This document shows, piece by piece, positions 1 through 64,000 of a stretch of DNA of 64,000 nt. Within the stretch, counting starts at the first letter, position 1; the number at the start of each line of letters is the position of its first letter. Below the pieces are notes generated by a model that saw nothing but the letters and a program-made list of their open reading frames with translations, was not told the DNA's origin and did not search any database. Source of the DNA: Escherichia coli (GTDB taxonomy: Bacteria; Pseudomonadota; Gammaproteobacteria; Enterobacterales; Enterobacteriaceae); NCBI GenBank assembly GCA_005400705.1, contig GCA_005400705.1_4079.1; one strand, given 5' to 3'. The position numbers and the translations under genes were made by a program.

Positions 1-143
1 ATAAGAGCATCTCTATTGACCTGAAGCACGCAATGAAAGCTGAACTCTATGTAGGAGCACTATTGGGGACAAACTATCAACAAATGTATGTAGACCTATG
101 GATTGATGCATTAGTCAAGGAGGTCCAAAGTAAATGCAAATGA
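1..143 (+). CDS. family A small protein (5' truncated at window edge)
   Basis: ORF runs in from window start, stop TGA 141-143; C-terminal LLGTNYQQ motif shared with downstream array. Confidence 0.55.
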   Translation, partial: KSISIDLKHAMKAELYVGALLGTNYQQMYVDLWIDALVKEVQSKCK

Positions 144-352
144 TTAATTTAAGTAAAGATGAATTTTATGTTCTACTGGCGAAAACTTATTCATTACGCA
201 AGGCCGTTTATGATAGTCACATTATTGAACCAACAAAGAAGTTGATTTTAGTATCTGAGATAAAGATGCTTTCAGTCTTAGGAACAAACTACCAAGAGAA
301 TGCTGTACTGTTGTTAATTGATGCCCTCAAGAGAGAGATACAAAGTAAATGA
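134..352 (+). CDS. family A small protein
   Basis: Tiling ORF; motif VLGTNYQEN; ATG overlaps upstream stop (ATGCAAATGA). Confidence 0.65.
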   Translation: MQMINLSKDEFYVLLAKTYSLRKAVYDSHIIEPTKKLILVSEIKMLSVLGTNYQENAVLLLIDALKREIQSK

Positions 353-588
353 TTCATTTATCTTACCATGATTATCAAAAACGTTTAAATGCATCAAGGG
401 ATATAAGAATTCAAATCTTCAATAACAAAAAATTGAAACCTGACACCAGAAGAATCAAAATAATCGAAGCAGAGTTATGCAACTTCCTGGGGACGAACTA
501 TCAGGCAGGTAAGGTAAAAAACTATCTTAGAGAACTCATGAATTGTATCGAAAATAAATGCGATGCTTTGGAGGATAAAAATGATTAA
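349..588 (+). CDS. family A small protein
   Basis: Tiling ORF; motif FLGTNYQAG; ATGA overlap with upstream stop. Confidence 0.65.
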   Translation: MIHLSYHDYQKRLNASRDIRIQIFNNKKLKPDTRRIKIIEAELCNFLGTNYQAGKVKNYLRELMNCIENKCDALEDKND

Positions 589-838
589 TTTAAATTCTGA
601 TGAATATCATGAACGCATGGCTAAAATCTCAACTAAACGAAATGAAATCTATCACAACCCAGAAATTCAACACAGTAAGAAAATGATTATGATGCGTGAG
701 TTAAAGTTGGGTGTATTCTTAGGAACAAACTATCAAGAACCAGAGGTCCAACGCGTATTAAATGAATTACTAATGGAAATCAGAGGTAAGCTTTACTTTC
801 ATCAAATGACCCAACCACTGAGGTGTACTGTGAAATGA
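581..838 (+). CDS. family A small protein
   Basis: Start re-chosen at ATG 581 (GGAGG 570-574, N-terminus MINLNSDEY like other members); motif FLGTNYQEPE. Confidence 0.6.
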   Translation: MINLNSDEYHERMAKISTKRNEIYHNPEIQHSKKMIMMRELKLGVFLGTNYQEPEVQRVLNELLMEIRGKLYFHQMTQPLRCTVK

Positions 839-1050
839 TCAACATCACATTACAAGAAAGATTCATCCGAATCAACTATGCAATTTCCAAATTAGATGCT
901 ACAATAGGATTTCAAAGTCTACCGTTCAAAACCAGAATGATATTAGAGTGCGAAGCCAGGTTAGGTGTACTGTTAGGGACGCAACACCAACAACGATATG
1001 TGGAAATCTGGATTGATCTTTTAACCCAAAATGCACATGAGAGAATGTAA
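835..1050 (+). CDS. family A small protein
   Basis: Start at ATG 835 overlapping upstream TGA (ATGA); motif LLGTQHQQRY. Confidence 0.6.
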   Translation: MINITLQERFIRINYAISKLDATIGFQSLPFKTRMILECEARLGVLLGTQHQQRYVEIWIDLLTQNAHERM

Positions 1051-1281
1051 ATGCAAAATGAAATGATATACTTAACACATGATGAATTTCAAGAGAAGAT
1101 GTTAAAAGCCAATAACATTACTCTTAAGTTCGTTCCAAATCAATCAATATATGAAATGTCTGCGAATGTATTGTTTGAGAAGCTACCATACGTTCTTGGA
1201 ACTGATAAACAAGAATTTATGGTTCAAAATATGATTGAGCATCTTGCAATGAGTATTATGGAAAAAGTAAATGCAAAATGA
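1051..1281 (+). CDS. family A small protein
   Basis: Tiling ORF; motif VLGTDKQEF; N-terminus MQNEMIYLT repeated in next two genes. Confidence 0.65.
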   Translation: MQNEMIYLTHDEFQEKMLKANNITLKFVPNQSIYEMSANVLFEKLPYVLGTDKQEFMVQNMIEHLAMSIMEKVNAK

Positions 1282-1531
1282 AATGAAATACTTAACATAT
1301 AATGAATACGTCGAGAGATTAGTTAGTGCCAAGAGATATGCCAATCAACTTCCTAATGATCCAAACCAAACCCCAGAGGAAAAGAATGCGGAAGCTCTAT
1401 TCCAAGCACTACCATACCTTCTTGGAACTGATAGGCAGGAGTATCACGTTGAACGTATAATTAAATCTCTTAAAATCACTATTAAGGAAAAAGTAAATGC
1501 AAAAGGAAATGATATACTTAACAGACGATGA
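1271..1531 (+). CDS. family A small protein
   Basis: Motif LLGTDRQEYH; N-terminus MQNEMKYLT; start overlaps upstream stop. Confidence 0.65.
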   Translation: MQNEMKYLTYNEYVERLVSAKRYANQLPNDPNQTPEEKNAEALFQALPYLLGTDRQEYHVERIIKSLKITIKEKVNAKGNDILNRR

Positions 1532-1754
1532 GTTAAAAGAACGATTAATTAAATCCAGAAAACTTACAAATCAACTTCCAAACGACACAAACAAGTCACC
1601 TGCCGAAAGGAGTGCAGAAGTTTTATACATTCAACTCATGTACTTTCTTGGAACTGACAGACAAGAGTATTACATTGAAAGTATGCTTCGATATCTTAAA
1701 TTCTCTATAAAGGAAAAGATACATGCTCAAGAATTTAAAAATCCTAACAGCTAA
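1497..1754 (+). CDS. family A small protein
   Basis: Motif FLGTDRQEYY; N-terminus MQKEMIYLT; close paralog of 1271-1531. Confidence 0.65.
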   Translation: MQKEMIYLTDDELKERLIKSRKLTNQLPNDTNKSPAERSAEVLYIQLMYFLGTDRQEYYIESMLRYLKFSIKEKIHAQEFKNPNS

Positions 1755-1980
1755 TGAATATCATAAGATTGTAATGGAAACTAATAGTGCTTACGCTAAA
1801 AAATCAAACCCAAAGTATATACTGGAACACACATTTGAAGAACGTCAATTAGCTCTAGTTGAAGCAAAACTTCTTGCACTATTAGGAACAAACTATCAGG
1901 AAGAATACAATAGAAAACTAATATACCTTTTAACTAAACACATCAGGAAAAGAAAAAAGCATGAAACACTTGACAGATGA
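1723..1980 (+). CDS. family A small protein
   Basis: Motif LLGTNYQEEY; tiling ORF. Confidence 0.65.
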   Translation: MLKNLKILTANEYHKIVMETNSAYAKKSNPKYILEHTFEERQLALVEAKLLALLGTNYQEEYNRKLIYLLTKHIRKRKKHETLDR

Positions 1981-2191
1981 TGAACATGGGCTTATAGTAA
2001 TGGATGTAATCAACATCGAATTCAAAAAGTTGATACGCTACCGTTGTTATGAAGATAAGCAACTCGTTCTAGCAGAACAGAAGTTGTTTCGACTCTTAAA
2101 CACAAACTACCAAGCACAATACGAAGAATCGTATATGTACCTTTTGGCGAGGAAAGCAAAAAGAGATTATGAAAATTTTAAGCCACGATAA
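1961..2191 (+). CDS. family A small protein
   Basis: Motif LLNTNYQAQY; tiling ORF. Confidence 0.6.
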   Translation: MKHLTDDEHGLIVMDVINIEFKKLIRYRCYEDKQLVLAEQKLFRLLNTNYQAQYEESYMYLLARKAKRDYENFKPR

Positions 2192-2384
2192 ACAAACAGA
2201 ATTGTTAATCTTTAATACAAGTAAATTCTTAAACATAACATTGTCTGATATAGATGAGGATGAAAAAGAGTTACTTAGAGCAGATTTAAGAGTTCTTTTA
2301 TATATTGGAACTAACTTCCAAGAGCAATTCGTTGAGGACTACATCGATGAACTTAAAGAATCTGTACTGAGAACATGCAAATGA
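2169..2384 (+). CDS. family A small protein
   Basis: Motif YIGTNFQEQF; tiling ORF. Confidence 0.6.
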   Translation: MKILSHDKQTELLIFNTSKFLNITLSDIDEDEKELLRADLRVLLYIGTNFQEQFVEDYIDELKESVLRTCK

Positions 2385-2626
2385 AAATCCTTTCACCAAG
2401 TGAATACCACGAACTATTAAGTAGTTTAATTCTAAAATTGTATATAGCAAAGACCACAGATTTACCAGATGAAGAAAAAAATATTCTAATGAGTGAAATC
2501 TATGTTAATTCTACCCTAGGGACTAACTATCAAGAATGTAATATTAATGATTACATCAAAGAACTAAAAAGGTTTATCCAATGCAAATGCGAATCATTAC
2601 CGGAGAAGAATACCGAACAATCATAA
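2375..2626 (+). CDS. family A small protein
   Basis: Motif TLGTNYQECN; N-terminus MQMKILS. Confidence 0.65.
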   Translation: MQMKILSPSEYHELLSSLILKLYIAKTTDLPDEEKNILMSEIYVNSTLGTNYQECNINDYIKELKRFIQCKCESLPEKNTEQS

Positions 2627-2823
2627 ATGGACTGTTTTTGAAGTTATTTGCCATTAACACATCAAAACTACCAGATACGGATAAAATTATTAAGTTAAAT
2701 GAAATCTACGTTCAAGCAACTCTAGGAACTAACTATCAAGAAGCCAATGTTTATAATTACATTAATACACTTAAAAGGGTAATACAATTAAAATGCACAG
2801 ACAGCACATACACAAACCCCTAG
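2581..2823 (+). CDS. family A small protein
   Basis: Motif TLGTNYQEAN; close paralog of 2375-2626. Confidence 0.65.
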   Translation: MQMRIITGEEYRTIINGLFLKLFAINTSKLPDTDKIIKLNEIYVQATLGTNYQEANVYNYINTLKRVIQLKCTDSTYTNP

Positions 2824-3023
2824 GAACAGCAGAATACATTGAACTAATGGCAGCAAACTTCTCATCCTTTCAGAAACTGATGCAAGAATCAAATAATGAT
2901 TTAGAATATCATATCAAAAGTTCAGATTTAAGATTGTTACTCACTCTAGGAACAGACAGTCAGTACAAATTCGTACAGGAGCATATTAGAGCACTTTTAA
3001 ATGGCATCAGGAATAAACTATGA
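2793..3023 (+). CDS. family A small protein
   Basis: Motif TLGTDSQYKF; tiling ORF. Confidence 0.6.
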   Translation: MHRQHIHKPLGTAEYIELMAANFSSFQKLMQESNNDLEYHIKSSDLRLLLTLGTDSQYKFVQEHIRALLNGIRNKL

Positions 3024-3235
3024 AGGTAATATCAAACCAAGAGTACTTGGCACTATTCAGAAAAAATAGTCAAGAATTTCTGAATCTTGATACAAGAACT
3101 GATATAAGTGAACTTGAAAAAAATCTTTTGCGTTCAGAGATGATAGTACTGACACTCTTAGGAACACAGCACCAAGAGAGAACTGTTAATTCACACATAG
3201 GGATTCTTATACAGATAGTACAGGAAAAGATATGA
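3020..3235 (+). CDS. family A small protein
   Basis: Motif LLGTQHQERT; ATGA overlap. Confidence 0.65.
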   Translation: MKVISNQEYLALFRKNSQEFLNLDTRTDISELEKNLLRSEMIVLTLLGTQHQERTVNSHIGILIQIVQEKI

Positions 3236-3453
3236 GAATCATAACACAACAAGATATTCTTAAGTTCACAAGGGTTCATGCATCTGAATTTGATGCTATA
3301 TTATCAAAAAGTTACAACAACCCTTATACAGAAGATGTACACTACAGTGAATTATGGGTGTATATACTTTTAGGTACAGATCATCAAGAGCAAGCAGTAC
3401 AGAAGTATTTGTTAGCGTTAAGTACTGCTACTGCTAATGGAGTATGTGTTTAA
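3232..3453 (+). CDS. family A small protein
   Basis: Motif LLGTDHQEQA; ATGA overlap. Confidence 0.65.
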   Translation: MRIITQQDILKFTRVHASEFDAILSKSYNNPYTEDVHYSELWVYILLGTDHQEQAVQKYLLALSTATANGVCV

Positions 3454-3454
3454 T

Positions 3455-3697
3455 ATGAAAGTACTGACAGAATTAGAAATGTATCATAGATTTAATAAGT
3501 ACTATCATTTACTTAAACCTATACAGAGGATTAAGTGTCCCTTTGTAGTGAAACAGGTATTAATTTATGAGCATAAGTTATTTGTATCATTAGGTACGAA
3601 TGAACAAGAGTATTATTTGAAGTTGTACTTAATTACTTTAATTGAATTGATTAATTACAAAACTCAGAAAGCGAAGAAATCTAAAAATGAAAACTAA
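3455..3697 (+). CDS. family A small protein
   Basis: Start re-chosen at ATG 3455 (GGAG upstream, directly after upstream stop); motif SLGTNEQEYY. Confidence 0.6.
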   Translation: MKVLTELEMYHRFNKYYHLLKPIQRIKCPFVVKQVLIYEHKLFVSLGTNEQEYYLKLYLITLIELINYKTQKAKKSKNEN

Positions 3698-4028
3698 AAT
3701 TCAACTCAGGGTATACATATCGTATGAAAATATATACGTTAAAAGTAGTCTATGTAAAGATGTAATGGACTACAAAGGTAAACCATTCACAGTTACTTAC
3801 AGTTTAACAGGAGGTTTATATATCTCTTTTGCTAATTACGAAAATAATATGTACGAACACATTGACATTGAAGATTTAAGTACTTTATCACCAGAGGAAT
3901 ACTTCCAGGAATCATTAGTATGGGATTTAGAGTTCCCTATGCCATTAGTACATAAGATGATAGTACTAATGAAAGAATCTAAACAGGAGCCTAATAGTGC
4001 TTATGAAGAACACATTATTGAGTATTAA
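3687..4028 (+). CDS. family B protein
   Basis: Tiling ORF; core motif EEYFQESLVWD. Confidence 0.65.
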   Translation: MKTKIQLRVYISYENIYVKSSLCKDVMDYKGKPFTVTYSLTGGLYISFANYENNMYEHIDIEDLSTLSPEEYFQESLVWDLEFPMPLVHKMIVLMKESKQEPNSAYEEHIIEY

Positions 4029-4040
4029 GAGTACTGATAT

Positions 4041-4256
4041 ATGAAAAGATTATCATACAAAGATTACAGTAAACTTATCAGTACTTTACAACCAGAAATT
4101 AGAAGAATTAATTATCTTCCTATATCTAACGAAGAACGTGTAGTACTGAAAAATGAGTTAATCTTAAAACGCACAGTAGGTACTAACTATCAAGATAATA
4201 GTGTTCGCGATTTAATTAGAGGGTTAATGATCACAATAAAGGCCAAGTGCTATTGA
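4041..4256 (+). CDS. family A small protein
   Basis: Motif TVGTNYQDNS. Confidence 0.65.
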   Translation: MKRLSYKDYSKLISTLQPEIRRINYLPISNEERVVLKNELILKRTVGTNYQDNSVRDLIRGLMITIKAKCY

Positions 4257-4262
4257 CAGTAC

Positions 4263-4291
4263 TTGACGGAGCTTTTCATTACTGATATAGT
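4263..4291 (+). promoter_or_regulatory. sigma70-like promoter (TTGACG-17-TATAGT, TG-extended)
   Basis: -35 TTGACG 4263-4268, 17-nt spacer, -10 TATAGT 4286-4291 preceded by TG; about 30 nt upstream of ATG 4321. Confidence 0.5.
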
Positions 4292-4320
4292 GCATCAACG
4301 TTAATCATAGGGTACAGATT

Positions 4321-4566
4321 ATGTTAAAATTTTTAAATTTCCTTATCGTCTTGTGTATTGTTCTTGGAATTGCACCGTTTGTATTAGCGTATCTGGATTC
4401 AGATGAAATGCAGAAGATGAATTGCACAAAGACAGGACAGAGTAGAGAAGAGACGGTTATGATGCCTGTAACGGTTATTGTGAATAACATACCAATTACG
4501 AACATGATTCCTACCCTAACGACAACGTACCAGTACTCTTGTGCTGACGGAGAGAGGTGGAGATGA
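4321..4566 (+). CDS. small membrane protein
   Basis: Hydrophobic N-terminus LNFLIVLCIVLGIAPFVLAYL; follows promoter. Confidence 0.55.
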   Translation: MLKFLNFLIVLCIVLGIAPFVLAYLDSDEMQKMNCTKTGQSREETVMMPVTVIVNNIPITNMIPTLTTTYQYSCADGERWR

Positions 4567-4874
4567 AATTTAATATAGCAAAAACATCGAGTATATGTAT
4601 TTTTGGTTATTCCTATGAATTGGGTGATATTGACATTCTATTGTACAAAACGAATGGTGTTATGCATTTCAAGTACCAGGATGAAGAGGCAGACAATTAT
4701 CTTTTACCTAATTTAGTACAAATGCAGGAAGAGGAATTATTCCAGTACAGCTTAATATACGACATTGATATTTGCACGATGCCAGTATTAATTAGTATTC
4801 AAAAAGTGATGCTCGATATGTATGATAAGCTAATACAAGGTATGTCAGGGAGGATCATTGAAATCGATATATAA
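4563..4874 (+). CDS. family B protein
   Basis: ATG 4563 overlapping upstream TGA (ATGA), GGAG-rich upstream; motif EEELFQYSLIYD. Confidence 0.65.
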   Translation: MKFNIAKTSSICIFGYSYELGDIDILLYKTNGVMHFKYQDEEADNYLLPNLVQMQEEELFQYSLIYDIDICTMPVLISIQKVMLDMYDKLIQGMSGRIIEIDI

Positions 4875-5070
4875 GAATTTACCTAATGAATATTTGTTGA
4901 AGTACAAAGAGTTTATTAAAGATGTATATGTAGATCCTTTTAATATCAAATTTGCAGAGTTCGAAGTATCATTTTATCTAGGGACAATAGTACAGGACCA
5001 ATACGTTGATAATCTAATAAGGTGTTTGAAAAAGGAGATACAATGCAGACCCAAATGTACAAAAAAATAA
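4858..5070 (+). CDS. family A small protein
   Basis: Motif YLGTIVQDQY; no in-frame ATG, apparent TTG start so start uncertain. Confidence 0.45.
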   Translation: MKSIYKNLPNEYLLKYKEFIKDVYVDPFNIKFAEFEVSFYLGTIVQDQYVDNLIRCLKKEIQCRPKCTKK

Positions 5071-5306
5071 ACTGTTATTTGTATGCATCAAAGTACAGGG
5101 ATTTTTGTTTACGAGGGGGAGAGGAAGATTTTGCTCTGAGATTATCGGAATTTAATATGTTATTTTATCTTGGTACATCAGTACAAGAAGAAATGGTACA
5201 GAAATTTATCAATCACCTTGTACAAAAAATTAATATGCAAATTTTGATGCTTGAGTTACAGAATGAGATAAACAAATATGAACCCAACAATAGTACAGGA
5301 TCTTAA
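5043..5306 (+). CDS. family A small protein
   Basis: ATG 5043 with AAGGAG 5031-5036; motif YLGTSVQEEM. Confidence 0.6.
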   Translation: MQTQMYKKINCYLYASKYRDFCLRGGEEDFALRLSEFNMLFYLGTSVQEEMVQKFINHLVQKINMQILMLELQNEINKYEPNNSTGS

Positions 5307-5667
5307 ACAAGTAATATTCCTTTTGAATACAAGAAGTGAAATGTATACAGAGTTTAAAGAGATTAATGCATTTTATCAGAATTTTGTAATTCAAGAGTTC
5401 AGTGATTTAATTACAGATGCATTATTTGAATTATCGGAAAAATACAAAGGAACAGAGTTCAGTGTTAAAAATGTATTACGTTCTTTATCAACGCGTATAA
5501 TAAAATTAGATCATTTCAAATTTGAAAATAAAGATTTATTCAGTCACAATCCAAGTACAGCTTTATATTTTATTCCTGATTCAGACAAAAATCATCCTAT
5601 TCATTACGGATGGATTTTGTCGTACATAGTACAAGGAAAGGAGTATCCTATTAAATGGAACGATTAG
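5278..5667 (+). CDS. hypothetical protein
   Basis: Tiling 129-aa ORF; possible degenerate B-like core (NAFYQNFVIQ). Confidence 0.5.
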   Translation: MNPTIVQDLKQVIFLLNTRSEMYTEFKEINAFYQNFVIQEFSDLITDALFELSEKYKGTEFSVKNVLRSLSTRIIKLDHFKFENKDLFSHNPSTALYFIPDSDKNHPIHYGWILSYIVQGKEYPIKWND

Positions 5668-5815
5668 GGCGATTAGATTATTACACAATTAATACAAATT
5701 ATTTGTTGCGTAATATAAAATCCGATTACAAAATATGGATAAAGAACAGAGATAGTATGTGTTATGAATTTTATTTAGATTATGCCATCAAACGCTTTTT
5801 AAGAGAAGAACATTA

Positions 5816-6007
5816 ATGCACACACCGCACAAAGAGCACAAAAATACAAAAACGATAAATGTTTTAAATGATTCTTTATTGGTGAGTATAAATTTATATT
5901 ATAAAATTCATTTAAATGGTGGTATTGAAAATTTTAGTTATTATTTGAGTGCAATATCGCAAGAGCATTTAATATACCAAGATCATTTATTGCACCCGAA
6001 TCCATAA
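5816..6007 (+). CDS. hypothetical small protein
   Basis: 63-aa ORF in AT-rich gap between arrays; no motif, no clear RBS. Confidence 0.25.
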   Translation: MHTPHKEHKNTKTINVLNDSLLVSINLYYKIHLNGGIENFSYYLSAISQEHLIYQDHLLHPNP

Positions 6008-6015
6008 GGCGAATT

Positions 6016-6561
6016 ATGAATGAGATAGAATTATTAGCACACAAGATTAGTACAATAATGCTTATCCTAAATAACAACCATCCTATATCGCAGATAGATG
6101 GAATCCTGAGTCAGAGGACAGGTGGTAGTTTATATTTGACATTAACAGAGGTTATCGCAAGGAATTACATTGATATTGAAATCGAGAACAGTGATGCATC
6201 AGGAAAGGTTGATGTAGGTGCATTAATCAGTTCAAATCCAGTATCAGCATCCCCATTGACCAAAGGTGTTAGTACAGGATTCGAAGGGTATTTGTGGTAC
6301 AATACCAATGATGATTATTTTATATATCAGCATTCCAATACAAATTATGATGAAGACAAATTTCAGTTCATAGACCCTTATGATGAAGCTGAAGTATTTC
6401 AAAAATCATTAATCACAAAACCGCATGAGATGATGTATCTAATGTTATTCAGTACAATGCATTTGAATCCATTAATTAAAGGTTTAAAATTTTATATTCA
6501 ATTAAATTTAGTCCATGTAGTTTATGATTTATTAATGCAAGGATATAGTTATGAAGTATAA
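6016..6561 (+). CDS. family B protein
   Basis: Core motif EAEVFQKSLIT. Confidence 0.65.
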   Translation: MNEIELLAHKISTIMLILNNNHPISQIDGILSQRTGGSLYLTLTEVIARNYIDIEIENSDASGKVDVGALISSNPVSASPLTKGVSTGFEGYLWYNTNDDYFIYQHSNTNYDEDKFQFIDPYDEAEVFQKSLITKPHEMMYLMLFSTMHLNPLIKGLKFYIQLNLVHVVYDLLMQGYSYEV

Positions 6562-6862
6562 AATGATGTATACCCCAGATATGATTTATGTTGAATTAGA
6601 AGATGATGACGATGGGTGGAATTTGATTTATTCAAGAAGTTCAGGTTGGTACATGGCACATTTAAATGATTCGATAGTTACAGATTATTTTGTAGATTTC
6701 AATACATTATCCGATGAAGAATTGTTCCAACAGCAATTAGTGATTGACACGGGTGGTTATGATGTCTTATTATTAAAAAAGATACAAAAAGCTGTTATTG
6801 ATTTTAAGCCCATGATATGGCAAAGGAAATATTATGACCTCGAAGTACCATACCAGCAATGA
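6551..6862 (+). CDS. family B protein
   Basis: Core motif DEELFQQQLVID. Confidence 0.65.
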   Translation: MKYKMMYTPDMIYVELEDDDDGWNLIYSRSSGWYMAHLNDSIVTDYFVDFNTLSDEELFQQQLVIDTGGYDVLLLKKIQKAVIDFKPMIWQRKYYDLEVPYQQ

Positions 6863-7400
6863 AATTCAGTACACCTACGCTAATGCAATCCTTATGGGAC
6901 AAAAGTTAGCTTGTATTGTTGCAGCCTTATATAATGCCCAGAAATATCACAAGCGTCATTTCCACAAATGTATTGGTATTATTCCATCGAAGTACAATAC
7001 ATATATTGCGTGCACGAGTCATTTTGATAAACGATTCAATACACCTGATACCCCAAATGCCAGTAGTGTTATTGGTCTTTTGGATTTCGCACCTGGTGCT
7101 GTTATTGGAAAGAATGATTTAGAGTACACATGGTATAATAAAAATGCCCCGTTAGTAATGGGAAAATATGATACAGAAACGAATAAAACAATAGAGTACA
7201 ATACATATAAATCAGAGGAAGAATTTTTCCAAGGTTCATTGCTTGTACCAGTGCGTTTGTTGTTTTATAATGTCCTTATTAGTACAGTACACAATAGTCC
7301 ATTACACAAGAATCACAAAATTAATTTCAATTTTTGTGCTTATGCGATTGATGGTGTGTATGAGTGTTTAATGGAGGTATTGAGCTATGAAGCTGAATAA
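6834..7400 (+). CDS. family B protein
   Basis: Core motif EEEFFQGSLLV. Confidence 0.65.
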   Translation: MTSKYHTSNEIQYTYANAILMGQKLACIVAALYNAQKYHKRHFHKCIGIIPSKYNTYIACTSHFDKRFNTPDTPNASSVIGLLDFAPGAVIGKNDLEYTWYNKNAPLVMGKYDTETNKTIEYNTYKSEEEFFQGSLLVPVRLLFYNVLISTVHNSPLHKNHKINFNFCAYAIDGVYECLMEVLSYEAE

Positions 7401-7728
7401 TACATTTGATATTAATAAGTTAAGAGAATGGTTTTATAGTATTGAAATTGAAGCCATCCCGTATCATAGATATGAACAATATAATTTAACCAGTATTGAT
7501 ATCCGTGAGTTGTACGCGTATTATCAAAGTGCATTAGAGATGCATAAGTTATTTTTGAGTACAGATTTTGTTATAAATTACAATTTTGAGGAATTTAATA
7601 ATTATAATTTAGTACAGAAATATGTAGTAGCAAAGTACATGTACCTTCAAGGAATTACAAGTAATTTGGAATTCAATACAGTCCTGGCTTTAGTTGAGGT
7701 AATTTTATGCAGTACATGTATGATTTAG
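7387..7728 (+). CDS. hypothetical protein (degenerate family B-like)
   Basis: Tiling ORF; weak core EEFNNYNLVQ. Confidence 0.5.
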   Translation: MKLNNTFDINKLREWFYSIEIEAIPYHRYEQYNLTSIDIRELYAYYQSALEMHKLFLSTDFVINYNFEEFNNYNLVQKYVVAKYMYLQGITSNLEFNTVLALVEVILCSTCMI

Positions 7729-8213
7729 AGTTTAGTTTAGATGCTGCCTTTAAATTTGTTCACAAGATAGAAACAATATACAGTACATTATGTGCAATAC
7801 AATCAGTATCATCTGAGTTTGATGTTGGTGAAAAATATCAGGTATGGAATAATACATTTCTAAACAAAGAACGTTGCTCTACGGGGTTTAATATTTTAAC
7901 ATTTAACCCCAGCAATTGTTACCCAGAGAAGCATGAACGTTATCCGAATGACGACATGTGGTTTGATTACACAAAAGATGGTGATATGTCATCCCTTGTA
8001 GTTCCTGATGATTTTAATGCCGAAGATTTAACGAAAGAGTGGTGGTTTCAACAGAATTTAGTACACGATGATATTGATTTATTTTTTTATGTAGTATTTA
8101 AAATGCTTTACCACAACAATATATTAAAAGATAGTGTGTTTTTTTCATGTCTATATATTGATGATTTGTACAATGAAATCCAAATCAACATGCCCAGAAC
8201 GCCTGTATCGTAA
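7707..8213 (+). CDS. family B protein
   Basis: Core motif KEWWFQQNLVHD. Confidence 0.65.
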   Translation: MQYMYDLEFSLDAAFKFVHKIETIYSTLCAIQSVSSEFDVGEKYQVWNNTFLNKERCSTGFNILTFNPSNCYPEKHERYPNDDMWFDYTKDGDMSSLVVPDDFNAEDLTKEWWFQQNLVHDDIDLFFYVVFKMLYHNNILKDSVFFSCLYIDDLYNEIQINMPRTPVS

Positions 8214-8238
8214 GATATGGGCTTTTTTCGTTTTGGTA

Positions 8239-8267
8239 TTGACAAAGAAGTGCAAAGCTGTTATCAT
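8239..8267 (+). promoter_or_regulatory. sigma70-like promoter (TTGACA-17-TATCAT)
   Basis: -35 TTGACA 8239-8244, 17-nt spacer, -10 TATCAT 8262-8267; upstream of RBS AAGGAG 8282-8287. Confidence 0.5.
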
Positions 8268-8295
8268 GTGTAATCATTTTAAAGGAGAACATATA

Positions 8296-8817
8296 GTGAG
8301 TTTCATAATCCCAAGTACATACGAAGATGCATCAAGTGCAGTGTATAAGGTTCATTATATTTTTAATTTAATTATTAGTGCATCAAAAAATAAAATGTAT
8401 GCACCTCTTGTGAAATATGATAAAAATGAGGAAATTTTTGTTAGCACAGAACAAACGATTTTTCCATATTTCAAAGAAGATAGATTGTGGTTCATGCATT
8501 CAGTCGCATTACAAAGATATAATATAACAAGGTCCAATGAGCATGATTATTTGGATATACAATTAGATCAACCCGATATTGGAGAGGATGAATATTTTCA
8601 GTACAGCACAGTACACCACCATGAAGATATCTTTGCTGCTATGCTTATTGCTAAATTGAACACCGTTGATTTGGAGCAGCACAAATACAATAATAAATCA
8701 TGTAAGATCATAATCCCTGCATTCATTGCTCTTTATGATTACATTGTGCATAACAAAAAAGATGATACATATGCTTTCAATGAAGAGTATTTGAATTTTT
8801 TTAAGGAGAACATATGA
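8296..8817 (+). CDS. family B protein
   Basis: Start placed at in-frame GTG 8296, 8 nt after AAGGAG; core motif EDEYFQYSTVHH. Confidence 0.55.
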   Translation: MSFIIPSTYEDASSAVYKVHYIFNLIISASKNKMYAPLVKYDKNEEIFVSTEQTIFPYFKEDRLWFMHSVALQRYNITRSNEHDYLDIQLDQPDIGEDEYFQYSTVHHHEDIFAAMLIAKLNTVDLEQHKYNNKSCKIIIPAFIALYDYIVHNKKDDTYAFNEEYLNFFKENI

Positions 8818-9341
8818 GCAGTGAAGTGCTGAAATCAATGACATTCAATGAAATTGGTGCATTTAAAGATAAGATCATTGATTGCATTGAATACATGATT
8901 TGTAGTAATATCGAAAGTATTGAGATATTTAACAAGACAAATCGCTCTTACCATATGATGTACATTGCAAACAATAATGGTATCATTCCATTTATTTCGG
9001 ATAGTACAATATGGTACGCATGTGATACGAAAAAAACCACAATAGGTTTACATTCATTTGAGACACATTATGATCTAATTATTCCTGAACATTGTATGCA
9101 AGAAGAAGAATATTTTCAAATGCAATGTATACATTCACCATTAGTGTTGTTTAGTTTATATATTATACCTTATATCACCAAATGTGTTCATGAGAATAAA
9201 GCTCCGTGGAATCATGAATTTGTATCGTTGAAGTTATTGTATAATGTATTAGTAGAATATTATGATTACAGGCACAATGGTACAATCAGTGATGTATGGG
9301 ATTTTGAATCGCTAAGGGTGAAAACATACACAGGTGAATGA
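8814..9341 (+). CDS. family B protein
   Basis: Core motif EEEYFQMQCIH; ATGA overlap. Confidence 0.65.
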   Translation: MSSEVLKSMTFNEIGAFKDKIIDCIEYMICSNIESIEIFNKTNRSYHMMYIANNNGIIPFISDSTIWYACDTKKTTIGLHSFETHYDLIIPEHCMQEEEYFQMQCIHSPLVLFSLYIIPYITKCVHENKAPWNHEFVSLKLLYNVLVEYYDYRHNGTISDVWDFESLRVKTYTGE

Positions 9342-9342
9342 T

Positions 9343-9957
9343 ATGACCAGAATTAAAATGTATGATTTGATGCAGTACAGTAAAATTGCCATTCCAGTGC
9401 TTAATAAAGTGCTGGATGCATTCATTGCCAAATACCCTGAGAATTCAGTGTTATGTATTCCATTTAGTGTTCCAGATAAAGATGATATATTCCAAGTGAA
9501 TGTCAGTACACGTGGTATTACATTGCAGCAGAAATACATGGATACGGAATATTATGGAATAAAGTTGGATTCAGTACAGGGTTCAAAATCAGCCTATGAT
9601 TTTTTTGTTCCTAATAATATAGAGTCATGGGAAACAAACATTTCAAAGAAAGATGAAAATGATGTTCCTATTAGTGGTGTGTTCAACAATAAAGTTTTTT
9701 ATTATTACGAAACCGACAAATTCCCTGAAGAGTTATATTACAATTCAGAAATGAATGAAGATGTAGATGCATTCATGTTTCAATTATCGTTAGTACATGA
9801 TATCATTGATGTTCAAGAGTTAAGAGCAGAAATCAATTTAGCTAAAGAGTTATCGGACATGCTGCCACCGTTTAGTATGCTTTTTTGTGAAGGAGGTTAT
9901 TTTTCAAAAGAAGTGTTTGAACATTTCGTAGATGTTGTAAAAGGGTTGGATATATAG
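9343..9957 (+). CDS. family B protein
   Basis: ATG 9343 just after upstream stop; core motif DAFMFQLSLVHD. Confidence 0.6.
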   Translation: MTRIKMYDLMQYSKIAIPVLNKVLDAFIAKYPENSVLCIPFSVPDKDDIFQVNVSTRGITLQQKYMDTEYYGIKLDSVQGSKSAYDFFVPNNIESWETNISKKDENDVPISGVFNNKVFYYYETDKFPEELYYNSEMNEDVDAFMFQLSLVHDIIDVQELRAEINLAKELSDMLPPFSMLFCEGGYFSKEVFEHFVDVVKGLDI

Positions 9958-9958
9958 T

Positions 9959-10153
9959 ATGCTTACAGTTGATGTTAAACAAAAATACCGTAAGTTTGAT
10001 TGGTTCACCGACAGTTTCCAGCTTGAATTATTACATTTGAATATCTGTGAAACATTATGTGCAGAAACACAAGATGAATTTGATGATAGAGTGCTTCACA
10101 TCGTAGTTCTTTCTTGCTTTAAACATTTTGGTTATTTTTTCGGACAGAATTGA
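9959..10153 (+). CDS. hypothetical small protein
   Basis: 64-aa tiling ORF; contains DSFQLELL. Confidence 0.45.
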   Translation: MLTVDVKQKYRKFDWFTDSFQLELLHLNICETLCAETQDEFDDRVLHIVVLSCFKHFGYFFGQN

Positions 10154-10161
10154 GGTAAAAA

Positions 10162-10680
10162 ATGCATCAACACAAGCATCATTCATATGATTTTGCAATT
10201 AACATTATGAAGTTCATTCGAGCGTTGGAGGATGGGAAGCTTAGTCATAAGTACACCAAAGTGGGTGACAATTGGTTCAGAAATGATGATGATGAGTTCA
10301 GAAGTCATAAGATTGTTTACAGCAATAATTACAGTGCCAATTACCTACAAGATGTAGTGATGTGTTTTGAATACGTGTTACAGTTCAGGGGTTCCATCAG
10401 TCCTGAGCTAAGAGAACACATGTACATTCGATACCTACCAATGCTTAAGGATGAGAAATCAATATTCAATTCAGTACACCACAGAGTACGAGAGAGAACA
10501 TTCAGAGATATTTTGGAAGATGAAGCTGCCTATTTTCAGCAATCATTGATTGATGCTCCTGATGTGTTACAGATGCAGAATTTGTATAATGTATTAGATG
10601 CGAACATCGATACGGATATCTTTTTTTCCTTAAGTGATTATGAAACATTTTTGGAAGATTTAAAGGAAATAGGATTATGA
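10162..10680 (+). CDS. family B protein
   Basis: RBS GAGG upstream; core motif EAAYFQQSLID. Confidence 0.65.
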   Translation: MHQHKHHSYDFAINIMKFIRALEDGKLSHKYTKVGDNWFRNDDDEFRSHKIVYSNNYSANYLQDVVMCFEYVLQFRGSISPELREHMYIRYLPMLKDEKSIFNSVHHRVRERTFRDILEDEAAYFQQSLIDAPDVLQMQNLYNVLDANIDTDIFFSLSDYETFLEDLKEIGL

Positions 10681-11021
10681 GTAGATTTTCAGTTTATATA
10701 GTAAACGTCAGTAAAGATGGTAGTTTAATTGAATTTGATGTAGTTGATAACAATGATAATTCATATGGTATTAAGGTACAGGACAATGATGTACAGTTCA
10801 GTACAAGGACAAATTTTGAGAATCCAGTCCAAGTTCCGAATTTCATAGAAGATGAAGCTGCACGATTCCAATACGAAACGGCCTTTGATAATTTAGCGAT
10901 GCATATTATTATGCAAGAAAGTTTAGTTCAATTGCTTCAGGTATTCAGACAAAATATATATGTACATGAAGTGTCGATTAATGGCATTCAAAGTTCCGTT
11001 TTGTTCGGTACAAATATGTAA
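10677..11021 (+). CDS. family B protein
   Basis: ATGA overlap; core motif EAARFQYETAFD. Confidence 0.6.
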   Translation: MSRFSVYIVNVSKDGSLIEFDVVDNNDNSYGIKVQDNDVQFSTRTNFENPVQVPNFIEDEAARFQYETAFDNLAMHIIMQESLVQLLQVFRQNIYVHEVSINGIQSSVLFGTNM

Positions 11022-11031
11022 GGAAAGTACA

Positions 11032-11586
11032 ATGAGTTCAATGAGTTTATTAGATACATTAGAAAAAGACAGAAGTGCCATTAAGAGATTAAAAAATCTT
11101 GTCCAGAGCATTGCGAACAACGCTGAGAAGTTCAGTGACAATCTTAGTATAGGTGATATAACCAGTACAGGAATAAAATCCCTGAAGTCAGATTTATTAA
11201 TTCATAAGGAAGATAAATTATTATTTGTATTGAGTTCAGATTTAATGGTTGCAAGTAATGGTTTCAATTCGATATCAACACAAGATGGTAGCACAGGATT
11301 ATATCTATCACAGGGTGTCCAGACGAACGAACAGAAGTGTTTTAGTTCAGGAGTACAGAATCCCTTTAAGTTCAGTACAGAACAAGCTACAGAGCTTTTA
11401 GAGGCTTCAGAAGAGATGTTATTTCAGTACAAAACGGTTCATACAGATTTTGAATTACGATGCATGTACGCTGTTAAGCATTATGTTCAGGAGTTCGAGG
11501 ATTTAAGTTATCTTTTAGTTCGAACGAATACAAAGAACATTGGTGCATTAGAAGATTACATTTCAAAAGTTGTTAAAGGTTGTTAA
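11032..11586 (+). CDS. family B protein
   Basis: ATG 11032 with AAGGA upstream; core motif EEMLFQYKTVH. Confidence 0.6.
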   Translation: MSSMSLLDTLEKDRSAIKRLKNLVQSIANNAEKFSDNLSIGDITSTGIKSLKSDLLIHKEDKLLFVLSSDLMVASNGFNSISTQDGSTGLYLSQGVQTNEQKCFSSGVQNPFKFSTEQATELLEASEEMLFQYKTVHTDFELRCMYAVKHYVQEFEDLSYLLVRTNTKNIGALEDYISKVVKGC

Positions 11587-11595
11587 AGGGTGCTG

Positions 11596-11757
11596 ATGAA
11601 AGAGTTATTTGAAGAACAGTTCGATACATATGTGGATAATATTCTTTATTCTAGCCGTGCTAGTCAACGAGGAAATCGTGCTTACAACATAGATTACCTA
11701 TTAACGGTGCTGAGTTCACAGTACACCTACGCTGTACAGAGGACATATTATGAATAA
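11596..11757 (+). CDS. hypothetical small protein (53 aa, absent from ORF track)
   Basis: ATG 11596 to TAA 11755-11757 fills an otherwise empty gap; AAGGG upstream. Confidence 0.3.
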   Translation: MKELFEEQFDTYVDNILYSSRASQRGNRAYNIDYLLTVLSSQYTYAVQRTYYE

Positions 11758-11953
11758 TTTTAGAGATGTTGCAAAGGAGAAGTTCAAGTGCAGTTTAGAT
11801 TACGGTTTAAATGATTTTCTTACATGCACAATGTACAGGAATGATGATTATGAGCAATCCGTAATTTCGTTGCACAGATATTTCGAAATAATTTACGCAA
11901 GATATCTTAGAAGGTTAGATGGGATAGGGGATTGGAATTATGATTACGTTTGA
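11750..11953 (+). CDS. hypothetical small protein
   Basis: 67-aa tiling ORF. Confidence 0.5.
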   Translation: MNNFRDVAKEKFKCSLDYGLNDFLTCTMYRNDDYEQSVISLHRYFEIIYARYLRRLDGIGDWNYDYV

Positions 11954-12164
11954 AGAGCCGGAAGTGGTATATTGCTTTAGTGTGAAAGGTTTTGAATACA
12001 TGATGGATTCGATTTTGAAGGATACATATTTGGTTCAGATTGCAGTTACAGATAATACAGATAATGCATTACAGCGTGTAATGAATATGTACGAGAAGAC
12101 AAGTCGAAGGCTTTGTGCAATGAAAAGGATTGAAGAAATCAAGGTTTCTAGGCTGAATAAATAG
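11940..12164 (+). CDS. hypothetical small protein
   Basis: 74-aa tiling ORF overlapping upstream stop. Confidence 0.5.
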   Translation: MITFEEPEVVYCFSVKGFEYMMDSILKDTYLVQIAVTDNTDNALQRVMNMYEKTSRRLCAMKRIEEIKVSRLNK

Positions 12165-12364
12165 AGACGTTTCATTTTGACAGGCCGCAGGGGGGTCAAA
12201 AAAATTTCCGCTGAAAAACATGCTAAGGTATATGTTTAATATAAAGTTTTATATTGTGTTTTTCAGAGTACAGTTTATGTTTCCTGAAACAAAAAAAAAA
12301 TACCCCGCCACCGAACGTGCTCCTTATATTGGAGTTTACCTTATTAATTATAGTAGAGATTAAG

Positions 12365-12742
12365 ATGGAAATAAAATATAATGAATTTTGTGCAAGGACA
12401 TGGATGTACACTGGTGAGTTAGTTACGCACTCTAACTTATACAAGGGTGATTTAAACTACGCTAGGGACAAGATTTTAAAGTACTGGAATGCTGACTTTT
12501 ATTTGATGGATTTTAGTACTGGGTTTAGGGGTAAAGCAACCGAGATGTTGGACTATACAGTACTTGATGATGCTGCACTGTTTCAGGAGGCATTAGTATT
12601 TGATAAGAAGTACATCTGTACATTAGAAGAGATGATTGAATTACAGCGTAGAATTAAATGTATTCACAGGGAATGTATAGATATCTGGTGCAGTACTGGT
12701 GAAGTTGATTTTTGTAATCATTTCAATCTAGGGGAAGTGTGA
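12365..12742 (+). CDS. family B protein (subfamily B1)
   Basis: ATG 12365 preferred over track start 12254; core DDAALFQEALVFDKKYICTLEE. Confidence 0.65.
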   Translation: MEIKYNEFCARTWMYTGELVTHSNLYKGDLNYARDKILKYWNADFYLMDFSTGFRGKATEMLDYTVLDDAALFQEALVFDKKYICTLEEMIELQRRIKCIHRECIDIWCSTGEVDFCNHFNLGEV

Positions 12743-13098
12743 TGGAATTTGATTTTTTAATATCAGTACATTCTTTTAAGCACAGTTTTCAGTACTTTTG
12801 TAATTTAAACAAAGGTGATTTAATGCACAGTGCGAATGAGTATATTCATTTTACTGATGGTAAATTCTCATTTATTGATTACAGTTCATTAGATTTTCCA
12901 TACACTGATATGCCGGACTATACATTGATGGATGCTGGTGAACTATTTCAAGCTGCATTAGTATTTGACAAGAAGTACATCTGTACATTTGAAGAAGTAA
13001 TTACTATACAAAATGAAATGAAGGTGTATGCATCGTTGAATAAACCTAATGAATGTATTAATCAAGAATACAAATTCAATATAGGAATTCCAAAATGA
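12739..13098 (+). CDS. family B protein (subfamily B1)
   Basis: Core DAGELFQAALVFDKKYICTFEE; ATGA overlap. Confidence 0.7.
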   Translation: MMEFDFLISVHSFKHSFQYFCNLNKGDLMHSANEYIHFTDGKFSFIDYSSLDFPYTDMPDYTLMDAGELFQAALVFDKKYICTFEEVITIQNEMKVYASLNKPNECINQEYKFNIGIPK

Positions 13099-13454
13099 CA
13101 TATGATTATTCTATGTACTATTATAAGTTACCTAAAGGATGGGACTTGTGCTGTAATCTTATTAAGGGAGACTCGGAACATGAGTTGAGTTTATATATGC
13201 ACTACAAAGATTCTTGTTTTAAATTTATTCATGTATTACATGATGGCTATGACTATGAATCTGAGAGTCTTATAGATTATACAGTACTGGACGATGGTGA
13301 ACTATTTCAGGAAGCATTAGTGTTTGATAAGAATAAGTACTCCTGTACATTTGAAGAAATGGTTTCTTTGCAAAATGAAATGAAGAGATTTGAAAAAGAA
13401 AACGTATTTAATCCATCCCCATCAAGAACGAATAATTATTATTTCAATATATGA
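13095..13454 (+). CDS. family B protein (subfamily B1)
   Basis: Core DDGELFQEALVFDKNKYSCTFEE; ATGA overlap. Confidence 0.7.
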   Translation: MTYDYSMYYYKLPKGWDLCCNLIKGDSEHELSLYMHYKDSCFKFIHVLHDGYDYESESLIDYTVLDDGELFQEALVFDKNKYSCTFEEMVSLQNEMKRFEKENVFNPSPSRTNNYYFNI

Positions 13455-13463
13455 GATTATAAA

Positions 13464-13958
13464 ATGACATTACAGAGTTCATTGGAAAAAGCAAAGAAGA
13501 TTCATGAGTACATGAATATGGCAAAAGAAGGTTCAGTTTACGGTGTTTTCAAAGACACAAGTACTCAATATTATGTGCCGGATAACCTCCTTTATAATGA
13601 CTGCTCAGATACAGAAACGTGCGTACTGGATACAGAAACGTGCATACTAGATACCGACCCTAATGATTATGAATGTTTCATTGATATGCATAATGAGTAC
13701 ATGGTCTATATTAATGATGCAGATATTACCATATACAGTACTGACTGCGATTCCGATGACATTATAATTCCGAGTGAAGTACTAGAAGGTCAGTGGGATA
13801 GTGAAGAGTATTACTTCCAACAAAGTACTGTTTACGATGATGAAGTACTTGAAGTATTAGTTATTATGTGGTACTTTAAAAGTATTGGTTCTGGGAACTT
13901 CTATTTCGATTACAGATACGTAACGAAAACTGTAGATAACGGTATTAACAGGGGTTGA
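13464..13958 (+). CDS. family B protein (subfamily B2)
   Basis: N-terminus MTLQSSLEKAKKIHEYM; core WDSEEYYFQQSTVYDDEVLEVLVIMWYFKS. Confidence 0.7.
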   Translation: MTLQSSLEKAKKIHEYMNMAKEGSVYGVFKDTSTQYYVPDNLLYNDCSDTETCVLDTETCILDTDPNDYECFIDMHNEYMVYINDADITIYSTDCDSDDIIIPSEVLEGQWDSEEYYFQQSTVYDDEVLEVLVIMWYFKSIGSGNFYFDYRYVTKTVDNGINRG

Positions 13959-13959
13959 A

Positions 13960-14430
13960 ATGAGTTTAGAAAGAGCATTAGAGATTGCGAAGTTAATTGA
14001 TTTATGCAGCAAAGAAATTGTATCAAATTGTCTCAATGGATATCTATTCAAGGAAGGTAAATCATATTGTCGAATGATATACGATGACAGTAGTGAATAT
14101 ATCCATATGTATGAAGAAAACTTAGATGATTCTGACATAGTACTCACAGGATGTGATGTTAATTTGGAAGATAATTACATGTACTTCTGCCGTGATGCTG
14201 ATATTTTAATCCAAGATTCATTAATTCAAACAGGTGCACCAGAGGTATATCTTCCGTATTCAGTACTGGATAATAACTGGGGTAGTGAAGATTACTATTT
14301 CCAGCAGAGTACTATATATAATGAAGATATACTTGACAAACTTGTTATTTCTTGGTACTTTCATAACACGGATTATAGTAGCTTCTACATAGACTTGGAT
14401 CTACTAAGAGTACTTAAAGAGGATATATGA
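13960..14430 (+). CDS. family B protein (subfamily B2)
   Basis: N-terminus MSLERALEIAK; core EDYYFQQSTIYNED. Confidence 0.7.
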   Translation: MSLERALEIAKLIDLCSKEIVSNCLNGYLFKEGKSYCRMIYDDSSEYIHMYEENLDDSDIVLTGCDVNLEDNYMYFCRDADILIQDSLIQTGAPEVYLPYSVLDNNWGSEDYYFQQSTIYNEDILDKLVISWYFHNTDYSSFYIDLDLLRVLKEDI

Positions 14431-14867
14431 GTTTAGAAAAAGCACTAGAACTAGCCAACAAAATACATCAGTACCATGATAAAATAAAAAGTGGGTTCTA
14501 TGCTGATAAAGTACATGCATATGGGAATGAATATTACCTCACTGGAGTAAAGAGATACTCTAATGATATTTTACTTATGGGTCATGATAAAGACAATAAT
14601 ATACAGTACTCTTCATGTAGTCAATATACTAGTTTTATGGTATATATTCCTGGTACTAAGATTACTTTTGACACATCAAATACACCTGTTGACTTCGGAG
14701 TACTTGATGGCCCGTGGGGTACTGAAGAGTATTACTTCCAACAGAGTCTCATTTTTAACCAAGAAATGCTTGATTCCTTGGTTGTGTTGTGGTACTTTAA
14801 GGAATTGAATTTTGAACCATTCTTTCTTGACTGGGGATCATGTGAGTATTTAATTTCAGGGGAATAA
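14427..14867 (+). CDS. family B protein (subfamily B2)
   Basis: N-terminus MSLEKALELANK; core EEYYFQQSLIFNQE. Confidence 0.7.
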   Translation: MSLEKALELANKIHQYHDKIKSGFYADKVHAYGNEYYLTGVKRYSNDILLMGHDKDNNIQYSSCSQYTSFMVYIPGTKITFDTSNTPVDFGVLDGPWGTEEYYFQQSLIFNQEMLDSLVVLWYFKELNFEPFFLDWGSCEYLISGE

Positions 14868-14869
14868 TA

Positions 14870-15358
14870 ATGTCATTACAAAGTGCATTGAAAGAAGCAA
14901 AGAAAATTCATGAGTACATGATTATGGTACAGGAAGGTTCAGTACCAGGTGTATACAAAACATCAGATACGGAATTCTTCGTTAAGGATAGAGATGATTA
15001 TGACGAATCAGAGGTATGTGCAGAAACATTAGTACTGCACACTGATACTGGTGACAGTGATAACTGTGAATATCATATGTACAACCAGTACATTAGTTAT
15101 TGCCGTAATGAAGATATTACCATCTACAACACAGATAGTGATGCTGATGACACTATCATTCCTTATTCAGTACTGGAAGGTCAGTGGGATAGTGAAGAAT
15201 ATTACTTCCAGAATAGTACTATCTACAATGAAGAAGAACTGGATGTTATTGTGATTATGTGGTATTTCAAAAGTATTGACTCCAGTAGTTTCTATTTTGA
15301 TTATGAATATGTAGAGAATACAGTAGGAGAAGGTAATGTCATTACAAAGTGCTCTTGA
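14870..15358 (+). CDS. family B protein (subfamily B2)
   Basis: N-terminus MSLQSALKEAKKIHEYM; core EEYYFQNSTIYNEE. Confidence 0.7.
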   Translation: MSLQSALKEAKKIHEYMIMVQEGSVPGVYKTSDTEFFVKDRDDYDESEVCAETLVLHTDTGDSDNCEYHMYNQYISYCRNEDITIYNTDSDADDTIIPYSVLEGQWDSEEYYFQNSTIYNEEELDVIVIMWYFKSIDSSSFYFDYEYVENTVGEGNVITKCS

Positions 15359-15788
15359 AAAAGCAAAAGAACTACATGGATACTTTGAAGATATAAAGGC
15401 CGGAAAGTTCAAAGAAGTGTACAAAGCCGAGAACGGTAACTACTACAAAGATGAAATGTATAATAACTCCGTTAGTGTAAGGGTTATTCTTGGGTTGAAT
15501 TCCAATAGTCCTATATCGTTTTCTGAATACAATAGAGATGCAGAATTTATTAGTTATGTTGAAAATGGTAGCATTCGTTTTATTAATAGACAAAAACCAT
15601 TAATTTTGAATTATGAAGTACTGAATGGTCCGTGGAATAGTGAAGAGTATTACTTCCAAAACAGTACTGTATATGATGATGAAGTACTTGAAGCATTAGT
15701 TATTATGTGGTACTTCAAGAGTGTTAGCTGTCCTCGATTTTATTTGGATTTCGAAGATCTTCGTAAAGATCCAGAAGGTATAGAATGA
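15336..15788 (+). CDS. family B protein (subfamily B2)
   Basis: N-terminus MSLQSALEKAKELH; core EEYYFQNSTVYDDEVLEALVIMWYFKS. Confidence 0.7.
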   Translation: MSLQSALEKAKELHGYFEDIKAGKFKEVYKAENGNYYKDEMYNNSVSVRVILGLNSNSPISFSEYNRDAEFISYVENGSIRFINRQKPLILNYEVLNGPWNSEEYYFQNSTVYDDEVLEALVIMWYFKSVSCPRFYLDFEDLRKDPEGIE

Positions 15789-16099
15789 AAAACTTATTCA
15801 GTGTTCAGTACGTTCCTGGTGAAATTGGTTTATTGTATCTATTTGACCATGATAATTCATTATTACTAGTAGTGAAGAAATGCCAAGCTAGTTCGTTTGT
15901 TGAATACATTCACGATAGTGAATACATTCCTGATTTCCTAGAGTGTGATTATCACGATGAACATGAATCATTTATTTTTCAGGAATCACTCGTTTGGAAT
16001 AAGTCTATTAACTTCTTTACGTTAATTGAATTACAAAAGCAGGTGAAGTATCATTGGGATTACTTAATTACACAGGATTACATTGAGATAGAAATATAA
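15785..16099 (+). CDS. family B protein
   Basis: Core ESFIFQESLVWN; ATGA overlap. Confidence 0.65.
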   Translation: MKNLFSVQYVPGEIGLLYLFDHDNSLLLVVKKCQASSFVEYIHDSEYIPDFLECDYHDEHESFIFQESLVWNKSINFFTLIELQKQVKYHWDYLITQDYIEIEI

Positions 16100-16407
16100 T
16101 GACTAAAAATGAATTTGATTCACTTTGTACGGTTTATAATTCATTGACAGAAATACCTGACTTTATTAATTACATTTCAGCTTTAAATCAAATTATGCAT
16201 AGTTTTGAACAATCGTTTGAAGAGAAATATGCAGGTAGAAAAGTTCTATGTCATATGTCAATGTACTTGGGAGATGGTGAGCCTTACACTACCAGTACTA
16301 CATGTGAAATAAAAAAATATAATATATTATTGGGGACAATAGAATTCAAGGTATCCAATGGTGGTAGTTATATGTACTTTAGAGATGGAGTGGTTGAATT
16401 ATTATGA
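16099..16407 (+). CDS. family D-like small protein
   Basis: Motif EEKYAGRKVLCHMSMY; tiling ORF. Confidence 0.55.
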   Translation: MTKNEFDSLCTVYNSLTEIPDFINYISALNQIMHSFEQSFEEKYAGRKVLCHMSMYLGDGEPYTTSTTCEIKKYNILLGTIEFKVSNGGSYMYFRDGVVELL

Positions 16408-16853
16408 GTTACGAAAGTGCAATCAAGAAAGCAAATGATATTCTAAAAGTTGTTAAGTTCTTCAAAGAAAATCCTGAATACTTAGCTGATGAAAACCATG
16501 ATCACGATGAGAGATTGAGACGAAAAATTGTTTCTTTATTTGACACTAATGCAGATAATTATAGTCTAATTGAGTTAGCATACGATTATATTTCATTGAA
16601 CCGAAACGGAAATTTAGTTAATATAGAAAGACATGAGAGTGAAGAATCTTTTAAAATTTCAGACATTTTATCCCTGAGTACTGAAGAAGGGTACTTCCAG
16701 GGTAGTACTGTTTATGAACAAGGAACACTTGACAATCTATGCACATTCAGTGTAATATATCAGAAATCAGTACTGGATGTATTTTATCTTGACACTGCTG
16801 AACTGGATACACTAACCAATTTTGTTACTACTGAAGAGGCCACATTCGAGTGA
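16404..16853 (+). CDS. family B protein
   Basis: Core EEGYFQGSTVYE. Confidence 0.65.
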   Translation: MSYESAIKKANDILKVVKFFKENPEYLADENHDHDERLRRKIVSLFDTNADNYSLIELAYDYISLNRNGNLVNIERHESEESFKISDILSLSTEEGYFQGSTVYEQGTLDNLCTFSVIYQKSVLDVFYLDTAELDTLTNFVTTEEATFE

Positions 16854-17386
16854 TGAAAGTTAACATCAATGACTTTGATGCATTACAAGATTTATCAAAA
16901 AAGATTCGTATCATCGTACCAGTACTAAAAAAATGCAGTACTGGTTTAATTGATCCTAGTACTGTTGTTAATGAGAAGTACAATTTTCATCGTGTATTAC
17001 AGGGTACAGGTGCATTTCAGAAGTGTGATGTACGTGAGAAACACGTAATTGATACATCATTGTTTTCTATTGGTGCACCTGTGTCGAATAATTCTATTTT
17101 CTTGGATAACGCAGGAAATATTCAACAATTAACATTTAAGAAAAGGAAAAAGAACAATAACATTGGTGTGTACGCGATGAAGTGGGGGCAACCTGATTTG
17201 AAGCGTGAAATTCACATCCCTAAGTACAATTACAATGCATTTGACGAACAGTGTTTTCAACTATCGTGTACTGACCCTGACTATGCAATCATTCAGTTCT
17301 ATATGGAATTGCAGATAGCATTTAATAGTAATTTGTATATTAACTTATTGGCGATGAACATCGATGAAGTATTCAAAAACATTTAA
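16850..17386 (+). CDS. family B protein
   Basis: Core DEQCFQLSCTD. Confidence 0.6.
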   Translation: MMKVNINDFDALQDLSKKIRIIVPVLKKCSTGLIDPSTVVNEKYNFHRVLQGTGAFQKCDVREKHVIDTSLFSIGAPVSNNSIFLDNAGNIQQLTFKKRKKNNNIGVYAMKWGQPDLKREIHIPKYNYNAFDEQCFQLSCTDPDYAIIQFYMELQIAFNSNLYINLLAMNIDEVFKNI

Positions 17387-17582
17387 TCGAATTGAATACA
17401 TGAGAACTGTGAGTGCAGTGTGGGATATATGGTTCACTACTAAACCAAAAATGGATTACCATGACTTTAAGCTATTGTTCTTCATTGGCTCTAACAAACA
17501 GGATGTTGCAATGAAGGGTTATATTCAGCACTTACAGGAACTAATACAGAAGAGGGTTAATGAAAATAATAGACCAAGATGA
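17364..17582 (+). CDS. family A-like small protein
   Basis: Motif FIGSNKQDVA; start could instead be ATG 17400. Confidence 0.5.
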   Translation: MKYSKTFNRIEYMRTVSAVWDIWFTTKPKMDYHDFKLLFFIGSNKQDVAMKGYIQHLQELIQKRVNENNRPR

Positions 17583-17751
17583 TATTGCTAAACTATTCAA
17601 TATATATTCTACTAGAATGATGCAAACAGACTCATATAGTACTGAATTCAAAGAGTTGAAAGTACTGATGTACTTGGGAACCCAATATCAGGAACAAGTT
17701 ATTTTGGAATATATTAATTCGTTGAAGAAGGATATCCGTTATGTACGATGA
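17560..17751 (+). CDS. family A small protein
   Basis: Motif YLGTQYQEQV; isolated inside the B array. Confidence 0.6.
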   Translation: MKIIDQDDIAKLFNIYSTRMMQTDSYSTEFKELKVLMYLGTQYQEQVILEYINSLKKDIRYVR

Positions 17752-18301
17752 TTTAGATCTTGCGTTTGAACGTATGGTAATTTTAATGCAATGTGCAGAA
17801 ATGCATGAAACAATCCGTCGCACCAAAGGGATTGAATATACAAGTAAACTATTCTCATACGAAAGTCGTCGAGGGATGGATCATTTTTACTGCACTGATT
17901 GTTCAAAGTTTTCAGTACTGAAATATTATCATCCTACTGTTTCCAATAATAGTTTAATATCCACATATGATGGTGATCTGTTTAGTGTAATGTATGACAC
18001 ATTACATCCATCAATTTCAATCTATAAAGATTGCGATAGTAGTTTATCGTATATAATTGAAGATTACTTATCTCCTAATACTGAAGAGAATATTTTTCAG
18101 AACAGTGTGTTGCATGATGAATTAAGTATAAAATGCATCTATATGTTCAATAAGTTAAAAGAGTACGCCGATAATAATTACTTCATTGATGATTTAGCGG
18201 TATTGTCTGTTTCCGTTTTTAATACAAATGATATTGATATGAAATACTATAATGAGATTTGTAAAGTACATCATATGTATAAGGAACTATTATGTCAATA
18301 A
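17741..18301 (+). CDS. family B protein
   Basis: Core EENIFQNSVLHD. Confidence 0.65.
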   Translation: MYDDLDLAFERMVILMQCAEMHETIRRTKGIEYTSKLFSYESRRGMDHFYCTDCSKFSVLKYYHPTVSNNSLISTYDGDLFSVMYDTLHPSISIYKDCDSSLSYIIEDYLSPNTEENIFQNSVLHDELSIKCIYMFNKLKEYADNNYFIDDLAVLSVSVFNTNDIDMKYYNEICKVHHMYKELLCQ

Positions 18302-18894
18302 ATGCAAATAAATGTTGTAGTGCAAATGTGCATTTGTTTTTTAAGAAATTAGCAAATGATATTATATATATGCAGGAAATGATTTATCACAAACGAGCGG
18401 ATTTAGAAAAAGCATTAGTACAGTTCTCATTTATGCTTGATGGTGATATATTTCTAGAGAGTGATGCATTGCGAATAGTATTAGACAAAAATGCTAAAAG
18501 ATTTTTATTTCATATAGATAATAAATTATGTTCCTCCGTATGTCGTACTTTTTATAATCGTGATTCGGACTTATATCAATTCCTTTATTCCAAAGGTGCA
18601 GTAGAAGCATCATATGGTGATGGTTATGCCCTAGGAAAGAGTATTCCATTTATGAAATCATTTAAAATAGAACACATCAGTACTGATGAAGATGCAATGT
18701 TCACAAATGATATAACTATGGGACGTGAAGATGCAATGCGATATATTACAAATTCTATGCATACATTCTTTCAACGAACAGAATTTGATAATGTATATAT
18801 ATCAAATGTAAATATTTTCAATGACCTGTGTCAGTACTTGAGAAGTGTTTGTGACTTCGATGAAAGTTATTGTAAGCTATACACTGAGGTATAA
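18292..18894 (+). CDS. hypothetical protein (degenerate family B-like)
   Basis: 200-aa tiling ORF; weak core DAMFTNDIT. Confidence 0.5.
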   Translation: MSINANKCCSANVHLFFKKLANDIIYMQEMIYHKRADLEKALVQFSFMLDGDIFLESDALRIVLDKNAKRFLFHIDNKLCSSVCRTFYNRDSDLYQFLYSKGAVEASYGDGYALGKSIPFMKSFKIEHISTDEDAMFTNDITMGREDAMRYITNSMHTFFQRTEFDNVYISNVNIFNDLCQYLRSVCDFDESYCKLYTEV

Positions 18895-18899
18895 AACAA

Positions 18900-19262
18900 A
18901 TGAACACATTAAGTATTACATACTATACAACTAAAAAATTAGTTACTTGTTTAATATCTTTGAAGACAAACCATGATGATATGTTTGATATGGCTGCATA
19001 TGAATTAGAATTATCAGAAGATGGCTTCAAGAGCTATGAATTATATAGCTATGTCCGTGAAGATGTAATTGACACTACACTAATGCAAGAGGATGAGTTA
19101 TTCCAAGAAAGTTTAGTATGGGATAATAAGTACGATTGTAACTTTGATTTCTTATGTTTAATCCAGAAAGAAATGAAAAGAATCTTTGATAATTATCCAA
19201 TCAAACGTTTCAGTACTGCACCTGAGCAATATAAAAGGATTATATTCACCTATGAAGATTGA
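18900..19262 (+). CDS. family B protein
   Basis: Core EDELFQESLVWDNKY. Confidence 0.65.
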   Translation: MNTLSITYYTTKKLVTCLISLKTNHDDMFDMAAYELELSEDGFKSYELYSYVREDVIDTTLMQEDELFQESLVWDNKYDCNFDFLCLIQKEMKRIFDNYPIKRFSTAPEQYKRIIFTYED

Positions 19263-19629
19263 ATTTGAAGTTATTACATATAGTATAGGTGATGGTATCC
19301 GTTGCTATGTACAAGCAAGGCATATGGTTCCTGATGATAAACTGTCACCCAAAAGCTTCTGTATCACACAAGATCTCTTAGATATCAACGGAGAGTACAA
19401 GTACATATATTATCTTACTAAGGGTTATTGTAGTACACGTGGTTTTAATATTGTAGCTGTTTCTAGAGATGAAATTGATGATTTAACTGAGTACGGGGAA
19501 GAAGAGATGTTCCAGTACAGTACTGTTTTTAATGAACTGGATGTGTTTCTGTTACGAAAAATACAACACATTATGCAAAAATGTTTGCATCATAAGAGAG
19601 GTATTGTATGCGACGTGAATCTGAATTAG
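19252..19629 (+). CDS. family B protein
   Basis: ATG 19252 overlapping upstream end; core EEEMFQYSTVFN. Confidence 0.6.
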   Translation: MKIEFEVITYSIGDGIRCYVQARHMVPDDKLSPKSFCITQDLLDINGEYKYIYYLTKGYCSTRGFNIVAVSRDEIDDLTEYGEEEMFQYSTVFNELDVFLLRKIQHIMQKCLHHKRGIVCDVNLN

Positions 19630-19949
19630 TTAAAGTAATGTACGCTACTCATATTAAACTACTACTTGTTAAATTTGATTATAATAAAAAACATAATGAT
19701 TTCTATACTTTAATTCGTGATGAAAATACATTCTCCTTGCGATGCAACAATATACCCTTGAAGATAAATGATTTTACTTCACTTGACGAGGGGGAATTAT
19801 TTCAAGAATCATTAGTTTTTAATAGTAATATAAAAATTGATATAGAAGTTATTAAAAAATACCAGATTCTATTGAACAAAATTATGAATTGTTATCCATG
19901 TGAAATAGGTGGTCATATGCAGTTCAAATCAAAAATGTATGAATTATGA
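19608..19949 (+). CDS. family B protein
   Basis: Core EGELFQESLVFN. Confidence 0.65.
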   Translation: MRRESELVKVMYATHIKLLLVKFDYNKKHNDFYTLIRDENTFSLRCNNIPLKINDFTSLDEGELFQESLVFNSNIKIDIEVIKKYQILLNKIMNCYPCEIGGHMQFKSKMYEL

Positions 19950-19956
19950 GGTTTAT

Positions 19957-20493
19957 ATGTTAGATAAAAAAATGAACTCTGGAACCCAATATAATCATCT
20001 TAAGTTGGATACATTCGAATCAGCTATCAGTACAGCACAAGATATAATTGATATTATCAAGTTCATTAAAGAAGATAAGTTCAAATGTTTGAAAATACTA
20101 AATCGTTCAATGTACCGTGATAAAAATATTCATGTATCAGTACGTAGACCGAAAGATCAAGAAAGTGGGAGAGATTTCTATAACAACAGTGAGCAGTTCG
20201 AATGTGAATATGATCCAGAATTTAGAGGTGGTTTCATGTGTTACTGTATGAAGGATACCTCACACATTGAGATACGTTCATCGAAAGGTGGCATACGTAC
20301 ATTAGAGTTTATTGATATAGTTTTAAATCAGGAATACTACTTTCAACTATCATTATTGTTTCCTGCATACGATTTAGGAGTTCTATTCATGTATAAGTAC
20401 TTTTATGAGCACTGGAATGAAGACTTCTATCTGGACTTAGAAGATTACCAATTAGTTTGGAAAGAAATGGTAAAACTTCGCAACCCATCTTGA
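19957..20493 (+). CDS. family B protein
   Basis: ATG 19957 with GAGG upstream; core NQEYYFQLSLLF. Confidence 0.6.
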   Translation: MLDKKMNSGTQYNHLKLDTFESAISTAQDIIDIIKFIKEDKFKCLKILNRSMYRDKNIHVSVRRPKDQESGRDFYNNSEQFECEYDPEFRGGFMCYCMKDTSHIEIRSSKGGIRTLEFIDIVLNQEYYFQLSLLFPAYDLGVLFMYKYFYEHWNEDFYLDLEDYQLVWKEMVKLRNPS

Positions 20494-20519
20494 CACCCTC
20501 CGATTCTTTGTGATATAAT
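20490..20519 (+). promoter_or_regulatory. sigma70-like promoter with extended -10 (TTGACA-18-TGATATAAT)
   Basis: -35 TTGACA 20490-20495, -10 TATAAT 20514-20519 preceded by TGA; the box forms the 5' arm of a 9-bp inverted repeat GTGATATAA / TTATATCAC whose 3' arm abuts ATG 20553. Confidence 0.65.
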
Positions 20520-20552
20520 CTCTTTATATTAATTGTAAAGGGTTATATCACA

Positions 20553-21035
20553 ATGTCCAAAGACCTATCATTTAGCAATGCACAAAAAATCGCACAAAAT
20601 ATCATTAAACTTCATAAGTTCCTTTTAACAGTTAAAGAGAATATAATTCTCCCACGATGCACACTTTATGCGTACAAAAATTATTTGTCAATGAATAGCA
20701 ATTTGTTGCATACTACAGATGAGAATTTCTGTGGTATTCGTGTACTTGACGATGCACCAACAGGGGATTTTATCTCATATTGTTTCCATACATCTGATAG
20801 TTTTAAGTACTATCATCCTAGATTTAATGATGATGAATATGAATATGACACATTTAATGTTAGATCAGAAGAAGAATTCTTCCAGTACAGTACTTTGTAC
20901 AATGAGAGAATCGTGTTTAGTTCTACAATTTTTACAGTACTTAAAGATGAACTCAATGACGCAGATGATAGATTCTATATGGATTTAAACTTCGTAGATG
21001 AAATCATTGAGTACATGGAGAAAAATGGTCTATGA
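20553..21035 (+). CDS. family B protein
   Basis: Core EEEFFQYSTLYN; downstream of promoter. Confidence 0.65.
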   Translation: MSKDLSFSNAQKIAQNIIKLHKFLLTVKENIILPRCTLYAYKNYLSMNSNLLHTTDENFCGIRVLDDAPTGDFISYCFHTSDSFKYYHPRFNDDEYEYDTFNVRSEEEFFQYSTLYNERIVFSSTIFTVLKDELNDADDRFYMDLNFVDEIIEYMEKNGL

Positions 21036-21514
21036 TTACAACAGAATATGATTACGATGGTGTTTTAGAATTTGCATCTAACATTCATCGCATTGCAAAG
21101 GAGTTCAGAAGTCCCCAACCTTTCGGTGGAATGCCTTTTGGTGGAATGTTCCAATATGACCAATTCAGTTCAACCAAAGGAAGACTTGCCTTTAAAAATA
21201 ATAAGGGCAATCAAGTATATGCTGAGTTCTTTGACGATAATGACTTTCACTACAGAGCTGAATATATTTCATATTGTCAAGGGTCTGATTTGAAGATTAA
21301 CATTGATACATTTAGAGATTCAGTGTTTATCCCTTATAGTGAGTTAGTTTTCATGACAGAAGAAATGTACTTCCAAGGGTCTTGTATTCATGATGCAAAA
21401 GTACTTAATGCTATATTACTTTATGGTGCACTACTTCATCATTACAAATACAAACAACGATTCTTTATAGATTTAGTTGTATACCATCAATGCGTGGATT
21501 ATTTGAATGCATAA
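21032..21514 (+). CDS. family B protein
   Basis: Core EEMYFQGSCIHD; ATGA overlap. Confidence 0.65.
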   Translation: MITTEYDYDGVLEFASNIHRIAKEFRSPQPFGGMPFGGMFQYDQFSSTKGRLAFKNNKGNQVYAEFFDDNDFHYRAEYISYCQGSDLKINIDTFRDSVFIPYSELVFMTEEMYFQGSCIHDAKVLNAILLYGALLHHYKYKQRFFIDLVVYHQCVDYLNA

Positions 21515-21869
21515 TACAACAACAATTCAGTACATGACGGATGGCAATGATTGCTTTGCTTCAAGATATGAATTCATCAAGAACCATTTCGTAACCTATA
21601 TCCCTGAATATAATCAGTTTTATCTACAGATTTACCAAAATGATTCATATATGAATGAGATATATTCTGAAATAAAAATCCCTGATTATAGTACTTTATC
21701 AGAAGAGGAATTGTTTCAGGAGAGCACTGTCAATACTGAAGATGTGTACGAACTAATGGAATACCAGAAGGTACTTAAATATTTCCATGAAGTTCAGGAT
21801 ATACAAATGGATAGTGTTAAAACGTGGAATTATAACACATACGAGGTAAATTATGTTCGAAATGATTAA
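21507..21869 (+). CDS. family B protein
   Basis: Core EEELFQESTVN. Confidence 0.65.
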   Translation: MHNTTTIQYMTDGNDCFASRYEFIKNHFVTYIPEYNQFYLQIYQNDSYMNEIYSEIKIPDYSTLSEEELFQESTVNTEDVYELMEYQKVLKYFHEVQDIQMDSVKTWNYNTYEVNYVRND

Positions 21870-22266
21870 AATTATGCAACGATGCATTGTTGACCAACAT
21901 GGAATATATGGATATAGTTTAAGTGCAGCTATTGACAAAAACAAAACAACCTATGTAAGATATAATGCAGTACTTGGATTTGATATATTCATTGATGCTA
22001 ACAATAAAATCAAACAAGCTAAGGATGTGTCTATAATGACCCCTGACGAGTTATTTCAGTACAGCTTAGTTCTGCCCACCTGTATTGATTTACAACGCCT
22101 AGGAGCTATACAGAAGGTTTTACGCGAACATAAAGTACAACCAAATAAAATTACACACATCCCAGAAACATTCTACAAACCAATAGAAGTAGAAACACCT
22201 GATTATATGTTAAGTGATGATGAGTTCTACAAGAAACACTTCCCTGGTAAAGTTTGGAGAGAATAA
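21853..22266 (+). CDS. family B protein
   Basis: Core PDELFQYSLVL. Confidence 0.65.
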   Translation: MFEMIKIMQRCIVDQHGIYGYSLSAAIDKNKTTYVRYNAVLGFDIFIDANNKIKQAKDVSIMTPDELFQYSLVLPTCIDLQRLGAIQKVLREHKVQPNKITHIPETFYKPIEVETPDYMLSDDEFYKKHFPGKVWRE

Positions 22267-22748
22267 TGAACAGAAAGTACAGAGAAACTATGAAGTTCGC
22301 TAAGGAGTGTTTAGAGACAGTTGATTTCATTTTCGATAACAAAGACTCATTGGGTCGCCACTTCGTAATTACAAAGAAAGAAGATAAGAGATACAAATGT
22401 CAACGATTAGGATACAGTATTGAGTTCTCCTTAATGATTGACGGAATGATAAACTCCTTATATGAATGTGGTAAGACTGATTACATTTCATTTAGATCAT
22501 GGAGTGAAGGTATCATGTTCTTGAGAACAAATGGAGTTATATATCCTTTTATTGATGATTTATCAGAAGAAAGTTACTTTCAAAATACTTTAATTTACAC
22601 AGAAAAAGAACTCAAGATGCTATTCATTATGTCGTACTTTAAAAAGTACTGCAAATTTAAATCATTAGCTTTTGAGATTTCTGCAATGAAAGTATTCATT
22701 AAAAATGTAAAAGAATTAAAGAGGATTTACGATGTACATAGAAAATGA
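22266..22748 (+). CDS. family B protein
   Basis: ATG 22266 in TAATG overlap with upstream stop; core EESYFQNTLIY. Confidence 0.6.
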   Translation: MNRKYRETMKFAKECLETVDFIFDNKDSLGRHFVITKKEDKRYKCQRLGYSIEFSLMIDGMINSLYECGKTDYISFRSWSEGIMFLRTNGVIYPFIDDLSEESYFQNTLIYTEKELKMLFIMSYFKKYCKFKSLAFEISAMKVFIKNVKELKRIYDVHRK

Positions 22749-23274
22749 TAATGTAAAATGCATTACTGACATTTGTATAAAATTAATGAAAATTTTCATT
22801 AACCCAAAATACAAGACTCGTTCTTTACGTCATAACATTGATGATCATTGTGTAATTACTATTCTAGGTAGTATGCTTGATGTAAAATACGATGGTAAAT
22901 TGTTATTCGGTGTCCGAGAAGAGAAGATAGATGATGCATTCTTTTCCTGTAAAGATAAATTTGAACCTTCTGATTATAAAGTAATTATTCGTGATGATAG
23001 CATCTACATTAGTAGTGATTATTCAAATTACTTCGATAAAATATACACTGAAAACGTTGACTACCATTATGAAATGATAGATTTACCAGTAACAGACATT
23101 GATATGGAGAGAATCAAATTTTCATTATCAGATAATGAGTACTTAGGTATACAAACATATTATTCACTACAAGGAAAGATTCCACCTGCTATGTATATAA
23201 GGATTGAGATTGGTAATGTATTCAATGATAAGGTTATATCAATTGCTGATAAAATATTGAGGGTTGAATTATGA
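22732..23274 (+). CDS. hypothetical protein (degenerate family B-like)
   Basis: 180-aa tiling ORF; no clean FQ core. Confidence 0.5.
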   Translation: MYIENDNVKCITDICIKLMKIFINPKYKTRSLRHNIDDHCVITILGSMLDVKYDGKLLFGVREEKIDDAFFSCKDKFEPSDYKVIIRDDSIYISSDYSNYFDKIYTENVDYHYEMIDLPVTDIDMERIKFSLSDNEYLGIQTYYSLQGKIPPAMYIRIEIGNVFNDKVISIADKILRVEL

Positions 23275-23834
23275 ATATCAATGATTACCAATTTCATAGG
23301 CTTGAATTTCGTCATTGTGTTGCATTTGCAAAAACATTGATGTGCATCATTGACACTCTTTCATCCAAACAATTTCGTAAGGATAATGATTTATTTCTGA
23401 AAAAAGGTCGTGTAACATCAACTGATATCGGTATTGAACTATTTGTTGATATCAGTGTTGATACCGGAGACAGTACAAGGGTTGGTTGTATAGGTCATAT
23501 TGGTACACATTGCTTCACATGGAATCCAAATACAAGTCAAGTGCGAATTGATTATAGAAATTCACGTTGGGTTGATCTTAGTACTGAATCAGATTTAGAA
23601 TCAGCTATGTTCCAGCTAAGTTTAATTCATAATCCTAATGAACTTCTTTACATTATTACTTTCAGTTATCTGTTACAAAACTACGATAATCCATCAGGGT
23701 TTTTCATGGAATCGGATATAGAAGAAATTATGGCAGTGTTTCCTAGTTTAAAGGATATTCTGGAAGAAAAAGATTTCTATGAAGACTTCAGAGATTTATA
23801 CGACATGCACTTGGAGTTATTTAAGAATGGATAA
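23271..23834 (+). CDS. family B protein
   Basis: Core ESAMFQLSLIHN; ATGA overlap. Confidence 0.65.
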   Translation: MNINDYQFHRLEFRHCVAFAKTLMCIIDTLSSKQFRKDNDLFLKKGRVTSTDIGIELFVDISVDTGDSTRVGCIGHIGTHCFTWNPNTSQVRIDYRNSRWVDLSTESDLESAMFQLSLIHNPNELLYIITFSYLLQNYDNPSGFFMESDIEEIMAVFPSLKDILEEKDFYEDFRDLYDMHLELFKNG

Positions 23835-24345
23835 AGATGATATTCTAATTAGACTAATTAATAGTTTAATAAAGTTCTCAAATAATGATGTCGATACATA
23901 CAAAGTAGGGGATATTGAATTTAAATCATTTGGTATGTACGGTGAGGATAAAACATATTATGCGTCAATGAAATTTCAAGATTTTCACGAGATGTTAATA
24001 TCGTTATCATATGAAGATGTTGATCCAAGATGGAGTTCCAGTATTTCACTATCGAGAATGGTAATTCGTAGTAAGCATCGTTATATTTCGTCAAAGAATA
24101 CTCCTAACTTGATTAATATTGTGTTGAATGAAAATACAAATCCCCTATCTAAACATGATATCGTACCGTTAACCGATGAAGTTCTTTTTCAATTGAGTAC
24201 CATTTGTGATGAAGATGTGATATCATGTATGAAAATTTATGAGAAGGTTGGGAGTGATATTCCCATGAACTATTACCTAACTATAGATGGAACGTACCTT
24301 CGAGATGAGGTTCTAGCGTACATTGACAGTGTTTTACCAAAATAA
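23827..24345 (+). CDS. family B protein
   Basis: ATG 23827 overlapping upstream stop; core DEVLFQLSTICD. Confidence 0.6.
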   Translation: MDKDDILIRLINSLIKFSNNDVDTYKVGDIEFKSFGMYGEDKTYYASMKFQDFHEMLISLSYEDVDPRWSSSISLSRMVIRSKHRYISSKNTPNLINIVLNENTNPLSKHDIVPLTDEVLFQLSTICDEDVISCMKIYEKVGSDIPMNYYLTIDGTYLRDEVLAYIDSVLPK

Positions 24346-24367
24346 AGACCCGTATGGGTCTTTTTGT
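24345..24367 (+). terminator. rho-independent terminator
   Basis: Hairpin GACCC-GTAT-GGGTC followed by TTTTT. Confidence 0.75.
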
Positions 24368-24376
24368 GTTTATGGC

Positions 24377-24405
24377 TTTACAAGAGCATTCAGGTGTGTT
24401 ATACT
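24377..24405 (+). promoter_or_regulatory. sigma70-like promoter (TTTACA-17-TATACT, TG-extended)
   Basis: -35 TTTACA 24377-24382, -10 TATACT 24400-24405 with TG at 24397-24398; sits between terminator and RBS GGAGGA 24423-24428. Confidence 0.55.
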
Positions 24406-24432
24406 TGATTTTAAATAGAGTTGGAGGAATCT

Positions 24433-24999
24433 ATGAGTACTGAATTAATTAAAGAAGTCACATTACTTCTGAAGCATTGTTTTAAGTTCATTCCTGATAC
24501 TGGTTCCCGCCAGTACATTAAAGTCAATGAGAAATATAACATCAATATCCTTGCATCCGAAACTGCAAGCAGTTATGCTAACATTGAGTTGGATTCTGAA
24601 GAAAAATATACAGTATTACAAATCATATCAGATGTACAACGTAAACAAGATTATCGTTCTTCATTTTACAACGATCATCTGTGTGTTTGCTCAAACTTCA
24701 GTGAGAATAAAATTGTGTATACGAATTTATACACACATGAAGTGATTGATACATATAATTATAAAATTTCATCTGATGAATACAATGTTCTAATGTTCAA
24801 CGCAAACCTTTTGTATGATGCCAGTACTGTACGCTGTTTAGAGTTAGCATATAAAATTCCAAAGATCATGGAAAGAAAAGATTTGATTCACTTTAAAACT
24901 ATTTTAAAATACAGTACAAAAGAATTAGAGGATTTAGTACAGGCTCTTAAGAATTTCATTAATGAACATGTACCTGTTAAATTCGAGGATGCACAATGA
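24433..24999 (+). CDS. hypothetical protein (degenerate family B-like)
   Basis: ATG 24433 after GGAGGA; weak core VLMFNANLLYD. Confidence 0.55.
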   Translation: MSTELIKEVTLLLKHCFKFIPDTGSRQYIKVNEKYNINILASETASSYANIELDSEEKYTVLQIISDVQRKQDYRSSFYNDHLCVCSNFSENKIVYTNLYTHEVIDTYNYKISSDEYNVLMFNANLLYDASTVRCLELAYKIPKIMERKDLIHFKTILKYSTKELEDLVQALKNFINEHVPVKFEDAQ

Positions 25000-25580
25000 A
25001 CCATATCAGAACTAAAATTTTGAGACTCATGCATGACATTGCAGAACTTTCAGAGATTCATGACATTACGGAAATTGTTGAATTTGATAATTATCGACTG
25101 AAAATTGAAAACAAATCCAAACATCGTTTTGGTTCAGTTCAGTTGGATGTATATAAAACTTATGAATTTTCTAAAAAAATTAAAAGTTCATGGGATACGA
25201 TTACTATGTACATTCGCACATCCAGAAATCGTGAACGTATTGGTTCTATTTCTTATAATATGGTATTTGCGAATGCATTACATGAAAAAATGAATAAAAT
25301 TGTAGAATCTAATTTCAGTGAAGATGATGGTTTTATTGGTTTGGAAGTTCCACCAGAATTAGACCAAAGTGAAGATATTCGAGATGCATTCATTTTCCAG
25401 AAATCATTGTTGGACAATTACAAAGAATTCGAGTACTTAATGCTTTGTTACGATACTGCAAAAGTTCTTGATTGTGGTGAACTAGTTATGTACAATGATT
25501 TTATCAATTGCAAGACTGATGTTCTGAATACACTACTTCAAAATATAGAATCTGTTAAGGAAAAATATGAACGCTTATAG
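24996..25580 (+). CDS. family B protein
   Basis: Core RDAFIFQKSLLD; ATGA overlap. Confidence 0.65.
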   Translation: MNHIRTKILRLMHDIAELSEIHDITEIVEFDNYRLKIENKSKHRFGSVQLDVYKTYEFSKKIKSSWDTITMYIRTSRNRERIGSISYNMVFANALHEKMNKIVESNFSEDDGFIGLEVPPELDQSEDIRDAFIFQKSLLDNYKEFEYLMLCYDTAKVLDCGELVMYNDFINCKTDVLNTLLQNIESVKEKYERL

Positions 25581-26145
25581 TTATATGACAGAACGCCATC
25601 AGTTATTATATGATATCAGTAAAAAAATGCTATCAATTGTTGGTAGTGCGAAAGAAATTGAAAAACAATCTCTCATCCGTGATGTAGCAATTTCATCTAA
25701 ATGTTGGTCAAATGAATATTACGACCACGGTATTCTTACTATTTCTGGGGCCAGAAATATTTGTATTGTAAAAAATAAAAGTAAAAGTAATGAAGAGTGT
25801 GAGATTAGAACCGATATACAAATTAAGGATGATGGAAGTTTTTCACATCACCCATTCCATATTAGTACTGTTGGTGTTTTATATAATATTAAAGTTCTAT
25901 TCGGTGATGAAGAGTATGTGTTAAAAGCTATCAATCCAGATTCAAGTACAGTTGAAGAAGAACTGTTCCAGATGAGCACTGTTATACCTGAAGAGGTTCT
26001 TAGTACTGTTATTTTTTGTAGTTTAATTTATCATGAATACAAAAAGAACCAGTTCGATTTCCACATGTTAGGAACGTACATCTTCAATAATTTGAATGTA
26101 GATCGTTTAAAAGCATTAAATTCAGCAATGGATAAGGTGCTATAA
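25567..26145 (+). CDS. family B protein
   Basis: Core EEELFQMSTVI. Confidence 0.65.
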   Translation: MNAYSYMTERHQLLYDISKKMLSIVGSAKEIEKQSLIRDVAISSKCWSNEYYDHGILTISGARNICIVKNKSKSNEECEIRTDIQIKDDGSFSHHPFHISTVGVLYNIKVLFGDEEYVLKAINPDSSTVEEELFQMSTVIPEEVLSTVIFCSLIYHEYKKNQFDFHMLGTYIFNNLNVDRLKALNSAMDKVL

Positions 26146-26573
26146 TGACAAGAGATGATTGTTTGTACATATGGGATATAATTGAAACTACACTTTCAAA
26201 TCCAGAAAATTATAAAACACAAAAAAGACAACGACACAAAACATGGATAGATTTGTTCGTTGAGGACATACACGCAGTGACTATTTGGGATTCACCGAGG
26301 ACATCAGCATCTACTCTGTTGGACAATGAATGCATTGATTGTATTAATTCCACTTTTCATCTCCACGGTACTACAATTTTTGGTACATTTCTGGATATTG
26401 AAAGTAAAGATGATATTGATTCACTTGCGTTACAATACCAAGTACTGTATAATACTAAATTAATTTACGATTTAGTACTAGCTTCTTATGTGTATAAATT
26501 AATGATGAAATATAATCATATTTCTGTTTCAGTTTATACTAAGGATATTCTTTCATTAAGAGACAAAACATGA
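26145..26573 (+). CDS. hypothetical protein (degenerate family B-like)
   Basis: Tiling ORF; weak core LALQYQVLYN. Confidence 0.5.
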   Translation: MTRDDCLYIWDIIETTLSNPENYKTQKRQRHKTWIDLFVEDIHAVTIWDSPRTSASTLLDNECIDCINSTFHLHGTTIFGTFLDIESKDDIDSLALQYQVLYNTKLIYDLVLASYVYKLMMKYNHISVSVYTKDILSLRDKT

Positions 26574-27079
26574 GTTTATTAAATGCACGCGAATTGGTTG
26601 AGATGTATGAGATTTTGTCTTCATATAAAAATTCTCATGGAGATGTGATTCTCGACAAAAAGTTCCATGTCAGTGTTGAAAATATATCAAATATAGATAT
26701 GATTTCTTTGGTGGAAAGTAATAAGTCAGGTCTTGAACGCGATATCATGCGTTTGATTTATATTCCCAAACCATCATATACTAATGATAGTTCAATTAGT
26801 AATGAGACATTCATGTATAGTCCTGGTACGGATTCTACTATAGTATCGCTGTCCAATAAATCAATGGGTACTTTCCAATTCATCTATACCAGTACTGATA
26901 ACATTGAAGAAATTGAATTTCAAAACAATACATTAAGTCCATGTAGTAGTGTTATAACCTTTATGTCATATCTATGGTCAACTAAAACAAGTGCTGTTGT
27001 ATATAGTTCAAATTATACACAAGATAGTATTGTTGAATCATATAAAGTTCTAAAGGAATACTATGAAAATAACAAATGA
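26570..27079 (+). CDS. family B protein
   Basis: Core EEIEFQNNTLS; ATGA overlap. Confidence 0.6.
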   Translation: MSLLNARELVEMYEILSSYKNSHGDVILDKKFHVSVENISNIDMISLVESNKSGLERDIMRLIYIPKPSYTNDSSISNETFMYSPGTDSTIVSLSNKSMGTFQFIYTSTDNIEEIEFQNNTLSPCSSVITFMSYLWSTKTSAVVYSSNYTQDSIVESYKVLKEYYENNK

Positions 27080-27644
27080 TTTTATTAAAAGTGTAGTACA
27101 CCCTATGCTTAGTATTATGAAAAAAATACAGAATCTACCGGAAGATAACGATTACAAGTTTAATCGTTTTGATTCAGATGTGTTTTGTATTGAAATTGAA
27201 ATTAATAACAATCGCAATTTACATTTAAAATTCAAAGAATCGTCAAGTCCGTACTACAACTTTGATATGAATTTTAAAATAGATACTGACATTGAAGAAA
27301 ACGTAATATCAAATCATACTAGCAAAAATGGTTTTATGCATAGAACTACTATGTACAATAATAAAAATAGTATTATATCTAAATGGAATCATCAATTCAC
27401 TAAAATTTGTGAAATTGTATATAGTGATTTTGGTGAAGAGAATTACTTTCAGTTAAGTACAATTCATGAACTTCCACCGTATGATTATGTTAAAACATGG
27501 TTTGATATTCATAATATAATTGATGATGCAATCAAACTTCCATTTGGTGTGTCAATATCATATACTGCTCCTAAAACATTTGTTTTTACTGAAGATATGA
27601 TTATGAAAAAGATATGGGCAATTATCCCACTTATGATGGATTAA
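27063..27644 (+). CDS. family B protein
   Basis: Core EENYFQLSTIHE. Confidence 0.65.
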   Translation: MKITNDFIKSVVHPMLSIMKKIQNLPEDNDYKFNRFDSDVFCIEIEINNNRNLHLKFKESSSPYYNFDMNFKIDTDIEENVISNHTSKNGFMHRTTMYNNKNSIISKWNHQFTKICEIVYSDFGEENYFQLSTIHELPPYDYVKTWFDIHNIIDDAIKLPFGVSISYTAPKTFVFTEDMIMKKIWAIIPLMMD

Positions 27645-27658
27645 ATTCGTACCAGGGG

Positions 27659-27688
27659 TTGACTCTGGTATTTTTGTATGATACATTG
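27659..27688 (+). promoter_or_regulatory. possible promoter (TTGACT-18-TACATT)
   Basis: -35 TTGACT 27659-27664 and -10-like TACATT 27683-27688 in the 60-nt gap before RBS AAGGAG. Confidence 0.3.
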
Positions 27689-27705
27689 TCCTAAAGGAGA
27701 ATTTT

Positions 27706-28257
27706 ATGAACTACAATCATGATCTTTTTACATTATGTGCATCCAAATGTGTTGATGGATGGACAGATAAAATCAATACCATAATTCATCGATATCTGGT
27801 CTTTAGTTCTCGTGCACGAAGTGAGGGGGCTATGGATTTCAAATATACACTATCTATTGATGGTGTAACTATCCATGCAGACGAAGAACGTCTGAGCATT
27901 AATTTGTATGATTCCTGTGTATTTGCTATTCACCAAAAGATGGGGAAAGGATGGGGTTGTAATAACATTAACTCAAAAGCTATCTTTTGGGTTGGTCACC
28001 ACCAGACAGTACTTGATCCTTCAATCAAATCTAATCTTTTATCCGATAATATGGTTTATGATTTATTGTACTCCGAAGAACAACATTTTCAGTTAAGTAC
28101 ATTACATGATCTGGCACAGTACGAGGATTGTTACAAAACATTAGAACTATGCCATTCCCTTGAACTTAAAGATAAATTGATACAAGTTTACCCTTCATTC
28201 TTTCATGAAGAAGTACAAAGTACACTAGATCATATTTTATATGGATACGATAAATGA
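27706..28257 (+). CDS. family B protein
   Basis: RBS AAGGAG; core EEQHFQLSTLHD. Confidence 0.65.
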   Translation: MNYNHDLFTLCASKCVDGWTDKINTIIHRYLVFSSRARSEGAMDFKYTLSIDGVTIHADEERLSINLYDSCVFAIHQKMGKGWGCNNINSKAIFWVGHHQTVLDPSIKSNLLSDNMVYDLLYSEEQHFQLSTLHDLAQYEDCYKTLELCHSLELKDKLIQVYPSFFHEEVQSTLDHILYGYDK

Positions 28258-28856
28258 GAAAAAGTTATCAAGAAGCTATTGACTTAATTCGTGAAGTTAT
28301 CAAGGTGGCTCCTGCTGCTATTGAGTTCAAGAAGTCCATATACAAGAAGTATGGTTCAATGTCGAGTATGTGCTTTCAAAAGAAACGTAGAGCATTCACT
28401 ACCCAGTACTGGAATGATTCTATCATCCTGAGCAATGAGACTCAGCGTATTTTAACACTAGAATCTGAACCTAATGAGTACGGGGAAGGGAACATTTGTG
28501 TACCTGATTATGATGAAATTAACTTCAACTGCGGTGATTTTGAAACAACATTATTACTTCATGAGGGTTATCCAGAAGGTGATGTATTAGCTGAGTACAA
28601 TCCAAAAACTAAAATTCTCAAAAGAGGAATCCAGTTCACTATTAATAACAAAGATGATGTTCAAGCAGCACTGATGCAACTGAGTACAAGTGAACCTATC
28701 ACTATTAGTGTAGAAGAGTTATGGGGAATTATTTCAGTACTCAATGAGTGCTATAAAGTAAAATCATTGCGTAAACACAGCATTATATTACATACCAATA
28801 TGGCAAATATAAAATGTAAGCACATTCAAGAAATGGTGGTTCCAGATGGACTTTAA
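28254..28856 (+). CDS. family B protein (MQ variant)
   Basis: Core QAALMQLSTSE; ATGA overlap. Confidence 0.6.
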   Translation: MRKSYQEAIDLIREVIKVAPAAIEFKKSIYKKYGSMSSMCFQKKRRAFTTQYWNDSIILSNETQRILTLESEPNEYGEGNICVPDYDEINFNCGDFETTLLLHEGYPEGDVLAEYNPKTKILKRGIQFTINNKDDVQAALMQLSTSEPITISVEELWGIISVLNECYKVKSLRKHSIILHTNMANIKCKHIQEMVVPDGL

Positions 28857-29430
28857 AGAAATTGAAAGTAAATTAAAGTACTTCAAAGATATCAAACTTC
28901 TTTGGGAAAAGTATAAAGTTGATTACAATTTCAGTGATGATGACACTGTAAAAACAATTGAGATTAATATCAAAATCAAGTTCAAGAATAATAATTATGG
29001 TGAAGTAACCTTAAATCATACTGGTATATCACTCAAGGACTATGATGGTTCAACACTCGCATATTTTGACTTCACACCAGAACCAGGTGAAACACTACTT
29101 AGTGAGATAAATTCCTATGACATGGAAGTGTTCGGCGGGAATCCGTTACTGTTCCGACTTTCTGAAGATTGGAGTGAAGAATACTACACTTACAAAGATG
29201 GTGTAGTACTTGACATTAATGGTGAAGTTGTGAATGACTTGGAAGAACGCTTGTTCCAAGAATTGTGTGTTTCAAATACTTCATATGCATACAATCATAT
29301 CCTTGACATGTTTGATTTATATAGTAAAATAGATGCTGAAATGAATGCACATGGTATTCATTATCTTACAATCAACGACTATGCTCAACTTGAAACTGTA
29401 GTGAAAGCATTGACTAAAGTACTGAAATAG
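28846..29430 (+). CDS. family B protein
   Basis: Core EERLFQELCVS. Confidence 0.6.
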   Translation: MDFKEIESKLKYFKDIKLLWEKYKVDYNFSDDDTVKTIEINIKIKFKNNNYGEVTLNHTGISLKDYDGSTLAYFDFTPEPGETLLSEINSYDMEVFGGNPLLFRLSEDWSEEYYTYKDGVVLDINGEVVNDLEERLFQELCVSNTSYAYNHILDMFDLYSKIDAEMNAHGIHYLTINDYAQLETVVKALTKVLK

Positions 29431-29439
29431 GAATGAAAT

Positions 29440-29853
29440 ATGAAACTGTATCATGCGAGTACTGTAAAAATTGATAACTTTTATATCCCGTATGGTGGTC
29501 TTCATATGGGAGGTAAACACAGTGCTTTGGAAGCTGCATTACGCAAGCTCAGAAGTCCACTGAACGTAGTAGACGCATGTACAGTATACTTGCATACCTT
29601 AGAAGTTGATGTTGATAACGTGCTTCTGTGTGAAGATTTAGGCAGTGATGATGAGTGGCGTTCACTTATTGAGAATTGCACTGCTCAAGGTTATGATGCT
29701 GTTCAGTACAAAAATGATTACGAGCCAGACAATGTTCCTAGTTTTATGATTTGGGATGCATCTAAAGTTCGCATCATTGAAGTTGATGCTATGCATATGG
29801 ATGAAGCTGAAATGATTATCGAAGATTTTCTTGATGAATATGAAGGTGTATAA
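29440..29853 (+). CDS. hypothetical protein (non-family insert)
   Basis: 137-aa tiling ORF lacking the FQ core; acidic C-terminus. Confidence 0.55.
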   Translation: MKLYHASTVKIDNFYIPYGGLHMGGKHSALEAALRKLRSPLNVVDACTVYLHTLEVDVDNVLLCEDLGSDDEWRSLIENCTAQGYDAVQYKNDYEPDNVPSFMIWDASKVRIIEVDAMHMDEAEMIIEDFLDEYEGV

Positions 29854-30371
29854 TGATTGAACCTATGACAGTACTAGCACGTACTAAATTATTATTGAGG
29901 ATTGGTGAGATATTCACTGATATTTTGTACAGTGGGATTGATATACTTGAATTAGGCATTAAGCAACCGTGGGAATTAACCAAGTTCTCTGCGTTCCATC
30001 GTTTATCCTATAAAGGGGAAACGGTTCTTGACTTGAACCCCAAAGCCAGATTCATGGACTATGCAGCTTTATATGGAACATGTGGAGGAATAACAAATGA
30101 TTTCAAAGAAATTAAAGTTCAAACAGCGTCACATGAATTTAATGATTTATTATATCCAGAATTTAAGTTAACAGAAGAATCATTCTTCCAGTACTCATTG
30201 ATTTTAAAAGATCTTAATGATTTAGAGTACTACAAAGAGTTAGTAGATATTTTTATTAATACACGACTTTCAAAAGATATTGTGATATTCTGGTATACAG
30301 AGCATGTTACGGAGGAATTGCTTACTGAATTTCTTCTAAATATGACAGCTATAAAGGAGAAGTTATGTTAG
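29853..30371 (+). CDS. family B protein
   Basis: Core EESFFQYSLIL. Confidence 0.65.
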   Translation: MIEPMTVLARTKLLLRIGEIFTDILYSGIDILELGIKQPWELTKFSAFHRLSYKGETVLDLNPKARFMDYAALYGTCGGITNDFKEIKVQTASHEFNDLLYPEFKLTEESFFQYSLILKDLNDLEYYKELVDIFINTRLSKDIVIFWYTEHVTEELLTEFLLNMTAIKEKLC

Positions 30372-30838
30372 ATATTTTAGGAAACATCGACACTGCAAAT
30401 TATTTTATTCAAGATGCATTGTTTAATACAGTACAACAAGGTTTAGAAGTTCACCACAATGTTTATCAGGGTGATGGATATTTTGTTGATATTATCGAGA
30501 CACGTAAAAATACATTTAATGTTAACATTACGACGCTTGGAAGACAGAACATTGCACGAATTTTAGTAAGTAAAGATGAAATAGTACTGAGATACAGTGC
30601 TAAGTTTATGTTGACTTATAAGAAAAAAACTGATATGTTCAGTACTAATTTATTTGATGAGCCATTTGACCTTGAAGATATTGAAGCTACTTTCTTTACT
30701 CAAAGTACTATGGTAAAATACACTGATGTTCAATTTTCTGCTGATGTAATGTCAGAAACATTACAAATGATCAAGGTATTATTTTATGCATTTGAGCAAT
30801 TTAGAGAAGAAAGAAACAAGGTTAACAACCACAGATGA
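30365..30838 (+). CDS. family B protein
   Basis: Core EATFFTQSTMV. Confidence 0.6.
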   Translation: MLDILGNIDTANYFIQDALFNTVQQGLEVHHNVYQGDGYFVDIIETRKNTFNVNITTLGRQNIARILVSKDEIVLRYSAKFMLTYKKKTDMFSTNLFDEPFDLEDIEATFFTQSTMVKYTDVQFSADVMSETLQMIKVLFYAFEQFREERNKVNNHR

Positions 30839-31199
30839 ACTAATAGAGGCGATCACTAAGGAGTCAAAATACCATAAAGGTATTCGTCTATACTTTATAG
30901 ATACTGGTTCGATGGAAGGTACATACATTTATGGTTCACAATCGTTGTCTTATGATGCAATGCCAAATAAACATGTTAAAATCTTTTTAGGTTCAAGTAA
31001 TAAAACTTTCTTGACAATTAATGATAGCAGTGTTATTATGAATTCGTTGGGTCATGATAAGGTGGAAATTGATCTAAACACGCTGGAGGATATTGATTTT
31101 TTTCAATACGAGTGTTTAGGTGTTGACTTACATGGCATTAGTAGCGATATGATAAAATCATTAATCAAATATTTCGAAGGTGTTCATAAATGTATCTAA
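30786..31199 (+). CDS. family B protein
   Basis: Core DIDFFQYECLG; 53-nt overlap with upstream gene so start uncertain. Confidence 0.5.
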   Translation: MHLSNLEKKETRLTTTDELIEAITKESKYHKGIRLYFIDTGSMEGTYIYGSQSLSYDAMPNKHVKIFLGSSNKTFLTINDSSVIMNSLGHDKVEIDLNTLEDIDFFQYECLGVDLHGISSDMIKSLIKYFEGVHKCI

Positions 31200-31687
31200 C
31201 TAAATCAATGAAAAATTCATTTGATAAAATCAAGAGTTGTCTTGATGGAGAAAATATTACAAGTGTTACACAAACTGCTGACCAAATTCAAAGCAGTTCA
31301 AGTGATTGCACTGTTATTTTTGGTTTACATAGTCTGCGTTTATCAATAGTAAATAATATTGACAACACTGCTATTGTAATCACACCATGCAATATTCAAA
31401 ATGAGAATGGTGTATATCTTCATCACATGGGAACAGTATTTCACATTTTCAATTCAAACGAAAACATTGTTAAGGAATACAATACTCTTAATATTGATTC
31501 AGGTGAATTATTTCAAATGAGTACTTTGTACTCATGTAATTTTACAGATACTTCATGTATTTTGCCATTTTTCTTGGAAATTATTAAGAAAATGGAAAAT
31601 TTAAAACGTGAATACAATAAAGAAATGGTTCCTGAAGCTATATTAAATATTACTAATGCTATAGAGAAGTATAATGCAGTGACTTAA
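31190..31687 (+). CDS. family B protein
   Basis: Core SGELFQMSTLYS. Confidence 0.65.
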   Translation: MYLTKSMKNSFDKIKSCLDGENITSVTQTADQIQSSSSDCTVIFGLHSLRLSIVNNIDNTAIVITPCNIQNENGVYLHHMGTVFHIFNSNENIVKEYNTLNIDSGELFQMSTLYSCNFTDTSCILPFFLEIIKKMENLKREYNKEMVPEAILNITNAIEKYNAVT

Positions 31688-31729
31688 TAAAAACGCACAT
31701 GGAGTGCATTAGAAGATCAAGGATAGATC

Positions 31730-32203
31730 ATGGAGATTAAAACTGTTGAAAATGGGAAAATTGATGACATTTTAGAGTTGGACGCATTCAAAGTTCATGA
31801 TATAATGTTTAATGTGAAGGACATTATTCAATGTCTATTTTTGTGTAGCAAGACAATGCATGATTTTTTTCACAACCCAAATACTAACGTTTTTATACTA
31901 ACAATCAGTACTGAAAACTCGTTTATCATGGGTATGCCTATGAGTACAAATGAACAATATATTGATTGTGTTATTCGTAATAACGATAGTATTACGCCAC
32001 AATCTGAAGTACGTAAAAAGAAAAACACCTACACAATCAAAGATGATAAAATTATGATGTGCTGTAGTAAAGGGTTTATATTAGATAATTTTATCGTAAA
32101 AGACAGTTATCACGACTTTAAAGTATCTGAAAATCAATCCAATGTAGTTCTTTATGCGAGTGACATAGAAAGTCTAACAGTTAAAGATCCCAGTTTGGAG
32201 TAA
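31730..32203 (+). CDS. hypothetical protein
   Basis: 157-aa tiling ORF; no family motif. Confidence 0.55.
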   Translation: MEIKTVENGKIDDILELDAFKVHDIMFNVKDIIQCLFLCSKTMHDFFHNPNTNVFILTISTENSFIMGMPMSTNEQYIDCVIRNNDSITPQSEVRKKKNTYTIKDDKIMMCCSKGFILDNFIVKDSYHDFKVSENQSNVVLYASDIESLTVKDPSLE

Positions 32204-32205
32204 GT

Positions 32206-32337
32206 ATGGCTAAGAAAGTAAACAATTTCGTACAGAAACACATGAATGAGTTTAACAAGCCTCAGACACATGTGGATCGTAAAAAAGAAATGAAAAATGG
32301 TAAAGTAAAACACAAGTCGAGATTTATTCTCGACTAA
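32206..32337 (+). CDS. small basic protein (43 aa, absent from ORF track)
   Basis: ATG 32206 seven nt after GGAG; lysine-rich MAKKVNNFVQKHMNEFNKPQTHVDRKKEMKNGKVKHKSRFILD; followed by terminator. Confidence 0.45.
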   Translation: MAKKVNNFVQKHMNEFNKPQTHVDRKKEMKNGKVKHKSRFILD

Positions 32338-32343
32338 TTTTTT
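32316..32343 (+). terminator. rho-independent terminator
   Basis: Hairpin GTCGAG-atttatt-CTCGAC followed by T-run. Confidence 0.6.
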
Positions 32344-32366
32344 GTATAAATTTATGAGGATTGTAT

Positions 32367-33215
32367 ATGTTAGACATTTCAGATTTTCTTAATTTTAAAA
32401 AGTATTCAGTACTTGAACATATCAACGAATTTCTGAATTCTACTACACCATTTGGTATCAGTACATCAGATGTATACGATGGATATACAATCTTCCCATA
32501 CAATGACTTTCAAATTTCCGTCAAAAAAGGTTTTACAAAAGAAGTTGCAATTCGTGATGTAGTAATGTATAGCGATTCTTCTATTTCTTACTGTCATGAT
32601 GTGAACAAGTTTGAATCTCTTGCAACACCTAATTGTTCATACTACAAATCCCATGACACGATGATGTATAAAGAACAACATATCAATGGTGTTTCGTTCT
32701 ATAAAACTAGCAGTGATAAATCATATACATCTAGAGATGATTTTGGAAAATACACATGTACTATGCACACGGATAATGAAAAAACAAATTACACTCATTC
32801 ATTCGAGTCCAAATTCCAAGAGAGTGAAGTTTCAAATATCACTATACAAGAACAGGTTTCAGAAGGCATTGTATATCGTAGCACTGCATTCTTTCGCATG
32901 AAAGATATTGTCACAGGCAGACCAATGATGTACAATATTGACATATACATGAAAGGTGATATATCCGAAGTAGTGATTAGTACTGGTTATCGTGAAAAAT
33001 ATACAGTTACAATGGAATCACCAGATGCATCATTAGTTCACCTCTTTAACAATTTATATACATTCCAATTCGAACTTAGTTTCGATCCAAATGAATATCA
33101 AATATTTGATATATTAAAAAGTAATATTATTAATAAGTTAGAATATTACTACAAGTTAGGTGGTAAGATGTGCATAGTTAATACTATGTTACATAACATA
33201 AAAGAAACATTATAA
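32367..33215 (+). CDS. hypothetical protein (possible family B-like)
   Basis: ATG 32367 six nt after GAGGA; 283 aa; contains SKFQESEVS. Confidence 0.55.
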   Translation: MLDISDFLNFKKYSVLEHINEFLNSTTPFGISTSDVYDGYTIFPYNDFQISVKKGFTKEVAIRDVVMYSDSSISYCHDVNKFESLATPNCSYYKSHDTMMYKEQHINGVSFYKTSSDKSYTSRDDFGKYTCTMHTDNEKTNYTHSFESKFQESEVSNITIQEQVSEGIVYRSTAFFRMKDIVTGRPMMYNIDIYMKGDISEVVISTGYREKYTVTMESPDASLVHLFNNLYTFQFELSFDPNEYQIFDILKSNIINKLEYYYKLGGKMCIVNTMLHNIKETL

Positions 33216-33231
33216 ATCTGGAGGATTTGGT

Positions 33232-33525
33232 ATGGATACTAAATTCAAAATTATTTTTAAAACTAAGCCGTATATTCCACATACAGCAGAACGTTTTATA
33301 CCACATGGTGCTGAGGAAATTATTCACCAAGATGGTACTAAGTTATACCTTGTTCCTTGTTCTTATGAACGTGCAGTAGAAATGTTGCTAATGAATGCTA
33401 GACTATGCAAAAACAAGTACATTAGTTACCTATACAATGAACATATTTTAGATTTCAATGATGAAAATATGTTCATTCTAGCAATTGAGGATTTTGATAA
33501 CTGGTACAATATTATTAAAATCTAA
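33232..33525 (+). CDS. hypothetical protein
   Basis: 97-aa ORF with GGAGG RBS. Confidence 0.55.
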   Translation: MDTKFKIIFKTKPYIPHTAERFIPHGAEEIIHQDGTKLYLVPCSYERAVEMLLMNARLCKNKYISYLYNEHILDFNDENMFILAIEDFDNWYNIIKI

Positions 33526-33534
33526 TGAAAATAA

Positions 33535-33580
33535 TGTGAACATATTAGATTCTTGTGATATAATGTTCACATCTTTTTTT
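33535..33580 (+). promoter_or_regulatory. extended -10 promoter box inside a hairpin plus T-run element
   Basis: TGATATAAT 33556-33564 lies between 9-bp inverted repeat arms TGTGAACAT 33535-33543 and ATGTTCACA 33563-33571, followed by T-run 33572-33580. Confidence 0.5.
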
Positions 33581-33596
33581 GATAACGGAGATATAG

Positions 33597-33983
33597 ATGA
33601 ATACAAGTTCAGTCCTAAAAGCAATTGGTGGTGTTTTACTCATTGAAGTAAAAGGTGAGCCAAAGCTATGCTGTTTAGAAGATATGAAGAATACAAAACA
33701 CTTCAGTACTGGTCAGATTTTCAATGCCATTCGTATTCTAAATGACAAATCCATTGCTGATTATGGAAAAGTTTGGCCTGTATATCAAAATGCTGATGGT
33801 GATATCAGTACTGATTGGAAAACAATTGAGGCGGTACGACAAAGTTGTGAGAGTGATTGGGACTTCATTGTTGAAGTTTGTGATCAACTACAAGAAGATG
33901 TTCCAGAAATTGTTGAACGAAAAGAAGTTCTAGCACGACTTGAAAAATTCCGTCACGGAACACTACAGTATGACACAATCTAA
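33597..33983 (+). CDS. hypothetical protein
   Basis: 128-aa ORF after GGAG RBS. Confidence 0.55.
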   Translation: MNTSSVLKAIGGVLLIEVKGEPKLCCLEDMKNTKHFSTGQIFNAIRILNDKSIADYGKVWPVYQNADGDISTDWKTIEAVRQSCESDWDFIVEVCDQLQEDVPEIVERKEVLARLEKFRHGTLQYDTI

Positions 33984-34032
33984 TCTGCTTATTAAAAATA
34001 TCTAATTAACATTATATAAAAGGAATTTAAAA

Positions 34033-34338
34033 ATGGAAGACAATGGAATGAAATTTGATATGTTTGAAGGTGTACCAGAGTTCGATTTCAACAAACTTGA
34101 AGAAGGTGAGGAATCAGAACTAGTTAGTGTTACACTTAAAGCAGATTCTAAAAAGAAATATTCATCATCAGTACGTTCACGTTCACAAGAAGAATACGAA
34201 TCATTTATTGAAAGTATTCATTATGAAACATTCCATCACGCAGATGGAACTCCATATGAAGTACGTGTAACAGTACTGAAGCCTGAAGTAAATCCAATGG
34301 AAAATCTACGTCCTGTTTACTGCTGGGCAAGTCACTAA
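34033..34338 (+). CDS. hypothetical protein
   Basis: 101-aa ORF with AAGGAA RBS; followed by terminator. Confidence 0.55.
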   Translation: MEDNGMKFDMFEGVPEFDFNKLEEGEESELVSVTLKADSKKKYSSSVRSRSQEEYESFIESIHYETFHHADGTPYEVRVTVLKPEVNPMENLRPVYCWASH

Positions 34339-34347
34339 TAAACCAAA

Positions 34348-34378
34348 GGACGGGATTTGTTATCTCGTCCTTTTTTTT
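34348..34378 (+). terminator. rho-independent terminator
   Basis: Hairpin GGACGGGAT-ttgtt-ATCTCGTCC (one G-U pair) followed by T8. Confidence 0.75.
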
Positions 34379-34390
34379 GTCTGGAGATGT

Positions 34391-35245
34391 ATGAAACTTT
34401 ATCTAATCGTTGACTACAATAAGGATTATGCTGGTAACTTCACCGAAGATTCGGATGGATATTGCACATCGACTAATGTCAATGTACGTAGCAGTAGTGC
34501 TCATGAACATGAATCTTGTAAAAATCTAAAAGATTTTATCGCATACCGAGCATTTGAAAAGAACTTCTGCCGCAGTAGATATTCGAAGTTTGAGTACCCG
34601 TTAATTGATGTTCCTGATGATTTAATGTTCCAGTTAATGCTGACTGGAGTTCAAGATTATGATTACATAGCGTATAATCATATTACTAAGAAAATTTATA
34701 TTGGTACATCATCACATGACACTTCTATGTATGCATCATGCCCAGATGATCGAATGAATGATAGAAAATCATACTATAGTGGGTCAGTTGGTTTAAATGA
34801 TTCATTAAATAAAAATTCATTCTTTGAGTATGTTTATGATTACCATCATGAGAAAAAAGAACGTGAAGATTACTGTATAGCAATTGATAGTACTAATGGT
34901 TATGAAGACGTGAAAGAAGCACTTATGCCGTACATTATTGAAAAGTACTACAAAGATTTTCAGTACTGTAGTAATTTTCTAATCAGAAATTCTATTATAA
35001 TCGGTCGCCAATCTAGTGCATACTCTCAGTACTATAATGATTCACCAGTAGCATCGGCAAATGAAATGTGTGATATTTTACAAATTCCACGTGAAGATAT
35101 GGCATTCATTTTTACATCTTTTATTGAAGATGATGAGTTGTATATTAAAAATAAACACCGTTTCATGCCAAGCAAGATTGAGGTTATTCGAAGTTTTAGT
35201 GTTGATATACTAACAAATTTCACAGAAAAAACCGAATATAACTGA
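34391..35245 (+). CDS. family B protein (long member)
   Basis: 284 aa; core DDLMFQLMLTG. Confidence 0.6.
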   Translation: MKLYLIVDYNKDYAGNFTEDSDGYCTSTNVNVRSSSAHEHESCKNLKDFIAYRAFEKNFCRSRYSKFEYPLIDVPDDLMFQLMLTGVQDYDYIAYNHITKKIYIGTSSHDTSMYASCPDDRMNDRKSYYSGSVGLNDSLNKNSFFEYVYDYHHEKKEREDYCIAIDSTNGYEDVKEALMPYIIEKYYKDFQYCSNFLIRNSIIIGRQSSAYSQYYNDSPVASANEMCDILQIPREDMAFIFTSFIEDDELYIKNKHRFMPSKIEVIRSFSVDILTNFTEKTEYN

Positions 35246-35262
35246 GACAAATGATAAGTTAA

Positions 35263-35307
35263 TGATATAATATAAGGTGACAACATAATATGTTAGTCAC
35301 CTTTTTT
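35263..35307 (+). terminator. rho-independent terminator preceded by a TGATATAAT box
   Basis: TGATATAAT 35263-35271, then hairpin GGTGACAACAT-aat-ATGTTAGTCACC 35276-35301 and T6 35302-35307. Confidence 0.65.
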
Positions 35308-35830
35308 AATCCTGAAAGGTTCCCATAAGGAAATGATTAAAAGCCTAATCCACTCGAAAATGTAGAGGGTAGATGAGTAGTCCTTTCAGTACGAACAGCA
35401 GATGAAACCCGTTAGATGATGGCATAGTTTGAACCACTCACGGCAATGCGGCTGTATAAAGAACTCCAATAGGATAAAGAGAGTTCCTCGATAGACATAT
35501 AAGGATCGCACCTTACCAATTATCTAAGGGAGATTTCATAAGAAATATGCGGTCGGAATTATACAATATAGTTGCGTCCAAATTTTGTGAAATCAAATAC
35601 AAGTACTGGTCATATGGTATTTGTATTATGTGTCGGGATGTTTAAGACCGACGACCGTTGCTACAAGAACCGCGATAGAGAGAAACAGAGCAACCCGCTT
35701 TCGTCTCGTAAGAGAATTCGTGATATGAACTATGTGAAGGCCACCAGCGTCAAATTTTTTTGTTCTTTCCCCTGCGGGGGGATGAAATATGCTCAAGCAA
35801 ACCCCGTCAATATTAATTAAAAGAAAATAG
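35308..35830 (+). ncRNA. candidate structured non-coding RNA or regulatory island (GC-enriched, ORF-free)
   Basis: About 520 bp with no tiling ORF in a genome that is otherwise saturated with coding sequence; visibly higher GC; several local hairpins (GTCGG..CCGAC near 35632-35652, GTTGCT..AGCAAC 35658-35693, CCCCTGCGGGGGG 35770-35782); strand uncertain. Confidence 0.3.
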
Positions 35831-35847
35831 TACTTGTAGAATTAGAC

Positions 35848-36468
35848 ATGCGTAGCATGATAATTCTACTGATGTTGATGCAATCAACGTCACGTATATT
35901 CATTGATGTTTCCATAGGAATAATGATGGCATTTATTAGAAAAGAAAAAACTGTTACTTATAAAACTTTGAATTTTGATGATTGCATTAATCAATCACAA
36001 GACGAAGATATCTTTACTGGATATGTGGTTATTAAAGAAAAAGGATGCATTTCTTATATAAAGGAATTACAAAATGGAATTGAAGTGACTTCAGTTAAAT
36101 TACTTCCTACTCAAAAACCAACAATATCAAAAGCCCAGTATGGTAATTATTTTGAAGAAAGATATAGTAATAATTCAATAAGTGTTAAGGCTCATATTAT
36201 TAAAGGAGAACTAGAAGGAGAATATAGAAAATACAACCCACAAGGAAAATGTGTTTGGGTTAAATACTTCAATTCAGGATATGATGTAACATCTGAAATT
36301 ATAGAATTCTTGGGTTTAAAATGTACCCCTGAGACTATTCATGATTACAAGTTCAATACTGAAGAAGAGTTTAATCTGATGATGCGTTACGGTTCACATT
36401 TTAAATTTTTATATGAATATAACATTGACAGTAGTACTTTTGATAAGATAGTACACAACTGTCTCTAA
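35848..36468 (+). CDS. hypothetical protein
   Basis: 206-aa ORF; several in-frame ATGs so start uncertain. Confidence 0.5.
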   Translation: MRSMIILLMLMQSTSRIFIDVSIGIMMAFIRKEKTVTYKTLNFDDCINQSQDEDIFTGYVVIKEKGCISYIKELQNGIEVTSVKLLPTQKPTISKAQYGNYFEERYSNNSISVKAHIIKGELEGEYRKYNPQGKCVWVKYFNSGYDVTSEIIEFLGLKCTPETIHDYKFNTEEEFNLMMRYGSHFKFLYEYNIDSSTFDKIVHNCL

Positions 36469-36484
36469 CAAAAGGAATTATATA

Positions 36485-37006
36485 ATGTCGAAGAAGGATG
36501 CTTCGAAAAAACATTCAGTACATTTCAGTACTGGAAAAGATAACTGGACAACTCCCAAAGATTTCTTTGAAGATTTGGATGAGTTATGGGGATTTACACT
36601 TGATGCTGCTTGTGTTGATGAGACTGCATTGTGTGATAATTTTTTCACTCCAGAAGATGATTCACTATCACAGGATTGGGGAAATAATATAGTTTGGTTG
36701 AATCCACCATACAGTGACTTGAAAACTTGGTTATCTAAAGCAGTAGATGCATATAATAACGGGGCAACTGTAGTTATTCTTGTACCCTCAAGAACCGACA
36801 CAATTGCTTTTCAGGATTATGCTGCTAAAATATGTGATTGTATTTGTTTTATTAAGGGAAGATTACGATTTGGTATACCAGAAGAACCCGATAAGAAAAC
36901 AGATTCAGCACCATTTCCTTCGTGTCTGATAGTACTGGATAAGTACTTAACCACTGCTAAAATCAATTATCTTAAATCTCTTGGGTTGGTGATGAAGAAT
37001 TTATGA
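36485..37006 (+). CDS. dam: DNA N6-adenine methyltransferase (phage Dam-type)
   Basis: NPPY catalytic motif in VWLNPPYSDLKTWLSKA, with the upstream WTTPKDFFEDLDE context typical of small phage Dam enzymes. Confidence 0.7.
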   Translation: MSKKDASKKHSVHFSTGKDNWTTPKDFFEDLDELWGFTLDAACVDETALCDNFFTPEDDSLSQDWGNNIVWLNPPYSDLKTWLSKAVDAYNNGATVVILVPSRTDTIAFQDYAAKICDCICFIKGRLRFGIPEEPDKKTDSAPFPSCLIVLDKYLTTAKINYLKSLGLVMKNL

Positions 37007-37536
37007 AAGAAACATGTGTATTAACGTTTGGTCGTATTAATCCTGTACATCGTGGACATGGTTTAGTTTTTGAAAAGGCCAAAACATTACAAGAACAGTA
37101 CAATGCTGATTTAAAAATATATCTAAGCACCAGTACTGACAATATAAAAAACCCACTCCCACCTGAACTAAAAATGTATTATACAGAGGGATTCTATCCT
37201 TCAGTGCAAGAGAACATCTACACAGAAGACAATCTGTTTGATATAATGAGAGAACTGGATGGAAAGTACTTAGATGTTCTTTTCATATGTGGTTCTGACC
37301 GTATTGATTCTTTTCAAAAAACTCTTGACATGTACAATGGTAAGTTGTATAATTTTTGTAGTATAAAAGCAATTCAGGCAGGTATTGACCGTAATGTAAG
37401 TCAATATAGCTCAACACAAATGCGTAACTTCGCAAAAAATGAAGATTTTGATAGTTTTCGTGAGTTTTTACCTGGAAATGACGAGGACTTAAAAATACAA
37501 TTATTTGAAGACGTTATAAAATACATGAGGAAATAA
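37003..37536 (+). CDS. HxGH-family nucleotidyltransferase (NadM-like NMN adenylyltransferase candidate)
   Basis: N-terminal FGRINPVHRGH matches the (H/T)xGH motif of archaeal-type NMNAT and cytidylyltransferases; ATGA overlap with dam. Confidence 0.5.
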   Translation: MKETCVLTFGRINPVHRGHGLVFEKAKTLQEQYNADLKIYLSTSTDNIKNPLPPELKMYYTEGFYPSVQENIYTEDNLFDIMRELDGKYLDVLFICGSDRIDSFQKTLDMYNGKLYNFCSIKAIQAGIDRNVSQYSSTQMRNFAKNEDFDSFREFLPGNDEDLKIQLFEDVIKYMRK

Positions 37537-37538
37537 TT

Positions 37539-37832
37539 ATGTCAGTACTGTTCAAAACCAATCCAGTACTTTGGGATCAAAATGAGCAATCAGGATTTCG
37601 TTCCATCCATGTTGAATACAAAGGTAATACTGTAGTTGCAATTATTGCTAACAAAACTCTAGGAAACTGGACTGCACAGGTTGTTCCTATGGGATATTCT
37701 TACACATCTGATGAGGTTCAATTCCTGGCTGAACTATATCGTCAAGTGCCGTTTATCATTAATGTACTAGAAGGTAATGATACATTATCACATGAAGATG
37801 TGATTAATTTTCTTGGAAACTTACATGTGTGA
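37539..37832 (+). CDS. hypothetical protein
   Basis: 97-aa tiling ORF. Confidence 0.55.
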   Translation: MSVLFKTNPVLWDQNEQSGFRSIHVEYKGNTVVAIIANKTLGNWTAQVVPMGYSYTSDEVQFLAELYRQVPFIINVLEGNDTLSHEDVINFLGNLHV

Positions 37833-38112
37833 TGAAATAAATCTTACAGGATATTTTTTACAAGAATCAATGATTAAATTTAGTGATAAATTTTCAGTAC
37901 TGGATGGTATCGAAATGTGGCATGTCAAACCACTGTTCCACACTTTCAGTAAAGAGCACAAAATGTTATTGACTGAAGCCAGTAAATCAAATAACATATG
38001 TGAAATCAAAATTGGTGTAAATGTCTATAAAGGGATGGTTATCTTTTTTGACAATAACAGCAACTACTTTTATATTGTTAAGGAGCATTACGTTGACAAA
38101 TACAAATACTAA
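37825..38112 (+). CDS. hypothetical protein
   Basis: ATG 37825 overlapping upstream TGA (ATGTGTGA). Confidence 0.5.
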   Translation: MCDEINLTGYFLQESMIKFSDKFSVLDGIEMWHVKPLFHTFSKEHKMLLTEASKSNNICEIKIGVNVYKGMVIFFDNNSNYFYIVKEHYVDKYKY

Positions 38113-38707
38113 TACATATTTCCGTTATCTTCGCTTAGGTCTTTCCCTACGTCCGATCCGTGGAAAGTGCGATTCACTCGCTGACCTTGACTATGCATAT
38201 GCATTACATCATGAAGGTGTACAGTATGTATTGGGTGATTATGGTGAATTTGAAGAAACAAATGACAGTACTGGAATTAATGCTGGTGTAGAAAATCTTA
38301 ACAACATTGCTAACAGTTCTCGCCATGACATTGTGTTACAGATTCAAAACTTTATTGAGCAGCACACAGGTAAACGTGTTTGGTGCTATGTCGGTACGGA
38401 TGCACAAATGTCAATTTCATTCGGTAACGATGAAGGATATGTTGCACAGCTTATTATGGATTTTGAATCTGAAGAGAAGTTTTTAGAATTCAAAGAAAAG
38501 ATTATTCAGTCACTTGTTGATATGGGTATCCCCGAAGATAAAATGCCAGAAGTCCAAAACATTGATGAATTTGTTTTGATTCCATCTGATGAGAAATATG
38601 ATGCAATGTTTACTGCTCTTAATATTCCAGGAGTTATTGTGGAGTACTTTGATGATGGTGATGATAGTATCTATATCGATCTAGATGACGATGACGACGA
38701 TGAATAA
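38093..38707 (+). CDS. hypothetical protein with poly-acidic C-terminal tail
   Basis: No ATG after upstream stop; start placed at in-frame TTG 38093, 7 nt after AAGGAG 38080-38085; C-terminus YFDDGDDSIYIDLDDDDDDE. Confidence 0.45.
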   Translation: MTNTNTNTYFRYLRLGLSLRPIRGKCDSLADLDYAYALHHEGVQYVLGDYGEFEETNDSTGINAGVENLNNIANSSRHDIVLQIQNFIEQHTGKRVWCYVGTDAQMSISFGNDEGYVAQLIMDFESEEKFLEFKEKIIQSLVDMGIPEDKMPEVQNIDEFVLIPSDEKYDAMFTALNIPGVIVEYFDDGDDSIYIDLDDDDDDE

Positions 38708-38713
38708 TGTACA

Positions 38714-38741
38714 TAGCCCGACATAAGTTCGGGCTATTTTT
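38714..38741 (+). terminator. rho-independent terminator
   Basis: Hairpin ATAGCCCGA-cataagt-TCGGGCTAT followed by TTTTT. Confidence 0.75.
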
Positions 38742-38753
38742 GTAAGGGGATAT

Positions 38754-39029
38754 ATGAATTATAAAGTTCTACAATATACATACAGTGTTTTGTTTGATTT
38801 ACATCACAATGGAAGATATCTCAATACAATACGAGAAAACACATTCACTCATACTATCTGGATTAATCACTTAATAATGATACGTGAATATTTTGTTAAT
38901 AGTGAGATAATCATTCGTGGTAAAAAACAGAAGATAGAACAAGTTAATAGTTTTGGTGGTAAATTAGTACTATCATTTATAGATAGTAATACTAATGAAA
39001 GATATAGTATAGATTTGGTGGACATATGA
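38754..39029 (+). CDS. family C small protein
   Basis: N-terminus MNYKVLQYTYSVLFDL. Confidence 0.6.
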   Translation: MNYKVLQYTYSVLFDLHHNGRYLNTIRENTFTHTIWINHLIMIREYFVNSEIIIRGKKQKIEQVNSFGGKLVLSFIDSNTNERYSIDLVDI

Positions 39030-39292
39030 ATTATAAAGATTTCCTACTAACATACAAGATTATTCGAGATTTAGCACACGACAATGATAGCCCTAGTCTA
39101 GAAGACACATGCACTGAAATGATTCATACAATTCGTGGTAAGATTAAAAAAAAATTCAGTACTGTTATTATTGGTGATGACCATGCAGAATTTTCTGATA
39201 TAATCATTAGACGTGATGGTAAAGTTGAGGTTCAGTACTACACTGATTTTGGATTTACCAGTATTCCGTTGGAGATATTCCCTTGGGATTAA
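39026..39292 (+). CDS. family C small protein
   Basis: N-terminus MNYKDFLLTYKIIRDL; ATGA overlap. Confidence 0.6.
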   Translation: MNYKDFLLTYKIIRDLAHDNDSPSLEDTCTEMIHTIRGKIKKKFSTVIIGDDHAEFSDIIIRRDGKVEVQYYTDFGFTSIPLEIFPWD

Positions 39293-39594
39293 ATTTAAAT
39301 GATATACAATTCACTTATAAGATCCTATATGATTTGTATGATTTATACCTTGTTAGTAACAAAATAGGTTCACATAACTCATCCAAAGAACAACCATTTA
39401 TTGATTTATATATTGAGTACTTAGATTCAGTAGGTGAATATATAAAAAAGAATTACAGTACTTTTAACGATGGAAATGATATATTCGAGTTCTCTGGAGT
39501 TAAATCATACAATGGGATTATCCATGTTGAATTTCTTGAAATAACCGATAGGGGATTTATCGAGATTAAAGTTGTGAAGTTGGTGAATTTATAA
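39283..39594 (+). CDS. family C small protein
   Basis: LNDIQFTYKILYDLYD; apparent TTG start after GGAG. Confidence 0.5.
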   Translation: MGLNLNDIQFTYKILYDLYDLYLVSNKIGSHNSSKEQPFIDLYIEYLDSVGEYIKKNYSTFNDGNDIFEFSGVKSYNGIIHVEFLEITDRGFIEIKVVKLVNL

Positions 39595-39604
39595 GAGGTT
39601 ACAT

Positions 39605-39916
39605 ATGTTATTAAATGATATACAATTCACATACAAATTTTTGTATATCCAATACGCTACGGTTGATGCTGGAGAATATCTCTACGGTGAAATCTATCGT
39701 TCGGTATGGATAAAGTTTTTGGATGAATTACATGAATATTACCATGATTTGTGTATAGTTCGTGATAATAAAATATACAAATTCCGCGATATTGTTAGTC
39801 ATAGCGGTAAGCTACGATTGGAATTAAGTACTGATAGTGATGTTGATTGGATTGGTGTAAATTTACTGGAGTTGGAGAATGAAAAACAACTTAAAGGAAA
39901 TACAAGTATTTTATAA
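39605..39916 (+). CDS. family C small protein
   Basis: N-terminus MLLNDIQFTYKFLYIQY; RBS GAGG. Confidence 0.6.
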   Translation: MLLNDIQFTYKFLYIQYATVDAGEYLYGEIYRSVWIKFLDELHEYYHDLCIVRDNKIYKFRDIVSHSGKLRLELSTDSDVDWIGVNLLELENEKQLKGNTSIL

Positions 39917-40163
39917 ATTCTTATACTTGTCATATGTAAAAGATGAGTACTATGAAAGTGTGTATTATTTTTTATGGCAACATTACCGTACTATAGTAAG
40001 AGATTTATATATAGGAAAATCTATCATATCCAATGGTGAAAAATGTATATGTACTGATGTTGTTAGTTTTAATGGTTCTTTAACACTGTGTTTCAGATGC
40101 GATAATAATAGTGGGTCATTTTCATTAAACGTATATCAGTTAGAAGGAATAAATTTTGAATAA
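39879..40163 (+). CDS. family C small protein
   Basis: EIQVFYKFLYLSY. Confidence 0.55.
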   Translation: MKNNLKEIQVFYKFLYLSYVKDEYYESVYYFLWQHYRTIVRDLYIGKSIISNGEKCICTDVVSFNGSLTLCFRCDNNSGSFSLNVYQLEGINFE

Positions 40164-40356
40164 ATGTCCATATTGTAACAGTACTCAATTAGCTCGTTTC
40201 CGTTTAGATTCAGACTGGGCGACTGGTGCTGGTGATTTCTTCCCTATTAATGATGATGCGGAATACACCGAAGAACAGCACAAAGATTTTGATAAATCAT
40301 GGCGACCTGACATTGAGTGCATTTATTGCCTTAATTGTGAGCGTGTTCATGACTAA
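40156..40356 (+). CDS. small zinc-ribbon protein
   Basis: Two CxxC pairs: CPYCNS and CIYCLNCERV. Confidence 0.55.
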   Translation: MNKCPYCNSTQLARFRLDSDWATGAGDFFPINDDAEYTEEQHKDFDKSWRPDIECIYCLNCERVHD

Positions 40357-40612
40357 AGCTGAACTAATAGTTCATACATATAAAATGATATCAAGTACTA
40401 AGTTATCATATAGTGAAGATAATCCAGTACTGGATTATTTTGTTGAATTATTGAAAGAGCATTATATTGGTAAATCACTGATTCTTAATAATATTAATTT
40501 CACGGTAAAGGATGTAGCACCTGGAAAAAACGTACTAATAGTATGTGTTACTTCATCTGATAACCCAGTATACCCAATATCAATAATTTTTGAGATATTA
40601 GGAGATTTATGA
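40349..40612 (+). CDS. family C-like small protein
   Basis: ATG 40349 overlapping upstream stop; MTKAELIVHTYKMI ... EHYIGKSLI. Confidence 0.5.
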   Translation: MTKAELIVHTYKMISSTKLSYSEDNPVLDYFVELLKEHYIGKSLILNNINFTVKDVAPGKNVLIVCVTSSDNPVYPISIIFEILGDL

Positions 40613-40899
40613 ATATCATTTTAATGCAGAAAACATATGCTATATTGGTGAAAGATTATTCCATTACTTTCGATTCACAAGAAAGTGCTCTACATAACCT
40701 ATACAAAAACGTAACACAAGAATACAGAAATATGTTTTCTGACTTAGTAGTAGGAAGGTATTTCAGTACTAGAAAATACCCAAAACTTCAAATAGTTGAT
40801 GTTTCTTTTTATTTCAATGGTCATATTACTATTCATAGTTTAGACCAAGATTCAACAACGTACTTAAACTTTTCATTTGATGAGGTAACATTTTTATGA
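40609..40899 (+). CDS. family C small protein
   Basis: MNIILMQKTYAILVKDY; ATGA overlap. Confidence 0.6.
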   Translation: MNIILMQKTYAILVKDYSITFDSQESALHNLYKNVTQEYRNMFSDLVVGRYFSTRKYPKLQIVDVSFYFNGHITIHSLDQDSTTYLNFSFDEVTFL

Positions 40900-41072
40900 G
40901 AACAGTATTTTTTATCTGGAGTCTTTTTTCATTGGCAGTACTGACAGTATGTGGGATTTGTTTCCTTTCATCAATTAATACTTGGTATATCAATTTACTA
41001 TTTCCATTTGTCTGTGTTGGTTTAGGGTTTACTTTGCATAGTGTATGTAAGGATTACAATGAGAACAAATGA
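40896..41072 (+). CDS. small membrane protein (58 aa, absent from ORF track)
   Basis: ATG 40896 in ATGA overlap with upstream stop; two hydrophobic segments (FFIWSLFSLAVLTVCGICFL, LLFPFVCVGLGF). Confidence 0.45.
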   Translation: MRTVFFIWSLFSLAVLTVCGICFLSSINTWYINLLFPFVCVGLGFTLHSVCKDYNENK

Positions 41073-41337
41073 AGTACTTATTGCTGAAACAATGAAGATG
41101 ATTTACAATATCACGTCAGCACAGAATATGCCCTATCCAACTAAGTCTTTATTGAGGACTGTGTATCTGGGGATAGTACAGGAGTACTACAAATCCAAGC
41201 ACCGAAGCATTATTAGTGTTTATCGTGATTATGAAAGGATTCGTATTTTATTCTGGAACAAGAATCGAGTACGTTCTGAATGTGACCTAGTGGACTTTAA
41301 ATTAGAGAATCTTTATTGCTATAAACAGGGACAATAG
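41059..41337 (+). CDS. family A-like small protein
   Basis: ATG 41059 after AAGGA; motif YLGIVQEYY. Confidence 0.5.
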   Translation: MRTNEVLIAETMKMIYNITSAQNMPYPTKSLLRTVYLGIVQEYYKSKHRSIISVYRDYERIRILFWNKNRVRSECDLVDFKLENLYCYKQGQ

Positions 41338-41345
41338 TTTAATTC

Positions 41346-41354
41346 ATGATATAA
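41346..41354 (+). promoter_or_regulatory. extended -10 box TGATATAAT
   Basis: Exact TGATATAAT about 40 nt upstream of ATG 41396; no good -35. Confidence 0.4.
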
Positions 41355-41395
41355 TAATGGGTAAGGAACAATAATTAACACAAGGAGTGTGTGAA

Positions 41396-42124
41396 ATGCT
41401 TGACCGTATCCGTTTCGCTACAGAGATGGCGAATGAATTAAACATGGCAAATTTCCAAATGTTAACATCAGTAATGGCTGAACATGCATGTGCTTATTCT
41501 GTAAGTGGTGTGCAGTGTGGTCAGGAGAATATGTTAGCAGATGTTTATAGTGAAGTGCAAAGTAAGCAATATAGTGTAAAGACATATAAGGATAAGTTTG
41601 TTAGTCTTTATATGAACGAAGATATTGCCGAAGACCGTAAATTCACTGATTTTATTATTGAACGACGAGTATCAGGTGTATCTAATCCTAATGCATCAAG
41701 CGAGGAAGTTTTTGCAGAAGTACTGAAAGATATATACGAAAATGAATTAAAAAGTAAGAATCATTACAATGTACGTGAAACTAACACAGTGCTCTTGGGA
41801 TATGATGAAGACGAAGAATACTATTATTTTCGTATGACTGAAGTTCCTTTTGAATACAAATCTCCATATACAACTACAGTGAAAGAATTTACTGAAAAAA
41901 GTAAAAACTTCATGAAGCATGAAGGAAATCGTTGTAGTATAAATGGTTACGACGAAAATGGCATTCACATTTATGAATGGGTTCACCCAAATTGTCAGAC
42001 ATACACTCGTTGCTTGAAAAAACGTTATAATTTAGAAGAGCATGAATCATTCTATTTTAAAGTTAAGAAGCAAGGTTACACTCGCCCCGCCGATTCTGAA
42101 TTGATGGGTATGATATATTTCTAA
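41396..42124 (+). CDS. hypothetical protein
   Basis: ATG 41396 nine nt after AAGGAG 41382-41387; 242 aa. Confidence 0.6.
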   Translation: MLDRIRFATEMANELNMANFQMLTSVMAEHACAYSVSGVQCGQENMLADVYSEVQSKQYSVKTYKDKFVSLYMNEDIAEDRKFTDFIIERRVSGVSNPNASSEEVFAEVLKDIYENELKSKNHYNVRETNTVLLGYDEDEEYYYFRMTEVPFEYKSPYTTTVKEFTEKSKNFMKHEGNRCSINGYDENGIHIYEWVHPNCQTYTRCLKKRYNLEEHESFYFKVKKQGYTRPADSELMGMIYF

Positions 42125-42134
42125 GGAAACTTCT

Positions 42135-42416
42135 ATGGATTTTTATCTACACACATGGACATACGAACAATATATTACATTATATCTTGAAATTATTAAC
42201 ACAGAACCTAGGTGTGGTTGTTGGTTCGCAGATATCATAAAAGAGTATGCTGACGAGTTCGAGTTTGTGTATCTTGGGTCTGATATATTTGTAAAAAGTG
42301 TAGGTAAAACCGGACGAATCACTGATATAGATTACGACACTGTTAGTGTGAATTTCTATGTTGATTTTCCTGATGCTGGCGTTGATGGTGTATATTGTCT
42401 TTATGAAATAATTTAA
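42135..42416 (+). CDS. hypothetical protein
   Basis: 93-aa ORF followed by terminator. Confidence 0.55.
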   Translation: MDFYLHTWTYEQYITLYLEIINTEPRCGCWFADIIKEYADEFEFVYLGSDIFVKSVGKTGRITDIDYDTVSVNFYVDFPDAGVDGVYCLYEII

Positions 42417-42423
42417 ATTCTTA

Positions 42424-42447
42424 GGCCAGCGTTTGCTGGTCTTTTTT
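42424..42447 (+). terminator. rho-independent terminator
   Basis: Hairpin GGCCAGC-gttt-GCTGGTC followed by T6. Confidence 0.75.
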
Positions 42448-42460
42448 CGCAGGTACAAAG

Positions 42461-42763
42461 ATGTTCAGTATAGATTTAATTAACAGTACTATCAAAATGT
42501 TGGCTGATTTGGTGAGACAATCAAATGGAACTTTATATTCTGCAATGTATAAAATGTTTGACCGATATATCAAGGATTGTAACATATCATTATATGGACT
42601 TGCTGTTGATATAGACGATTACTATGGAATTAATACTTCATATAAAACAGGAATTTTAATTGGTATTAATATAAAGATGGGGTATTTCCCTTATTACTGT
42701 ATAGGATTACCAGATAATACTTTGGTAGAATATCCAGCCAGTACTATTAAATTAAGAGGATAA
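42461..42763 (+). CDS. hypothetical protein
   Basis: 100-aa tiling ORF. Confidence 0.55.
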   Translation: MFSIDLINSTIKMLADLVRQSNGTLYSAMYKMFDRYIKDCNISLYGLAVDIDDYYGINTSYKTGILIGINIKMGYFPYYCIGLPDNTLVEYPASTIKLRG

Positions 42764-42770
42764 AACTAAA

Positions 42771-43349
42771 ATGAATGTATTAGAATTAAGTACTAAGCTG
42801 ATTAGTATGCGTAATGAGTGGTACGATTGGTTTTATAATGGTACTGATATGGATTTTTCAAAATATCCATTTATGGAATCAGGATGTGATGCAAGATACC
42901 GCTGGTTGAGCAAAGATTGTTCTGGTTTACATATTCTAGTTGACGATAGTGGTCAGGGAATTATAAAAGATTTACTTCAAGTTGAACAACTCGTCCATGA
43001 TAATTGGTGTGATAACGATCCATACCTTGGAAATATGATTTATGTAAGTGAAGATGATTGCATATTCGTTATCCAGCGTCATGGTAATTCTATGTTTTAT
43101 GTAGCAGACAGCAGTACTCCAGAAGGTGCAGCAGCCGATGGTCTTATGCCTAAGATTGATATATTGGAATTTGGATTACCTGAGCACTTCCAGATTAGTA
43201 CTTTATACGATATTCCACCACTTGAGTTCTTTGAAGAATTTAAATTGTACTACAATGATCTTCAAAAATTGAGTACTGATCGACGCATTGAAATAACTGT
43301 TAAGTACATGGACGGAACGAAATTAACTGATACGGGGATAGAATTTTGA
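42771..43349 (+). CDS. family B protein
   Basis: Core PEHFQISTLYD; isolated from the main array. Confidence 0.6.
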   Translation: MNVLELSTKLISMRNEWYDWFYNGTDMDFSKYPFMESGCDARYRWLSKDCSGLHILVDDSGQGIIKDLLQVEQLVHDNWCDNDPYLGNMIYVSEDDCIFVIQRHGNSMFYVADSSTPEGAAADGLMPKIDILEFGLPEHFQISTLYDIPPLEFFEEFKLYYNDLQKLSTDRRIEITVKYMDGTKLTDTGIEF

Positions 43350-44035
43350 TTAAAGATTTAGATAGAATTTTATATGTACTAAGGGGTGTAATTACATTAC
43401 ATCCACAAATCAATCGAATTGAAAGTACATTTCAGTTGGAGTCAAGAGAAACTCCATATTCACATATATCAAATGTAGTTGGTTCACTCAGTACTGAAGA
43501 CTCGCCTTACGATATTTGTGTATGTGAAGTACAACCAAGTTCGGATCTTGGATTTGCTATTTTTGATAAAAATCAAAATCTCATTAGTATGTTTCAGTGC
43601 AATAATCCTTTTTGGAAAACATGCCTGTATCCAGAGTGGGCGATGCTTGATCCAACCAAGAGTACCATTAAAGTTTATGACTCTAAAAATGATGAAGTCG
43701 TTATTGATTTGGATGAGTCAATGTCAGAGGAAGAACACTTTCAGCTAATGATGATGCGTGCTATGCCTGAGTACAATGCAATGATTAACACTGTGCAATA
43801 CATTAAGGATACTATGCCATCATTGCGTACACATGAGTTTTGTCATCCTGTATTGTATGAACATTTGGATTTAGATTTCAGTACTATTAAATTTAAAGAT
43901 AGTGTTATTAGATATATCCAAGAGGTTACTAAATTTGATTTTATTAGTACTATGAACAATAATCCAAAAACTAATTTTAGGCATCAGTACAATGAATCTT
44001 TGTCCGGTGGACGCGATACAAGTTGGTGGAAATAA
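43346..44035 (+). CDS. family B protein
   Basis: Core EEEHFQLMMMR; ATGA overlap. Confidence 0.6.
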   Translation: MIKDLDRILYVLRGVITLHPQINRIESTFQLESRETPYSHISNVVGSLSTEDSPYDICVCEVQPSSDLGFAIFDKNQNLISMFQCNNPFWKTCLYPEWAMLDPTKSTIKVYDSKNDEVVIDLDESMSEEEHFQLMMMRAMPEYNAMINTVQYIKDTMPSLRTHEFCHPVLYEHLDLDFSTIKFKDSVIRYIQEVTKFDFISTMNNNPKTNFRHQYNESLSGGRDTSWWK

Positions 44036-44036
44036 T

Positions 44037-44300
44037 ATGAATATTAAAGATAGATTACAATTACTATACACTATTGAACAGGCTGCTTTTGAACTTGTTA
44101 ATAAAATCTCCGAAGAACTTCCCAAAGGAACTATAGTTCGTGTAATTGAGAGGGATTATGAATCTGGAGAAATTGAAGAACTAGTACTAACCGTGAATAA
44201 AGTAACATACTATGAATCTGAGTTGGCTATCCAATGTATATCGGAAGATGGTAAAATATACTATTATGACACTGGTGTAGATATAGAGGTAATAAAATGA
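44037..44300 (+). CDS. hypothetical protein
   Basis: ATG 44037 after GGTGGA. Confidence 0.5.
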   Translation: MNIKDRLQLLYTIEQAAFELVNKISEELPKGTIVRVIERDYESGEIEELVLTVNKVTYYESELAIQCISEDGKIYYYDTGVDIEVIK

Positions 44301-45439
44301 CCCTTTTACAAATATATGAAGATTTAATGCACTTATGTAATACAAACGATGCGTTTTTTTATGTGGATCATAAAAGTCCTGCTGGTGGTACGTATCGTGT
44401 ATTCAGTTATCGTCTAGCATCATACACTGATTTCATGCAACCAAATGCGTTGGAAACCCGTGGCTCTATGTGGGAAATTGATGAAGAAGGTGACATGATA
44501 CGTTGTGCAGCACGTACAATGAAAAAGTTCTTCAATGCTTACGAGAATCCTGCTACAATGTTCCCTGCTAACACCACATGCGATGACATTGCGGTAGTGA
44601 TGCCTAAGTTGGATGGTTCGATTATCAGTACTTATCGTGATAATGATGGTGAGATTCGTTGTAAATCACATACTGCATTGTATTCTGACCATGCGATTAA
44701 CAGTACTCGACTTATTAACGAGAACCAGAATTTGTACCAGTACATCGACGAAGCGGAACGTTTAGGTTACACAGTTAATATGGAGTATACAAGCCCAGAG
44801 TACCGAATTGTATTACCATATCAGGTAGAACAACTGTTTGTACTGAACGTTCGACATCGTGTGAGTGGTGAGTTGCTATGTGGTAAAGCACTACGTGATA
44901 AGTTTCCATGTCTTGCACAGTACAGTACTAATATGACTGGAAAAGATATTCATCACACTTTTCCGGTACGAAATACCTTCCGTGAAAGCGTGGAGGAAGT
45001 TCATAAAATGCTTGATATTGAGGGTTTTGTGTGCATCCTAAATAATGGGACAATGTGTAAAATAAAGACTGACTGGTACAGTTCATTACATCTTACAAAA
45101 GATAGTATTATTATTGATTCTCATTTATATGAAGCCGTATTAAATGGTTCAAGTGATGATTTAAAACAATTGTTCAGTACTGATGAATATGCTATGCAAA
45201 AGATATTAAGAATGGAACAATTGGTATTTTCGTGCTATAATGCATTACAAGATGAAGTAGAAAGCTTCGTCAAGGAACACAAGCACTTGGAGCGAAAGGA
45301 ATTCGCAATGAAGGTTCAGGAGTGTTTAACTAATGAACTGAATCGTCAGGGCTTGGCCTTTGCAATGTATAACAATAAGAAAGTTGATTACAAAGAGACT
45401 CTTATAAAATACATGAAAATTGTACTAAAGGATTTTTAG
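44297..45439 (+). CDS. rnlA: RNA ligase 1 (T4 RnlA-like)
   Basis: Remembered similarity to T4 Rnl1: N-terminal TYRVFSYRLASYTDF, RGSMWE and lysine-adenylation motif PKLDGSIIS; length 380 aa. Confidence 0.8.
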   Translation: MTLLQIYEDLMHLCNTNDAFFYVDHKSPAGGTYRVFSYRLASYTDFMQPNALETRGSMWEIDEEGDMIRCAARTMKKFFNAYENPATMFPANTTCDDIAVVMPKLDGSIISTYRDNDGEIRCKSHTALYSDHAINSTRLINENQNLYQYIDEAERLGYTVNMEYTSPEYRIVLPYQVEQLFVLNVRHRVSGELLCGKALRDKFPCLAQYSTNMTGKDIHHTFPVRNTFRESVEEVHKMLDIEGFVCILNNGTMCKIKTDWYSSLHLTKDSIIIDSHLYEAVLNGSSDDLKQLFSTDEYAMQKILRMEQLVFSCYNALQDEVESFVKEHKHLERKEFAMKVQECLTNELNRQGLAFAMYNNKKVDYKETLIKYMKIVLKDF

Positions 45440-45469
45440 TACTATCTAGCCTAAGCACAAGGAGAAGTG

Positions 45470-45724
45470 ATGGCTAAACCTAAGTATAAAAATGACGGTT
45501 CCCTTTCTCCGACTGAGTTCAGGAAAATACAAGAAGAAATCGATGAATTACAGCACAAACGCTCAATGAAAGGTGTGAAGATAAGTAAGAAACGAATCGA
45601 GAATACCTTCGGATGTAGTAGTACTGAATACAAGAAGAAAAGGAAACCAAAAGGTGTTAAGCCGAGAATACATGATGTAACTCGCTATACATCGAAACGT
45701 GAAAATAAATTTGATCCACTATAA
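45470..45724 (+). CDS. small basic protein
   Basis: ATG 45470 five nt after AAGGAG; lysine/arginine-rich. Confidence 0.55.
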   Translation: MAKPKYKNDGSLSPTEFRKIQEEIDELQHKRSMKGVKISKKRIENTFGCSSTEYKKKRKPKGVKPRIHDVTRYTSKRENKFDPL

Positions 45725-45733
45725 GGAGTTCAT

Positions 45734-45964
45734 ATGAAAGTTGAAGTTCAGCATAGTATTGTTCAGGATATGTCAGTAGTTAAATTTCTTTCTCTGAAAG
45801 ATTACTTCAGATGTATCAAGTTCCTAGAAGAATCTCAATTACAGTGGACCCCATTAAAGTACAGTTCATCCAATGATACAGCTAGTATTCGTTGTGATGA
45901 ATCTGTACTTGTGAAAATCTCCAAACGATTTGGAGTAGGAAAAGTTAATGAGCACAGTAAGTGA
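45734..45964 (+). CDS. hypothetical small protein
   Basis: 76-aa ORF after AAGGAG. Confidence 0.55.
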   Translation: MKVEVQHSIVQDMSVVKFLSLKDYFRCIKFLEESQLQWTPLKYSSSNDTASIRCDESVLVKISKRFGVGKVNEHSK

Positions 45965-46202
45965 CCTAAAATACTACAACAAAACTGCGGATACGTTTAT
46001 TACTCATTTATATGAAGAATTTAGTCGTATCCGTAAGGAATATACAGGTAAATGTATTTTATATAGTTCTTATCATAGTGGTGGAATTGAAAGTGCTTAC
46101 ATTACTAAAGTGAAGTTTTCTGATGACTATCAATTACTCTTTGAATTAGATGATTGTTTCGTTATTGAAGCTTGTTTGATAGTGGATGTTCTAGATAATT
46201 GA
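45948..46202 (+). CDS. family D-like small protein
   Basis: Motif KEYTGKCILYSSY. Confidence 0.5.
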   Translation: MSTVSDLKYYNKTADTFITHLYEEFSRIRKEYTGKCILYSSYHSGGIESAYITKVKFSDDYQLLFELDDCFVIEACLIVDVLDN

Positions 46203-46208
46203 GGACAT

Positions 46209-46523
46209 ATGAATAAAGAACTTGCATTTGAGAGGATCGAAAAGTTAAAGTACATTGAAAAGGAACTAATAAAATCTGTCGAATCAATGGTCGAAGATTA
46301 CGTTTTCGATTTTAAGAAAACATTGATTGGATGTAAAGTTAAATGCTGGGATCATACAATCAGAGAATGGTTCAGTACTATAATTCTTGATGTTAAAGTA
46401 TCGCGTACTGCTATTGGTAATTTAGTAAATGGTGAATGCTTTGTATACACTGAATACAATAACGGAACAAGAAACCTTTCAAGAGGATGGCACAAACTCG
46501 AAGATGTAGAATTCATTGAGTAA
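46209..46523 (+). CDS. family D small protein
   Basis: Motif KTLIGCKVKCWDH; RBS GAGGA. Confidence 0.55.
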   Translation: MNKELAFERIEKLKYIEKELIKSVESMVEDYVFDFKKTLIGCKVKCWDHTIREWFSTIILDVKVSRTAIGNLVNGECFVYTEYNNGTRNLSRGWHKLEDVEFIE

Positions 46524-46535
46524 CAAGGAGTAATA

Positions 46536-47468
46536 ATGCCAACTATTACACTAACAGTTGGATTACCTGGGTGTGGTAAAACCACATGGGCAGTTCAAGA
46601 AATTAAAAATGCCAAATCCAAGACTATCAACATCAACCGTGATGATATTCGTGAATCTATGGCTGGGTCACATGATGCTTACAAATTCAACGATGCTAAT
46701 GAGCAGTACGTAACTAATTTACAGTTCAGTGCAGCAAATTCAGCAGCAGAGAATGGTTGGAACATCATCATATCCGATACAAACCTTAAACAACATTTCC
46801 GTAATCTCTGGAAAGTATGGGCTAAAGATAATGGTTATGATTACAAAGAAAAGAACTTCTATGATGATTTTGTACCTAATGAAGACCGTGGTGCAGATGT
46901 TCATGAATTCTTTAAGATTAAAGAGTTCGTAAAACTTTGTAAGAAATATAACCTTCAGCGTGAGCGTTCAGTACAAGATAATATCATTGACACAATGGCA
47001 GATACGTACTATTATAGTAAGGCATTGCACATTGGTTACTATGGTAATTCACGAGAAGCTGCTGTTATCGTTGATATTGACGGTACTCTTGCTCATAAAT
47101 GGGGTCGTAATCCTTACGATGAAAGTACTGTTCTTCAGGATACACCTGATGAAGAAGTTATTTTGTCTATTATCGCTGAAGCAGTTTTTCATAAACGCAA
47201 GATTATCGTCATGAGTGGGCGTACTGAAGGGTGTCGTACTGACACCGAACAGTGGCTTAAGAATTGGGGTGTTCCTTACGATGCATTGTTTATGCGAGGC
47301 ATCGATGATAAACGTCCTGATGATGTTGTTAAATTCGACCTGTACATGAAAAATGTGGTTAATCAATACGATGTTAAAAAGGTATATGATGACCGCGAAG
47401 CCGTGACGTTCATGTGGCGTAAGCTACTTGGTTTGAAGGTATTTCAAGTAGATTTTGGACGTTTTTGA
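46536..47468 (+). CDS. pseT: polynucleotide 5'-kinase / 3'-phosphatase (T4 Pnk-like)
   Basis: N-terminal P-loop LTVGLPGCGKTTWA and HAD phosphatase motif VIVDIDGTLA; 310 aa. Confidence 0.8.
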   Translation: MPTITLTVGLPGCGKTTWAVQEIKNAKSKTININRDDIRESMAGSHDAYKFNDANEQYVTNLQFSAANSAAENGWNIIISDTNLKQHFRNLWKVWAKDNGYDYKEKNFYDDFVPNEDRGADVHEFFKIKEFVKLCKKYNLQRERSVQDNIIDTMADTYYYSKALHIGYYGNSREAAVIVDIDGTLAHKWGRNPYDESTVLQDTPDEEVILSIIAEAVFHKRKIIVMSGRTEGCRTDTEQWLKNWGVPYDALFMRGIDDKRPDDVVKFDLYMKNVVNQYDVKKVYDDREAVTFMWRKLLGLKVFQVDFGRF

Positions 47469-47508
47469 TAAAATAAATAGTGCATATATGACAAAAAGGA
47501 CTTTCTAT

Positions 47509-48195
47509 ATGCACTATTATATTATATATAAAATAACCAATTTAATTAATAATAAAATTTATATTGGTGCTCATATGACTGATGACATAAATGATGAATA
47601 TATGGGTTCAGGTGTTCTGATAAAGAAATCCATTAAGAAATATGGAATTGAAAAATTCAATAAAGAAATACTTTATATTTTTGATAATAAAGAAGAAATG
47701 TATAACAAAGAAAGAGAAATTGTTAATGAACAATTTATACAAAGAAGCGACACATATAACATCAAACGTGGTGGAGAAGGTGGCTACGGCGTAATTGATA
47801 AAGAAAATTGGAAAAAACAAATATCAACGGCACAAAAGAAGCGATATTCTTCAGGTGTTGTGGCTTGGAATAAAGGTAAATCTGTATCAGAAGAAACACG
47901 TATTCAAATGAGTCAGAGGATGAAAGGTCGTTTCCCTGGAGATAAAAATCCTATGCATGGTAAACCCTGTACATATAAAATGACAGATGAAGAAAAAACA
48001 TCATGGTCCAACAATATAAAGAAATCAAACACTGGTAAAAAGAGAACTGATGTTCAAAAACAAAAATATTCTTCGGTCGCGTCAAAACGAATTTGGTTAG
48101 TTCATAAAAGTGGTAAAGTTACTAATACACAAAATGAAAATGACCCACGTTTGAATGATCCAGATTGGCAACGTGGTCAAAAGTGGAGAGAATGA
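47509..48195 (+). CDS. GIY-YIG homing endonuclease
   Basis: YIIYKITNLINNKIYIGAH ... NIKRGGEGG motifs and NUMOD-like WNKGKS repeats; very AT-rich; start could be ATG 47488. Confidence 0.7.
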   Translation: MHYYIIYKITNLINNKIYIGAHMTDDINDEYMGSGVLIKKSIKKYGIEKFNKEILYIFDNKEEMYNKEREIVNEQFIQRSDTYNIKRGGEGGYGVIDKENWKKQISTAQKKRYSSGVVAWNKGKSVSEETRIQMSQRMKGRFPGDKNPMHGKPCTYKMTDEEKTSWSNNIKKSNTGKKRTDVQKQKYSSVASKRIWLVHKSGKVTNTQNENDPRLNDPDWQRGQKWRE

Positions 48196-48220
48196 ATATT
48201 TTTATGGATTATAATTTTTG

Positions 48221-48246
48221 AGGGATCATAATTTGGTCCCTTTTTC
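48221..48246 (+). terminator. rho-independent terminator
   Basis: Hairpin GGGATCA-taatt-TGGTCCC followed by TTTTT. Confidence 0.6.
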
Positions 48247-48439
48247 TTTTAAGGTACATTATAGTGAATGTAACAACACAGATGTTATTGCGAAAAGACT
48301 ACTTAGAAAATATAGAAAGATTCTATAGAATGTCTTTGTATGAAAATAAACATAAAAATTATAATTTTGATAAACTACTAAATTCCAGTACTGATGATTA
48401 TCTATTTTCATCAATGTTTTATGTGAGAGGTTTATTATA

Positions 48440-48700
48440 ATGGATAAATTTCACACAGATATAACACAGATAGGTAATCTTATCAATAGTCTAATTACTG
48501 ATTTAGAAGAAAAGTATTTAGGTCGAAATGTATACGTAGAAATGTATGAAACATATGGTGTTATTGATATGATTTATTACAGTGCATTGAAGTGTGAAAT
48601 ACGTTTAACAGTATGTTTGTTTGAAAAAAATACATTCAACAGAAGTACTGCAATTCGCCAAGTTGGAGTTGATGATATAGAATTATACGAGGAACAATGA
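48440..48700 (+). CDS. family D small protein
   Basis: Motif DLEEKYLGRNVYVEMY. Confidence 0.55.
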   Translation: MDKFHTDITQIGNLINSLITDLEEKYLGRNVYVEMYETYGVIDMIYYSALKCEIRLTVCLFEKNTFNRSTAIRQVGVDDIELYEEQ

Positions 48701-48951
48701 TGTTTGAGCAGGACTTAGAGATATTCAAAAGTCATATTGATTACTTGACTATATTAGAAAATGATTTAACTACAAAGTACAAAGGTATTCGTGTTCTGTG
48801 CTGGTATGATGATTGGGATTATAAACGTGAACTCACTATTGATCGAATTTATTTCAGTGACGGTGTACTAAATGTACATGGTGTAAATGATTTTGGTCAT
48901 TCATATACATATTCTAATAATGCTAAATTTAAAAGGATCTGCAATGAATGA
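48697..48951 (+). CDS. family D small protein
   Basis: Motif DLTTKYKGIRVLCWYD; ATGA overlap. Confidence 0.55.
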   Translation: MMFEQDLEIFKSHIDYLTILENDLTTKYKGIRVLCWYDDWDYKRELTIDRIYFSDGVLNVHGVNDFGHSYTYSNNAKFKRICNE

Positions 48952-49246
48952 ATATTATCATAATTTATTCGATTACATAAAACTAATAGATGATCTTTCT
49001 TTTGAATTTCTCAGTACTGAAAAAGTTCTTGAACCTCTCTATTATGATTGTATTAGTTCACTATCTTTAGATGAAAAAGAGATATTATCAAATAATTTAC
49101 CGTCAACCGTCTGTGTAATCAATGGTTCCAAGGCTGTGGTGTCTGAGGTTAATTTTCATAAATCACTTAATACAATTGTTTACAAGTTCGATAACACTTG
49201 GATCAATCATGTAACCAGTAATATTAAATCTGTGAGATTTTTATGA
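48944..49246 (+). CDS. hypothetical protein
   Basis: ATG 48944 overlapping upstream stop; AAAGGA upstream. Confidence 0.5.
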   Translation: MNEYYHNLFDYIKLIDDLSFEFLSTEKVLEPLYYDCISSLSLDEKEILSNNLPSTVCVINGSKAVVSEVNFHKSLNTIVYKFDNTWINHVTSNIKSVRFL

Positions 49247-49539
49247 ATATAAAAAAATTATTTGAACAAGTAAATTTATTGTACTGGTGTTCAGACGGTT
49301 CAGATAAGGAATATAGTGAAGTTTATTTAGAACTGTTTAGAACTGAAATTCATTATATTCGAAGATACTTAATTGATAACAAAACTAAAGTACAAGTAAG
49401 ATACCATAACGGTACTTTAAAGGATGGTATAATTATTGGATTGATAGTTGCACGATGGTCTAGTAATATTAAAGTTGCAGTAAGATTAATGACTGATGAT
49501 GGTGTCTACACAATAGAAGCTAGTGAGATTATATATTAA
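49243..49539 (+). CDS. hypothetical protein
   Basis: 98-aa tiling ORF; ATGA overlap. Confidence 0.55.
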   Translation: MNIKKLFEQVNLLYWCSDGSDKEYSEVYLELFRTEIHYIRRYLIDNKTKVQVRYHNGTLKDGIIIGLIVARWSSNIKVAVRLMTDDGVYTIEASEIIY

Positions 49540-49845
49540 ATGGATATACAAACATTCAATAAGCTAAAGTACTATGATAATGGTTTTGCATTAATAATTA
49601 ACGAACTTGATGGGATACCATACGAATATCATAATCAATTAATGAAGATAGTAAAATGTATATGTGAAGAATTAAAAAGTATGTTTAAAAATGAATATGT
49701 TTATGATTTAGGTAATAGTAGCAAAAAACTATACATAAAGAAATTCTGGGGAACGCATTGTGGTTTAATGGTCGATTTAGGTTTAAGTTTAGACGATAAT
49801 TCTGAATCATGTTCATTATATATAGATGAAATGCGAATATCATGA
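49540..49845 (+). CDS. hypothetical protein
   Basis: 101-aa tiling ORF. Confidence 0.55.
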   Translation: MDIQTFNKLKYYDNGFALIINELDGIPYEYHNQLMKIVKCICEELKSMFKNEYVYDLGNSSKKLYIKKFWGTHCGLMVDLGLSLDDNSESCSLYIDEMRIS

Positions 49846-49860
49846 GACGTATCAGAATTC

Positions 49861-49885
49861 GGTGATATAATTTGATTACATCACC
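49861..49885 (+). promoter_or_regulatory. TGATATAAT box embedded in a hairpin
   Basis: TGATATAAT 49863-49871 inside inverted repeat GGTGAT 49861-49866 / ATCACC 49880-49885; just upstream of RBS GGAGAAG. Confidence 0.45.
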
Positions 49886-49902
49886 AATGTGGAGAAGTTG
49901 AA

Positions 49903-50229
49903 GTGAATGGTTCGTTTTTAACAATTTTAGAAAAGACATCCGAGATGCTTTCTAGTTCGTTAATGCACATTTTCAGTACTAATAATTTATACAATACCCA
50001 GGTGTTAGATTCAATTAGTAATAACTATGTGGTAAGTATATCTGATGAAATATGTCCATTTAATGCGTATACGAATTATAGTGTAGAAGAGTTTCATATA
50101 TCCGAAATTCGATGTGGTTTTGGTGCTTGGTTAGTTCTAAATGAACGTTCAGGGACGTCTTTATACATCGAAGAAATTGATAAATTTATATACAAAGGAG
50201 TAGAATATGTTAACCCCAATCATTCTTAG
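49903..50229 (+). CDS. hypothetical protein
   Basis: 108-aa ORF; apparent GTG start after GGAGAAG. Confidence 0.45.
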   Translation: MNGSFLTILEKTSEMLSSSLMHIFSTNNLYNTQVLDSISNNYVVSISDEICPFNAYTNYSVEEFHISEIRCGFGAWLVLNERSGTSLYIEEIDKFIYKGVEYVNPNHS

Positions 50230-50836
50230 CAGTGCATATGTAATCGGTATTATTATTTCTGGTATGCTTGCATATAACTATAACAGAAGTGTTCTAGGTT
50301 ATGTAGTACTTGGTACAGTACTAAGTCCAGTGATTGCTATTGGTCTTCTTGTTATGCTAGGTGAGAAAAATACAAACTTCTTTATTACTAAAGAACTTGA
50401 TAAAATCACCCCAGCACCAGAAACAGTTATTCCAGAAGTTAAAGAAGAAGTTAAAGAAGTTGAAGTGCAAATGCAAGTTAAAGTGTATAATACACTTGAA
50501 GAAACTGACCCTAAAGTTGTAGTGAATGTAGTTCCAGTCGTTGAAGATGTGAAACCAAAAGCTCCTAAAGCACAGAAAAATACTAAAACTGCAAAGAAAG
50601 CTCGTTACACTAAAGGTAAGAACAAAGGTAAATCTAAGGATGAACCACAACTAGGTGTTCATGACCATACTGCACAAATTGCAACGGCAGCGACCGCAGC
50701 AGCAATCGTAACATCACCAATCTACAACAATGATGATTACAGTGATTATAGCCGTCACAGCAGTTCTTCCTCTGATTCTTGTTCCTATGATAGCTCTAGT
50801 TCTGATTCAAGTTCATCTTCTGGAAGTTGTGATTAA
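50207..50836 (+). CDS. membrane protein with low-complexity C-terminal region
   Basis: Two N-terminal hydrophobic helices; lysine-rich middle; Ser/Asp-rich tail SSSSSDSCSYDSSSSDSSSSSGSCD. Confidence 0.6.
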   Translation: MLTPIILSSAYVIGIIISGMLAYNYNRSVLGYVVLGTVLSPVIAIGLLVMLGEKNTNFFITKELDKITPAPETVIPEVKEEVKEVEVQMQVKVYNTLEETDPKVVVNVVPVVEDVKPKAPKAQKNTKTAKKARYTKGKNKGKSKDEPQLGVHDHTAQIATAATAAAIVTSPIYNNDDYSDYSRHSSSSSDSCSYDSSSSDSSSSSGSCD

Positions 50837-51165
50837 TGTCAATGAAACCACTAATTCAACATAATATTTTTTATAGGTCATTATTCAAAATTCAAGATGA
50901 TTTTTATCAGACGTTGAGTAATGATCTTATAGGTAAAACTGTACGATATTCGGAACAATACATCAAACGTATGACAAGTCAGTATATTGACCCTGAATAC
51001 GAATACGACATTGAACACATTAATCCCAATACTAGAATGAAAATCATTGAGATATTTAAGAATGGGAGAACTATAGGTGCTGAAATTGAGTACTTGAATT
51101 GTGATTGTTACATAGATACAGAGTTGAGTTTGGATTATCTTGTTTTAGTGGATGATGAGGAATAA
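50836..51165 (+). CDS. family D small protein
   Basis: Motif NDLIGKTVRYSEQY; TAATG overlap. Confidence 0.55.
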   Translation: MSMKPLIQHNIFYRSLFKIQDDFYQTLSNDLIGKTVRYSEQYIKRMTSQYIDPEYEYDIEHINPNTRMKIIEIFKNGRTIGAEIEYLNCDCYIDTELSLDYLVLVDDEE

Positions 51166-51167
51166 TT

Positions 51168-51383
51168 ATGATAACATTTTTCGCAATATATGGATTTGTA
51201 GCATTTGTTACATTTATAACCAACTTTCTAGTACTTAATTGGGGTTGTTTTAAAGATGAAATCATGATTATCATGAATCTCCAAACAGCAGCACTGATGG
51301 CTATTATTTGGCCTGTAACGTTAGTATATATTTTTATTTCACTTACCCAAGATATTATTAACAAATATAAGAGAAAGAAATAA
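51168..51383 (+). CDS. small membrane protein
   Basis: Two hydrophobic segments; RBS GAGGA. Confidence 0.55.
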   Translation: MITFFAIYGFVAFVTFITNFLVLNWGCFKDEIMIIMNLQTAALMAIIWPVTLVYIFISLTQDIINKYKRKK

Positions 51384-51634
51384 TGTTCAACAACGACTTA
51401 TCACATTTGCGATATCTTATGTCTTTGGCTGATGATTTTATAAATGATCTGAAGCCAAAATATATTGGTCAAGAAGTACGATTAATAAACTCCAGAGGGT
51501 ATGGAAAATATATTATTACTGATATGTATATTAGTGGTGGTGAATGGCGTTTTAAAATTAATACTTATCTTAAAGATGGTTCTTTTGCTGGAACACAAGT
51601 TACTAAACACACTAATATTATATGGTTGGAGTAA
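51383..51634 (+). CDS. family D small protein
   Basis: Motif DLKPKYIGQEVRLINS; TAATG overlap. Confidence 0.55.
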   Translation: MFNNDLSHLRYLMSLADDFINDLKPKYIGQEVRLINSRGYGKYIITDMYISGGEWRFKINTYLKDGSFAGTQVTKHTNIIWLE

Positions 51635-51636
51635 TA

Positions 51637-52380
51637 ATGAAACATTTCTTAGAAGTAACCGTACCTGATGATAAAGATTTATACATTGTAGGTGATTTGC
51701 ATGGTAATGGTAAACTATGGGATGCTACAGTGAAAGAATTTGGTATTACACACAATGATTATGTTTTCAGTGTAGGTGATATTATCGACCGTGGAGAACA
51801 AAATTCAAAGCTCCTTTTTGAATTTTTGTTCGGAGAAAATCGTTACATGATTGCAGGTAATCATGAGATGATGTGCGTTGATTCGGAAACACTTCGAGAT
51901 TGGTATCATTGTTGGATAAGTAATGGTGGTGATAAATTCCTTGATGAAGTTGGAGGAACAGGCATTCAATTCTTTCGTCAGTACTTAAAAGATCTCCCTA
52001 TGATTATCCAAATCAATCACCGAGGCTTGAAGATTGGGTTAGTTCATGCTGGAGTTCCGTTGGAATATACAACATGGGAACGATTTGTTAATGGGACAAA
52101 ATCACTTAGTGCTGATATAATTGATAAGTGCTTGTGGGATAGGAAAACATTCGATTATTGTAGAACGAATAATACCTATTATGCACCTAAGTTAGATGGA
52201 GTGCATTGTGTCTTTAGTGGACATACAGCAGTTACTGATCCACTCATTTATGGTAATCGCATTTGGATTGATAGTCAGTTCTTGACGGGTGACTTAACTC
52301 TCGCTACTCCACAAAGTGGTGGGATGAGATACTTACGTAAAGAAAAAGATGAATACTCATTCAATCGTTTCAAAAGGTAA
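51637..52380 (+). CDS. Ser/Thr protein phosphatase (lambda-PPase-like metallophosphoesterase)
   Basis: Motifs GDLHGN, GDIIDRG and GNHE in canonical order; ATG 51637 after GGAG (track start 51622 is in frame but overlaps the upstream gene). Confidence 0.8.
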   Translation: MKHFLEVTVPDDKDLYIVGDLHGNGKLWDATVKEFGITHNDYVFSVGDIIDRGEQNSKLLFEFLFGENRYMIAGNHEMMCVDSETLRDWYHCWISNGGDKFLDEVGGTGIQFFRQYLKDLPMIIQINHRGLKIGLVHAGVPLEYTTWERFVNGTKSLSADIIDKCLWDRKTFDYCRTNNTYYAPKLDGVHCVFSGHTAVTDPLIYGNRIWIDSQFLTGDLTLATPQSGGMRYLRKEKDEYSFNRFKR

Positions 52381-52385
52381 TAATT

Positions 52386-52655
52386 ATGCATGATGTAGTT
52401 AAAAAATATTTGAATGATAGATATATTATGAAAAAATCTATTAATTCTATCCTAAAAGATCATGCTAATCAAATACGTGAGATTCTATCAAATAAACTTA
52501 TTGGTTGTTCAGTTGAGTTCAATTACAAAAAGAATGTAGTGAAGATTGGAGTTATTAAACGTGTAGTTGCTGTTTATGACCAAAATGTATATGTTGAAAT
52601 TGAATATGATGGTAAATTATCACAATTAAGTACTGAAGATTTAACATTTTTATAA
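52386..52655 (+). CDS. family D small protein
   Basis: Motif NKLIGCSVEFNYK. Confidence 0.55.
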   Translation: MHDVVKKYLNDRYIMKKSINSILKDHANQIREILSNKLIGCSVEFNYKKNVVKIGVIKRVVAVYDQNVYVEIEYDGKLSQLSTEDLTFL

Positions 52656-52665
52656 GGAAATAGAA

Positions 52666-52893
52666 ATGAAAGTAATTCAAGTTATGGTAGAAAAATACCA
52701 AACTGAAGATGGTCGTATTTTTGATTCAGCTAAACAAGCTGAACACCATGAACGTATTATTTCGGGTGCACGTAAAGTGTGTCCTACATGTAATGGAACA
52801 CAACAAGTACCGTCAGAAGATTACCGCAGCTTTTATGCTTGTCCACACTGTGATGGGAAAGGCTATGTAGAAAAACAAGAGGTATGGAAATGA
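52666..52893 (+). CDS. small zinc-ribbon protein
   Basis: CPTCNG ... CPHCDGKG. Confidence 0.55.
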   Translation: MKVIQVMVEKYQTEDGRIFDSAKQAEHHERIISGARKVCPTCNGTQQVPSEDYRSFYACPHCDGKGYVEKQEVWK

Positions 52894-53303
52894 AATTGTA
52901 TTGCTTAACTAATATGTACTGTCAAGGTGTCCAAGCTGGTATTCAAGCATTCCATGCTGGTGTTAAACTAATTAAAGAATATGAAGGTACTGCTTTCAGT
53001 ACTATTATTGATGAATGGTACTATGAACACGAAACTATTGTAGTACTAAATGCTGGTGGACATGATAAATTAAATTCTTATTATAACAACCTTAGCAAAC
53101 AGGGGAAAGTTCCGTTTGCCAAGTTCAATGAAGCTGGATTGAATGATGCTATTACCTGTGTAGCAGTACTGTGTACGTCTGAAATGATTGAAGACATGGC
53201 TGTTATGCGTATGAATCTTCCTGCTGGTGATCAACTAATGCAAGTAAAATATGGTGCATTGTTTGACACACTAAAAGCAATCAGTACAATGAGGACTATT
53301 TGA
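52890..53303 (+). CDS. hypothetical protein
   Basis: ATG 52890 in ATGA overlap, nine nt after GAGG. Confidence 0.55.
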   Translation: MKLYCLTNMYCQGVQAGIQAFHAGVKLIKEYEGTAFSTIIDEWYYEHETIVVLNAGGHDKLNSYYNNLSKQGKVPFAKFNEAGLNDAITCVAVLCTSEMIEDMAVMRMNLPAGDQLMQVKYGALFDTLKAISTMRTI

Positions 53304-54502
53304 TGGATTTTCCAGAGAAGTTATTTGTTGCACGTTCCTATGTAAACCACAACCAAGTTGATGGTTTTATTATCGATGCAACAAAATCACATACAAAAGC
53401 GTTTGAAACAAAGAAAGAGAGAGCAGAGTACTGGGCAAAGAAGAACAATCTTCCATCGTTATATATTGACAACGTTCCAACTACTGGATTTTGTGTAGTT
53501 GATAAATTAACAATTCATGCACGAGAAACATATTTCACAATCCGTCACCCAGAAGGATTTGAATTTATGATTAGTGCCAAAAACATGAATGATTTAATTA
53601 TCAATAACGATATAATCAAAGGTGTTTTTGTAGACCCAATGTTTTTCAACAATAACTTAGAATTAATTAATGGTAAAACAAAAACATTTGCTAAGTTAGT
53701 TGAAAAAGAAAATAAAAAAGAACAACAAAAAGAAACTGTAGCAGGTCTTAAAGTTGGTGATGGTTTCACGTATCTCAAAGAAGATTACTATTACTGCGGT
53801 AAAGTACATGCAATTTGTATAAAGAAAACTAAAGAATTTGCATACCCCGACAAAAGTTCTGTTTATCATTTACTTTTTAACAGTACTCGTGGAACTTATG
53901 CATTGAATCAACGTTTGGATAATTACAATCTTGAACCTCGTGCACTCTTGAATAAGAAGACTACGGCAGATGAAGAAATTAAACTTGCTAATGAATTTTG
54001 GCAAAGCTATAGAACAAACAGACATAACCCATTAGGTGAATCTAACATTCCAGTACTGGTACACAATAAATCATTTAAAGCAAAAGACCTAAAAATTAAA
54101 TATGAAGAAATAAATGTTGATGATCTTATGAATAATGGACGTTTCAACGAGAACGTACCATTTATGACTAAAGATAATGAACAATCTTATCGCGTATTTT
54201 TTGGTGTAAGTAATAATACAACACGTAGTTATTATGGACGTAGCGGGGATTATAATATTCATTATAATGATAAATTTGAACGCTTTAGTGCATACCCAGT
54301 TCAAATTGATGATAATGGAATTATGTCAATGGATGTTGATATTAATGAGCACACATCATTTAGTACATGGAACGGTTATCGTTCACCATTCTTTCCACCA
54401 AATGAACGTAAAACATCAAGTAGTCGTTACTACCAAGATAAGCCGTGCCACGTCCAGCTATCAATTAATAATCCACTTTATATTGGAAAGTATTATCTAT
54501 AA
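53303..54502 (+). CDS. hypothetical protein
   Basis: 399-aa ORF; TGATG overlap; no motif recognised. Confidence 0.6.
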   Translation: MDFPEKLFVARSYVNHNQVDGFIIDATKSHTKAFETKKERAEYWAKKNNLPSLYIDNVPTTGFCVVDKLTIHARETYFTIRHPEGFEFMISAKNMNDLIINNDIIKGVFVDPMFFNNNLELINGKTKTFAKLVEKENKKEQQKETVAGLKVGDGFTYLKEDYYYCGKVHAICIKKTKEFAYPDKSSVYHLLFNSTRGTYALNQRLDNYNLEPRALLNKKTTADEEIKLANEFWQSYRTNRHNPLGESNIPVLVHNKSFKAKDLKIKYEEINVDDLMNNGRFNENVPFMTKDNEQSYRVFFGVSNNTTRSYYGRSGDYNIHYNDKFERFSAYPVQIDDNGIMSMDVDINEHTSFSTWNGYRSPFFPPNERKTSSSRYYQDKPCHVQLSINNPLYIGKYYL

Positions 54503-54513
54503 AGGAATATACA

Positions 54514-55932
54514 ATGAGCATTTTAGCAATTCTTGAAAGCATTAAAAATACTAGCAGTACTCTAGGAAAAAAAGCTATTCTTGAACAAAATAAAGATAAT
54601 GTAACTTTACAAAAAGTACTGAAATATACACTCGATCCTAGTATTGTAAGTGGGTATAAAAAGCTACCAGACGCTGATAACGTGTATCAACATATGACAT
54701 TGGATGAAGCTATTGATAAACTAGAATGCATCTATAAGCGTGCATTGACGGGACATACAGGGCGTGATTTCATTGCTTCAGTACTAGGTAGTGTGAGTCC
54801 AGATGATGCTGAAGTTCTTCGTAAGATGCTTACAAAGAACTTAGATTGTGGTATTCAAGAAAAGAACTGCAATGATGTATTTGGTAAAGGATTTATTAAA
54901 GATGAACCATATATGCGTTGTTCTTTGCTTGATAAAAAGACTGTTAAGAACATCAACTTCAAAGGTCATGGTTATGCTGTCTCCGAGGTCAAGATGGATG
55001 GTCAGTACTTAAACCATGTAGTCATTAATGGTGCTCTTACCTCTTCCTCCCGTAATGGTAAACTATATGACTTCTTAGGTTGTCGTGATGGTGAGATGGC
55101 AGGTCTTGCACATCAAATTCAAATGAATGATGAACGTTTTAGTAGTGGTGTCGTCTTTATGGGTGAAGGTCTAGTACTTGATAATGACGGTGAAACTATT
55201 CTTCCACGAACAACTGGTAATGGTATCATTCAGAAGGCTGGTAAAGATAGTATTAGTCAGAATGAAGCAATGCGTACTGTATTTGTACTATGGGATGTTG
55301 TTCCGTATGATGCATTCTGTGAAGGTACATGGAATGTAAAACGTAAAGAACGTCGCGAACTTCTTGAATCTGCCATCAATGTATTGGGTAGTGATTTTGT
55401 ACGTATGGTGAAATACCGTAAGGTTCAAAACATTAAAGAAGCATTTGAGTACAATAACGAACTCATGGATCAGGGTGAAGAAGGATCAGTACTGAAATGT
55501 GAAGATGGTATCTGGAAATCACATACATCTCCTAAGCAGTTGAAAGTAAAACTAAAAATGCAATTGGATTTGCGTATTGTTGGTTTCAACGAAGGTGAAG
55601 GTAAGCGTAAAGGTTCACTTGGTTCGTTACAACTTGAAAGTGCATGTGGCACACTGAAGGTAAATGTAGGAACAGGTATCCGTGAAAAAGATGCAGAGTG
55701 GACATTCAAAACCATTTGGGAACGAATGCAAGAACTAATTGGTAAAGTCGTTACCGTTGAGTGCAATGAGATTGTAATCGACAAGCGTACAGGTGAACCA
55801 TCACTATTTTTACCAGTGTTTATTGAATTTAGATTTGACAAAAACACTTGTGACGATTATACTCGTATCTTAGAAATTCGTGATAGTGCTGTTGAGGTGT
55901 TCTCTAACAGTATTATTGAAGCACTTAGCTAA
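54514..55932 (+). CDS. ATP-dependent DNA ligase (T4 gp30-like)
   Basis: N-terminal ILESIKNTSSTLGKKAILEQNKDN resembles the T4 ligase N-terminus as remembered; adenylation lysine motif EVKMDGQYL; 472 aa. Confidence 0.8.
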   Translation: MSILAILESIKNTSSTLGKKAILEQNKDNVTLQKVLKYTLDPSIVSGYKKLPDADNVYQHMTLDEAIDKLECIYKRALTGHTGRDFIASVLGSVSPDDAEVLRKMLTKNLDCGIQEKNCNDVFGKGFIKDEPYMRCSLLDKKTVKNINFKGHGYAVSEVKMDGQYLNHVVINGALTSSSRNGKLYDFLGCRDGEMAGLAHQIQMNDERFSSGVVFMGEGLVLDNDGETILPRTTGNGIIQKAGKDSISQNEAMRTVFVLWDVVPYDAFCEGTWNVKRKERRELLESAINVLGSDFVRMVKYRKVQNIKEAFEYNNELMDQGEEGSVLKCEDGIWKSHTSPKQLKVKLKMQLDLRIVGFNEGEGKRKGSLGSLQLESACGTLKVNVGTGIREKDAEWTFKTIWERMQELIGKVVTVECNEIVIDKRTGEPSLFLPVFIEFRFDKNTCDDYTRILEIRDSAVEVFSNSIIEALS

Positions 55933-55951
55933 TCATTTATTGGAGGTAATT

Positions 55952-56743
55952 ATGAAATTTGTTGTAACATCTGACGTACACGGTGGAACTGATTACCTCC
56001 ATAGCGGTGATTACAGTGATGTAGTACTGATCATTGCTGGTGACTTTGATGAAGTGAAGCGTAGTCGTTATCGTACTGGTATCGAATCACTGTGTAAGCA
56101 GTTCAAAAATGTAGTACTGGTTCCAGGTAATCACGAATATTATGGTTCCAATATCATCAAAACGCATAAAGTACTGTCCGATATGCAAGATGAGATTCCA
56201 AATTTCATCTTTTTGCAAAACAAATTTGTATGGCTGGATGGAGTACTGCTTGTTGGTAGTACTCTGTGGACAGACTTCGATAAAGGTAATTCTTTGACGA
56301 AGTTTGATGCTCGTCAGAAGATGAACGATTACAAACATATCCGTCATGGAACAACATCAGAGCCTTGGCGTAAGAAACTGACACCTGATGATACTGAGTT
56401 TATGCATCACAAAGATAAACAATTTATCAAAAATTCTATTGACACAGTTCGCTTTATGCATGATAATGATTTCAAGGTCATCGTGATTACTCATCACGCA
56501 CCAAGTTATCAAAGTGTTTCACCAAAATATAAAAATGATTCACTAAATGGTTGTTACTGTTCCGATATGGATCAGTACATTGAAGATTTGGGTGCTGATG
56601 TTTGGATTCATGGTCATGTTCATAGTAGCTTTGACTACCACATTGGTAAGACACGTATCATTTGTAATCCACGAGGCTATGAATCGTATAGTGGAGCTTG
56701 TGAGAATTTTTATTACAATCCTAAATTTGTATTTGAAATTTAA
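55952..56743 (+). CDS. calcineurin-like metallophosphoesterase
   Basis: ATG 55952 after GGAGG; motifs TSDVHGG, AGDFD, PGNHEYY, ITHHAP, HGHVH. Confidence 0.7.
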   Translation: MKFVVTSDVHGGTDYLHSGDYSDVVLIIAGDFDEVKRSRYRTGIESLCKQFKNVVLVPGNHEYYGSNIIKTHKVLSDMQDEIPNFIFLQNKFVWLDGVLLVGSTLWTDFDKGNSLTKFDARQKMNDYKHIRHGTTSEPWRKKLTPDDTEFMHHKDKQFIKNSIDTVRFMHDNDFKVIVITHHAPSYQSVSPKYKNDSLNGCYCSDMDQYIEDLGADVWIHGHVHSSFDYHIGKTRIICNPRGYESYSGACENFYYNPKFVFEI

Positions 56744-56761
56744 TGTGAGGATACAGTGTCA

Positions 56762-57139
56762 TTGATTTATTTTGAACTACCAGAATATACCAATTATCCA
56801 AGCCGAGTTATTTGCTCAGTTTATAGTAATGCATATCATCACTTGTTAGTGAATAGTAATAAAGCTGTGCATTATTATCGAAATAAAGAACCACGTACAT
56901 TAAAGAATCGTTATGGTTTTGACCCAACTAACACTGAAGTTGAACTCTGTGATCTGTTTGGGGAAGTAATGGTGGTGTTGAAACGAGATATTCATCTTTT
57001 CCATACATACAAACTTAATCAGTACTTTATGGAAACACTGTCTATACGTTCCCATGCTCCGATGATTAAAGTTGATTTGAATTATGTTGATGATAAATTG
57101 AAATATGATTTCATAAATTCACTTGTTTATTTGGAGTAA
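56762..57139 (+). CDS. hypothetical protein
   Basis: No ATG available; TTG 56762 eight nt after GAGGA (GTG 56756 also possible). Confidence 0.45.
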   Translation: MIYFELPEYTNYPSRVICSVYSNAYHHLLVNSNKAVHYYRNKEPRTLKNRYGFDPTNTEVELCDLFGEVMVVLKRDIHLFHTYKLNQYFMETLSIRSHAPMIKVDLNYVDDKLKYDFINSLVYLE

Positions 57140-57140
57140 T

Positions 57141-57545
57141 ATGAATATACGTTCAGTACGAATATTTTCATTTGTTGATATGAATGAAAAACACTCTTAT
57201 GTGTTTGAAACTGTCAATAAGTTAAATCCTCATACGGCAAAAATGATTGAAACCATGAAGATCTTGAGTTTGCATATAGAAGTTTACTATCTTCATGACG
57301 ATTCTGTTTTTGTATATGATGATGGATGGTATGACGGTGTGTTTTATGATGACATTAGCACTACTGCTGATTACTACTTTCTAGTGAGTAACCCACTATT
57401 CAGTACTAAAACTTTGTTTGACATTACCGATACAAGCGTGTATGATACAACTCATGTTGAGTTACTTAAGTTTGATCCAGTATTATTCAACAAAGAGACG
57501 GCGTATTGGATGACTGATTTCTTTTCAAATATTCCAGTAAAATAG
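57141..57545 (+). CDS. hypothetical protein
   Basis: ATG 57141 five nt after TGGAG. Confidence 0.55.
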   Translation: MNIRSVRIFSFVDMNEKHSYVFETVNKLNPHTAKMIETMKILSLHIEVYYLHDDSVFVYDDGWYDGVFYDDISTTADYYFLVSNPLFSTKTLFDITDTSVYDTTHVELLKFDPVLFNKETAYWMTDFFSNIPVK

Positions 57546-57546
57546 T

Positions 57547-57575
57547 TTGGACATTTTAAATCTTAGTGATATAAT
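57547..57575 (+). promoter_or_regulatory. sigma70-like promoter with extended -10 (TTGGAC-17-TGATATAAT)
   Basis: -35-like TTGGAC 57547-57552, -10 TATAAT 57570-57575 preceded by TGA; upstream of clpP RBS AGAGGAAA. Confidence 0.6.
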
Positions 57576-57609
57576 ACTCACAACAACGAAATAATAGAGG
57601 AAATTAATA

Positions 57610-58305
57610 ATGGTTGAACAATTCATGTTTGGTGGTTATGCTAATGGCGAAGTACGTAACATTTCTATTCCTTACGTAGTTGAGAAAGTTAATGGTTCAG
57701 AACGTACATATGATCTAGCATCTCGTATGATGCAAGACCGTATCATTTTCCTTGATACTGATTTCAATGATCAAATGGCACATATCATCAAACAACAATT
57801 GGTATGGTTAGACTCACAAGGTGATTCCCCTATTACATTCTACATTAGTTCACCGGGTGGTTCAGTACACGCAGGTTTGGGTATTGCAGATGTTGCTAAG
57901 TCTTGTATTTCGCCAATTCGCACTGTAGTAATGGGCTATGCAGCATCAATGGGTTGCTATACACAATCTGTTATTGGGACTAAAGGTTTCCGTTTAGGTG
58001 GTAAACGCTCATACTTCATGTGTCACCAAGTAAGTTCTGGTACACAAGGTCTAATTACAGACCAGAAGATTTCCCTACAACATTCTGATGCACTGAATAC
58101 ATTGTTGACCAAAGAAATTGCAGAAGCTGTAGGTGTATCACATGAACAATTACTAAAAGATGCTGACCGCGATTTGTGGTTAAATGCAGAAGAAGCACTT
58201 GAATATGGTGAACATGGTTTCATTGATGGTATTATTCTTGGTCCACGTAACGAAGAAGGCAAGTACTTAGTTAAGCGTCGCGGTGGTGTAGAAGAGTGGG
58301 TGTAA
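57610..58305 (+). CDS. clpP: ATP-dependent Clp protease proteolytic subunit (ClpP-like)
   Basis: ERIIFLD, ISSPGGSVHAG, GYAASMG (catalytic Ser) and downstream His (MCHQ) in ClpP order. Confidence 0.75.
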   Translation: MVEQFMFGGYANGEVRNISIPYVVEKVNGSERTYDLASRMMQDRIIFLDTDFNDQMAHIIKQQLVWLDSQGDSPITFYISSPGGSVHAGLGIADVAKSCISPIRTVVMGYAASMGCYTQSVIGTKGFRLGGKRSYFMCHQVSSGTQGLITDQKISLQHSDALNTLLTKEIAEAVGVSHEQLLKDADRDLWLNAEEALEYGEHGFIDGIILGPRNEEGKYLVKRRGGVEEWV

Positions 58306-58353
58306 GATAGATTTTGATGCCTCAATATGGGGCATCATCTTTGTGGAGATTAT

Positions 58354-58644
58354 ATGAAAGTACTAGTACGTAATAATACGGAAGTAGCAAATGTATTAGA
58401 AGATTCCGATTTTATTAATGTTGCGTTCGATCAAATTAGTGCAGTAGCACTTGAATTAAAAAATGTAGATGAATCTGAGCGTGTGCTGAATGGTTTTGCA
58501 ATTGTACTTGAATTAATGAATGAAGTACTAATTAAAAAGAACATTAATCCAGTTGATGCGGTTCAACATGCAGAAGCTGTGCGTAAAGAACACGGTACAT
58601 TCTCTGACAAAAAATACATTCAAACTGATGAGGTAAAAGAATAA
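58354..58644 (+). CDS. hypothetical small protein
   Basis: ATG 58354 after GGAG. Confidence 0.5.
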   Translation: MKVLVRNNTEVANVLEDSDFINVAFDQISAVALELKNVDESERVLNGFAIVLELMNEVLIKKNINPVDAVQHAEAVRKEHGTFSDKKYIQTDEVKE

Positions 58645-58645
58645 T

Positions 58646-59092
58646 ATGTCCAATGCACAATATAAAGATGGTTATGACGCATACAAAGCAAAAGTAGTTC
58701 TAAGTGCTGAACAGCTAAAAATGCAGCATCCATTCTATCGTCAGGGCTATCGTGCAGCACAAGCAGAAGCAATGAAGAAAAATAATGTAACTTTCCCTAC
58801 TACACTATATGATATTCCAAAACGTCCACACATTTTTAAAGCTGAATGGACTGATATTATGGCAGCGACAAAGCGTCCACGCTTTGCTAAATTACACACC
58901 GATGAAGGTCGCTGGTTGCTAATGGGGATTATGAAAGCAGTTGAGAATCAATCTCATAAGATTGTTCGTTATAAAGATGTTGTTGCTATGGTTGATAAAG
59001 CATTTGACCTTGTACTTCAATATGGTTATGATGAAGGTGTTCTAACTGTTTCTGATTGTGAAAAATATCAGTACACCCCATATCAAAAATAA
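58646..59092 (+). CDS. hypothetical protein
   Basis: 148-aa ORF followed by terminator. Confidence 0.55.
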   Translation: MSNAQYKDGYDAYKAKVVLSAEQLKMQHPFYRQGYRAAQAEAMKKNNVTFPTTLYDIPKRPHIFKAEWTDIMAATKRPRFAKLHTDEGRWLLMGIMKAVENQSHKIVRYKDVVAMVDKAFDLVLQYGYDEGVLTVSDCEKYQYTPYQK

Positions 59093-59102
59093 TATTGTGA
59101 AA

Positions 59103-59131
59103 AGGAATCCTATCATGGGATTCCTATTTTT
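59103..59131 (+). terminator. rho-independent terminator
   Basis: Hairpin AGGAATCC-tatcatg-GGATTCCT followed by T-run. Confidence 0.75.
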
Positions 59132-59218
59132 ATTGCTGTATATCAATTTTCCATTGATCATATTTTGATCTATATGAGCTAAATACCCAAGGAATCATTG
59201 TTACTAGGGTAGGTGAAT

Positions 59219-59767
59219 ATGCAGCAATATAATTTAACTGAAGAACAAAGTGATATTTTTTACCATCATATGTTTTTAATTGATGAATTTGCTTTAAAAA
59301 TTAATTCTGAAGCAATTGATATATTGAAGAAATGGTATAGTTGTTATAATAAAAACAAAAAGTGGTATTGGTTTAATAGAAATATAAAATCATTTCTAAA
59401 AACAATCACATACACTGATAGTATTGAGTTAATACATAGTTCTATTGGATATAGTTACTTAACTAAACACAACAGTACTATGATGTTATCAGGGTTTAAA
59501 GTTGAAAGAATTTCCAAGTTAACAGGTTTGTCATTAGAAACAATTCTATATGATATTGAGAAAATTTGGAAAACTATAGAATTAATGCATAAAAATATGT
59601 CATTCATATATAGAAATTATGATATATTCACTGATGTACGACAATATCATAATAAACCGTATGTATTGGATGAAAAGTACTATAATCATATGGAAGTTTG
59701 TTCTAAACTCGTTGATGATTGGAATCTAGAGGGACATAATGAAATACACACACCTAAGTATAGATGA
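59219..59767 (+). CDS. hypothetical protein
   Basis: ATG 59219; very AT-rich. Confidence 0.5.
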   Translation: MQQYNLTEEQSDIFYHHMFLIDEFALKINSEAIDILKKWYSCYNKNKKWYWFNRNIKSFLKTITYTDSIELIHSSIGYSYLTKHNSTMMLSGFKVERISKLTGLSLETILYDIEKIWKTIELMHKNMSFIYRNYDIFTDVRQYHNKPYVLDEKYYNHMEVCSKLVDDWNLEGHNEIHTPKYR

Positions 59768-60263
59768 TACTAATATCTGGTTAGATAACATAATCAAGAC
59801 ATTAGAATTAATTAAACTTACATTACAAAAAACTACAGATATTGAAATTAATATTAAAAAAGAAATATTAAACTATTATCATAGAAACAAATATAGCACG
59901 TTTATCTCTAAATTAATTTATGGATTATATGATATTGAAGATATTTGCATCGGTTACAGTACTGGTATTTGCTTCACTGTTAATGGTTTAAAAAATGATT
60001 TAAATTTCAGACTTTCCGATGAAGAGCAAAAGTTTCGTAGATTTTGTGATAATATTATGGATACAGATAAAATTACATTTGTTATTGAATTAAATCAAAC
60101 GTGGTCTACATATGCAGATAAACCATTTGAAATTAATGAAACAGATGTGTTAAACTATATTCGAGTTATGAAAATTCATGATTTGTGTAAAAACGCATTG
60201 TTAAGTATTGGAGCTTATAATGAAACATACGACTTGGTTGAAGATAGCAGAAGTAGTTGCTGA
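59739..60263 (+). CDS. hypothetical protein
   Basis: 174-aa ORF; overlaps both neighbours. Confidence 0.5.
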   Translation: MKYTHLSIDDTNIWLDNIIKTLELIKLTLQKTTDIEINIKKEILNYYHRNKYSTFISKLIYGLYDIEDICIGYSTGICFTVNGLKNDLNFRLSDEEQKFRRFCDNIMDTDKITFVIELNQTWSTYADKPFEINETDVLNYIRVMKIHDLCKNALLSIGAYNETYDLVEDSRSSC

Positions 60264-60699
60264 GGAAAGTAAATGTATTTCACAAAAAGTTGGTTGTGTT
60301 ATTGTTAAAAATAACCGAGTATTGAGTACTGGTTACAATGGTACTCCATCAAAACAACCAAATTGCTGTGATGTGAATCAACACTTAGTCAATGATGGGC
60401 GTTTTCAAGACTGGGTTAGTGATGAAGCAAAGCATGAACATCATGAGTGGAGTAATATTCATGAAATCCATGCTGAAATGAACGCTTTACTCTATAGTTC
60501 TCCTACTGAACGTCAAGGTGCTACTCTTTACACAACACTACAACCATGTTATACTTGTTCTAAGTTGATCGCAGGTAGTGGGATTTCACGTGTAATTTAT
60601 CTCAAAAATTATCCTCGTACACCACCAGAAGCTATTAAAGTACTGGAAGATGCTGGAATTATTGTTAATTGCATTTATGATAAGGGTCTTGATAAATGA
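60220..60699 (+). CDS. cd: dCMP deaminase
   Basis: Zinc-binding HAEMNAL and PCYTCSKLI motifs of cytidine/deoxycytidylate deaminases; ATG 60220 after GGAG. Confidence 0.8.
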   Translation: MKHTTWLKIAEVVAEESKCISQKVGCVIVKNNRVLSTGYNGTPSKQPNCCDVNQHLVNDGRFQDWVSDEAKHEHHEWSNIHEIHAEMNALLYSSPTERQGATLYTTLQPCYTCSKLIAGSGISRVIYLKNYPRTPPEAIKVLEDAGIIVNCIYDKGLDK

Positions 60700-60953
60700 C
60701 AGTAATAATTATTATTGCTTTTCTAATAACAGTGTTTTTCATTTTTATGTTATATATAGTTGCTATGGATGAACCTAATACTTCTTTTCGAAATTATGAA
60801 GTTCGTTTTTCTGCACAAAATAATAAGTACTATATTGTAAACTGTATACACCGTAGTGAGAAAAGGGTAACAAGTAGATTTGGATTTACCATTTATTATA
60901 AAGACCGAGTAGAAGCTGATATGATTTGTCAGAAGCTTAATACTGTAGAATAA
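60696..60953 (+). CDS. small membrane protein
   Basis: Hydrophobic N-terminus MTVIIIIAFLITVFFIFMLYIVAM; ATGA overlap. Confidence 0.55.
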   Translation: MTVIIIIAFLITVFFIFMLYIVAMDEPNTSFRNYEVRFSAQNNKYYIVNCIHRSEKRVTSRFGFTIYYKDRVEADMICQKLNTVE

Positions 60954-60981
60954 AAAAAGGAGCCGTATGGCTCCTTTTTTG
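60952..60981. terminator. bidirectional rho-independent terminator
   Basis: A-run, hairpin GGAGCC-gtat-GGCTCC, T-run; lies between convergent gene ends 60953 (+) and 60982 (-). Confidence 0.75.
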
Positions 60982-61359
60982 TTAACCAGGGAGGTTACAA
61001 TAATACAAATCCCAAGGGTGATATTTCATCGCACCAGTACTCAATTTAATTTTATGAAACTGGAATGATTCGGCAAATGCACTATCGTCAATCTTAATAC
61101 AAAAAGTGTTTTTGGCTAGAGTTGGTGCAATTTCCAATGCTGTTTTAGATGCATCTAATCTGATTTTATCTTTATCAAAACTTGTTATAGTTACAAAACG
61201 ATAAACATTAAAATCAGTGTCGATAAGATCGTAAACACAACTAGAACGTTGATTAAAGATGTTCAAGTTATATTTCAATTCACCGTTTATATTAGCTGCG
61301 GTTACACAAAACCCGCCGATATTGAATGGTAGTTTACCTTGTGCTGCGATAGCTTTCAT
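60982..61359 (-). CDS. hypothetical protein (only minus-strand gene in the window)
   Basis: 125-aa ORF with AAGGA upstream of its ATG on the minus strand; not antisense to any plus-strand gene. Confidence 0.6.
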   Translation of the reverse strand: MKAIAAQGKLPFNIGGFCVTAANINGELKYNLNIFNQRSSCVYDLIDTDFNVYRFVTITSFDKDKIRLDASKTALEIAPTLAKNTFCIKIDDSAFAESFQFHKIKLSTGAMKYHPWDLYYCNLPG

Positions 61360-61429
61360 ATTTTATTTCCTTTTTTAAATATAAGTATGAAATATATTTG
61401 TTTTTTACATCAGATGCACCATGAACTAG

Positions 61430-61458
61430 TTGACAAAACATCAGTGGTATGATATGAT
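61430..61458 (+). promoter_or_regulatory. sigma70-like promoter (TTGACA-17-TATGAT, TG-extended)
   Basis: -35 TTGACA 61430-61435, 17-nt spacer, -10 TATGAT 61453-61458 in context TGATATGAT. Confidence 0.55.
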
Positions 61459-61585
61459 CTGTTATAAACTGTACACCTTAAGTTTTATTTTTTAAAAATT
61501 TGAGTTAAGTACAGAAAAAGTTTGACTTAAGTGTTTAAGTACTATATTATTTATATCTTCCTAAACAAAATTGAGGACTTGTTAT

Positions 61586-62194
61586 ATGAAAAGACTATGG
61601 CTTGAAGTGATACAAGCAGCAATGTTTCTATTGTTAATAAATTTTCCAGCCAGTGCTGGTATTGAAAGTAAAAATGTGATAAAGTATAATCCTGAAACCC
61701 GAAATGTATATTTCATATCAGATATTACAGATGGGTCACTCAAGAGAATGATAGAGTTGTATGATAAAGAACACTATGATACCATCACAATTACATCTCC
61801 TGGTGGTGATTTTGATGCAGGTATTCGAATGGCAAACTTTGTTAGAGACAATGGGATAAATTTAATTGTTTCTAGGTATTGCAATTCAGCATGTACTGTG
61901 GTATTCTTTAGTGTATCTCCCGAAAAGCGATATATGACAAATCGCTCAGTACTGGGTCTTCATAACATTTCGATTAAAAGTAATGTTACTGATGGTGATA
62001 ATTCATTTGTATCTGTAAGACAGCTATCAACTTTTACCGAAGAAATGGCAACAAAGGTAGGTTTCCTTTTTTCACTATATGCAGCAAATGGAATCCCACC
62101 AGAAGTACTATTTAGAGTTAGTCGTTCTCGTGGTGAAGATGTTGTAATATTAACAAAACCAGAACTGGTTTTTTACGGTTCAGTCAAACAATAA
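61586..62194 (+). CDS. secreted ClpP-fold (S49/NfeD-like) serine peptidase candidate
   Basis: ATG 61586 after GAGGA; signal-peptide-like N-terminus with ASAG; ITSPGGDFDAGIRMANF ... CNSACTVVF resembles the ClpP/NfeD SPGG...AG...SA pattern. Confidence 0.4.
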   Translation: MKRLWLEVIQAAMFLLLINFPASAGIESKNVIKYNPETRNVYFISDITDGSLKRMIELYDKEHYDTITITSPGGDFDAGIRMANFVRDNGINLIVSRYCNSACTVVFFSVSPEKRYMTNRSVLGLHNISIKSNVTDGDNSFVSVRQLSTFTEEMATKVGFLFSLYAANGIPPEVLFRVSRSRGEDVVILTKPELVFYGSVKQ

Positions 62195-62264
62195 AAATAA
62201 TTAAAATAACAGGATGATTATGATGTACTTCCTTTGTTATTAATTATATTGAGATTATATAACT

Positions 62265-62525
62265 ATGACAAACATCCAAAACTTGACATCTATTATTTTT
62301 TATGCTACTGTAGTAATGTATGCTACAGTTATTTTTCTAACAGTTTTCATTTACAAAGATTATCGCAATGGCTTTATTGATCCAACTACAATGAAGTTCA
62401 ATTCAAAATTCGAAGCAATAATTTATTATGTACTATCAACTTCATACTTGGTGTGCCTAATGTTGTTAGGAGCACTAATTTATATCTTATACACAACATT
62501 ATTTGCAATTGGAGCTATTTTATGA
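62265..62525 (+). CDS. small membrane protein
   Basis: Three hydrophobic segments. Confidence 0.5.
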   Translation: MTNIQNLTSIIFYATVVMYATVIFLTVFIYKDYRNGFIDPTTMKFNSKFEAIIYYVLSTSYLVCLMLLGALIYILYTTLFAIGAIL

Positions 62526-63115
62526 CCTGTATTATTGCACACACTAACGGAGTAAGTTCTTTTATTGCTGGGGATAAGTTAGGAAGCAATGGATTTACAA
62601 AAACTGTTCAAACTGAACCAAAGGTATTCGAGAAAGAATTTATCAAGTTACATGATGATGGACTAACAAGAACTAAAGAAGTAATGGCATTGGGTTATAC
62701 TACATCATTTCGTATGGGTCAGTTGTTAAATTATAACCTTAATTTACCTGAACAAGATGCTAGTCAAACATTTTCACAATATTTGGTTCTTAAAGTTATT
62801 CCAATTATTCGTCAAATGTTTAAAGAAGAATGGGGTGCACGAGATGCATCACAAGATGTAGGTGGTGGACAATTTATCATTCTCCACAATCATACAATCT
62901 ATGAAGTTCAAGAAGACTTTTCAGTACTACAACCTAAAACAAGAATTACCGCAGTAGGTAGTGGGACATATCATGCAATTGCAGCAATGCAAGCATATAT
63001 TGAAGTTGAGAACGAATCTAAAAAACCACTACACGAACGTATCAAATCAATTTTTAAAATTGTTAGTGATAATGTAACAAGCGTAAGCGAAGAGTTTGAT
63101 GTTTTAAAATATTAA
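62522..63115 (+). CDS. HslV-like Ntn-hydrolase peptidase
   Basis: ATG 62522 in ATGA overlap; Thr at position 2 (MTCIIAHTNG...IAGD) and C-terminal ITAVGSGTYHAIAAMQAY resembling HslV GSGG...A...A. Confidence 0.5.
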   Translation: MTCIIAHTNGVSSFIAGDKLGSNGFTKTVQTEPKVFEKEFIKLHDDGLTRTKEVMALGYTTSFRMGQLLNYNLNLPEQDASQTFSQYLVLKVIPIIRQMFKEEWGARDASQDVGGGQFIILHNHTIYEVQEDFSVLQPKTRITAVGSGTYHAIAAMQAYIEVENESKKPLHERIKSIFKIVSDNVTSVSEEFDVLKY

Positions 63116-63142
63116 AAGTACTAATATTATAAGAGAGAATAG

Positions 63143-63337
63143 ATGATGGCATACACAATTTATGAATGGGTTTTGAGTTTTTTTATAGTTTTTTCTATTG
63201 TTGTAATTTATAACCATGCTAAATGCTTATATAGGGACTTGAAATCCAATGGTTATCACAAAGATAATAATTTTATGTATGCCTATCATATTGGAATCAT
63301 TCTGTTATTATCAATATATTTAATTGTTTTTTTATAA
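63143..63337 (+). CDS. small membrane protein
   Basis: Two hydrophobic segments. Confidence 0.5.
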   Translation: MMAYTIYEWVLSFFIVFSIVVIYNHAKCLYRDLKSNGYHKDNNFMYAYHIGIILLLSIYLIVFL

Positions 63338-63346
63338 GGATTGAAT

Positions 63347-64000
63347 ATGATATCAGAAAAATTTATAAGCAATGAAGGTAAAAAGCGATTACTGATTATA
63401 TCAGGTGCAGGACTTTCTGTTGAAAGTGGTATGGAACCTTTTCGATTTGATGATGGTTTGTGGGATACATTTAAAATTAATGATGTATGTAACATTGCGA
63501 GTTTAACTACAAAATATCATGTTGTTCATTCTTTCTATAATACATTACGTGTAAAATTGGGACAATGCGAACCGAATGCAATGCATTATTTTATAAAATC
63601 GTTAGAAGATCAATATGGTGATTGCTTCCTTCATATGACTTCTAACATGGACGATCTTTATACTCGTATTGGTGGTCATGAGCTTAAACTTCATGGAAAC
63701 TTGTGTGAAGTTATTGAAAATTATAGTATCAATTCCGATGATTATAATGTTATTAACTGCGGATACGAACCATACATACCAAAACATGATGTTTTTGCTA
63801 AACCAAATGTAGTAATGATTGGAGAATATCATCGTTATGTTGATGGTATTCGCTTACCAATTTACGAAGAACGAAATAATGTGTTGAAATCTCTTAATGA
63901 AAATGATACAGTTATTGTAATTGGTAGTAGCGATACAGTACTGGTATGGTCGAGATTAGCAGCAGCATTGCCATGTTATAGTGTTAATGTTAACATTCGT
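63347..64000 (+). CDS. Sir2-family NAD-dependent deacylase / ADP-ribosyltransferase (3' truncated)
   Basis: ATG 63347; open to window end; N-terminal GAGLSVESGMEPFRFDDGLWD matches the Sir2 GAGIS..SGIP.FR...GLW motif, then HMTSNMDDLY and HGNL. Confidence 0.7.
   Translation, partial: MISEKFISNEGKKRLLIISGAGLSVESGMEPFRFDDGLWDTFKINDVCNIASLTTKYHVVHSFYNTLRVKLGQCEPNAMHYFIKSLEDQYGDCFLHMTSNMDDLYTRIGGHELKLHGNLCEVIENYSINSDDYNVINCGYEPYIPKHDVFAKPNVVMIGEYHRYVDGIRLPIYEERNNVLKSLNENDTVIVIGSSDTVLVWSRLAAALPCYSVNVNIR

Follow-up and report, generated by a model that had tools for sequence, protein, structure and literature searches.

For more than 80% of jumbo coliphage genes no function is known, and large phages often carry arrays of small genes of this kind. 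Phage CBB contains 22 paralogous ORFs (PMC5259590), and the variable regions of large vibrio phages are enriched in defence and anti-defence genes (PMC12028318). The array described here (G1 to G7) spans about 2.1 kb, at positions 38754-40899 of the window, that is, of the whole 64,000-nucleotide stretch that was analysed. Like other large-phage arrays, it consists of same-strand small genes of unknown function that arose by duplication, occupy a variable slot and turn over through recombination. Unlike them, it surrounds a conserved zinc-ribbon gene and has been kept across two genera. Its members have so far been tied to no activity. The same proteins are present in PHROGs, but there they are split into at least five unrelated-looking groups with no function assigned, without record of the seven-member paralogy, the fold or the evolutionary behaviour. 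Literature searches found no description of the G1-G7 family.

Setting and membership of the array

The window derives from an Asteriusvirus jumbo coliphage (121Q/PBECO4 group) with 99% identity to E9.1, phAPEC6 and 121Q. The conserved backbone around the slot runs from a Dam methylase and a cytidylyltransferase through u1-u3, and resumes beyond the slot with d2, an RnlA RNA ligase and a polynucleotide kinase (PNK). The first-pass annotation had proposed seven consecutive small paralogs here, without suggesting a function, and seven plus strand ORFs are indeed present (Table 1) and are related on formal alignment. A lack of significant pairwise similarity, named beforehand as the outcome that would speak against the proposal, was not encountered: similarity is strong among G1-G5 and weak but reproducible for G6 and G7. 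All seven genes are preceded by a Shine-Dalgarno-like motif and the majority of starts overlap the preceding stop. The ORFs are intact and their order is kept in 33/36 phage records, and likewise in metagenomic contigs. Together with dN/dS values below 1, this speaks for all seven being real genes.

Table 1. Positions of the array genes and of neighbouring features in the window.
Feature	Position	Strand	Description
Intrinsic-terminator-like hairpin	38713-38745 (stem 38713-38737 plus T-run)	+	GCCCGAC...GTCGGGC; 16 nt 5' of G1 start
G1	38754-39029	+	91 aa, family member
G2	39026-39292	+	88 aa, family member
G3	39283-39594	+	103 aa, TTG start, family member
G4	39605-39916	+	103 aa, family member
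G5	39879-40163	+	94 aa, central family member, modelled protein
Zinc-ribbon-type gene	40156-40356	+	66 aa, TTG start, CxxC...CxxC; not a family member
G6	40349-40612	+	87 aa (ATG as annotated in phage G17), weaker family member
G7	40609-40899	+	96 aa, weakest family member
TM	40896-41072	+	58-aa hydrophobic membrane-type ORF, GRAVY 0.97; same transcription unit, not family
d1	41059-41337	+	92 aa, basic, pI 9.5
Sigma-70-like extended -10 promoter element	41329-41355	+	GGACA-N-TGATATAAT, 32 nt before d2
d2	41396-42124	+	242 aa backbone gene; marks downstream edge of variable slot
Second terminator-like hairpin	42423-42448 (stem 42423-42442 plus T-run)	+	Sequence scan; UE-S1 annotation
d4	42461-42763	+	100 aa, 3' of second terminator

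Within G1-G5, pairwise identity is 23-30% with shuffle z scores of 5-12. Smith-Waterman z scores (400 shuffles) for core pairs were 12.1 (G4-G5), 11.6 (G3-G4), 10.7 and 9.5; G5-G6 scored 6.6 and G5-G7 just 3.0. When 18 local proteins were compared, BLASTP returned E = 2e-9 to 2e-6 for G4-G5, G3-G4, G1-G5 and G2-G3, and phmmer linked G5 to G6 (3.8e-5) and to G7 (2e-4). A seven-member HMM searched against the 372 window ORFs of at least 50 aa matched the seven only (next best E = 0.024), and single leave-one-out HMMs recovered G3 (E = 1e-6), G4 (2.5e-14) and G5 (2.5e-13). The HMM search was also run with the candidate's whole ortholog group removed and 108 antisense ORFs as decoys. Here G1 scored E = 2e-18, G2 2.4e-7, G7 1.2e-4 to 7.5e-4 (over nearly its full length) and G6 9e-4 to 6e-3, the best decoy reaching 0.19 or worse. 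Comparison of ortholog-group profiles with hhalign gave 90-99% in 9/10 pairs within G1-G5 (99% for G1-G3 and G1-G4, 96.8% for G2-G3), with no link for G2-G5 (0.6%); G1-G6 reached 79% and G5-G7 only 15%. Taken together, these pairwise, shuffle, HMM and hhalign scores mark G1-G5 as secure paralogs, with G6 and G7 as weaker yet consistent members. The assignment of G7 draws on profile evidence and the fold match of its slurp01 ortholog, that of G6 on profile evidence and a low-confidence model.

An N-terminal signature of the form (L)NDIQFTYK(F/I)LYD had been ascribed to all seven. A core I-Q-x-T-Y is shared, but the literal NDIQFTYK occurs in G3 and G4 only. The signature is thus far more degenerate than first described: in G5 numbering, I8, Q9, T11, Y12, L15, Y43, V61, S63, G66 and L88 are conserved across 48 non-redundant members. 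Conservation across the paralogs is limited to scaffold residues and the remainder is free to change.

Neighbouring genes were also considered as members. On hhalign and HMM evidence u1, u2, d1, d3 and TM were rejected; hhalign gave less than 10% for each of d1, d3, d4, u1 and u2 against the family. For d1, whose exclusion is less certain, the HMM E values were 0.02-0.35, the shuffle z scores 3.2-3.5 (against G6 and G7) and hhalign less than 8%, and TM, whose position is conserved in relatives, showed no profile link. d4 was recruited in iteration 2 of a local profile search (E = 8.3e-5) and scored E = 5.7e-4 with its ortholog group removed, across HMM positions 4-56 only; its hhalign link is weak and to G6 only (9.8%). 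It is a possible distant eighth member, related through its N-terminal half only. A link to the 16-member "LGTNYQE" family (134-5303) produced one near miss (E = 0.0013) with hhalign at 0.14% and was rejected, along with links to the two other tandem arrays of the window.

Predicted fold and searches of known families

The AlphaFold2 model of G5 (pLDDT 88.7) has helices at residues 5-21 and 26-44 and strands at 48-51, 54-64, 67-74 and 80-84. This confident model predicts a two-helix hairpin packed on a small SH3/Tudor-like beta-barrel. The BFVD model of the slurp01 G7 ortholog matches it with a TM score of 0.79 (E = 4e-5). G6, modelled with AlphaFold from its orthologs only (a shallow set), gave H-E-E-E-E, the element order of G5 from helix 2 onward, but at a pLDDT of 55. 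Structure prediction, which had been suggested as a check on the family, is thus confident for G5 and concordant for the G7 ortholog, whilst for G6 it extends to element order at low confidence.

No functional homolog was found in Pfam, NCBIfam, PADLOC, PHROGs or a PDB sequence search. No member reached a Pfam family (only chance hits below cutoff), the G5 model had no full-length PDB match, and a PDB sequence-profile search returned nothing relevant. The PHROGs matches are all to families of unknown function: phrog_21004 (G3, G4), phrog_32291 (G1), phrog_35943 (G2), phrog_33961 (G6) and phrog_28826 (G7). Matches of the genes to their own PHROGs have E = 1e-44 to 1e-62; G5 alone lacks such a family. 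Moreover, phrog_21004 is cross-matched by G1 (3.5e-5) and G5 (1.6e-4). The present analysis merges these five families and G5 into one.

Among the known anti-phage defence and restriction proteins in PADLOC, no profile match was common to orthologs. A REase_II match of G2 (7.8e-4) was absent from the other 24 family members, G2 orthologs included, and was set aside as chance. DpnI-type matches of G6 (0.03 and 0.13) were likewise rejected, being not common to orthologs or members and having no catalytic motif conserved. The family amounts to 41 clusters among 5.8 billion proteins; an exhaustive search of 1.84 billion representatives found 18 small-protein clusters. Two large proteins from that search, P0051 and P0054, carry PKD/Ig repeats in which many weak beta-strand matches are summed, and were discarded as spurious.

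Transcription unit and the embedded zinc-ribbon gene

The array had been described as bounded by terminators at 38714-38741 and 42424-42447. Both hairpins are present, but the second lies 1.5 kb past the array, beyond four unrelated genes (TM, d1, d2 and d3) and a promoter-like element. The upstream hairpin and its T-run are conserved in five lineages (the window, L006, ph0011, A4 and JNE01) with varying loops, and independent annotations place terminators at the upstream site in G17 and at the downstream site in UE-S1. The promoter-like element follows the pattern GGGACA-16-TATAAT with TG and is conserved in all Asteriusvirus loci examined; it is one of six such motifs on the plus strand, against one on the minus strand. 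This putative promoter would split the terminator-bounded unit. A candidate promoter in G2 (TGATATAAT at 39196) was rejected, being found in close relatives only and absent in ph0011, WPEC3, A4 and JNE01. The gap between the upstream terminator and G1 is too short for a promoter, so the genes from G1 to d1 are probably expressed by read-through of that conserved terminator. Its position just upstream of the array could keep expression low, which would count against the host-interaction role proposed below.

The zinc-ribbon gene that the first-pass annotation had placed inside the array was confirmed as an ORF with cysteine pairs C4/C7 and C58/C61. Its product is 71-100% identical at the amino acid level in all lineages, Klebsiella phage K64-1 included. 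Both pairs recur in the 74%-identical protein of L016-L018, a metagenomic lineage, whereas C55 does not. Only 3 clusters of this protein exist among 5.8 billion proteins, and nothing in Pfam scored above cutoff. With about 60-66 residues and two CxxC pairs it resembles the Lar restriction-alleviation zinc ribbon (PF14354); identity with Lar was rejected, as the Pfam score of 12.4 bits (E = 0.19) falls short of the 28.6-bit cutoff. The resemblance may serve as a lead at most, not as evidence of membership. The placement of the gene varies, from after member 5 here to after member 1 in L016-L018.

Divergence of the copies and candidate roles

The copies change faster than their surroundings. In ph0011, amino acid identity is 98% for u3, 97% for the zinc-ribbon protein and 92% for d2, whereas it is 55% for G1, 60% for G4, 59% for G5, 29% for G6 and 55% for G7. 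In L003 the flanks are 99-100% identical, against 68% for G1, whose allele has been replaced, and 75% for G7. In WPEC3, G4 and G5 are 99-100% identical within an 85% nucleotide background, and G6 is at 29%. Drops in nucleotide identity match gene borders. From such comparisons, single copies have evidently been replaced as gene-sized cassettes via recombination between co-circulating phages. By a simple Nei-Gojobori estimate on short genes with dS partly saturated, dN/dS is 0.12-0.97 (mostly 0.2-0.6) for the family, against 0-0.13 for the zinc-ribbon gene and flanks. The individual ranges are 0-0.10 for the zinc-ribbon gene, 0.02-0.03 for u3 (0.11 against A4, the most divergent genome), 0.03-0.10 for RnlA and 0.05-0.09 for d2, which is 59-68% identical across RaK2-like genera (71 phage records). 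As all values are below 1, relaxed constraint is inseparable from positive selection.

Copy number ranges from about 4 to 8: 7 in the window, A4 and ph0011, 5 in JNE01 and Turkey5, about 7 or 8 in L016-L018, and about 4 weak members in K64-1. Asteriusvirus, L016-L018 and K64-1 carry the array together with the zinc-ribbon gene. In the syntenic slot of CBB and 7t3 both are absent and unrelated genes are found instead. This co-occurrence across five lineages indicates that the two travel as one module. The array represents a tandem multigene family of RaK2-like jumbo phages, old and restricted in lineage, in a plastic slot of the backbone. Its seven copies here each encode a soluble protein of about 90 residues.

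Fast change and the swapping of copies relative to their neighbours suggest host-interaction genes, although arrays of this sort are common in large phages. We infer that the likeliest role is host interaction or counter-defence, exerted by a diversifying set of intracellular binders. As the best explanation overall we tentatively put forward a RaK2-like tandem family acting as a diversifying intracellular panel of this type, a reading that could well be wrong. During infection G1-G7 would bind variable host proteins within the cell, helping to take over the host or to counter its defences; more paralogs and greater allele diversity would widen the coverage of host variants, and the zinc-ribbon protein would supply an invariant function, co-inherited with the panel. 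The array block is flanked by the Dam methylase, RnlA and PNK. The phAPEC6 authors regard methylation as protective and suggest that it might act against the Prr system of abortive infection (PMC7247149), "it" being the phage.

Variability by itself does not single out the family, as other genes of the genome arm are equally variable between phages (5278-9954 and 49903-51162, and u2, d3 and d4 in A4). Elsewhere in the window are at least three further tandem arrays of paralogs, with 16 members (134-5303), 7 (13464-16850) and 3 (12254-13451), as well as several other variable islands. These features, together with a dN/dS that is raised yet below 1 and the loss of copies in JNE01 and Turkey5, would fit dispensable duplicates that drift, with constraint relaxed, where the genome is hyperplastic and prone to recombination; the pattern would then stem from the mechanics of duplication and recombination and not from selection for diversity. 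We consider this unlikely. Seven intact ORFs with Shine-Dalgarno sites are kept across lineages even though identity between paralogs is only about 25%, residues that define the fold are conserved throughout the 48 non-redundant members, the family and the zinc-ribbon gene persist jointly across two genera, and dN/dS lies mostly at 0.2-0.6, not about 1.

The paralogs might otherwise be accessory subunits or specificity adaptors of the zinc-ribbon protein, each redirecting one shared activity to different targets. The family and the zinc-ribbon gene are jointly present or absent in 5/5 lineages checked, and the latter is under strong purifying selection whilst its neighbours vary. The zinc-ribbon gene is embedded in the array and overlaps its neighbours at start and stop codons, an arrangement suggestive of translational coupling. 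However, the argument is one of co-location, and the gene does not keep the same place among the members from lineage to lineage. We hold an adaptor role to be improbable.

A role as modulators of host RNA polymerase is more doubtful still. The C-terminal barrel would here be a Tudor-like domain of the CarD/Mfd/UvrD type, sitting on the RNA polymerase beta subunit to tune or shut off host transcription or to anti-terminate phage units. Yet barrels of the EF-P/eIF5A KOW-like, chromo, WYL and VapX types match just as well, so the G5 match is that of a generic small beta-barrel. Identity is 4-12% and no member reaches a Pfam family; the CarD/TRCF RID and the UvrD/PcrA C-terminal domain show no sequence-family match and have no counterpart of the N-terminal helical hairpin of G5. 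Moreover, the beta subunit is highly conserved in hosts, a poor fit with rapid diversification and seven copies.

A more specific form of the binder panel would make the array and the zinc-ribbon gene one counter-defence or host-takeover module, in which an invariant zinc-ribbon activity is combined with interchangeable, recombination-swapped specificity cassettes recognising polymorphic host proteins (defence components, the RNA polymerase beta lobe). In this full form the proposal is a long shot. If true, the locus would amount to a panel of phage-encoded binders diversified combinatorially.

Other large phages have small internal or decoration proteins that are paralogous, and this counts for a virion or assembly role (internal proteins, decoration proteins, chaperones). 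That disfavoured and very improbable role was rejected on the phAPEC6 virion proteome, as gp383c-gp389c are absent from its 62 proteins detected by mass spectrometry (PMC7247149), and the genes lie far from structural modules, amid nucleic-acid metabolism enzymes.

The diversifying binder panel remains our tentative preference. Whichever reading holds, a family with a confident fold model is among the fastest-changing and most recombination-shuffled blocks of a conserved backbone, and the block provides a short, well-defined candidate list for deletion and host-range work in phages considered for E. coli therapy. If the members are not binders, the array would be one more ordinary paralog array of a large phage; if they do bind variable host factors, it would illustrate in a natural setting how phage effectors diversify by means of cassettes.

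Paralogy of the seven small genes

Within the AT-rich window (~32% GC), where nearly all genes are on the + strand, positions 38000-43000 are 98-99% identical to Escherichia phages vB_EcoM_E9.1, phAPEC6, 121Q, G17 and PBECO4, all Asteriusvirus members whose genomes measure ~350 kb. Thirty six phage records matched this segment (33 at 80% or more query coverage), and every array-region gene in them is labelled "hypothetical protein". Deposited genomes disagree on gene calls across the array block; in the phAPEC6 record (L015, 281102-280768 region), G5 and the zinc-ribbon gene (Zn) lack annotation and G6 is called with a longer N-terminus. All seven ORFs (G1-G7) described by the first-pass annotation are present; each has a Shine-Dalgarno-like motif, and most start codons overlap the stop of the gene before. 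The embedded zinc-ribbon ORF is likewise real, and both of its CxxC pairs, four cysteines in all, are conserved.

The seven had been taken for paralogs, and formal pairwise and profile similarity was found, strong among G1-G5 and weaker for G6 and G7. Pairwise searches of an 18-protein database linked G1-G5 strongly (E = 2e-9 to 2e-6), and G5 to G6 at 4e-5 and to G7 at 2e-4. Shuffle controls gave z = 5-12 in about 8/10 G1-G5 pairs, between -0.3 and 2.4 for the indirect pairs G2-G4, G3-G5 and G2-G5, 6.6 for G5-G6 and ~3 for G7 against G5 or G1. A seven-member profile searched against all 372 window ORFs matched the seven alone. Leave-one-out profiles built from window sequences recovered G4, G5, G1 and G3 well and G7 (0.0027) and G2 (0.027) weakly, and missed G6. 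When the set was enlarged with orthologs and with distant members found in other phages, and whole ortholog groups were then withheld, E-values were 2e-18 for G1, 2.4e-7 for G2, ~1e-4 to 8e-4 for G7 and ~1e-3 to 6e-3 for G6, with no antisense decoy ORF scoring better than 0.19. Profile-profile comparison gave 90-99% in nine of ten G1-G5 pairs, no link for G2-G5 (0.6%), 79% for G1-G6 and 15% for G5-G7. Judged by their sequences, G1-G5 are certainly paralogs; G6 and G7 are probable ones, whose membership gains support from their location and length and, in the case of G7, from a structural match. The proposed signature, (L)NDIQFTYK(F/I)LYD, is literal in G3 and G4 and not in the other five members; the core common to the whole family comprises I-Q-x-T-Y within helix 1, a Y that ends helix 2 and, in a beta-hairpin, V-x-S-x-x-G. 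There is hardly any doubt that the paralog array is real.

Pfam, NCBIfam and PADLOC held no family match for G1-G7, and a PDB sequence search found nothing. Six genes fall across five PHROGs of unknown function, G3 and G4 alone sharing one, and G5 has no PHROG of its own. Word-indexed searching across 5.8 billion proteins yielded 41 clusters, every one of which came from these phages or from assemblies of E. coli or Salmonella. Exhaustive HMMER searching of 1.84 billion representatives gave 20 matches, 18 of them proteins of 87-105 residues; two PKD/Ig repeat giants were rejected as artefacts.

Evolution of the array and its slot

The gene order 91-88-103-103-94-(Zn 66)-87-96-58-92-242-93-100 aa is retained in close and 85-89% relatives, while the amino acid identity of family members collapses relative to neighbouring genes. 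Against ph0011, identities were 98% for the upstream gene u3, 97% for Zn and 92% for the downstream gene d2, and 55, 76, 73, 60, 59, 29 and 55% for G1 to G7 respectively. Metagenomic locus L003 differed at G1 (68%), G6 (85%) and G7 (75%), all else being 99-100%; in WPEC3, G4 and G5 were 99-100% identical, G1 59% and G6 29%. Drops in sliding nucleotide identity begin and end at gene borders, and a G4-G5-Zn block in WPEC3 is 100% identical inside a 70-80% background, which together indicate exchange of gene-sized cassettes by recombination. Nei-Gojobori dN/dS, indicative only because the genes are short and dS is partly saturated, was 0.12-0.97 for family members, 0-0.10 for Zn, 0.02-0.03 for u3 in three closer comparisons (0.11 against A4), 0.05-0.09 for d2 and 0.03-0.10 for the RNA ligase RnlA. 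These comparisons show raised non-synonymous change and cassette-like recombination, and the array is probably a fast-evolving recombining module. A less favoured rival reading is that of dispensable duplicates drifting under relaxed constraint. Elsewhere, the gene directly before RnlA is another single-gene allele replacement, and further divergent islands occur (see table).

Copy number varies among lineages. In A4, Zn is preceded by five members, three of which are G1-like at 36-39%; in JNE01 and Turkey5 it is preceded by three members and followed by two weak ones. A distant metagenomic lineage (identity to the window: u3 68%, d2 81%, Zn 74%) carries one member, Zn and then six profile-recruited genes of 90-114 aa. 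The gene d2 belongs to the RaK2-like phage backbone (71 records, 59-100% identity). In Klebsiella phage K64-1 (Alcyoneusvirus), the u3-d2 slot holds a 71% identical Zn homologue flanked by ~90-110-aa ORFs matching the family profile at E = 5e-5, 3e-4, 6e-3 and 0.03. The same slot in Pectobacterium phage CBB and Salmonella phage 7t3 contains unrelated genes, without Zn or family members. Family and Zn, both present in K64-1 and both missing from CBB and 7t3, therefore behave as one module whose two parts are gained or lost jointly; the slot itself is a plastic position in a conserved backbone. Between d1 and d2, single lineages carry insertions of their own: a 494-aa ORF in ph0011 (L008 4675-6159) and an annotated endonuclease in vB_Ec-M-J (L010 4698-5621). 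These adjoin the conserved promoter-like site outside the array.

Predicted transcription layout and neighbouring features

Both terminators said to bound the array were located. No promoter space lies between the upstream hairpin and the G1 ATG (16 nt). All Asteriusvirus loci examined share the promoter-like element between d1 and d2 at that position. The stretch from one terminator to the other is therefore better regarded as promoter-split, in the putative order terminator, G1-G5, Zn, G6, G7, TM (58 aa), d1, promoter, d2, d3, terminator. The + strand of the window carries six extended -10 sigma-70-like motifs, against a single one on the - strand; three lie between genes, with a start codon 32-35 nt further on. 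The promoter-hairpin arrangement at 35246-35571, where no tRNA was found, might give rise to a very short transcript or act as an attenuator. The u3 product looks like a DNA mimic and has no Pfam match.

The window holds at least three other tandem paralog arrays, a type common in this genome arm. Such arrays are known from related phages (PMC5259590), so this kind of feature is already known. The LGTNYQE family, apparently all-helical, is unrelated to G1-G7 by hhalign.

Coordinates of features in and around the array
Feature	Position	Description
LGTNYQE tandem family	134-5303 (plus 17560-17748)	16 members, 70-90 aa, 26-53% identity
Divergent islands	5278-9954; 49903-51162	20-66% identity to ph0011, background ~80-95%
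Tandem family	12254-13451	three members, 119-162 aa, 41-45% identity
Tandem family	13464-16850 (plus 21032-21511)	seven members, ~150-165 aa, 31-57% identity
Intergenic region	35246-35571	326 bp; extended -10 promoter-like TGATATAAT (35263-35271), hairpin + T-run within ~8 nt
Perfect sigma-70 consensus	37325-37353	TTGACA-17-TATAAT (12/12), within cytidylyltransferase-like gene upstream of u1-u3
u3	38093-38707	204 aa, pI 4.06, net charge ~-30, poly-Asp C-terminus; just 3' of Dam methylase and cytidylyltransferase genes; highly conserved, dN/dS 0.02-0.03
Upstream hairpin + T-run	38713-38745	conserved in 5/5 aligned lineages; ends 16 nt before G1 ATG
Sigma-70-like element, extended -10	41329-41355	between d1 and d2; GGGACA-N16-TATAAT, TG before -10
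Gene before RnlA	43992-44300	102 aa; 76% identical among phages otherwise 96-100% identical there

Fold and possible function

The G1-G7 proteins are mildly acidic to neutral (pI 4.7-8.0) and contain no hydrophobic segment. An AlphaFold2 model of G5, built from a 25-sequence family alignment, is confident (pLDDT 88.7) and predicts helices at 5-21 and 26-44, then four strands and a short helix. Foldseek against the PDB gave no significant match (best E = 0.077), the best sub-significant ones being eIF5A/EF-P, PcrA Tudor, chromo, VapX and WYL barrels. Significant matches in BFVD were limited to the family itself, including the slurp01 G7 orthologue (TM 0.79), with weak matches to two RaK2 proteins. 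On these results the predicted fold is read as a hairpin of two helices joined to a small SH3/Tudor-like barrel of generic type, a combination without a characterised counterpart. A less favoured rival function would be RNA-polymerase binding via the Tudor-like barrel. The family is also co-inherited with the conserved Zn gene, and its proteins may instead be adaptors of the zinc-ribbon protein. They are not virion components, a further rival reading, none being among the members of the phAPEC6 virion proteome.

We tentatively favour a host-interaction function, to which we give slightly less than an even chance. The proteins would be intracellular binders of variable host factors, acting in host take-over or counter-defence. 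Three things suggest this reading: surface residues vary on a conserved scaffold, the copies are many, and nearby genes encode Dam methylase, RnlA and polynucleotide kinase, enzymes that the authors of the phAPEC6 study tie to protective methylation and the countering of Prr (PMC7247149). Variable regions of large vibrio phages, enriched in uncharacterised and defence/anti-defence genes (PMC12028318), are comparable to the array slot.

Taken together, these data show a genuine, old and lineage-restricted multigene family. New here are its delimitation across five PHROGs, its predicted fold, the Zn linkage and the evolutionary signature. The array is not a surprising discovery; deletion and host-range work could reasonably target it.

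Follow-up and report, generated by a model that had tools for sequence, protein, structure and literature searches.

A Seg-like GIY-YIG endonuclease gene linked to pnk in the T4-type RNA ligase and kinase locus of an Asteriusvirus jumbo phage

The DNA analysed here (a stretch of 64 kb, referred to as the window) belongs to Asteriusvirus, the 121Q/PBECO4/G17-like jumbo phages of E. coli. It contains a T4-type pair of genes for RNA ligase 1 (Rnl1) and polynucleotide 5'-kinase/3'-phosphatase (Pnkp), followed by an intact gene, seg, for a free-standing GIY-YIG protein. The favoured reading, with a probability of about 0.8, is that seg lies in a homing cassette that was copied in behind pnk by co-conversion and is regulated by an RNA hairpin. 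The data support the view that seg behaves as an inserted selfish element, recently copied in together with neighbouring sequence.

Organization of the locus

The genes lie on the same strand in the order rnlA, four small open reading frames (ORFs), pnk and seg, followed by a terminator.

44297..45439, + strand: rnlA, T4-type RNA ligase 1 (Rnl1), 380 aa (Pfam, PHROG, T4 structure alignment)
45470-45724 (alternative start 45467), + strand: small ORF 1 (ORF list)
45734-45964, + strand: small ORF 2 (ORF list)
45948-46202, + strand: small ORF 3 (ORF list)
46209-46523, + strand: small ORF 4 (ORF list)
46536..47468, + strand: pnk, T4-type polynucleotide 5'-kinase/3'-phosphatase (Pnkp), 310 aa (Pfam, PHROG, T4 structure alignment)
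47509..48195, + strand: seg, free-standing GIY-YIG (Seg-like) homing endonuclease, intact, 228 aa (PHROG, family profile, AF2 model)

All the components named in the first-pass annotation (an RNA ligase 1, four small ORFs, a Pnk and a GIY-YIG gene) are present at these positions. The window is matched by 36 related records at 84-97% identity, every one of which carries both rnlA and pnk.

The rnlA product matches the Pfam families RNA_lig_T4_1 (58.8 bits; cut-off 28.3) and T4_Rnl1_C (62.4 bits; cut-off 27) as well as phrog_562 (3e-109), and aligns along its length with T4 Rnl1 (2C5U; E=1.5e-56, 196 bits). The catalytic motifs of 2C5U are kept at the KxDG, RG, KFF, KS, E, EG and KxK positions. 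An alignable adenylation lysine had been proposed as a check on the ligase, and it was found as K104 in KLDG (motif I), which aligns with K99 of T4 Rnl1. The pnk product matches AAA_33 and HAD_PNKP (138 bits) and phrog_505 (2e-92), and aligns along its length with T4 Pnkp (1LTQ; E=2e-35, 126 bits), with the motifs GLPGCGKT (P-loop), NRDD.R, DIDGT, GRxPYD, SGR, DDVVK and DDR kept.

T4 rnlA (gene 63) and pseT, the tRNA repair pair that counters the PrrC anticodon nuclease, share their domain architecture and catalytic motifs with the two window genes. Unlike T4, the phage studied here is a 350-kb Rak2-like jumbo phage. The T4 order rnlA-alc-pseT.3-pseT.2-pseT.1-pseT also comprises a ligase, four small genes and a kinase-phosphatase on one strand. 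The gene arrangement reported for the window is therefore real but not special to this phage, since T4 shares it. The T4 genes between ligase and kinase are alc, two spanin-like genes and pseT.1, whereas Pfam and PHROG searches assigned no known function to any of the four small ORFs of the window. Three fall into uncharacterized PHROG families (phrog_15306, phrog_14730 and phrog_31355), one has no PHROG match, and the annotations of G17 and 121Q list them as hypothetical proteins. A different 103-aa ORF stands in place of the last two in PBECO4 and EC.P1, and this stretch is unalignable in TH47.

The RefSeq annotation of T4 rnlA reads 'repair of tRNA in restrictive prr hosts, in conjunction with PseT'. 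By analogy with T4, Rnl1 and Pnkp would reseal tRNAs cut by host anticodon nucleases, and a counter-defence role of the pair may be proposed. No tRNA genes were found in the 64-kb window.

The seg gene and its product

The mechanically called ORF of seg begins at TTG 47455, whereas its homologues conserve ATG 47509. The latter lies 40 nt past the pnk stop, in agreement with the distance first reported. In the protein, a catalytic domain at the N-terminus (approximately residues 1-90) is followed by helical modules resembling NUMOD3 and by a conserved C-terminal domain. It matches phrog_314 'homing endonuclease' (5.5e-48), and the ORF is intact with every family-invariant residue kept. The window protein itself stays under the Pfam cut-offs for GIY-YIG (16.7 vs 22.6 bits), SegE_GIY-YIG (16.7 vs 25) and NUMOD3 (18.2 vs 20.4); among 34 members of its family, SegE_GIY-YIG is detected in 30 and GIY-YIG in 25. 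I-TevI, encoded in T4 td, is the only solved structure matched, whether by the family profile (sole PDB match, E=0.04) or by the predicted fold (AF2 model with pLDDT 87; N-domain vs 1MK0, probability 1.0, TM 0.65). I-TevI is intron-encoded, whereas seg is free-standing. In the profile alignment Arg27 of I-TevI has no aligned counterpart in the seg family, and Pfam did not detect the I-TevI DNA-binding domain (PF20987) in the protein.

The Seg enzymes of T-even phages (SegA-G and SegH) are likewise encoded by free-standing intergenic genes beside a conserved gene, and share with the window seg a sporadic distribution, co-converted flanks, a GIY-YIG domain at the N-terminus and a DNA-binding C-terminus that varies; these Seg properties are described in PMC2988022. 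Over the catalytic domain, the DNA of seg shares approximately 72% identity with segH of T6 and its relatives. The window protein differs from the T-even enzymes in its C-terminal domain and in its site after pnk, and its lineage extends beyond Straboviridae to Asteriusvirus and related uncultured jumbo phages. Neither the 2010 review of T4-family mobile elements nor the further literature searched mentions a Seg site after pnk. These features indicate a homing endonuclease of the T-even Seg type, with a predicted cleavage activity and target site.

Insertion site and mosaic patch

Among the 36 related Asteriusvirus records, 35 lack seg; TH47, a record labelled 'UNVERIFIED' and carrying no annotation, is the only other carrier. 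The GIY-YIG ORF is thus far from uniformly present at this site, a point on which the proposal of a selfish insertion had been made to turn.

47469..48221, + strand: 753-nt insert missing in endonuclease-less relatives, comprising promoter-like box, hairpin, seg ORF and 3' spacer (alignment with eight endonuclease-less genomes)
48220..48252, + strand: intrinsic-terminator-like hairpin, GAGGGATCA-TAATT-TGGTCCCTT, then a T-run (terminator scan)
47238..48364 minimum, outer limits 47178 and 48430, no strand: endonuclease-linked haplotype patch (allele pattern at G17/TH47 sites)

The insert lies exactly between the pnk stop codon and the terminator of pnk, has a GC content of 29.6% (vs 38.3% in pnk) and is associated with a 7-nt repeat, TTTTTGA, at 47462-47468 and 48215-48221. 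The hairpin and T-run stand downstream of the seg stop (48195), where the gene had been said to end at a terminator. In phages that lack the endonuclease, this hairpin comes directly after pnk; in G17 it is annotated as a terminator, 7 nt past the pnk stop. The terminator after seg belonged to pnk before the insertion.

The proposed insertion of a selfish endonuclease is supported by a TH47-like patch in a G17-like backbone. At the 73 informative sites, at which G17 and TH47 differ, the window carries in order 19 G17 alleles, one TH47 allele, nine G17, 39 TH47 and five G17 alleles (runs test, z=-7.65). The G17 allele extends to 47177, all 39 sites in 47238-48364 carry the TH47 allele, and the G17 allele resumes from 48431. 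The patch spans 1.1-1.25 kb (the 753-nt insert, the last 230-290 nt or so of pnk and 145-210 nt of downstream sequence), and contains a single difference between the window and TH47, at 47929, whereas its flanks are 78-88% identical; by blastn, identity is 87.9% upstream, 97.9% over pnk and seg, and 78% downstream. Sites private to the endonuclease-carrying genomes number 23. The patch is interpreted, from its allele pattern, as a probable co-conversion tract. The window and TH47 have similar left borders of the patch, and two independent homing events are therefore not provable. No substitution in pnk is common to all seg-carrying genomes as a candidate immunity site.

Linkage to pnk in other phages

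All full-length seg homologues examined (40-96% identity) lie directly downstream of a gene with a HAD_PNKP phosphatase domain, including stand-alone phosphatase genes, in other jumbo phages, five T4-like genera (Karamvirus, Gualtarvirus, Mosigvirus, Ishigurovirus and Marfavirus) and uncultured phages; metagenome homologues with this position have 96, 64, 57, 57, 52, 49 and 46% identity. A fused HAD and Seg query retrieved 15 records with both parts adjacent, which are exactly the 15 with a Seg identity of at least 40%. Homologues at 36-40% identity are located elsewhere, and relatives sharing only the catalytic domain are not at this site. Of 80 metagenome loci with the seg N-domain, two have the seg C-terminal domain, and only these two have HAD_PNKP 36-72 nt upstream (Fisher p=4.8e-4). 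The C-terminal, DNA-binding part would set the specificity for pnk, and the N-terminal catalytic domain would be common to Seg enzymes at other sites.

The distribution is also sporadic in Mosigvirus. The region is matched by 691 records, of which only PNJ-9 and WFbE185 cover it fully, i.e. carry seg; a third carrier, P896, was found by the homologue and fused-query searches. Klebsiella phage EI contains a decayed copy. Between phage groups, Seg proteins are closer to one another than are the HAD domains next to them (e.g., 64% vs 45% for Karamvirus and Gualtarvirus), and Seg identities roughly track host groups (jumbo phages 58-96%, T4-like phages 62-76%).

Expression signals before seg

47473..47479, + strand: ATAAATA box, late-promoter-like (rarity in window, published consensus)
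47472..47523, + strand: RNA hairpin pairing the seg start codon (MFE fold vs shuffles)

ATAAATA occurs three times in 64 kb (50 +/- 7.6 expected) and TATAAATA once (15 expected). ATAAATA is the late-promoter consensus predicted for Rak2-like phages and resembles T4 TATAAATA (PMC5259590). A TAAATA-type box stands at the same place before homologous seg genes in nine of the 13 leaders listed. The hairpin has a 12-bp core stem (47477-47488 with 47506-47517), holds the AAGGA Shine-Dalgarno sequence (47496-47500) in its loop and folds at -15.7 kcal/mol (z=-4.65; none of 200 shuffles folds as well). Equivalent hairpins precede the homologues (z of -4.4 to -8.0 in jumbo-phage copies, -6.0 in Aeromonas ZPAH1 and -4.7 in L030), and the innermost of the 14 consensus pairs is altered on both sides in three sequences.

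I-TevI and segB have the same design, in which the late promoter is placed so that only late transcripts escape the translation-blocking hairpin (PMC2988022). Early or middle read-through transcripts of the rnlA-pnk operon would fold the hairpin and keep seg untranslated, whereas late transcripts beginning just past the box would not contain the 5' arm and would be translated.

Proposed mechanism and alternative explanations

In a mixed infection, Seg would cut an endonuclease-less allele within or beside the last approximately 290 nt of pnk. The break would be resected and repaired from the seg-carrying genome, by which seg, flanking pnk and downstream sequence would be copied. An ordinary homologous-recombination mosaic, with seg as a passenger gene and an endonuclease that may be inactive or uninvolved, could also yield a TH47-like patch. 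Ordinary recombination does produce such mosaics here at the 100-nt scale, as evident from a second small patch in pnk (46955-47084; PBECO4/121Q-like, without endonuclease), a variable stretch (46690-46820) and the exchange of the small ORFs in 45948-46523. This explanation is nevertheless unlikely: the insert occupies the middle of the patch, with a short flanking stretch to either side; the ORF is intact and retains the family-invariant residues; Seg has diverged less between groups than the pnk domain beside it; and at least 12 divergent phage lineages carry, with a sporadic distribution, the same gene lineage at this position, which passive hitch-hiking fails to explain.

Homing is likewise preferred to vertical descent of a seg ancestral at the site and lost independently in almost all lineages. 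The age of the association, which is present in both Straboviridae and Rak2-like jumbo phages, the rough agreement of Seg identities with host groups and the decaying copy in phage EI all fit descent, but the window and TH47 are one base apart over 1.1 kb between divergent flanks, and absence from 35 of the 36 Asteriusvirus records and nearly all 691 Mosigvirus-region matches would require dozens of exact deletions that had all recreated one and the same junction between stop codon and terminator; this makes descent with loss scarcely credible. The GIY-YIG protein might instead be a working partner of Pnkp in nucleic-acid end processing or counter-defence, so that adjacency reflects function and not a homing site. 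Strict adjacency to HAD_PNKP across very different genomes, even beside stand-alone phosphatase genes, would suit such a partner, as would the possible co-transcription of pnk and seg, which are on the same strand with no terminator between them. A partnership is very improbable, however, given that almost all pnk-bearing phages lack seg, one copy is broken, the flanks are co-converted, the protein contains NUMOD3-type DNA-binding modules, and the gene brings a late-type promoter box of its own and a hairpin that blocks translation, as is typical of selfish endonucleases.

Significance

The putative homing locus of this jumbo phage is a clean instance of a known phenomenon and represents no new type of system. 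What is new is the pnk linkage of the seg lineage, the promoter-like box with the start-codon hairpin, and the gene order shared with T4. The seg gene does not stand beside pnk by chance: across phage families, its lineage is linked to the pnk 3' end. Because co-conversion would copy flanking pnk, the linked pnk allele would spread along with seg.

Organization of the locus

The region 44297-48195 is supported as a T4-type pair of RNA-repair genes, rnlA and pnk, together with a recently acquired gene (seg) for a free-standing Seg endonuclease. The open reading frames described by the first-pass annotation were all present in the ORF list, on the plus strand.

44297-45439, plus strand: rnlA, T4-type RNA ligase 1 (Rnl1), 380 aa; Pfam RNA_lig_T4_1 and T4_Rnl1_C above cut-offs; phrog_562, 3e-109
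45470-46523, plus strand: four small open reading frames; PHROGs of unknown function, or no match
46536-47468, plus strand: pnk, T4-type 5'-kinase/3'-phosphatase (Pnkp), 310 aa; Pfam AAA_33 and HAD_PNKP; phrog_505
47509-48195, plus strand: seg, homing endonuclease, 228 aa; phrog_314 'homing endonuclease', 5.5e-48
48220-48252, plus strand: terminator-like hairpin and T-run downstream of seg

The mechanical start of the seg reading frame is TTG 47455, and the start in common with its homologues is ATG 47509. The latter lies 40 nt after the pnk stop, which bears out the spacing of about 40 nt noted earlier, and the gene ends, as had been proposed, at a terminator (48220-48252).

Besides the window itself, 36 jumbo-phage records (E. 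coli and Salmonella phages of the genus Asteriusvirus: 121Q, PBECO4, G17 and others) match the region at 84-97%, the closest at 97.4%. Neither a tRNA gene nor a second GIY-YIG gene was found in the 64-kb window, and the 25 kb upstream of the locus contains no further large insertion relative to relatives. In PBECO4 (3947-4258 of its locus) and EC.P1 (3946-4257), one unrelated 103-aa open reading frame replaces two small ones upstream of pnk. The stretch of phage TH47 (a record without annotation) that matches window 45948-46523 is unalignable. Three tandem open reading frames of 162, 119 and 119 aa at 12254-13454 have the common motif ...DYT(V/L)(L/M)D(D/A)xELFQ(E/A)ALVFDK... and have the appearance of a small family of paralogues.

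RNA-repair enzymes

The ligase can be aligned with T4 Rnl1 (2C5U, E=1.5e-56). The adenylation lysine, proposed earlier as a check on this gene, was found in a KxDG motif in which K104-L-D-G aligns with T4 K99-E-D-G. In the same alignment, the ligase is identical at the positions of T4 R54, K75/F77, K119, E159, E227/G228 and K240/K242, which we take from T4 mutagenesis to be essential residues. The Rnl1-specific C-terminal domain is also present (Pfam T4_Rnl1_C, 62.4 bits against a cut-off of 27). From these similarities, the enzyme would be expected to act in RNA ligation and tRNA anticodon-loop repair.

Pnkp can be aligned with T4 Pnkp (1LTQ, E=2e-35) and is composed of an N-terminal P-loop 5'-kinase (AAA_33, 50.6 bits) fused to a C-terminal HAD 3'-phosphatase (HAD_PNKP, 138.2 bits). 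The motifs matching 1LTQ are the P-loop GLPGCGKT, NRDDIR, the DIDGT nucleophile motif, SGR, DDVVK and DDR. The identification of the two genes as a T4-type RNA ligase 1 and Pnk is thus upheld by motifs that align with the T4 structures 2C5U and 1LTQ. Pnkp is predicted to have both kinase and phosphatase activity and presumably serves to counter anticodon nucleases.

The T4 gene order rnlA-alc-pseT.3-pseT.2-pseT.1-pseT has the same layout of ligase, four small genes and kinase, and is therefore reproduced in the window. The RefSeq note for T4 rnlA gives tRNA repair in restrictive prr hosts, jointly with PseT. A counter-defence role of rnlA and pnk in the window may reasonably be transferred from T4.

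Assignment of Seg to the GIY-YIG family

Seg alone scores below the Pfam cut-offs for GIY-YIG (16.7 bits; cut-off 22.6) and SegE_GIY-YIG (16.7 bits; cut-off 25), and a PDB search with the single sequence returned noise only. Among 34 Seg relatives, SegE_GIY-YIG and GIY-YIG match 30 and 25 at E<=0.01, with best values of 5e-8 and 1e-6, respectively. A profile from the 34-homologue alignment has the I-TevI catalytic domain as its sole PDB match (E=0.04). Across 34-35 homologues there is no variation at Y7 (IIY), Y18 and G20 (IYIG), E68 or Y83-N84. The GIY, YIG and Asn residues align with I-TevI Y6, Y17, G19 and N90, and E68 falls beside I-TevI E75. The region of I-TevI R27 falls in an unaligned insertion, where the Seg clade has invariant H22, Y31 and G33-S34-G35.

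An AlphaFold2 model of Seg (mean pLDDT 87) matches I-TevI 1MK0/1LN0 over residues 1 to about 95 with probability 1.00 (TM(target) 0.65, rmsd 3.1 A); every other structural match has a probability of at most 0.07. The remainder, beyond this N-terminal domain, is helical and matches NUMOD3 weakly; at its end is a small beta-rich domain predicted with good confidence. Since motif conservation, the family-profile match to I-TevI and the predicted fold agree, the class given to the endonuclease in the first-pass annotation is confirmed.

Insertion of seg and the co-converted tract

A search of 50,697 phage records with the seg region returned one full-length match, TH47 (99.9% over 821 nt); in the other Asteriusvirus records the matches are confined to the seg flanks. 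The gene is therefore present in 1 of the 36 Asteriusvirus records rather than uniformly in the relatives. Aligned with eight seg-less genomes, the window shows an additional 753 nt (47469-48221), located exactly between the stop codon of pnk and the hairpin by which pnk is terminated in those genomes. The seg junction is precise both in Asteriusvirus and in Mosigvirus, where seg is inserted between the pnk stop and the start of the following gene.

TH47 and the window are 88% identical upstream, 97.9% over pnk and seg, and 78% downstream. The window was typed at 73 sites that differ between TH47 and the seg-less G17. Its alleles are of the G17 type up to 47177, with one exception, of the TH47 type at all 39 sites within 47238-48364, and again of the G17 type from 48431 (runs test, z=-7.65). 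The lone difference from TH47 inside this tract is base 47929 (R141 to C). Since TH47-type alleles occupy 47238-48364 of a G17-type backbone, the transferred unit comprised the insert and both flanks, namely 230-290 nt at the 3' end of pnk and 145-210 nt on the downstream side. The Pnkp C-terminus consequently carries six changes relative to G17 (D288E, Q289A, V291T, A306D, E307F and N309R), by which EAVT and DFGRF replace DQVV and AEGNF; the DD motif is untouched.

Repair of a double-strand break from an endonuclease-carrying donor leaves co-converted flanks (PMC2988022), and the tract is compatible with such repair from a seg-carrying donor. Ordinary recombination also makes mosaics here, because a patch within pnk (46955-47084) has nine differences from G17, is 98-100% identical to PBECO4/121Q and contains no endonuclease; it is a further patch of recombination, small and without relation to the endonuclease. 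A derivation of the pnk 3' end of seg carriers from the A4/Turkey5 lineage was considered and rejected, as identity there is no higher (70-81%). The acquisition of seg is recent, and its reading as a selfish endonuclease inserted beside the repair genes is supported by sporadic presence, the exact insert junction and flank co-conversion. A 7-nt direct repeat, TTTTTGA, occurs at both insert ends (47462-47468 and 48215-48221), its left copy including the pnk stop; it could be due to chance in AT-rich DNA or be a trace of the first arrival of the cassette.

Linkage of the Seg lineage to pnk

The seven metagenomic Seg homologues examined (96, 64, 57, 57, 52, 49 and 46% identity) are all directly downstream of a HAD_PNKP gene on the same strand. 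For five of them the contig, up to 324 kb long, has an rnlA ... pnk arrangement. The other two homologues follow stand-alone phosphatase genes of 148-150 aa, and in one of these cases seg is itself followed by a separate AAA_33 kinase gene. In isolated phages, full-length homologues (40-48%) are found in the T4-like Karamvirus, Gualtarvirus, Mosigvirus, Ishigurovirus and Marfavirus, each immediately after pseT. With a fused query made of the last 138 aa of Pnkp and Seg, both parts were adjacent and in order in 15 records, which are exactly the 15 with a Seg identity of at least 40%. Homologues of 36-40% have other locations, namely within a tRNA cluster, close to a dNMP kinase gene and following nrdD.

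The clade's C-terminal 100 residues are present in 2 of 80 metagenome loci sharing the catalytic domain, and only at these two loci does a HAD_PNKP gene end 36-72 nt upstream (Fisher p=4.8e-4 for the 65 loci with enough upstream sequence). Because the two features coincide, it is the C-terminal part, not the catalytic domain, that tracks the site. In its catalytic domain, seg is about 72% identical at the DNA level to segH of T6-like phages, a gene that is sited elsewhere.

Three seg carriers (PNJ-9, WFbE185 and P896) are known in Mosigvirus, in which 691 records match the PNJ-9 pnk region. Between phage groups, Seg is also better conserved than the HAD domains next to it (64% versus 45% for Karamvirus and Gualtarvirus, for example), which would fit movement between lineages. 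The reading of seg as a mobile element is further in keeping with this higher conservation, with its sporadic presence in T4-like phages and with a broken copy in Klebsiella phage EI (Marfavirus). In EI, the pnk-linked seg (2015-2609 of the locus) is split into open reading frames of 120 and 51 aa; this copy looks like one in decay, as expected late in a homing cycle.

Several variants of the arrangement were observed. The Pnkp C-terminus is QVAS/FGDF in seg-carrying Mosigvirus loci (L019/L033) and QVNHGDF in seg-less ones (L034/L035), and identity falls sharply over the last ~300 nt of Mosigvirus pnk, to 55-56% in some pairs, which suggests flank replacement there too. In two metagenome loci (L028, 3516-5113, and L029), seg stands between a stand-alone 148-aa HAD_PNKP gene upstream and a separate AAA_33 kinase gene (131 aa) downstream, an order opposite to that of the Pnkp domains. 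Two others (L026 and L027) have a phosphatase-only gene ahead of seg. A 183-kb metagenome contig (L030, 1312-6327) carries rnlA, a 205-aa open reading frame, pnk, seg, two small open reading frames and an Rnl2-type ligase (PF09414 and T4_Rnl2_C).

A scan of IMG/VR found no close Seg relatives. Neither a 2010 review of mobile elements in the T4 family nor the other literature searched was found to describe a pnk- or pseT-linked seg, which is weak evidence of novelty given the incomplete coverage.

Target site

The left border of the tract places the putative break to the right of 47178. The sole sequence common to all seg hosts is the phosphatase coding end (DDR..VV.MWR ... QV..G.F). It is shared by the full Pnkp genes of Rak2-like jumbo phages and of T4-like phages and by the stand-alone phosphatase genes, and the lineage may be specialized on it. 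The DQVV to EAVT changes at 47400-47408 were considered as an immunity mutation and rejected, because the CAAGTNGT codons are retained in several seg carriers, which include the metagenome copy of 96% identity as well as Karamvirus and Gualtarvirus. The loop of the seg leader hairpin (GACAAAAAGGAC...) resembles the seg-less intergenic sequence (TACAAAAGGGATC...) at 14 of 22 positions, as judged by eye, and this is not conserved in homologues; the resemblance could reflect an operator like that of I-TevI, or what is left of a target.

Expression signals of seg

The seg leader contains a box of the type ATAAATA, the predicted late-promoter consensus of Rak2-like phages, which is similar to T4 TATAAATA (PMC5259590). 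The copies in the window are as follows.

12157, plus strand: ATAAATA
47473-47479, plus strand: ATAAATA just past the pnk stop, overlapping the beginning of the 5' arm of the leader hairpin
61548, minus strand: ATAAATA

These three copies compare with 50 +/- 7.6 expected in the 64-kb window, and TATAAATA occurs once against 15 expected. Owing to this rarity, the copy in the seg leader is unlikely to be accidental; the depletion suggests strong selection against the late-promoter core in the window, a block of genes that are small and of the early type.

A perfect 12-bp stem (47477-47488 with 47506-47517) begins inside the box, and in this hairpin the seg AUG (47509-47511) is paired with 47483-47485. 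The leader folds at -15.7 kcal/mol (z=-4.65). The hairpin recurs in the leaders of jumbo-phage homologues, with z from -4.4 to -8.0, and its innermost pair shows a compensatory change. Covariation is modest, as the stem is mostly invariant among these copies and the innermost pair is the only one changed on both sides; two further such pairs come solely from the divergent L038 leader. In five of eight other leaders (Karamvirus, Gualtarvirus, Ishigurovirus, L030 and, weakly, L026), a 5' arm of different sequence, AAATCTCC in L030, is complementary to the Shine-Dalgarno region, and a TAAATA-type box lies in or ahead of the hairpin. For Mosigvirus and L028, the leader hairpins do not fold better than shuffled sequence.

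The combination of a late-promoter box and an AUG-occluding hairpin is the same design as in I-TevI, I-TevII, I-TevIII, segB and Aeh1 mobE, in which early and middle read-through transcripts are translationally silent and late ones starting inside the 5' arm are translated (PMC2988022). By analogy, the box would serve as a late promoter, early and middle read-through transcripts of seg would be silent, and late transcripts from within the 5' arm would be translated.

Significance

Both the RNA-repair pair and endonucleases of the Seg type belong to textbook T4 biology, and the locus by itself is ordinary, neat rather than surprising. The additions here are the mapped co-conversion tract, the strict lineage-wide linkage to pnk across phage families and the carried late-promoter/hairpin control. 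The broadest reading, to which we give roughly one chance in three (about 0.35), is of an undescribed Seg lineage with a specialization for the 3' coding end of the HAD phosphatase of the Pnkp type. Such a lineage would move from one phage genus to another, and perhaps across the two phage families; by co-conversion it would overwrite the C-terminal part of a counter-defence gene and drive the linked allele through populations of phages.

The locus provides a natural 'caught in the act' case in a jumbo phage of co-conversion linked to an endonuclease, the borders being mapped to within about 60 nt. A Seg lineage tracking one domain, the Pnkp phosphatase, across distant phages narrows the target search to about 100-290 nt and opens the specificity to direct testing. 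A selfish element that repeatedly rewrites the end of a counter-defence gene could matter for the comparison of pnk alleles. In the engineering of these phages, which are considered for therapy, seg would bias marker inheritance in mixed infections.

Follow-up and report, generated by a model that had tools for sequence, protein, structure and literature searches.

A very divergent paralog family with a predicted helix–barrel fold in an Asteriusvirus jumbo phage

The DNA analysed here, a 64-kb stretch referred to as the window, comes from an Asteriusvirus, that is, a 121Q/PBECO4-like jumbo coliphage. Phages of this type have genomes of 350 kb, and about 80% of their genes carry a hypothetical annotation (e.g., 487 of 595 in UE-S1). 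An earlier note had grouped at least eight small genes of the window as dispersed paralogs of about 85 residues with the central signature (D/E)L-x2-KY(I/L)G-x2-V, scattered among enzyme genes, and had suggested repeated insertion or retention as spacers. Here, we ask whether such weakly similar genes form one family, how far that family extends, and what its members may do.

Homology and extent of the family

All eight ORFs (Table 1, listed members) were found, each of them annotated as a hypothetical gene. The seven lying within 45948–52655 correspond to annotated CDSs of phage 121Q (gp441, 442, 445, 446, 452, 454, and 456), and the counterpart of 16099 is gp376. The genes are small, as claimed, but their products range from 83 to 109 residues. 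Searches of Pfam and NCBIfam gave no match. The PHROG matches of the listed members are each to a different PHROG of unknown function, and 45948 has no PHROG match at all. In the literature searched, we found no earlier description of the family, its motif, or its fold.

Pairwise BLASTP similarity between listed members is marginal (E values of 0.008–1), and the best five matches of 51383 in the window are all family members. In leave-one-out profile HMM searches, where the omitted member was ranked against about 139 nonmembers of the window, the omitted member came first in six of eight cases (22.5, 19.7, 19.2, 16.8, 14.2, and 10.2 bits), whereas 52386 ranked second (11.9 bits) and 45948 fifth (6.9 bits). 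With the eight-member profile, the highest score was 10.3 bits for a nonmember and 11.1 bits for a shuffled sequence. Five listed members score above this noise ceiling, with 52386 and 48697 near it and 45948 beneath it; judged from sequence by itself, five of the eight are solid. The three borderline members are backed by divergent counterparts in the same slots of phages A4 and JNE01; these counterparts contain the motif and are admitted to the profile search, whereas no decoy is. In A4, the gene in the slot of 45948 is 31% identical and contains AKYINKRVRY. The JNE01 ortholog of 48697 (39–40% identity) contains KKYVGKRV, and the orthologs of 52386 in A4, JNE01, and Turkey5 (30–44% identity) retain KLVG, KVVG, or KIVG as well as the (L/V)TFL end. 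Iterative profile searching against reversed and shuffled decoys expanded the set from 8 to 64 sequences and admitted zero decoys. The eight ORFs are a genuine but very divergent paralog family specific to jumbo phages, and the claim of paralogy holds.

The family extends beyond the eight, to 43992 and 42135. In the leave-one-out searches, 43992 was the best or near-best nonmember, and it entered the iterative search; an hhalign comparison of the core with the 43992 group gave P = 8e-4 (controls, 0.04–0.7), and the gene in the same slot of Klebsiella phage RaK2 scores 18–32 bits. The ortholog-group profile of 42135 matches members at 6502–6774 of JNE01 and Turkey5 at 1e-13. The tandem array at 38754–40163 probably belongs to the family as well, as far as sequence comparison indicates. 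Four of its genes (38754, 39283, 39605, and 39879) form a BLAST cluster, and the core profile matches homologs of the sub-array in Turkey5 and JNE01 (3446–3730) at 17.1 and 14.5 bits, respectively, the best decoy scoring 11.8 bits. Direct hhalign comparison of core and array was uneven, with P = 2.6e-4 for one alignment pair and 0.12 for another.

Four further ORFs are candidates. For 40226, the top eight non-self matches of its profile include six already included members and zero decoys, and it scores 12.9 bits with the sub-array profile (best decoy, 10.0 bits). The 40609 group is matched by the profiles of both core and sub-array, with 40609 at 12.5 and 15.2 bits, respectively, and each score exceeds that of the best decoy for the profile. 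The third candidate is 49540 (Table 1). The fourth, 5278, reaches 13.6 bits with the core profile (best decoy, 11.8 bits) but only 10.8–10.9 bits, which is decoy level, in two other searches.

Table 1. Positions of listed, added, and candidate family members in the window
Position	Strand	Status	Length (aa)	Motif or C terminus	Remarks
5278..5667	+	possible distant member	129	ELSEKYKGTEFSV	
16099..16407	+	listed member	102	EEKYAGRKV	leave-one-out rank 1, 19.2 bits; 121Q 173592–173900
38754..39029	+	probable member	91		opens tandem sub-array; entered decoy-controlled iterative HMM search
39026..39292	+	probable sub-array member	88		ortholog-group profile matches 39283 and 38754 above all decoys
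39283..39594	+	probable sub-array member	103		BLAST cluster; profile matches JNE01 3446 member at 9e-35; real start may lie downstream of ORF start
39605..39916	+	probable sub-array member	103		iterative HMM search, 37.8 bits with final profile
39879..40163	+	probable sub-array member	94	RDLYIGKSI	structure modelled
40226..40612	+	possible member	128 (ORF)	KEHYIGKSL	true start probably internal to ORF
40609..40899	+	possible member	96	...DEVTFL	
42135..42416	+	member	93	EFVYLGSDI	14.6 bits in 121Q census
44037..44300	+	member	87 (annotated start)	EELPKGTIVRV	directly upstream of rnlA; ORF opens at 43992
45948..46202	+	listed member	84	RKEYTGKCI	leave-one-out rank 5, 6.9 bits; weakest of the eight by sequence
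46209..46523	+	listed member	104	KKTLIGCKV	leave-one-out rank 1, 16.8 bits
48440..48700	+	listed member	86	DLEEKYLGRNV (strict)	leave-one-out rank 1, 19.7 bits
48697..48951	+	listed member	84	TTKYKGIRV	leave-one-out rank 1, 10.2 bits
49540..49845	+	possible member	101		profile matches JNE01/Turkey5 11762–12094 members at 3e-4 to 5.5e-4, above decoys
50836..51165	+	listed member	109	SNDLIGKTV	long insert past β1; leave-one-out rank 1, 14.2 bits
51383..51634	+	listed member	83	DLKPKYIGQEV (strict)	most central; structure modelled
52386..52655	+	listed member	89	SNKLIGCSV; ...EDLTFL	leave-one-out rank 2, 11.9 bits

A census covering the complete 121Q genome (348 kb, 604 ORFs) placed all copies within 36 kb, and all but one within 13 kb, in a territory that corresponds to the window, with none outside. 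Hence, the copies are loosely clustered rather than dispersed. With the probable inclusion of the tandem array at 38754–40163, the family no longer stands apart from the other paralog families of the window (A to C), with which it had been contrasted, but resembles them as a loosely clustered expansion. An HMMER search run exhaustively over 1.84 billion representatives returned Asteriusvirus-type orthologs only; a second homolog search agreed and contributed only extra RaK2-type copies. Within the reach of sequence searches, the family appears confined to RaK2-like jumbo phages that infect E. coli (Asteriusvirus) or Klebsiella.

The marginal BLASTP values, the failure of PHROGs to join the members, and the occurrence of similar local strings in the unrelated ribosomal protein eS7 (ELEKKFSGKHVVF) and in a 3263-residue repeat protein could suggest that the ORFs are unrelated orphans sharing a chance helix–glycine–strand junction and an AT-rich amino acid composition. 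We consider this unlikely. The leave-one-out first ranks were obtained among about 140 proteins of equal composition, and decoys of the same composition never entered the iterative search. The members have in common their length, their architecture, the position of the motif, and the C-terminal strand, and every match in the 121Q genome lies inside the one 36-kb stretch.

Motif and predicted fold

The signature is shared only in a relaxed form. Its strict version fits just 48440 and 51383, and KYxG is found in 16099, 48440, 48697, and 51383, the other four listed ORFs carrying EYTG, TLIG, DLIG, or KLIG instead. The pattern [LFI]xx[KDTEN][YL]xGxx[VI] is found in all eight, at residues 22–43; this pattern, which was chosen post hoc, has 10 matches in the 146 proteins of the window, compared with 1.4 expected from shuffles. 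A motif that failed to align over the full length of the proteins had been named as the outcome that would speak against the family. Full-length MAFFT alignment of the eight (A1) puts the motif glycine in a single column in every sequence, so this objection does not arise. The glycine is also invariant across 22 sequences in alignment A2, and in a 34-sequence set, it is exchanged for N, D, or K in a few homologs.

AlphaFold models predict that the chain begins with a helix or helical hairpin and continues into an SH3/Tudor-like barrel. Structure comparison of the models recognized a small β-barrel of four to five bent antiparallel strands. In two AlphaFold2 models (51383 and 39879; pLDDT 75 and 88.9, respectively), the helix end, the glycine, and β1 coincide. 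The 51383 model is moderately confident, four of the five models having a pLDDT of 55–60, and the high-confidence model of 39879 is not fully independent because its alignment contained core members. Based on these models, the N-terminal helix would be amphipathic, and the motif would mark the junction between helix and barrel, with (K/D)(Y/L) closing the helix, the near-invariant glycine making the turn, and x-x-(V/I) beginning β1. A variable loop is predicted after β1, and the final strand would be formed by the acidic–hydrophobic C terminus, e.g., EDLTFL or DVEFIE.

Genomic setting and evolution

The seven ORFs at 45948–52655 are interleaved, as had been noted, with genes for a T4-type RNA ligase 1, a PseT kinase/phosphatase, a Ser/Thr phosphatase and, further on, a DNA ligase. 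This description does not apply to 16099, an outlier copy that sits within another paralog array. The gene-order map shows that the copies near rnlA, pseT, and the phosphatase gene occupy constant slots in 121Q, UE-S1, A4, JNE01, and Turkey5, and several of the same slots hold family members in RaK2; no family member was found in Serratia phage BF. We detected neither DNA-level repeats between copies nor mobile promoter or stem-loop cassettes around them. The idea of repeated insertion finds no support in this comparison, where the slots are kept in six relatives and no flanking DNA repeats or mobile-element features are present. The constant slots and the lack of such features indicate that the arrangement is old and that the genes diverged in place; the copies are old in-place duplicates within a nonstructural block of rnlA, pseT, phosphatase, and DNA ligase genes. 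One nearby GIY-YIG-like ORF is an independent insertion after pseT.

Compared with UE-S1, the listed members have dN/dS values of 0.02–0.25, which implies purifying selection, with 0.6 for 43992 and 0.04–0.11 for the enzymes. Over larger distances, the members change much faster than the enzymes: dN to A4 or JNE01 is mostly 0.37–0.84 for the members (only 0.05 to JNE01 for 45948 and 46209) and 0.04–0.19 for the enzymes, and amino acid identity is mostly 30–55% for the members and 74–93% for four enzymes. At the protein level, this amounts to about four to six times the change seen in the adjacent enzymes.

This rapid divergence between phages, together with the lack of a known function or domain, is what nonfunctional filler or decaying ORFs, retained as spacing between enzyme genes, might show. 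We regard such a spacer role as most improbable. In addition to the low dN/dS values, the reading frames are intact in all phages examined, Shine–Dalgarno-like sequences precede nearly every start, and a confident fold is predicted; adjacent genes touch or share a few bases, which leaves no need for spacing.

Taken as a whole, the observations are best explained by a clade-specific expansion of proteins with a helix and an SH3/Tudor-like barrel, which arose as old in-place duplicates and likely act as binding modules. We give this reading a probability of roughly 60%.

Possible roles and relation to known systems

No conserved polar residue suited to catalysis occurs across the family. The median pI is 5.0, and 14 of 17 members carry a net negative charge. 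The three basic members (pI 8–9) leave room for a role involving nucleic acids. Together with purifying selection and fast change, the mostly acidic character and the lack of catalytic-type residues make a set of nonenzymatic modules that bind host or phage molecules the most likely role, as judged from the sequences. During host takeover or counter-defence, each module would attach to a macromolecule of the host or the phage, the target more likely being a protein than a nucleic acid, and the diversification between phages could be a response to different or fast-changing targets. None of the family genes is marked structural in the 121Q annotation, and the virion proteins of RaK2 map to two gene clusters other than that of the family (PMC3622015).

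The interleaving with rnlA and pseT may suggest Sm/Hfq-like RNA-binding proteins that partner Rnl1 and PseT and might, for instance, hold broken tRNAs. This seems an improbable role. The majority of members are acidic, with net charges of −1 to −12, and negative charge in most members speaks against a basic RNA-binding face. The family lacks Sm1/Sm2 motifs and any Pfam LSM or Hfq match, and its helix spans 26–40 residues rather than about 12, i.e., two to three times the length in Sm/LSm/Hfq proteins. Moreover, the members at 16099 and 38754–42416 lie at a distance from the repair genes, and phage BF has rnlA and pseT without a family member, which means that the enzymes do not need the members.

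Alternatively, the barrels could mimic the Tudor-like RNA polymerase–interacting domain of CarD/CdnL, Mfd (TRCF), and UvrD/PcrA, docking on the β-subunit lobe of the host polymerase and redirecting or blocking host transcription. A nonstructural gene block in a phage that, according to the 121Q annotation, uses the host polymerase with its own sigma factors would suit such proteins. Even so, we hold this to be rather unlikely. There is no detectable sequence relationship with these domains (4–12% identity), and no match to Pfam CarD_CdnL_TRCF was obtained, even with E values up to 1 allowed for ten members and up to 0.1 for eight extended members. Fold ranking barely separates small barrels, because Hfq, LSm, chromo, BAH, and EF-P domains score nearly as high, and there is no evident reason for at least 12 divergent copies against one conserved surface. 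The phage proteins also differ in being free-standing, in having a long N-terminal helix or hairpin before the barrel, and in their many paralogs.

Apart from these specific comparisons, the family is a typical jumbo-phage orphan expansion that will not surprise specialists. It resembles the orphan-gene expansions in plastic nonstructural regions of T4-related and jumbo phages, which likewise form one-strand arrays of genes for 80–110 residues between conserved enzyme genes, evolve fast, are restricted to clades, and have no known function; unlike those, the family has fixed rather than shuffled positions and lacks visible mobile cassettes. DUF1653 and other small SH3-like phage proteins show no sequence match to the family, and the N-terminal helix with the KY-x-G-x-x-V junction is peculiar to it.

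With these results, 13 to 19 hypothetical genes, which the remote-homology clustering of PHROGs had kept as separate families, become one family that has a predicted fold and a defined genomic territory, whose motif can be read structurally, and whose evolutionary tempo has been measured. They also provide a short candidate list for host-takeover and counter-defence screens in phages considered for therapy. A bolder and improbable extension is that the members form a battery of at least 12 diverged Tudor-like barrels, each fitted to a different host surface, with at least one mimicking the CarD/Mfd/UvrD domain that docks on the polymerase β lobe. If this were true, the battery would represent a previously unrecognized family of phage proteins that regulate or inhibit host transcription and repair, or defence proteins. 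Should RNA polymerase or a defence protein prove to be the partner of any copy, the family would constitute a natural variant library on one scaffold.

Homology and predicted fold of family D

All eight small ORFs that the earlier note grouped as family D exist in the window (16099, 45948, 46209, 48440, 48697, 50836, 51383, and 52386, named by their start coordinates). The central signature (D/E)L-x2-KY(I/L)G-x2-V, which had been claimed for all of them, is present as written in 48440 (DLEEKYLGRNV) and 51383 (DLKPKYIGQEV) and absent from the other six. KYxG occurs in four of the eight genes, the remaining four having EYTG, TLIG, DLIG, or KLIG, and a relaxed motif is found in all eight at residues 22–43; the enrichment of this relaxed motif (10 versus 1.4 in shuffles) applies to a pattern defined after the data had been seen.

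Pairwise comparison is too weak for family D. BLASTP matches among the listed genes are marginal (E 0.008–1), and the eight genes did not cluster in an all-against-all BLASTP at E<1e-3; the top five matches of 51383 within the window are all family members. The decisive test of homology was leave-one-out profiling, scored against all 146 proteins of the window. The omitted member ranked first in six of eight cases (22.5, 19.7, 19.2, 16.8, 14.2, and 10.2 bits), the two exceptions being 52386, at rank 2 with 11.9 bits, and 45948, at rank 5 with 6.9 bits. With the eight-member profile, no non-member scored higher than 10.3 bits and no shuffled sequence higher than 11.1 bits. Three of the eight members are supported by additional evidence and not by sequence score. 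In full-length alignments of the listed genes, the motif Gly occupies a single, invariant column, and the motif therefore stays in register when the entire proteins are considered. Family D is real, with a looser motif than had been proposed.

No member matched a family in Pfam or NCBIfam. In PHROGs, each matched member fell in a separate group of unknown function, and 45948 had no match. When 1.84 billion representatives were searched exhaustively with HMMER and the eight-member profile, the only matches were Asteriusvirus-type orthologs and one spurious repeat protein (P0033, 3263 aa, E 2.6e-4), which was rejected as a repeated look-alike, 'DLADAL..VLTGQTIRLL'. Word-indexed homolog searches were concordant, and a second homolog search with a 34-sequence profile returned copies of the query sequences only, additions being limited to copies of the type found in Klebsiella phage RaK2. 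A profile search of PDB sequences gave no significant match (best E 0.012–0.028); the best matches, RAE-1β and ribosomal protein eS7, were dismissed as local helix-Gly-strand look-alikes. Foldseek against viral models (BFVD) gave no match below E 0.005. The literature on RaK2, CBB, UE-S1, and jumbo phages generally mentions paralogues in bulk, and family D is undescribed there; in RaK2, paralogues were reported as about 10% (PMC3622015).

AlphaFold2 predicted for 51383 (22-sequence alignment; pLDDT 75 for the best model and 55–60 for the other four) a helix at residues 2–27 followed by strands at 31–36, 39–51, 54–62, and 68–75. The model of 39879 (29 sequences; pLDDT 88.9, pTM 0.73) has a helical hairpin at residues 5–44 and then strands at 48–51, 54–64, 67–74, and 80–84.

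The search set was enlarged with the homologous regions of 121Q, UE-S1, A4, JNE01, Turkey5, RaK2, and Serratia phage BF, and reversed and shuffled decoys were present in all extended-family searches. Iterative profile searching at E<0.01 expanded the family from 8 to 64 sequences with no decoys admitted; the window genes gained were 43992 (just upstream of rnlA), 38754, 39605, and 39879, while 42135, 5278, and 40226 fell marginally under the threshold. Ortholog-group profiles of 39026, 39283, 40226, 40609, 42135, and 49540 matched family members ahead of decoys, and those of seven control genes (45467, 45734, 51168, 52666, 37539, 40896, and 48264) gave no such matches. For a clean reciprocal comparison, the core profile was built without sequences of the tandem sub-array at 38754–40163; it gave 32, 21.8, and 18.1 bits for RaK2 genes and 17.1 and 14.5 bits for sub-array homologs, with its best decoy at 11.8 bits. 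With a sub-array profile, both the 40609 group and JNE01 11762 outscored the best decoy (10.0 bits). Comparison of core and sub-array by hhalign was inconsistent between alignments (P 2.6e-4 and 0.12); that of the core with the 43992 group was moderately positive (P 8e-4; controls 0.04–0.7). Membership is therefore graded: 43992 and 42135 count as members, while membership is probable for the 38754–40163 array and possible for 40226, 40609, 49540, and 5278. Profile searches placed 48887, 49243, 49903, and 42461 neither in nor out of the family. The ORF at 37539–37832 carries the relaxed motif, but its ortholog profile matches no family member, and it was rejected. Some proteins of the 16-member LGTNYQE helical family scored 4–8 bits, but a relationship with family D was likewise rejected, as these scores are at decoy level and the architecture differs.

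Gene order and divergence among Asteriusviruses

The window has a G+C content of 32% and is coded almost entirely on the + strand. Across 45900–52700, identity is 98% to Escherichia phage 121Q and 92.5–98% to nineteen further Asteriusvirus records among the matches listed (coliphages and Salmonella phages, 310–385 kb). The seven family D ORFs at 45948–52655 correspond to 121Q gp441, 442, 445, 446, 452, 454, and 456, all annotated as “hypothetical protein.” Their interleaving with RNA-repair, phosphatase, and ligase genes is borne out by the 121Q annotation (RNA ligase gp438, polynucleotide kinase gp443, Ser/Thr phosphatase gp455, and DNA ligase gp460) and by Pfam-confirmed neighbors.

Neighboring genes and other paralog families in the window
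Feature	Position	Copies	Length	Basis
T4 Rnl1	44297–45439			Pfam
PNKP kinase/phosphatase	46536–47468			Pfam
Calcineurin-like phosphoesterase	51622–52380			Pfam
DnaJ/anti-TRAP-type zinc finger	52666–52893			Pfam
PTH2-like protein	52884–53303			Pfam
LGTNYQE-motif helical family	134–5306, 17560	16	about 75 aa	
Second paralog family	13464–16853, 21032, 22254	8	about 150 aa	
Third paralog family	10960–13454, 19186–19949	6	113–208 aa	

A census of 121Q covered essentially the whole genome (all but 399 bases; 604 ORFs and 1208 decoys scored). All above-decoy matches lie at 173.6–209.4 kb, within the span of the window, and copies other than 16099 are confined to 196.2–209.4 kb, so that the family, described earlier as dispersed, forms a loose cluster instead. 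The surrounding backbone (c245, RnlA, s85, s76, PseT, a 209-aa membrane protein, a 71-aa membrane protein, phosphatase, (zinc finger), PTH2-like protein, h400, and DNA ligase) is mostly kept from the window through Serratia phage BF. Synteny comparison revealed identical family slots in all Asteriusviruses examined: a single copy ahead of rnlA, a pair between s76 and pseT, another pair following pseT, one downstream of the 209-aa membrane protein, and one on either side of the phosphatase. In RaK2, family members are found ahead of both rnlA and pseT and close to the phosphatase; the homologous region of Serratia phage BF has none.

No DNA repeats joining family copies were found, and a Shine–Dalgarno-like sequence lies upstream of almost every start; promoter-like sites do not exceed their frequency in shuffles. 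Against UE-S1, dN/dS is 0.02–0.25 for the listed members, 0.6 for 43992, and 0.04–0.11 for the enzymes. Against A4 and JNE01, family members are mostly 31–55% identical (dN 0.37–0.84), compared with 74–93% (dN 0.04–0.19) for RnlA, PseT, phosphatase, and DNA ligase; the exceptions are 45948 and 46209, which share about 90% identity with JNE01. The UE-S1 ortholog of 51383 (14120–14377) at first looked truncated, but this proved to be an annotation difference and not a pseudogene: only a 38-aa CDS is annotated, and an intact 85-aa ORF is readable. The missing repeats, the Shine–Dalgarno-like sites, and the dN/dS and divergence values thus indicate expressed-looking, constrained, fast-changing genes, old duplicates that diverged in place. 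Fixed slots and the lack of repeats argue against the repeated insertion suggested earlier, and constraint and translation signals against a role as spacers.

Some alleles are mosaic. Genes 45948 and 46209 are 90–91% identical to JNE01 and only 31–38% to A4, but for the adjacent pseT the closer phage is A4 (88%, versus 79% for JNE01). This reversal suggests that Asteriusviruses exchange small-gene alleles by recombination. The 209-aa protein (50207–50836, +) has hydrophobic, probably membrane-spanning, segments at its N terminus and ends in a tail almost entirely of Ser, Asp, and Cys. No Pfam family matches it, and its identity to the A4 and JNE01 counterparts is only 41–57%.

Other paralog families, a probable insertion, and the AGTACT signal

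The first third of the window is dominated by the three other paralog families, and an hhalign comparison (P 0.0015) hints that those with eight and six copies may be related. Directly 3' of pseT lies a 246-aa ORF (47455–48195, +) that 121Q, UE-S1, A4, and JNE01 lack, as apparently do the other matching phage records, in each of which query coverage is ≤89%. Its concordant sub-threshold Pfam matches are GIY-YIG (E 0.011), SegE_GIY-YIG (0.018), and NUMOD3 (0.003), and the ORF probably represents an inserted Seg-like homing endonuclease gene. It sits within the second-largest AGTACT-free gap (47124–48387).

AGTACT occurs 184 times in 64 kb versus 21 expected and is by far the most over-represented 6-bp palindrome (example site, 17911–17922, TTCAGTACTGAA). 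CAGTACT occurs 163 times versus 6.9 expected, equally on both strands and in all codon phases, and TTCAGTACT 40 times versus 0.57 in shuffles. The whole 121Q genome has 901 AGTACT (7.6-fold; peak at 125–150 kb), and RaK2 and Serratia phage BF likewise have about 3 per kb. AGTACT is a DNA-level signal, perhaps a site of binding, modification, or nicking; the paper on the related phage CBB does not mention it. Mean spacing is about 350 bp outside a 7.9-kb AGTACT-free stretch (4532–12480; G+C 0.321 versus 0.324 in the rest of the window), which recurs in 121Q at 161.8–169.4 kb and may have entered the lineage as a block from elsewhere.

Possible role of the family

The family has no conserved polar or catalytic residue, and 14 of 17 members are net negative (median pI 5.0). 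Taken together, a single family, the helix-plus-barrel prediction, the lack of catalytic residues, the acidity, and the location in a non-structural block point to small binding modules that would act on host or phage macromolecules in takeover or counter-defence. Protein targets would be more likely than nucleic acids. A reading as Sm/Hfq proteins is weakened by the mostly acidic charge and by Serratia phage BF, which keeps the repair enzymes without the family. RNA polymerase is one candidate target, suggested by the barrel's resemblance to domains of CarD, UvrD, and Mfd, but this is only a lead: sequence signal to these domains is absent, and other barrels score nearly equally.

Family D, real and ordinary in kind, is a small barrel protein expanded within one clade, in a plastic part of a jumbo phage genome. 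The phenomenon itself is not new; what is new here is the definition of a previously undescribed family.
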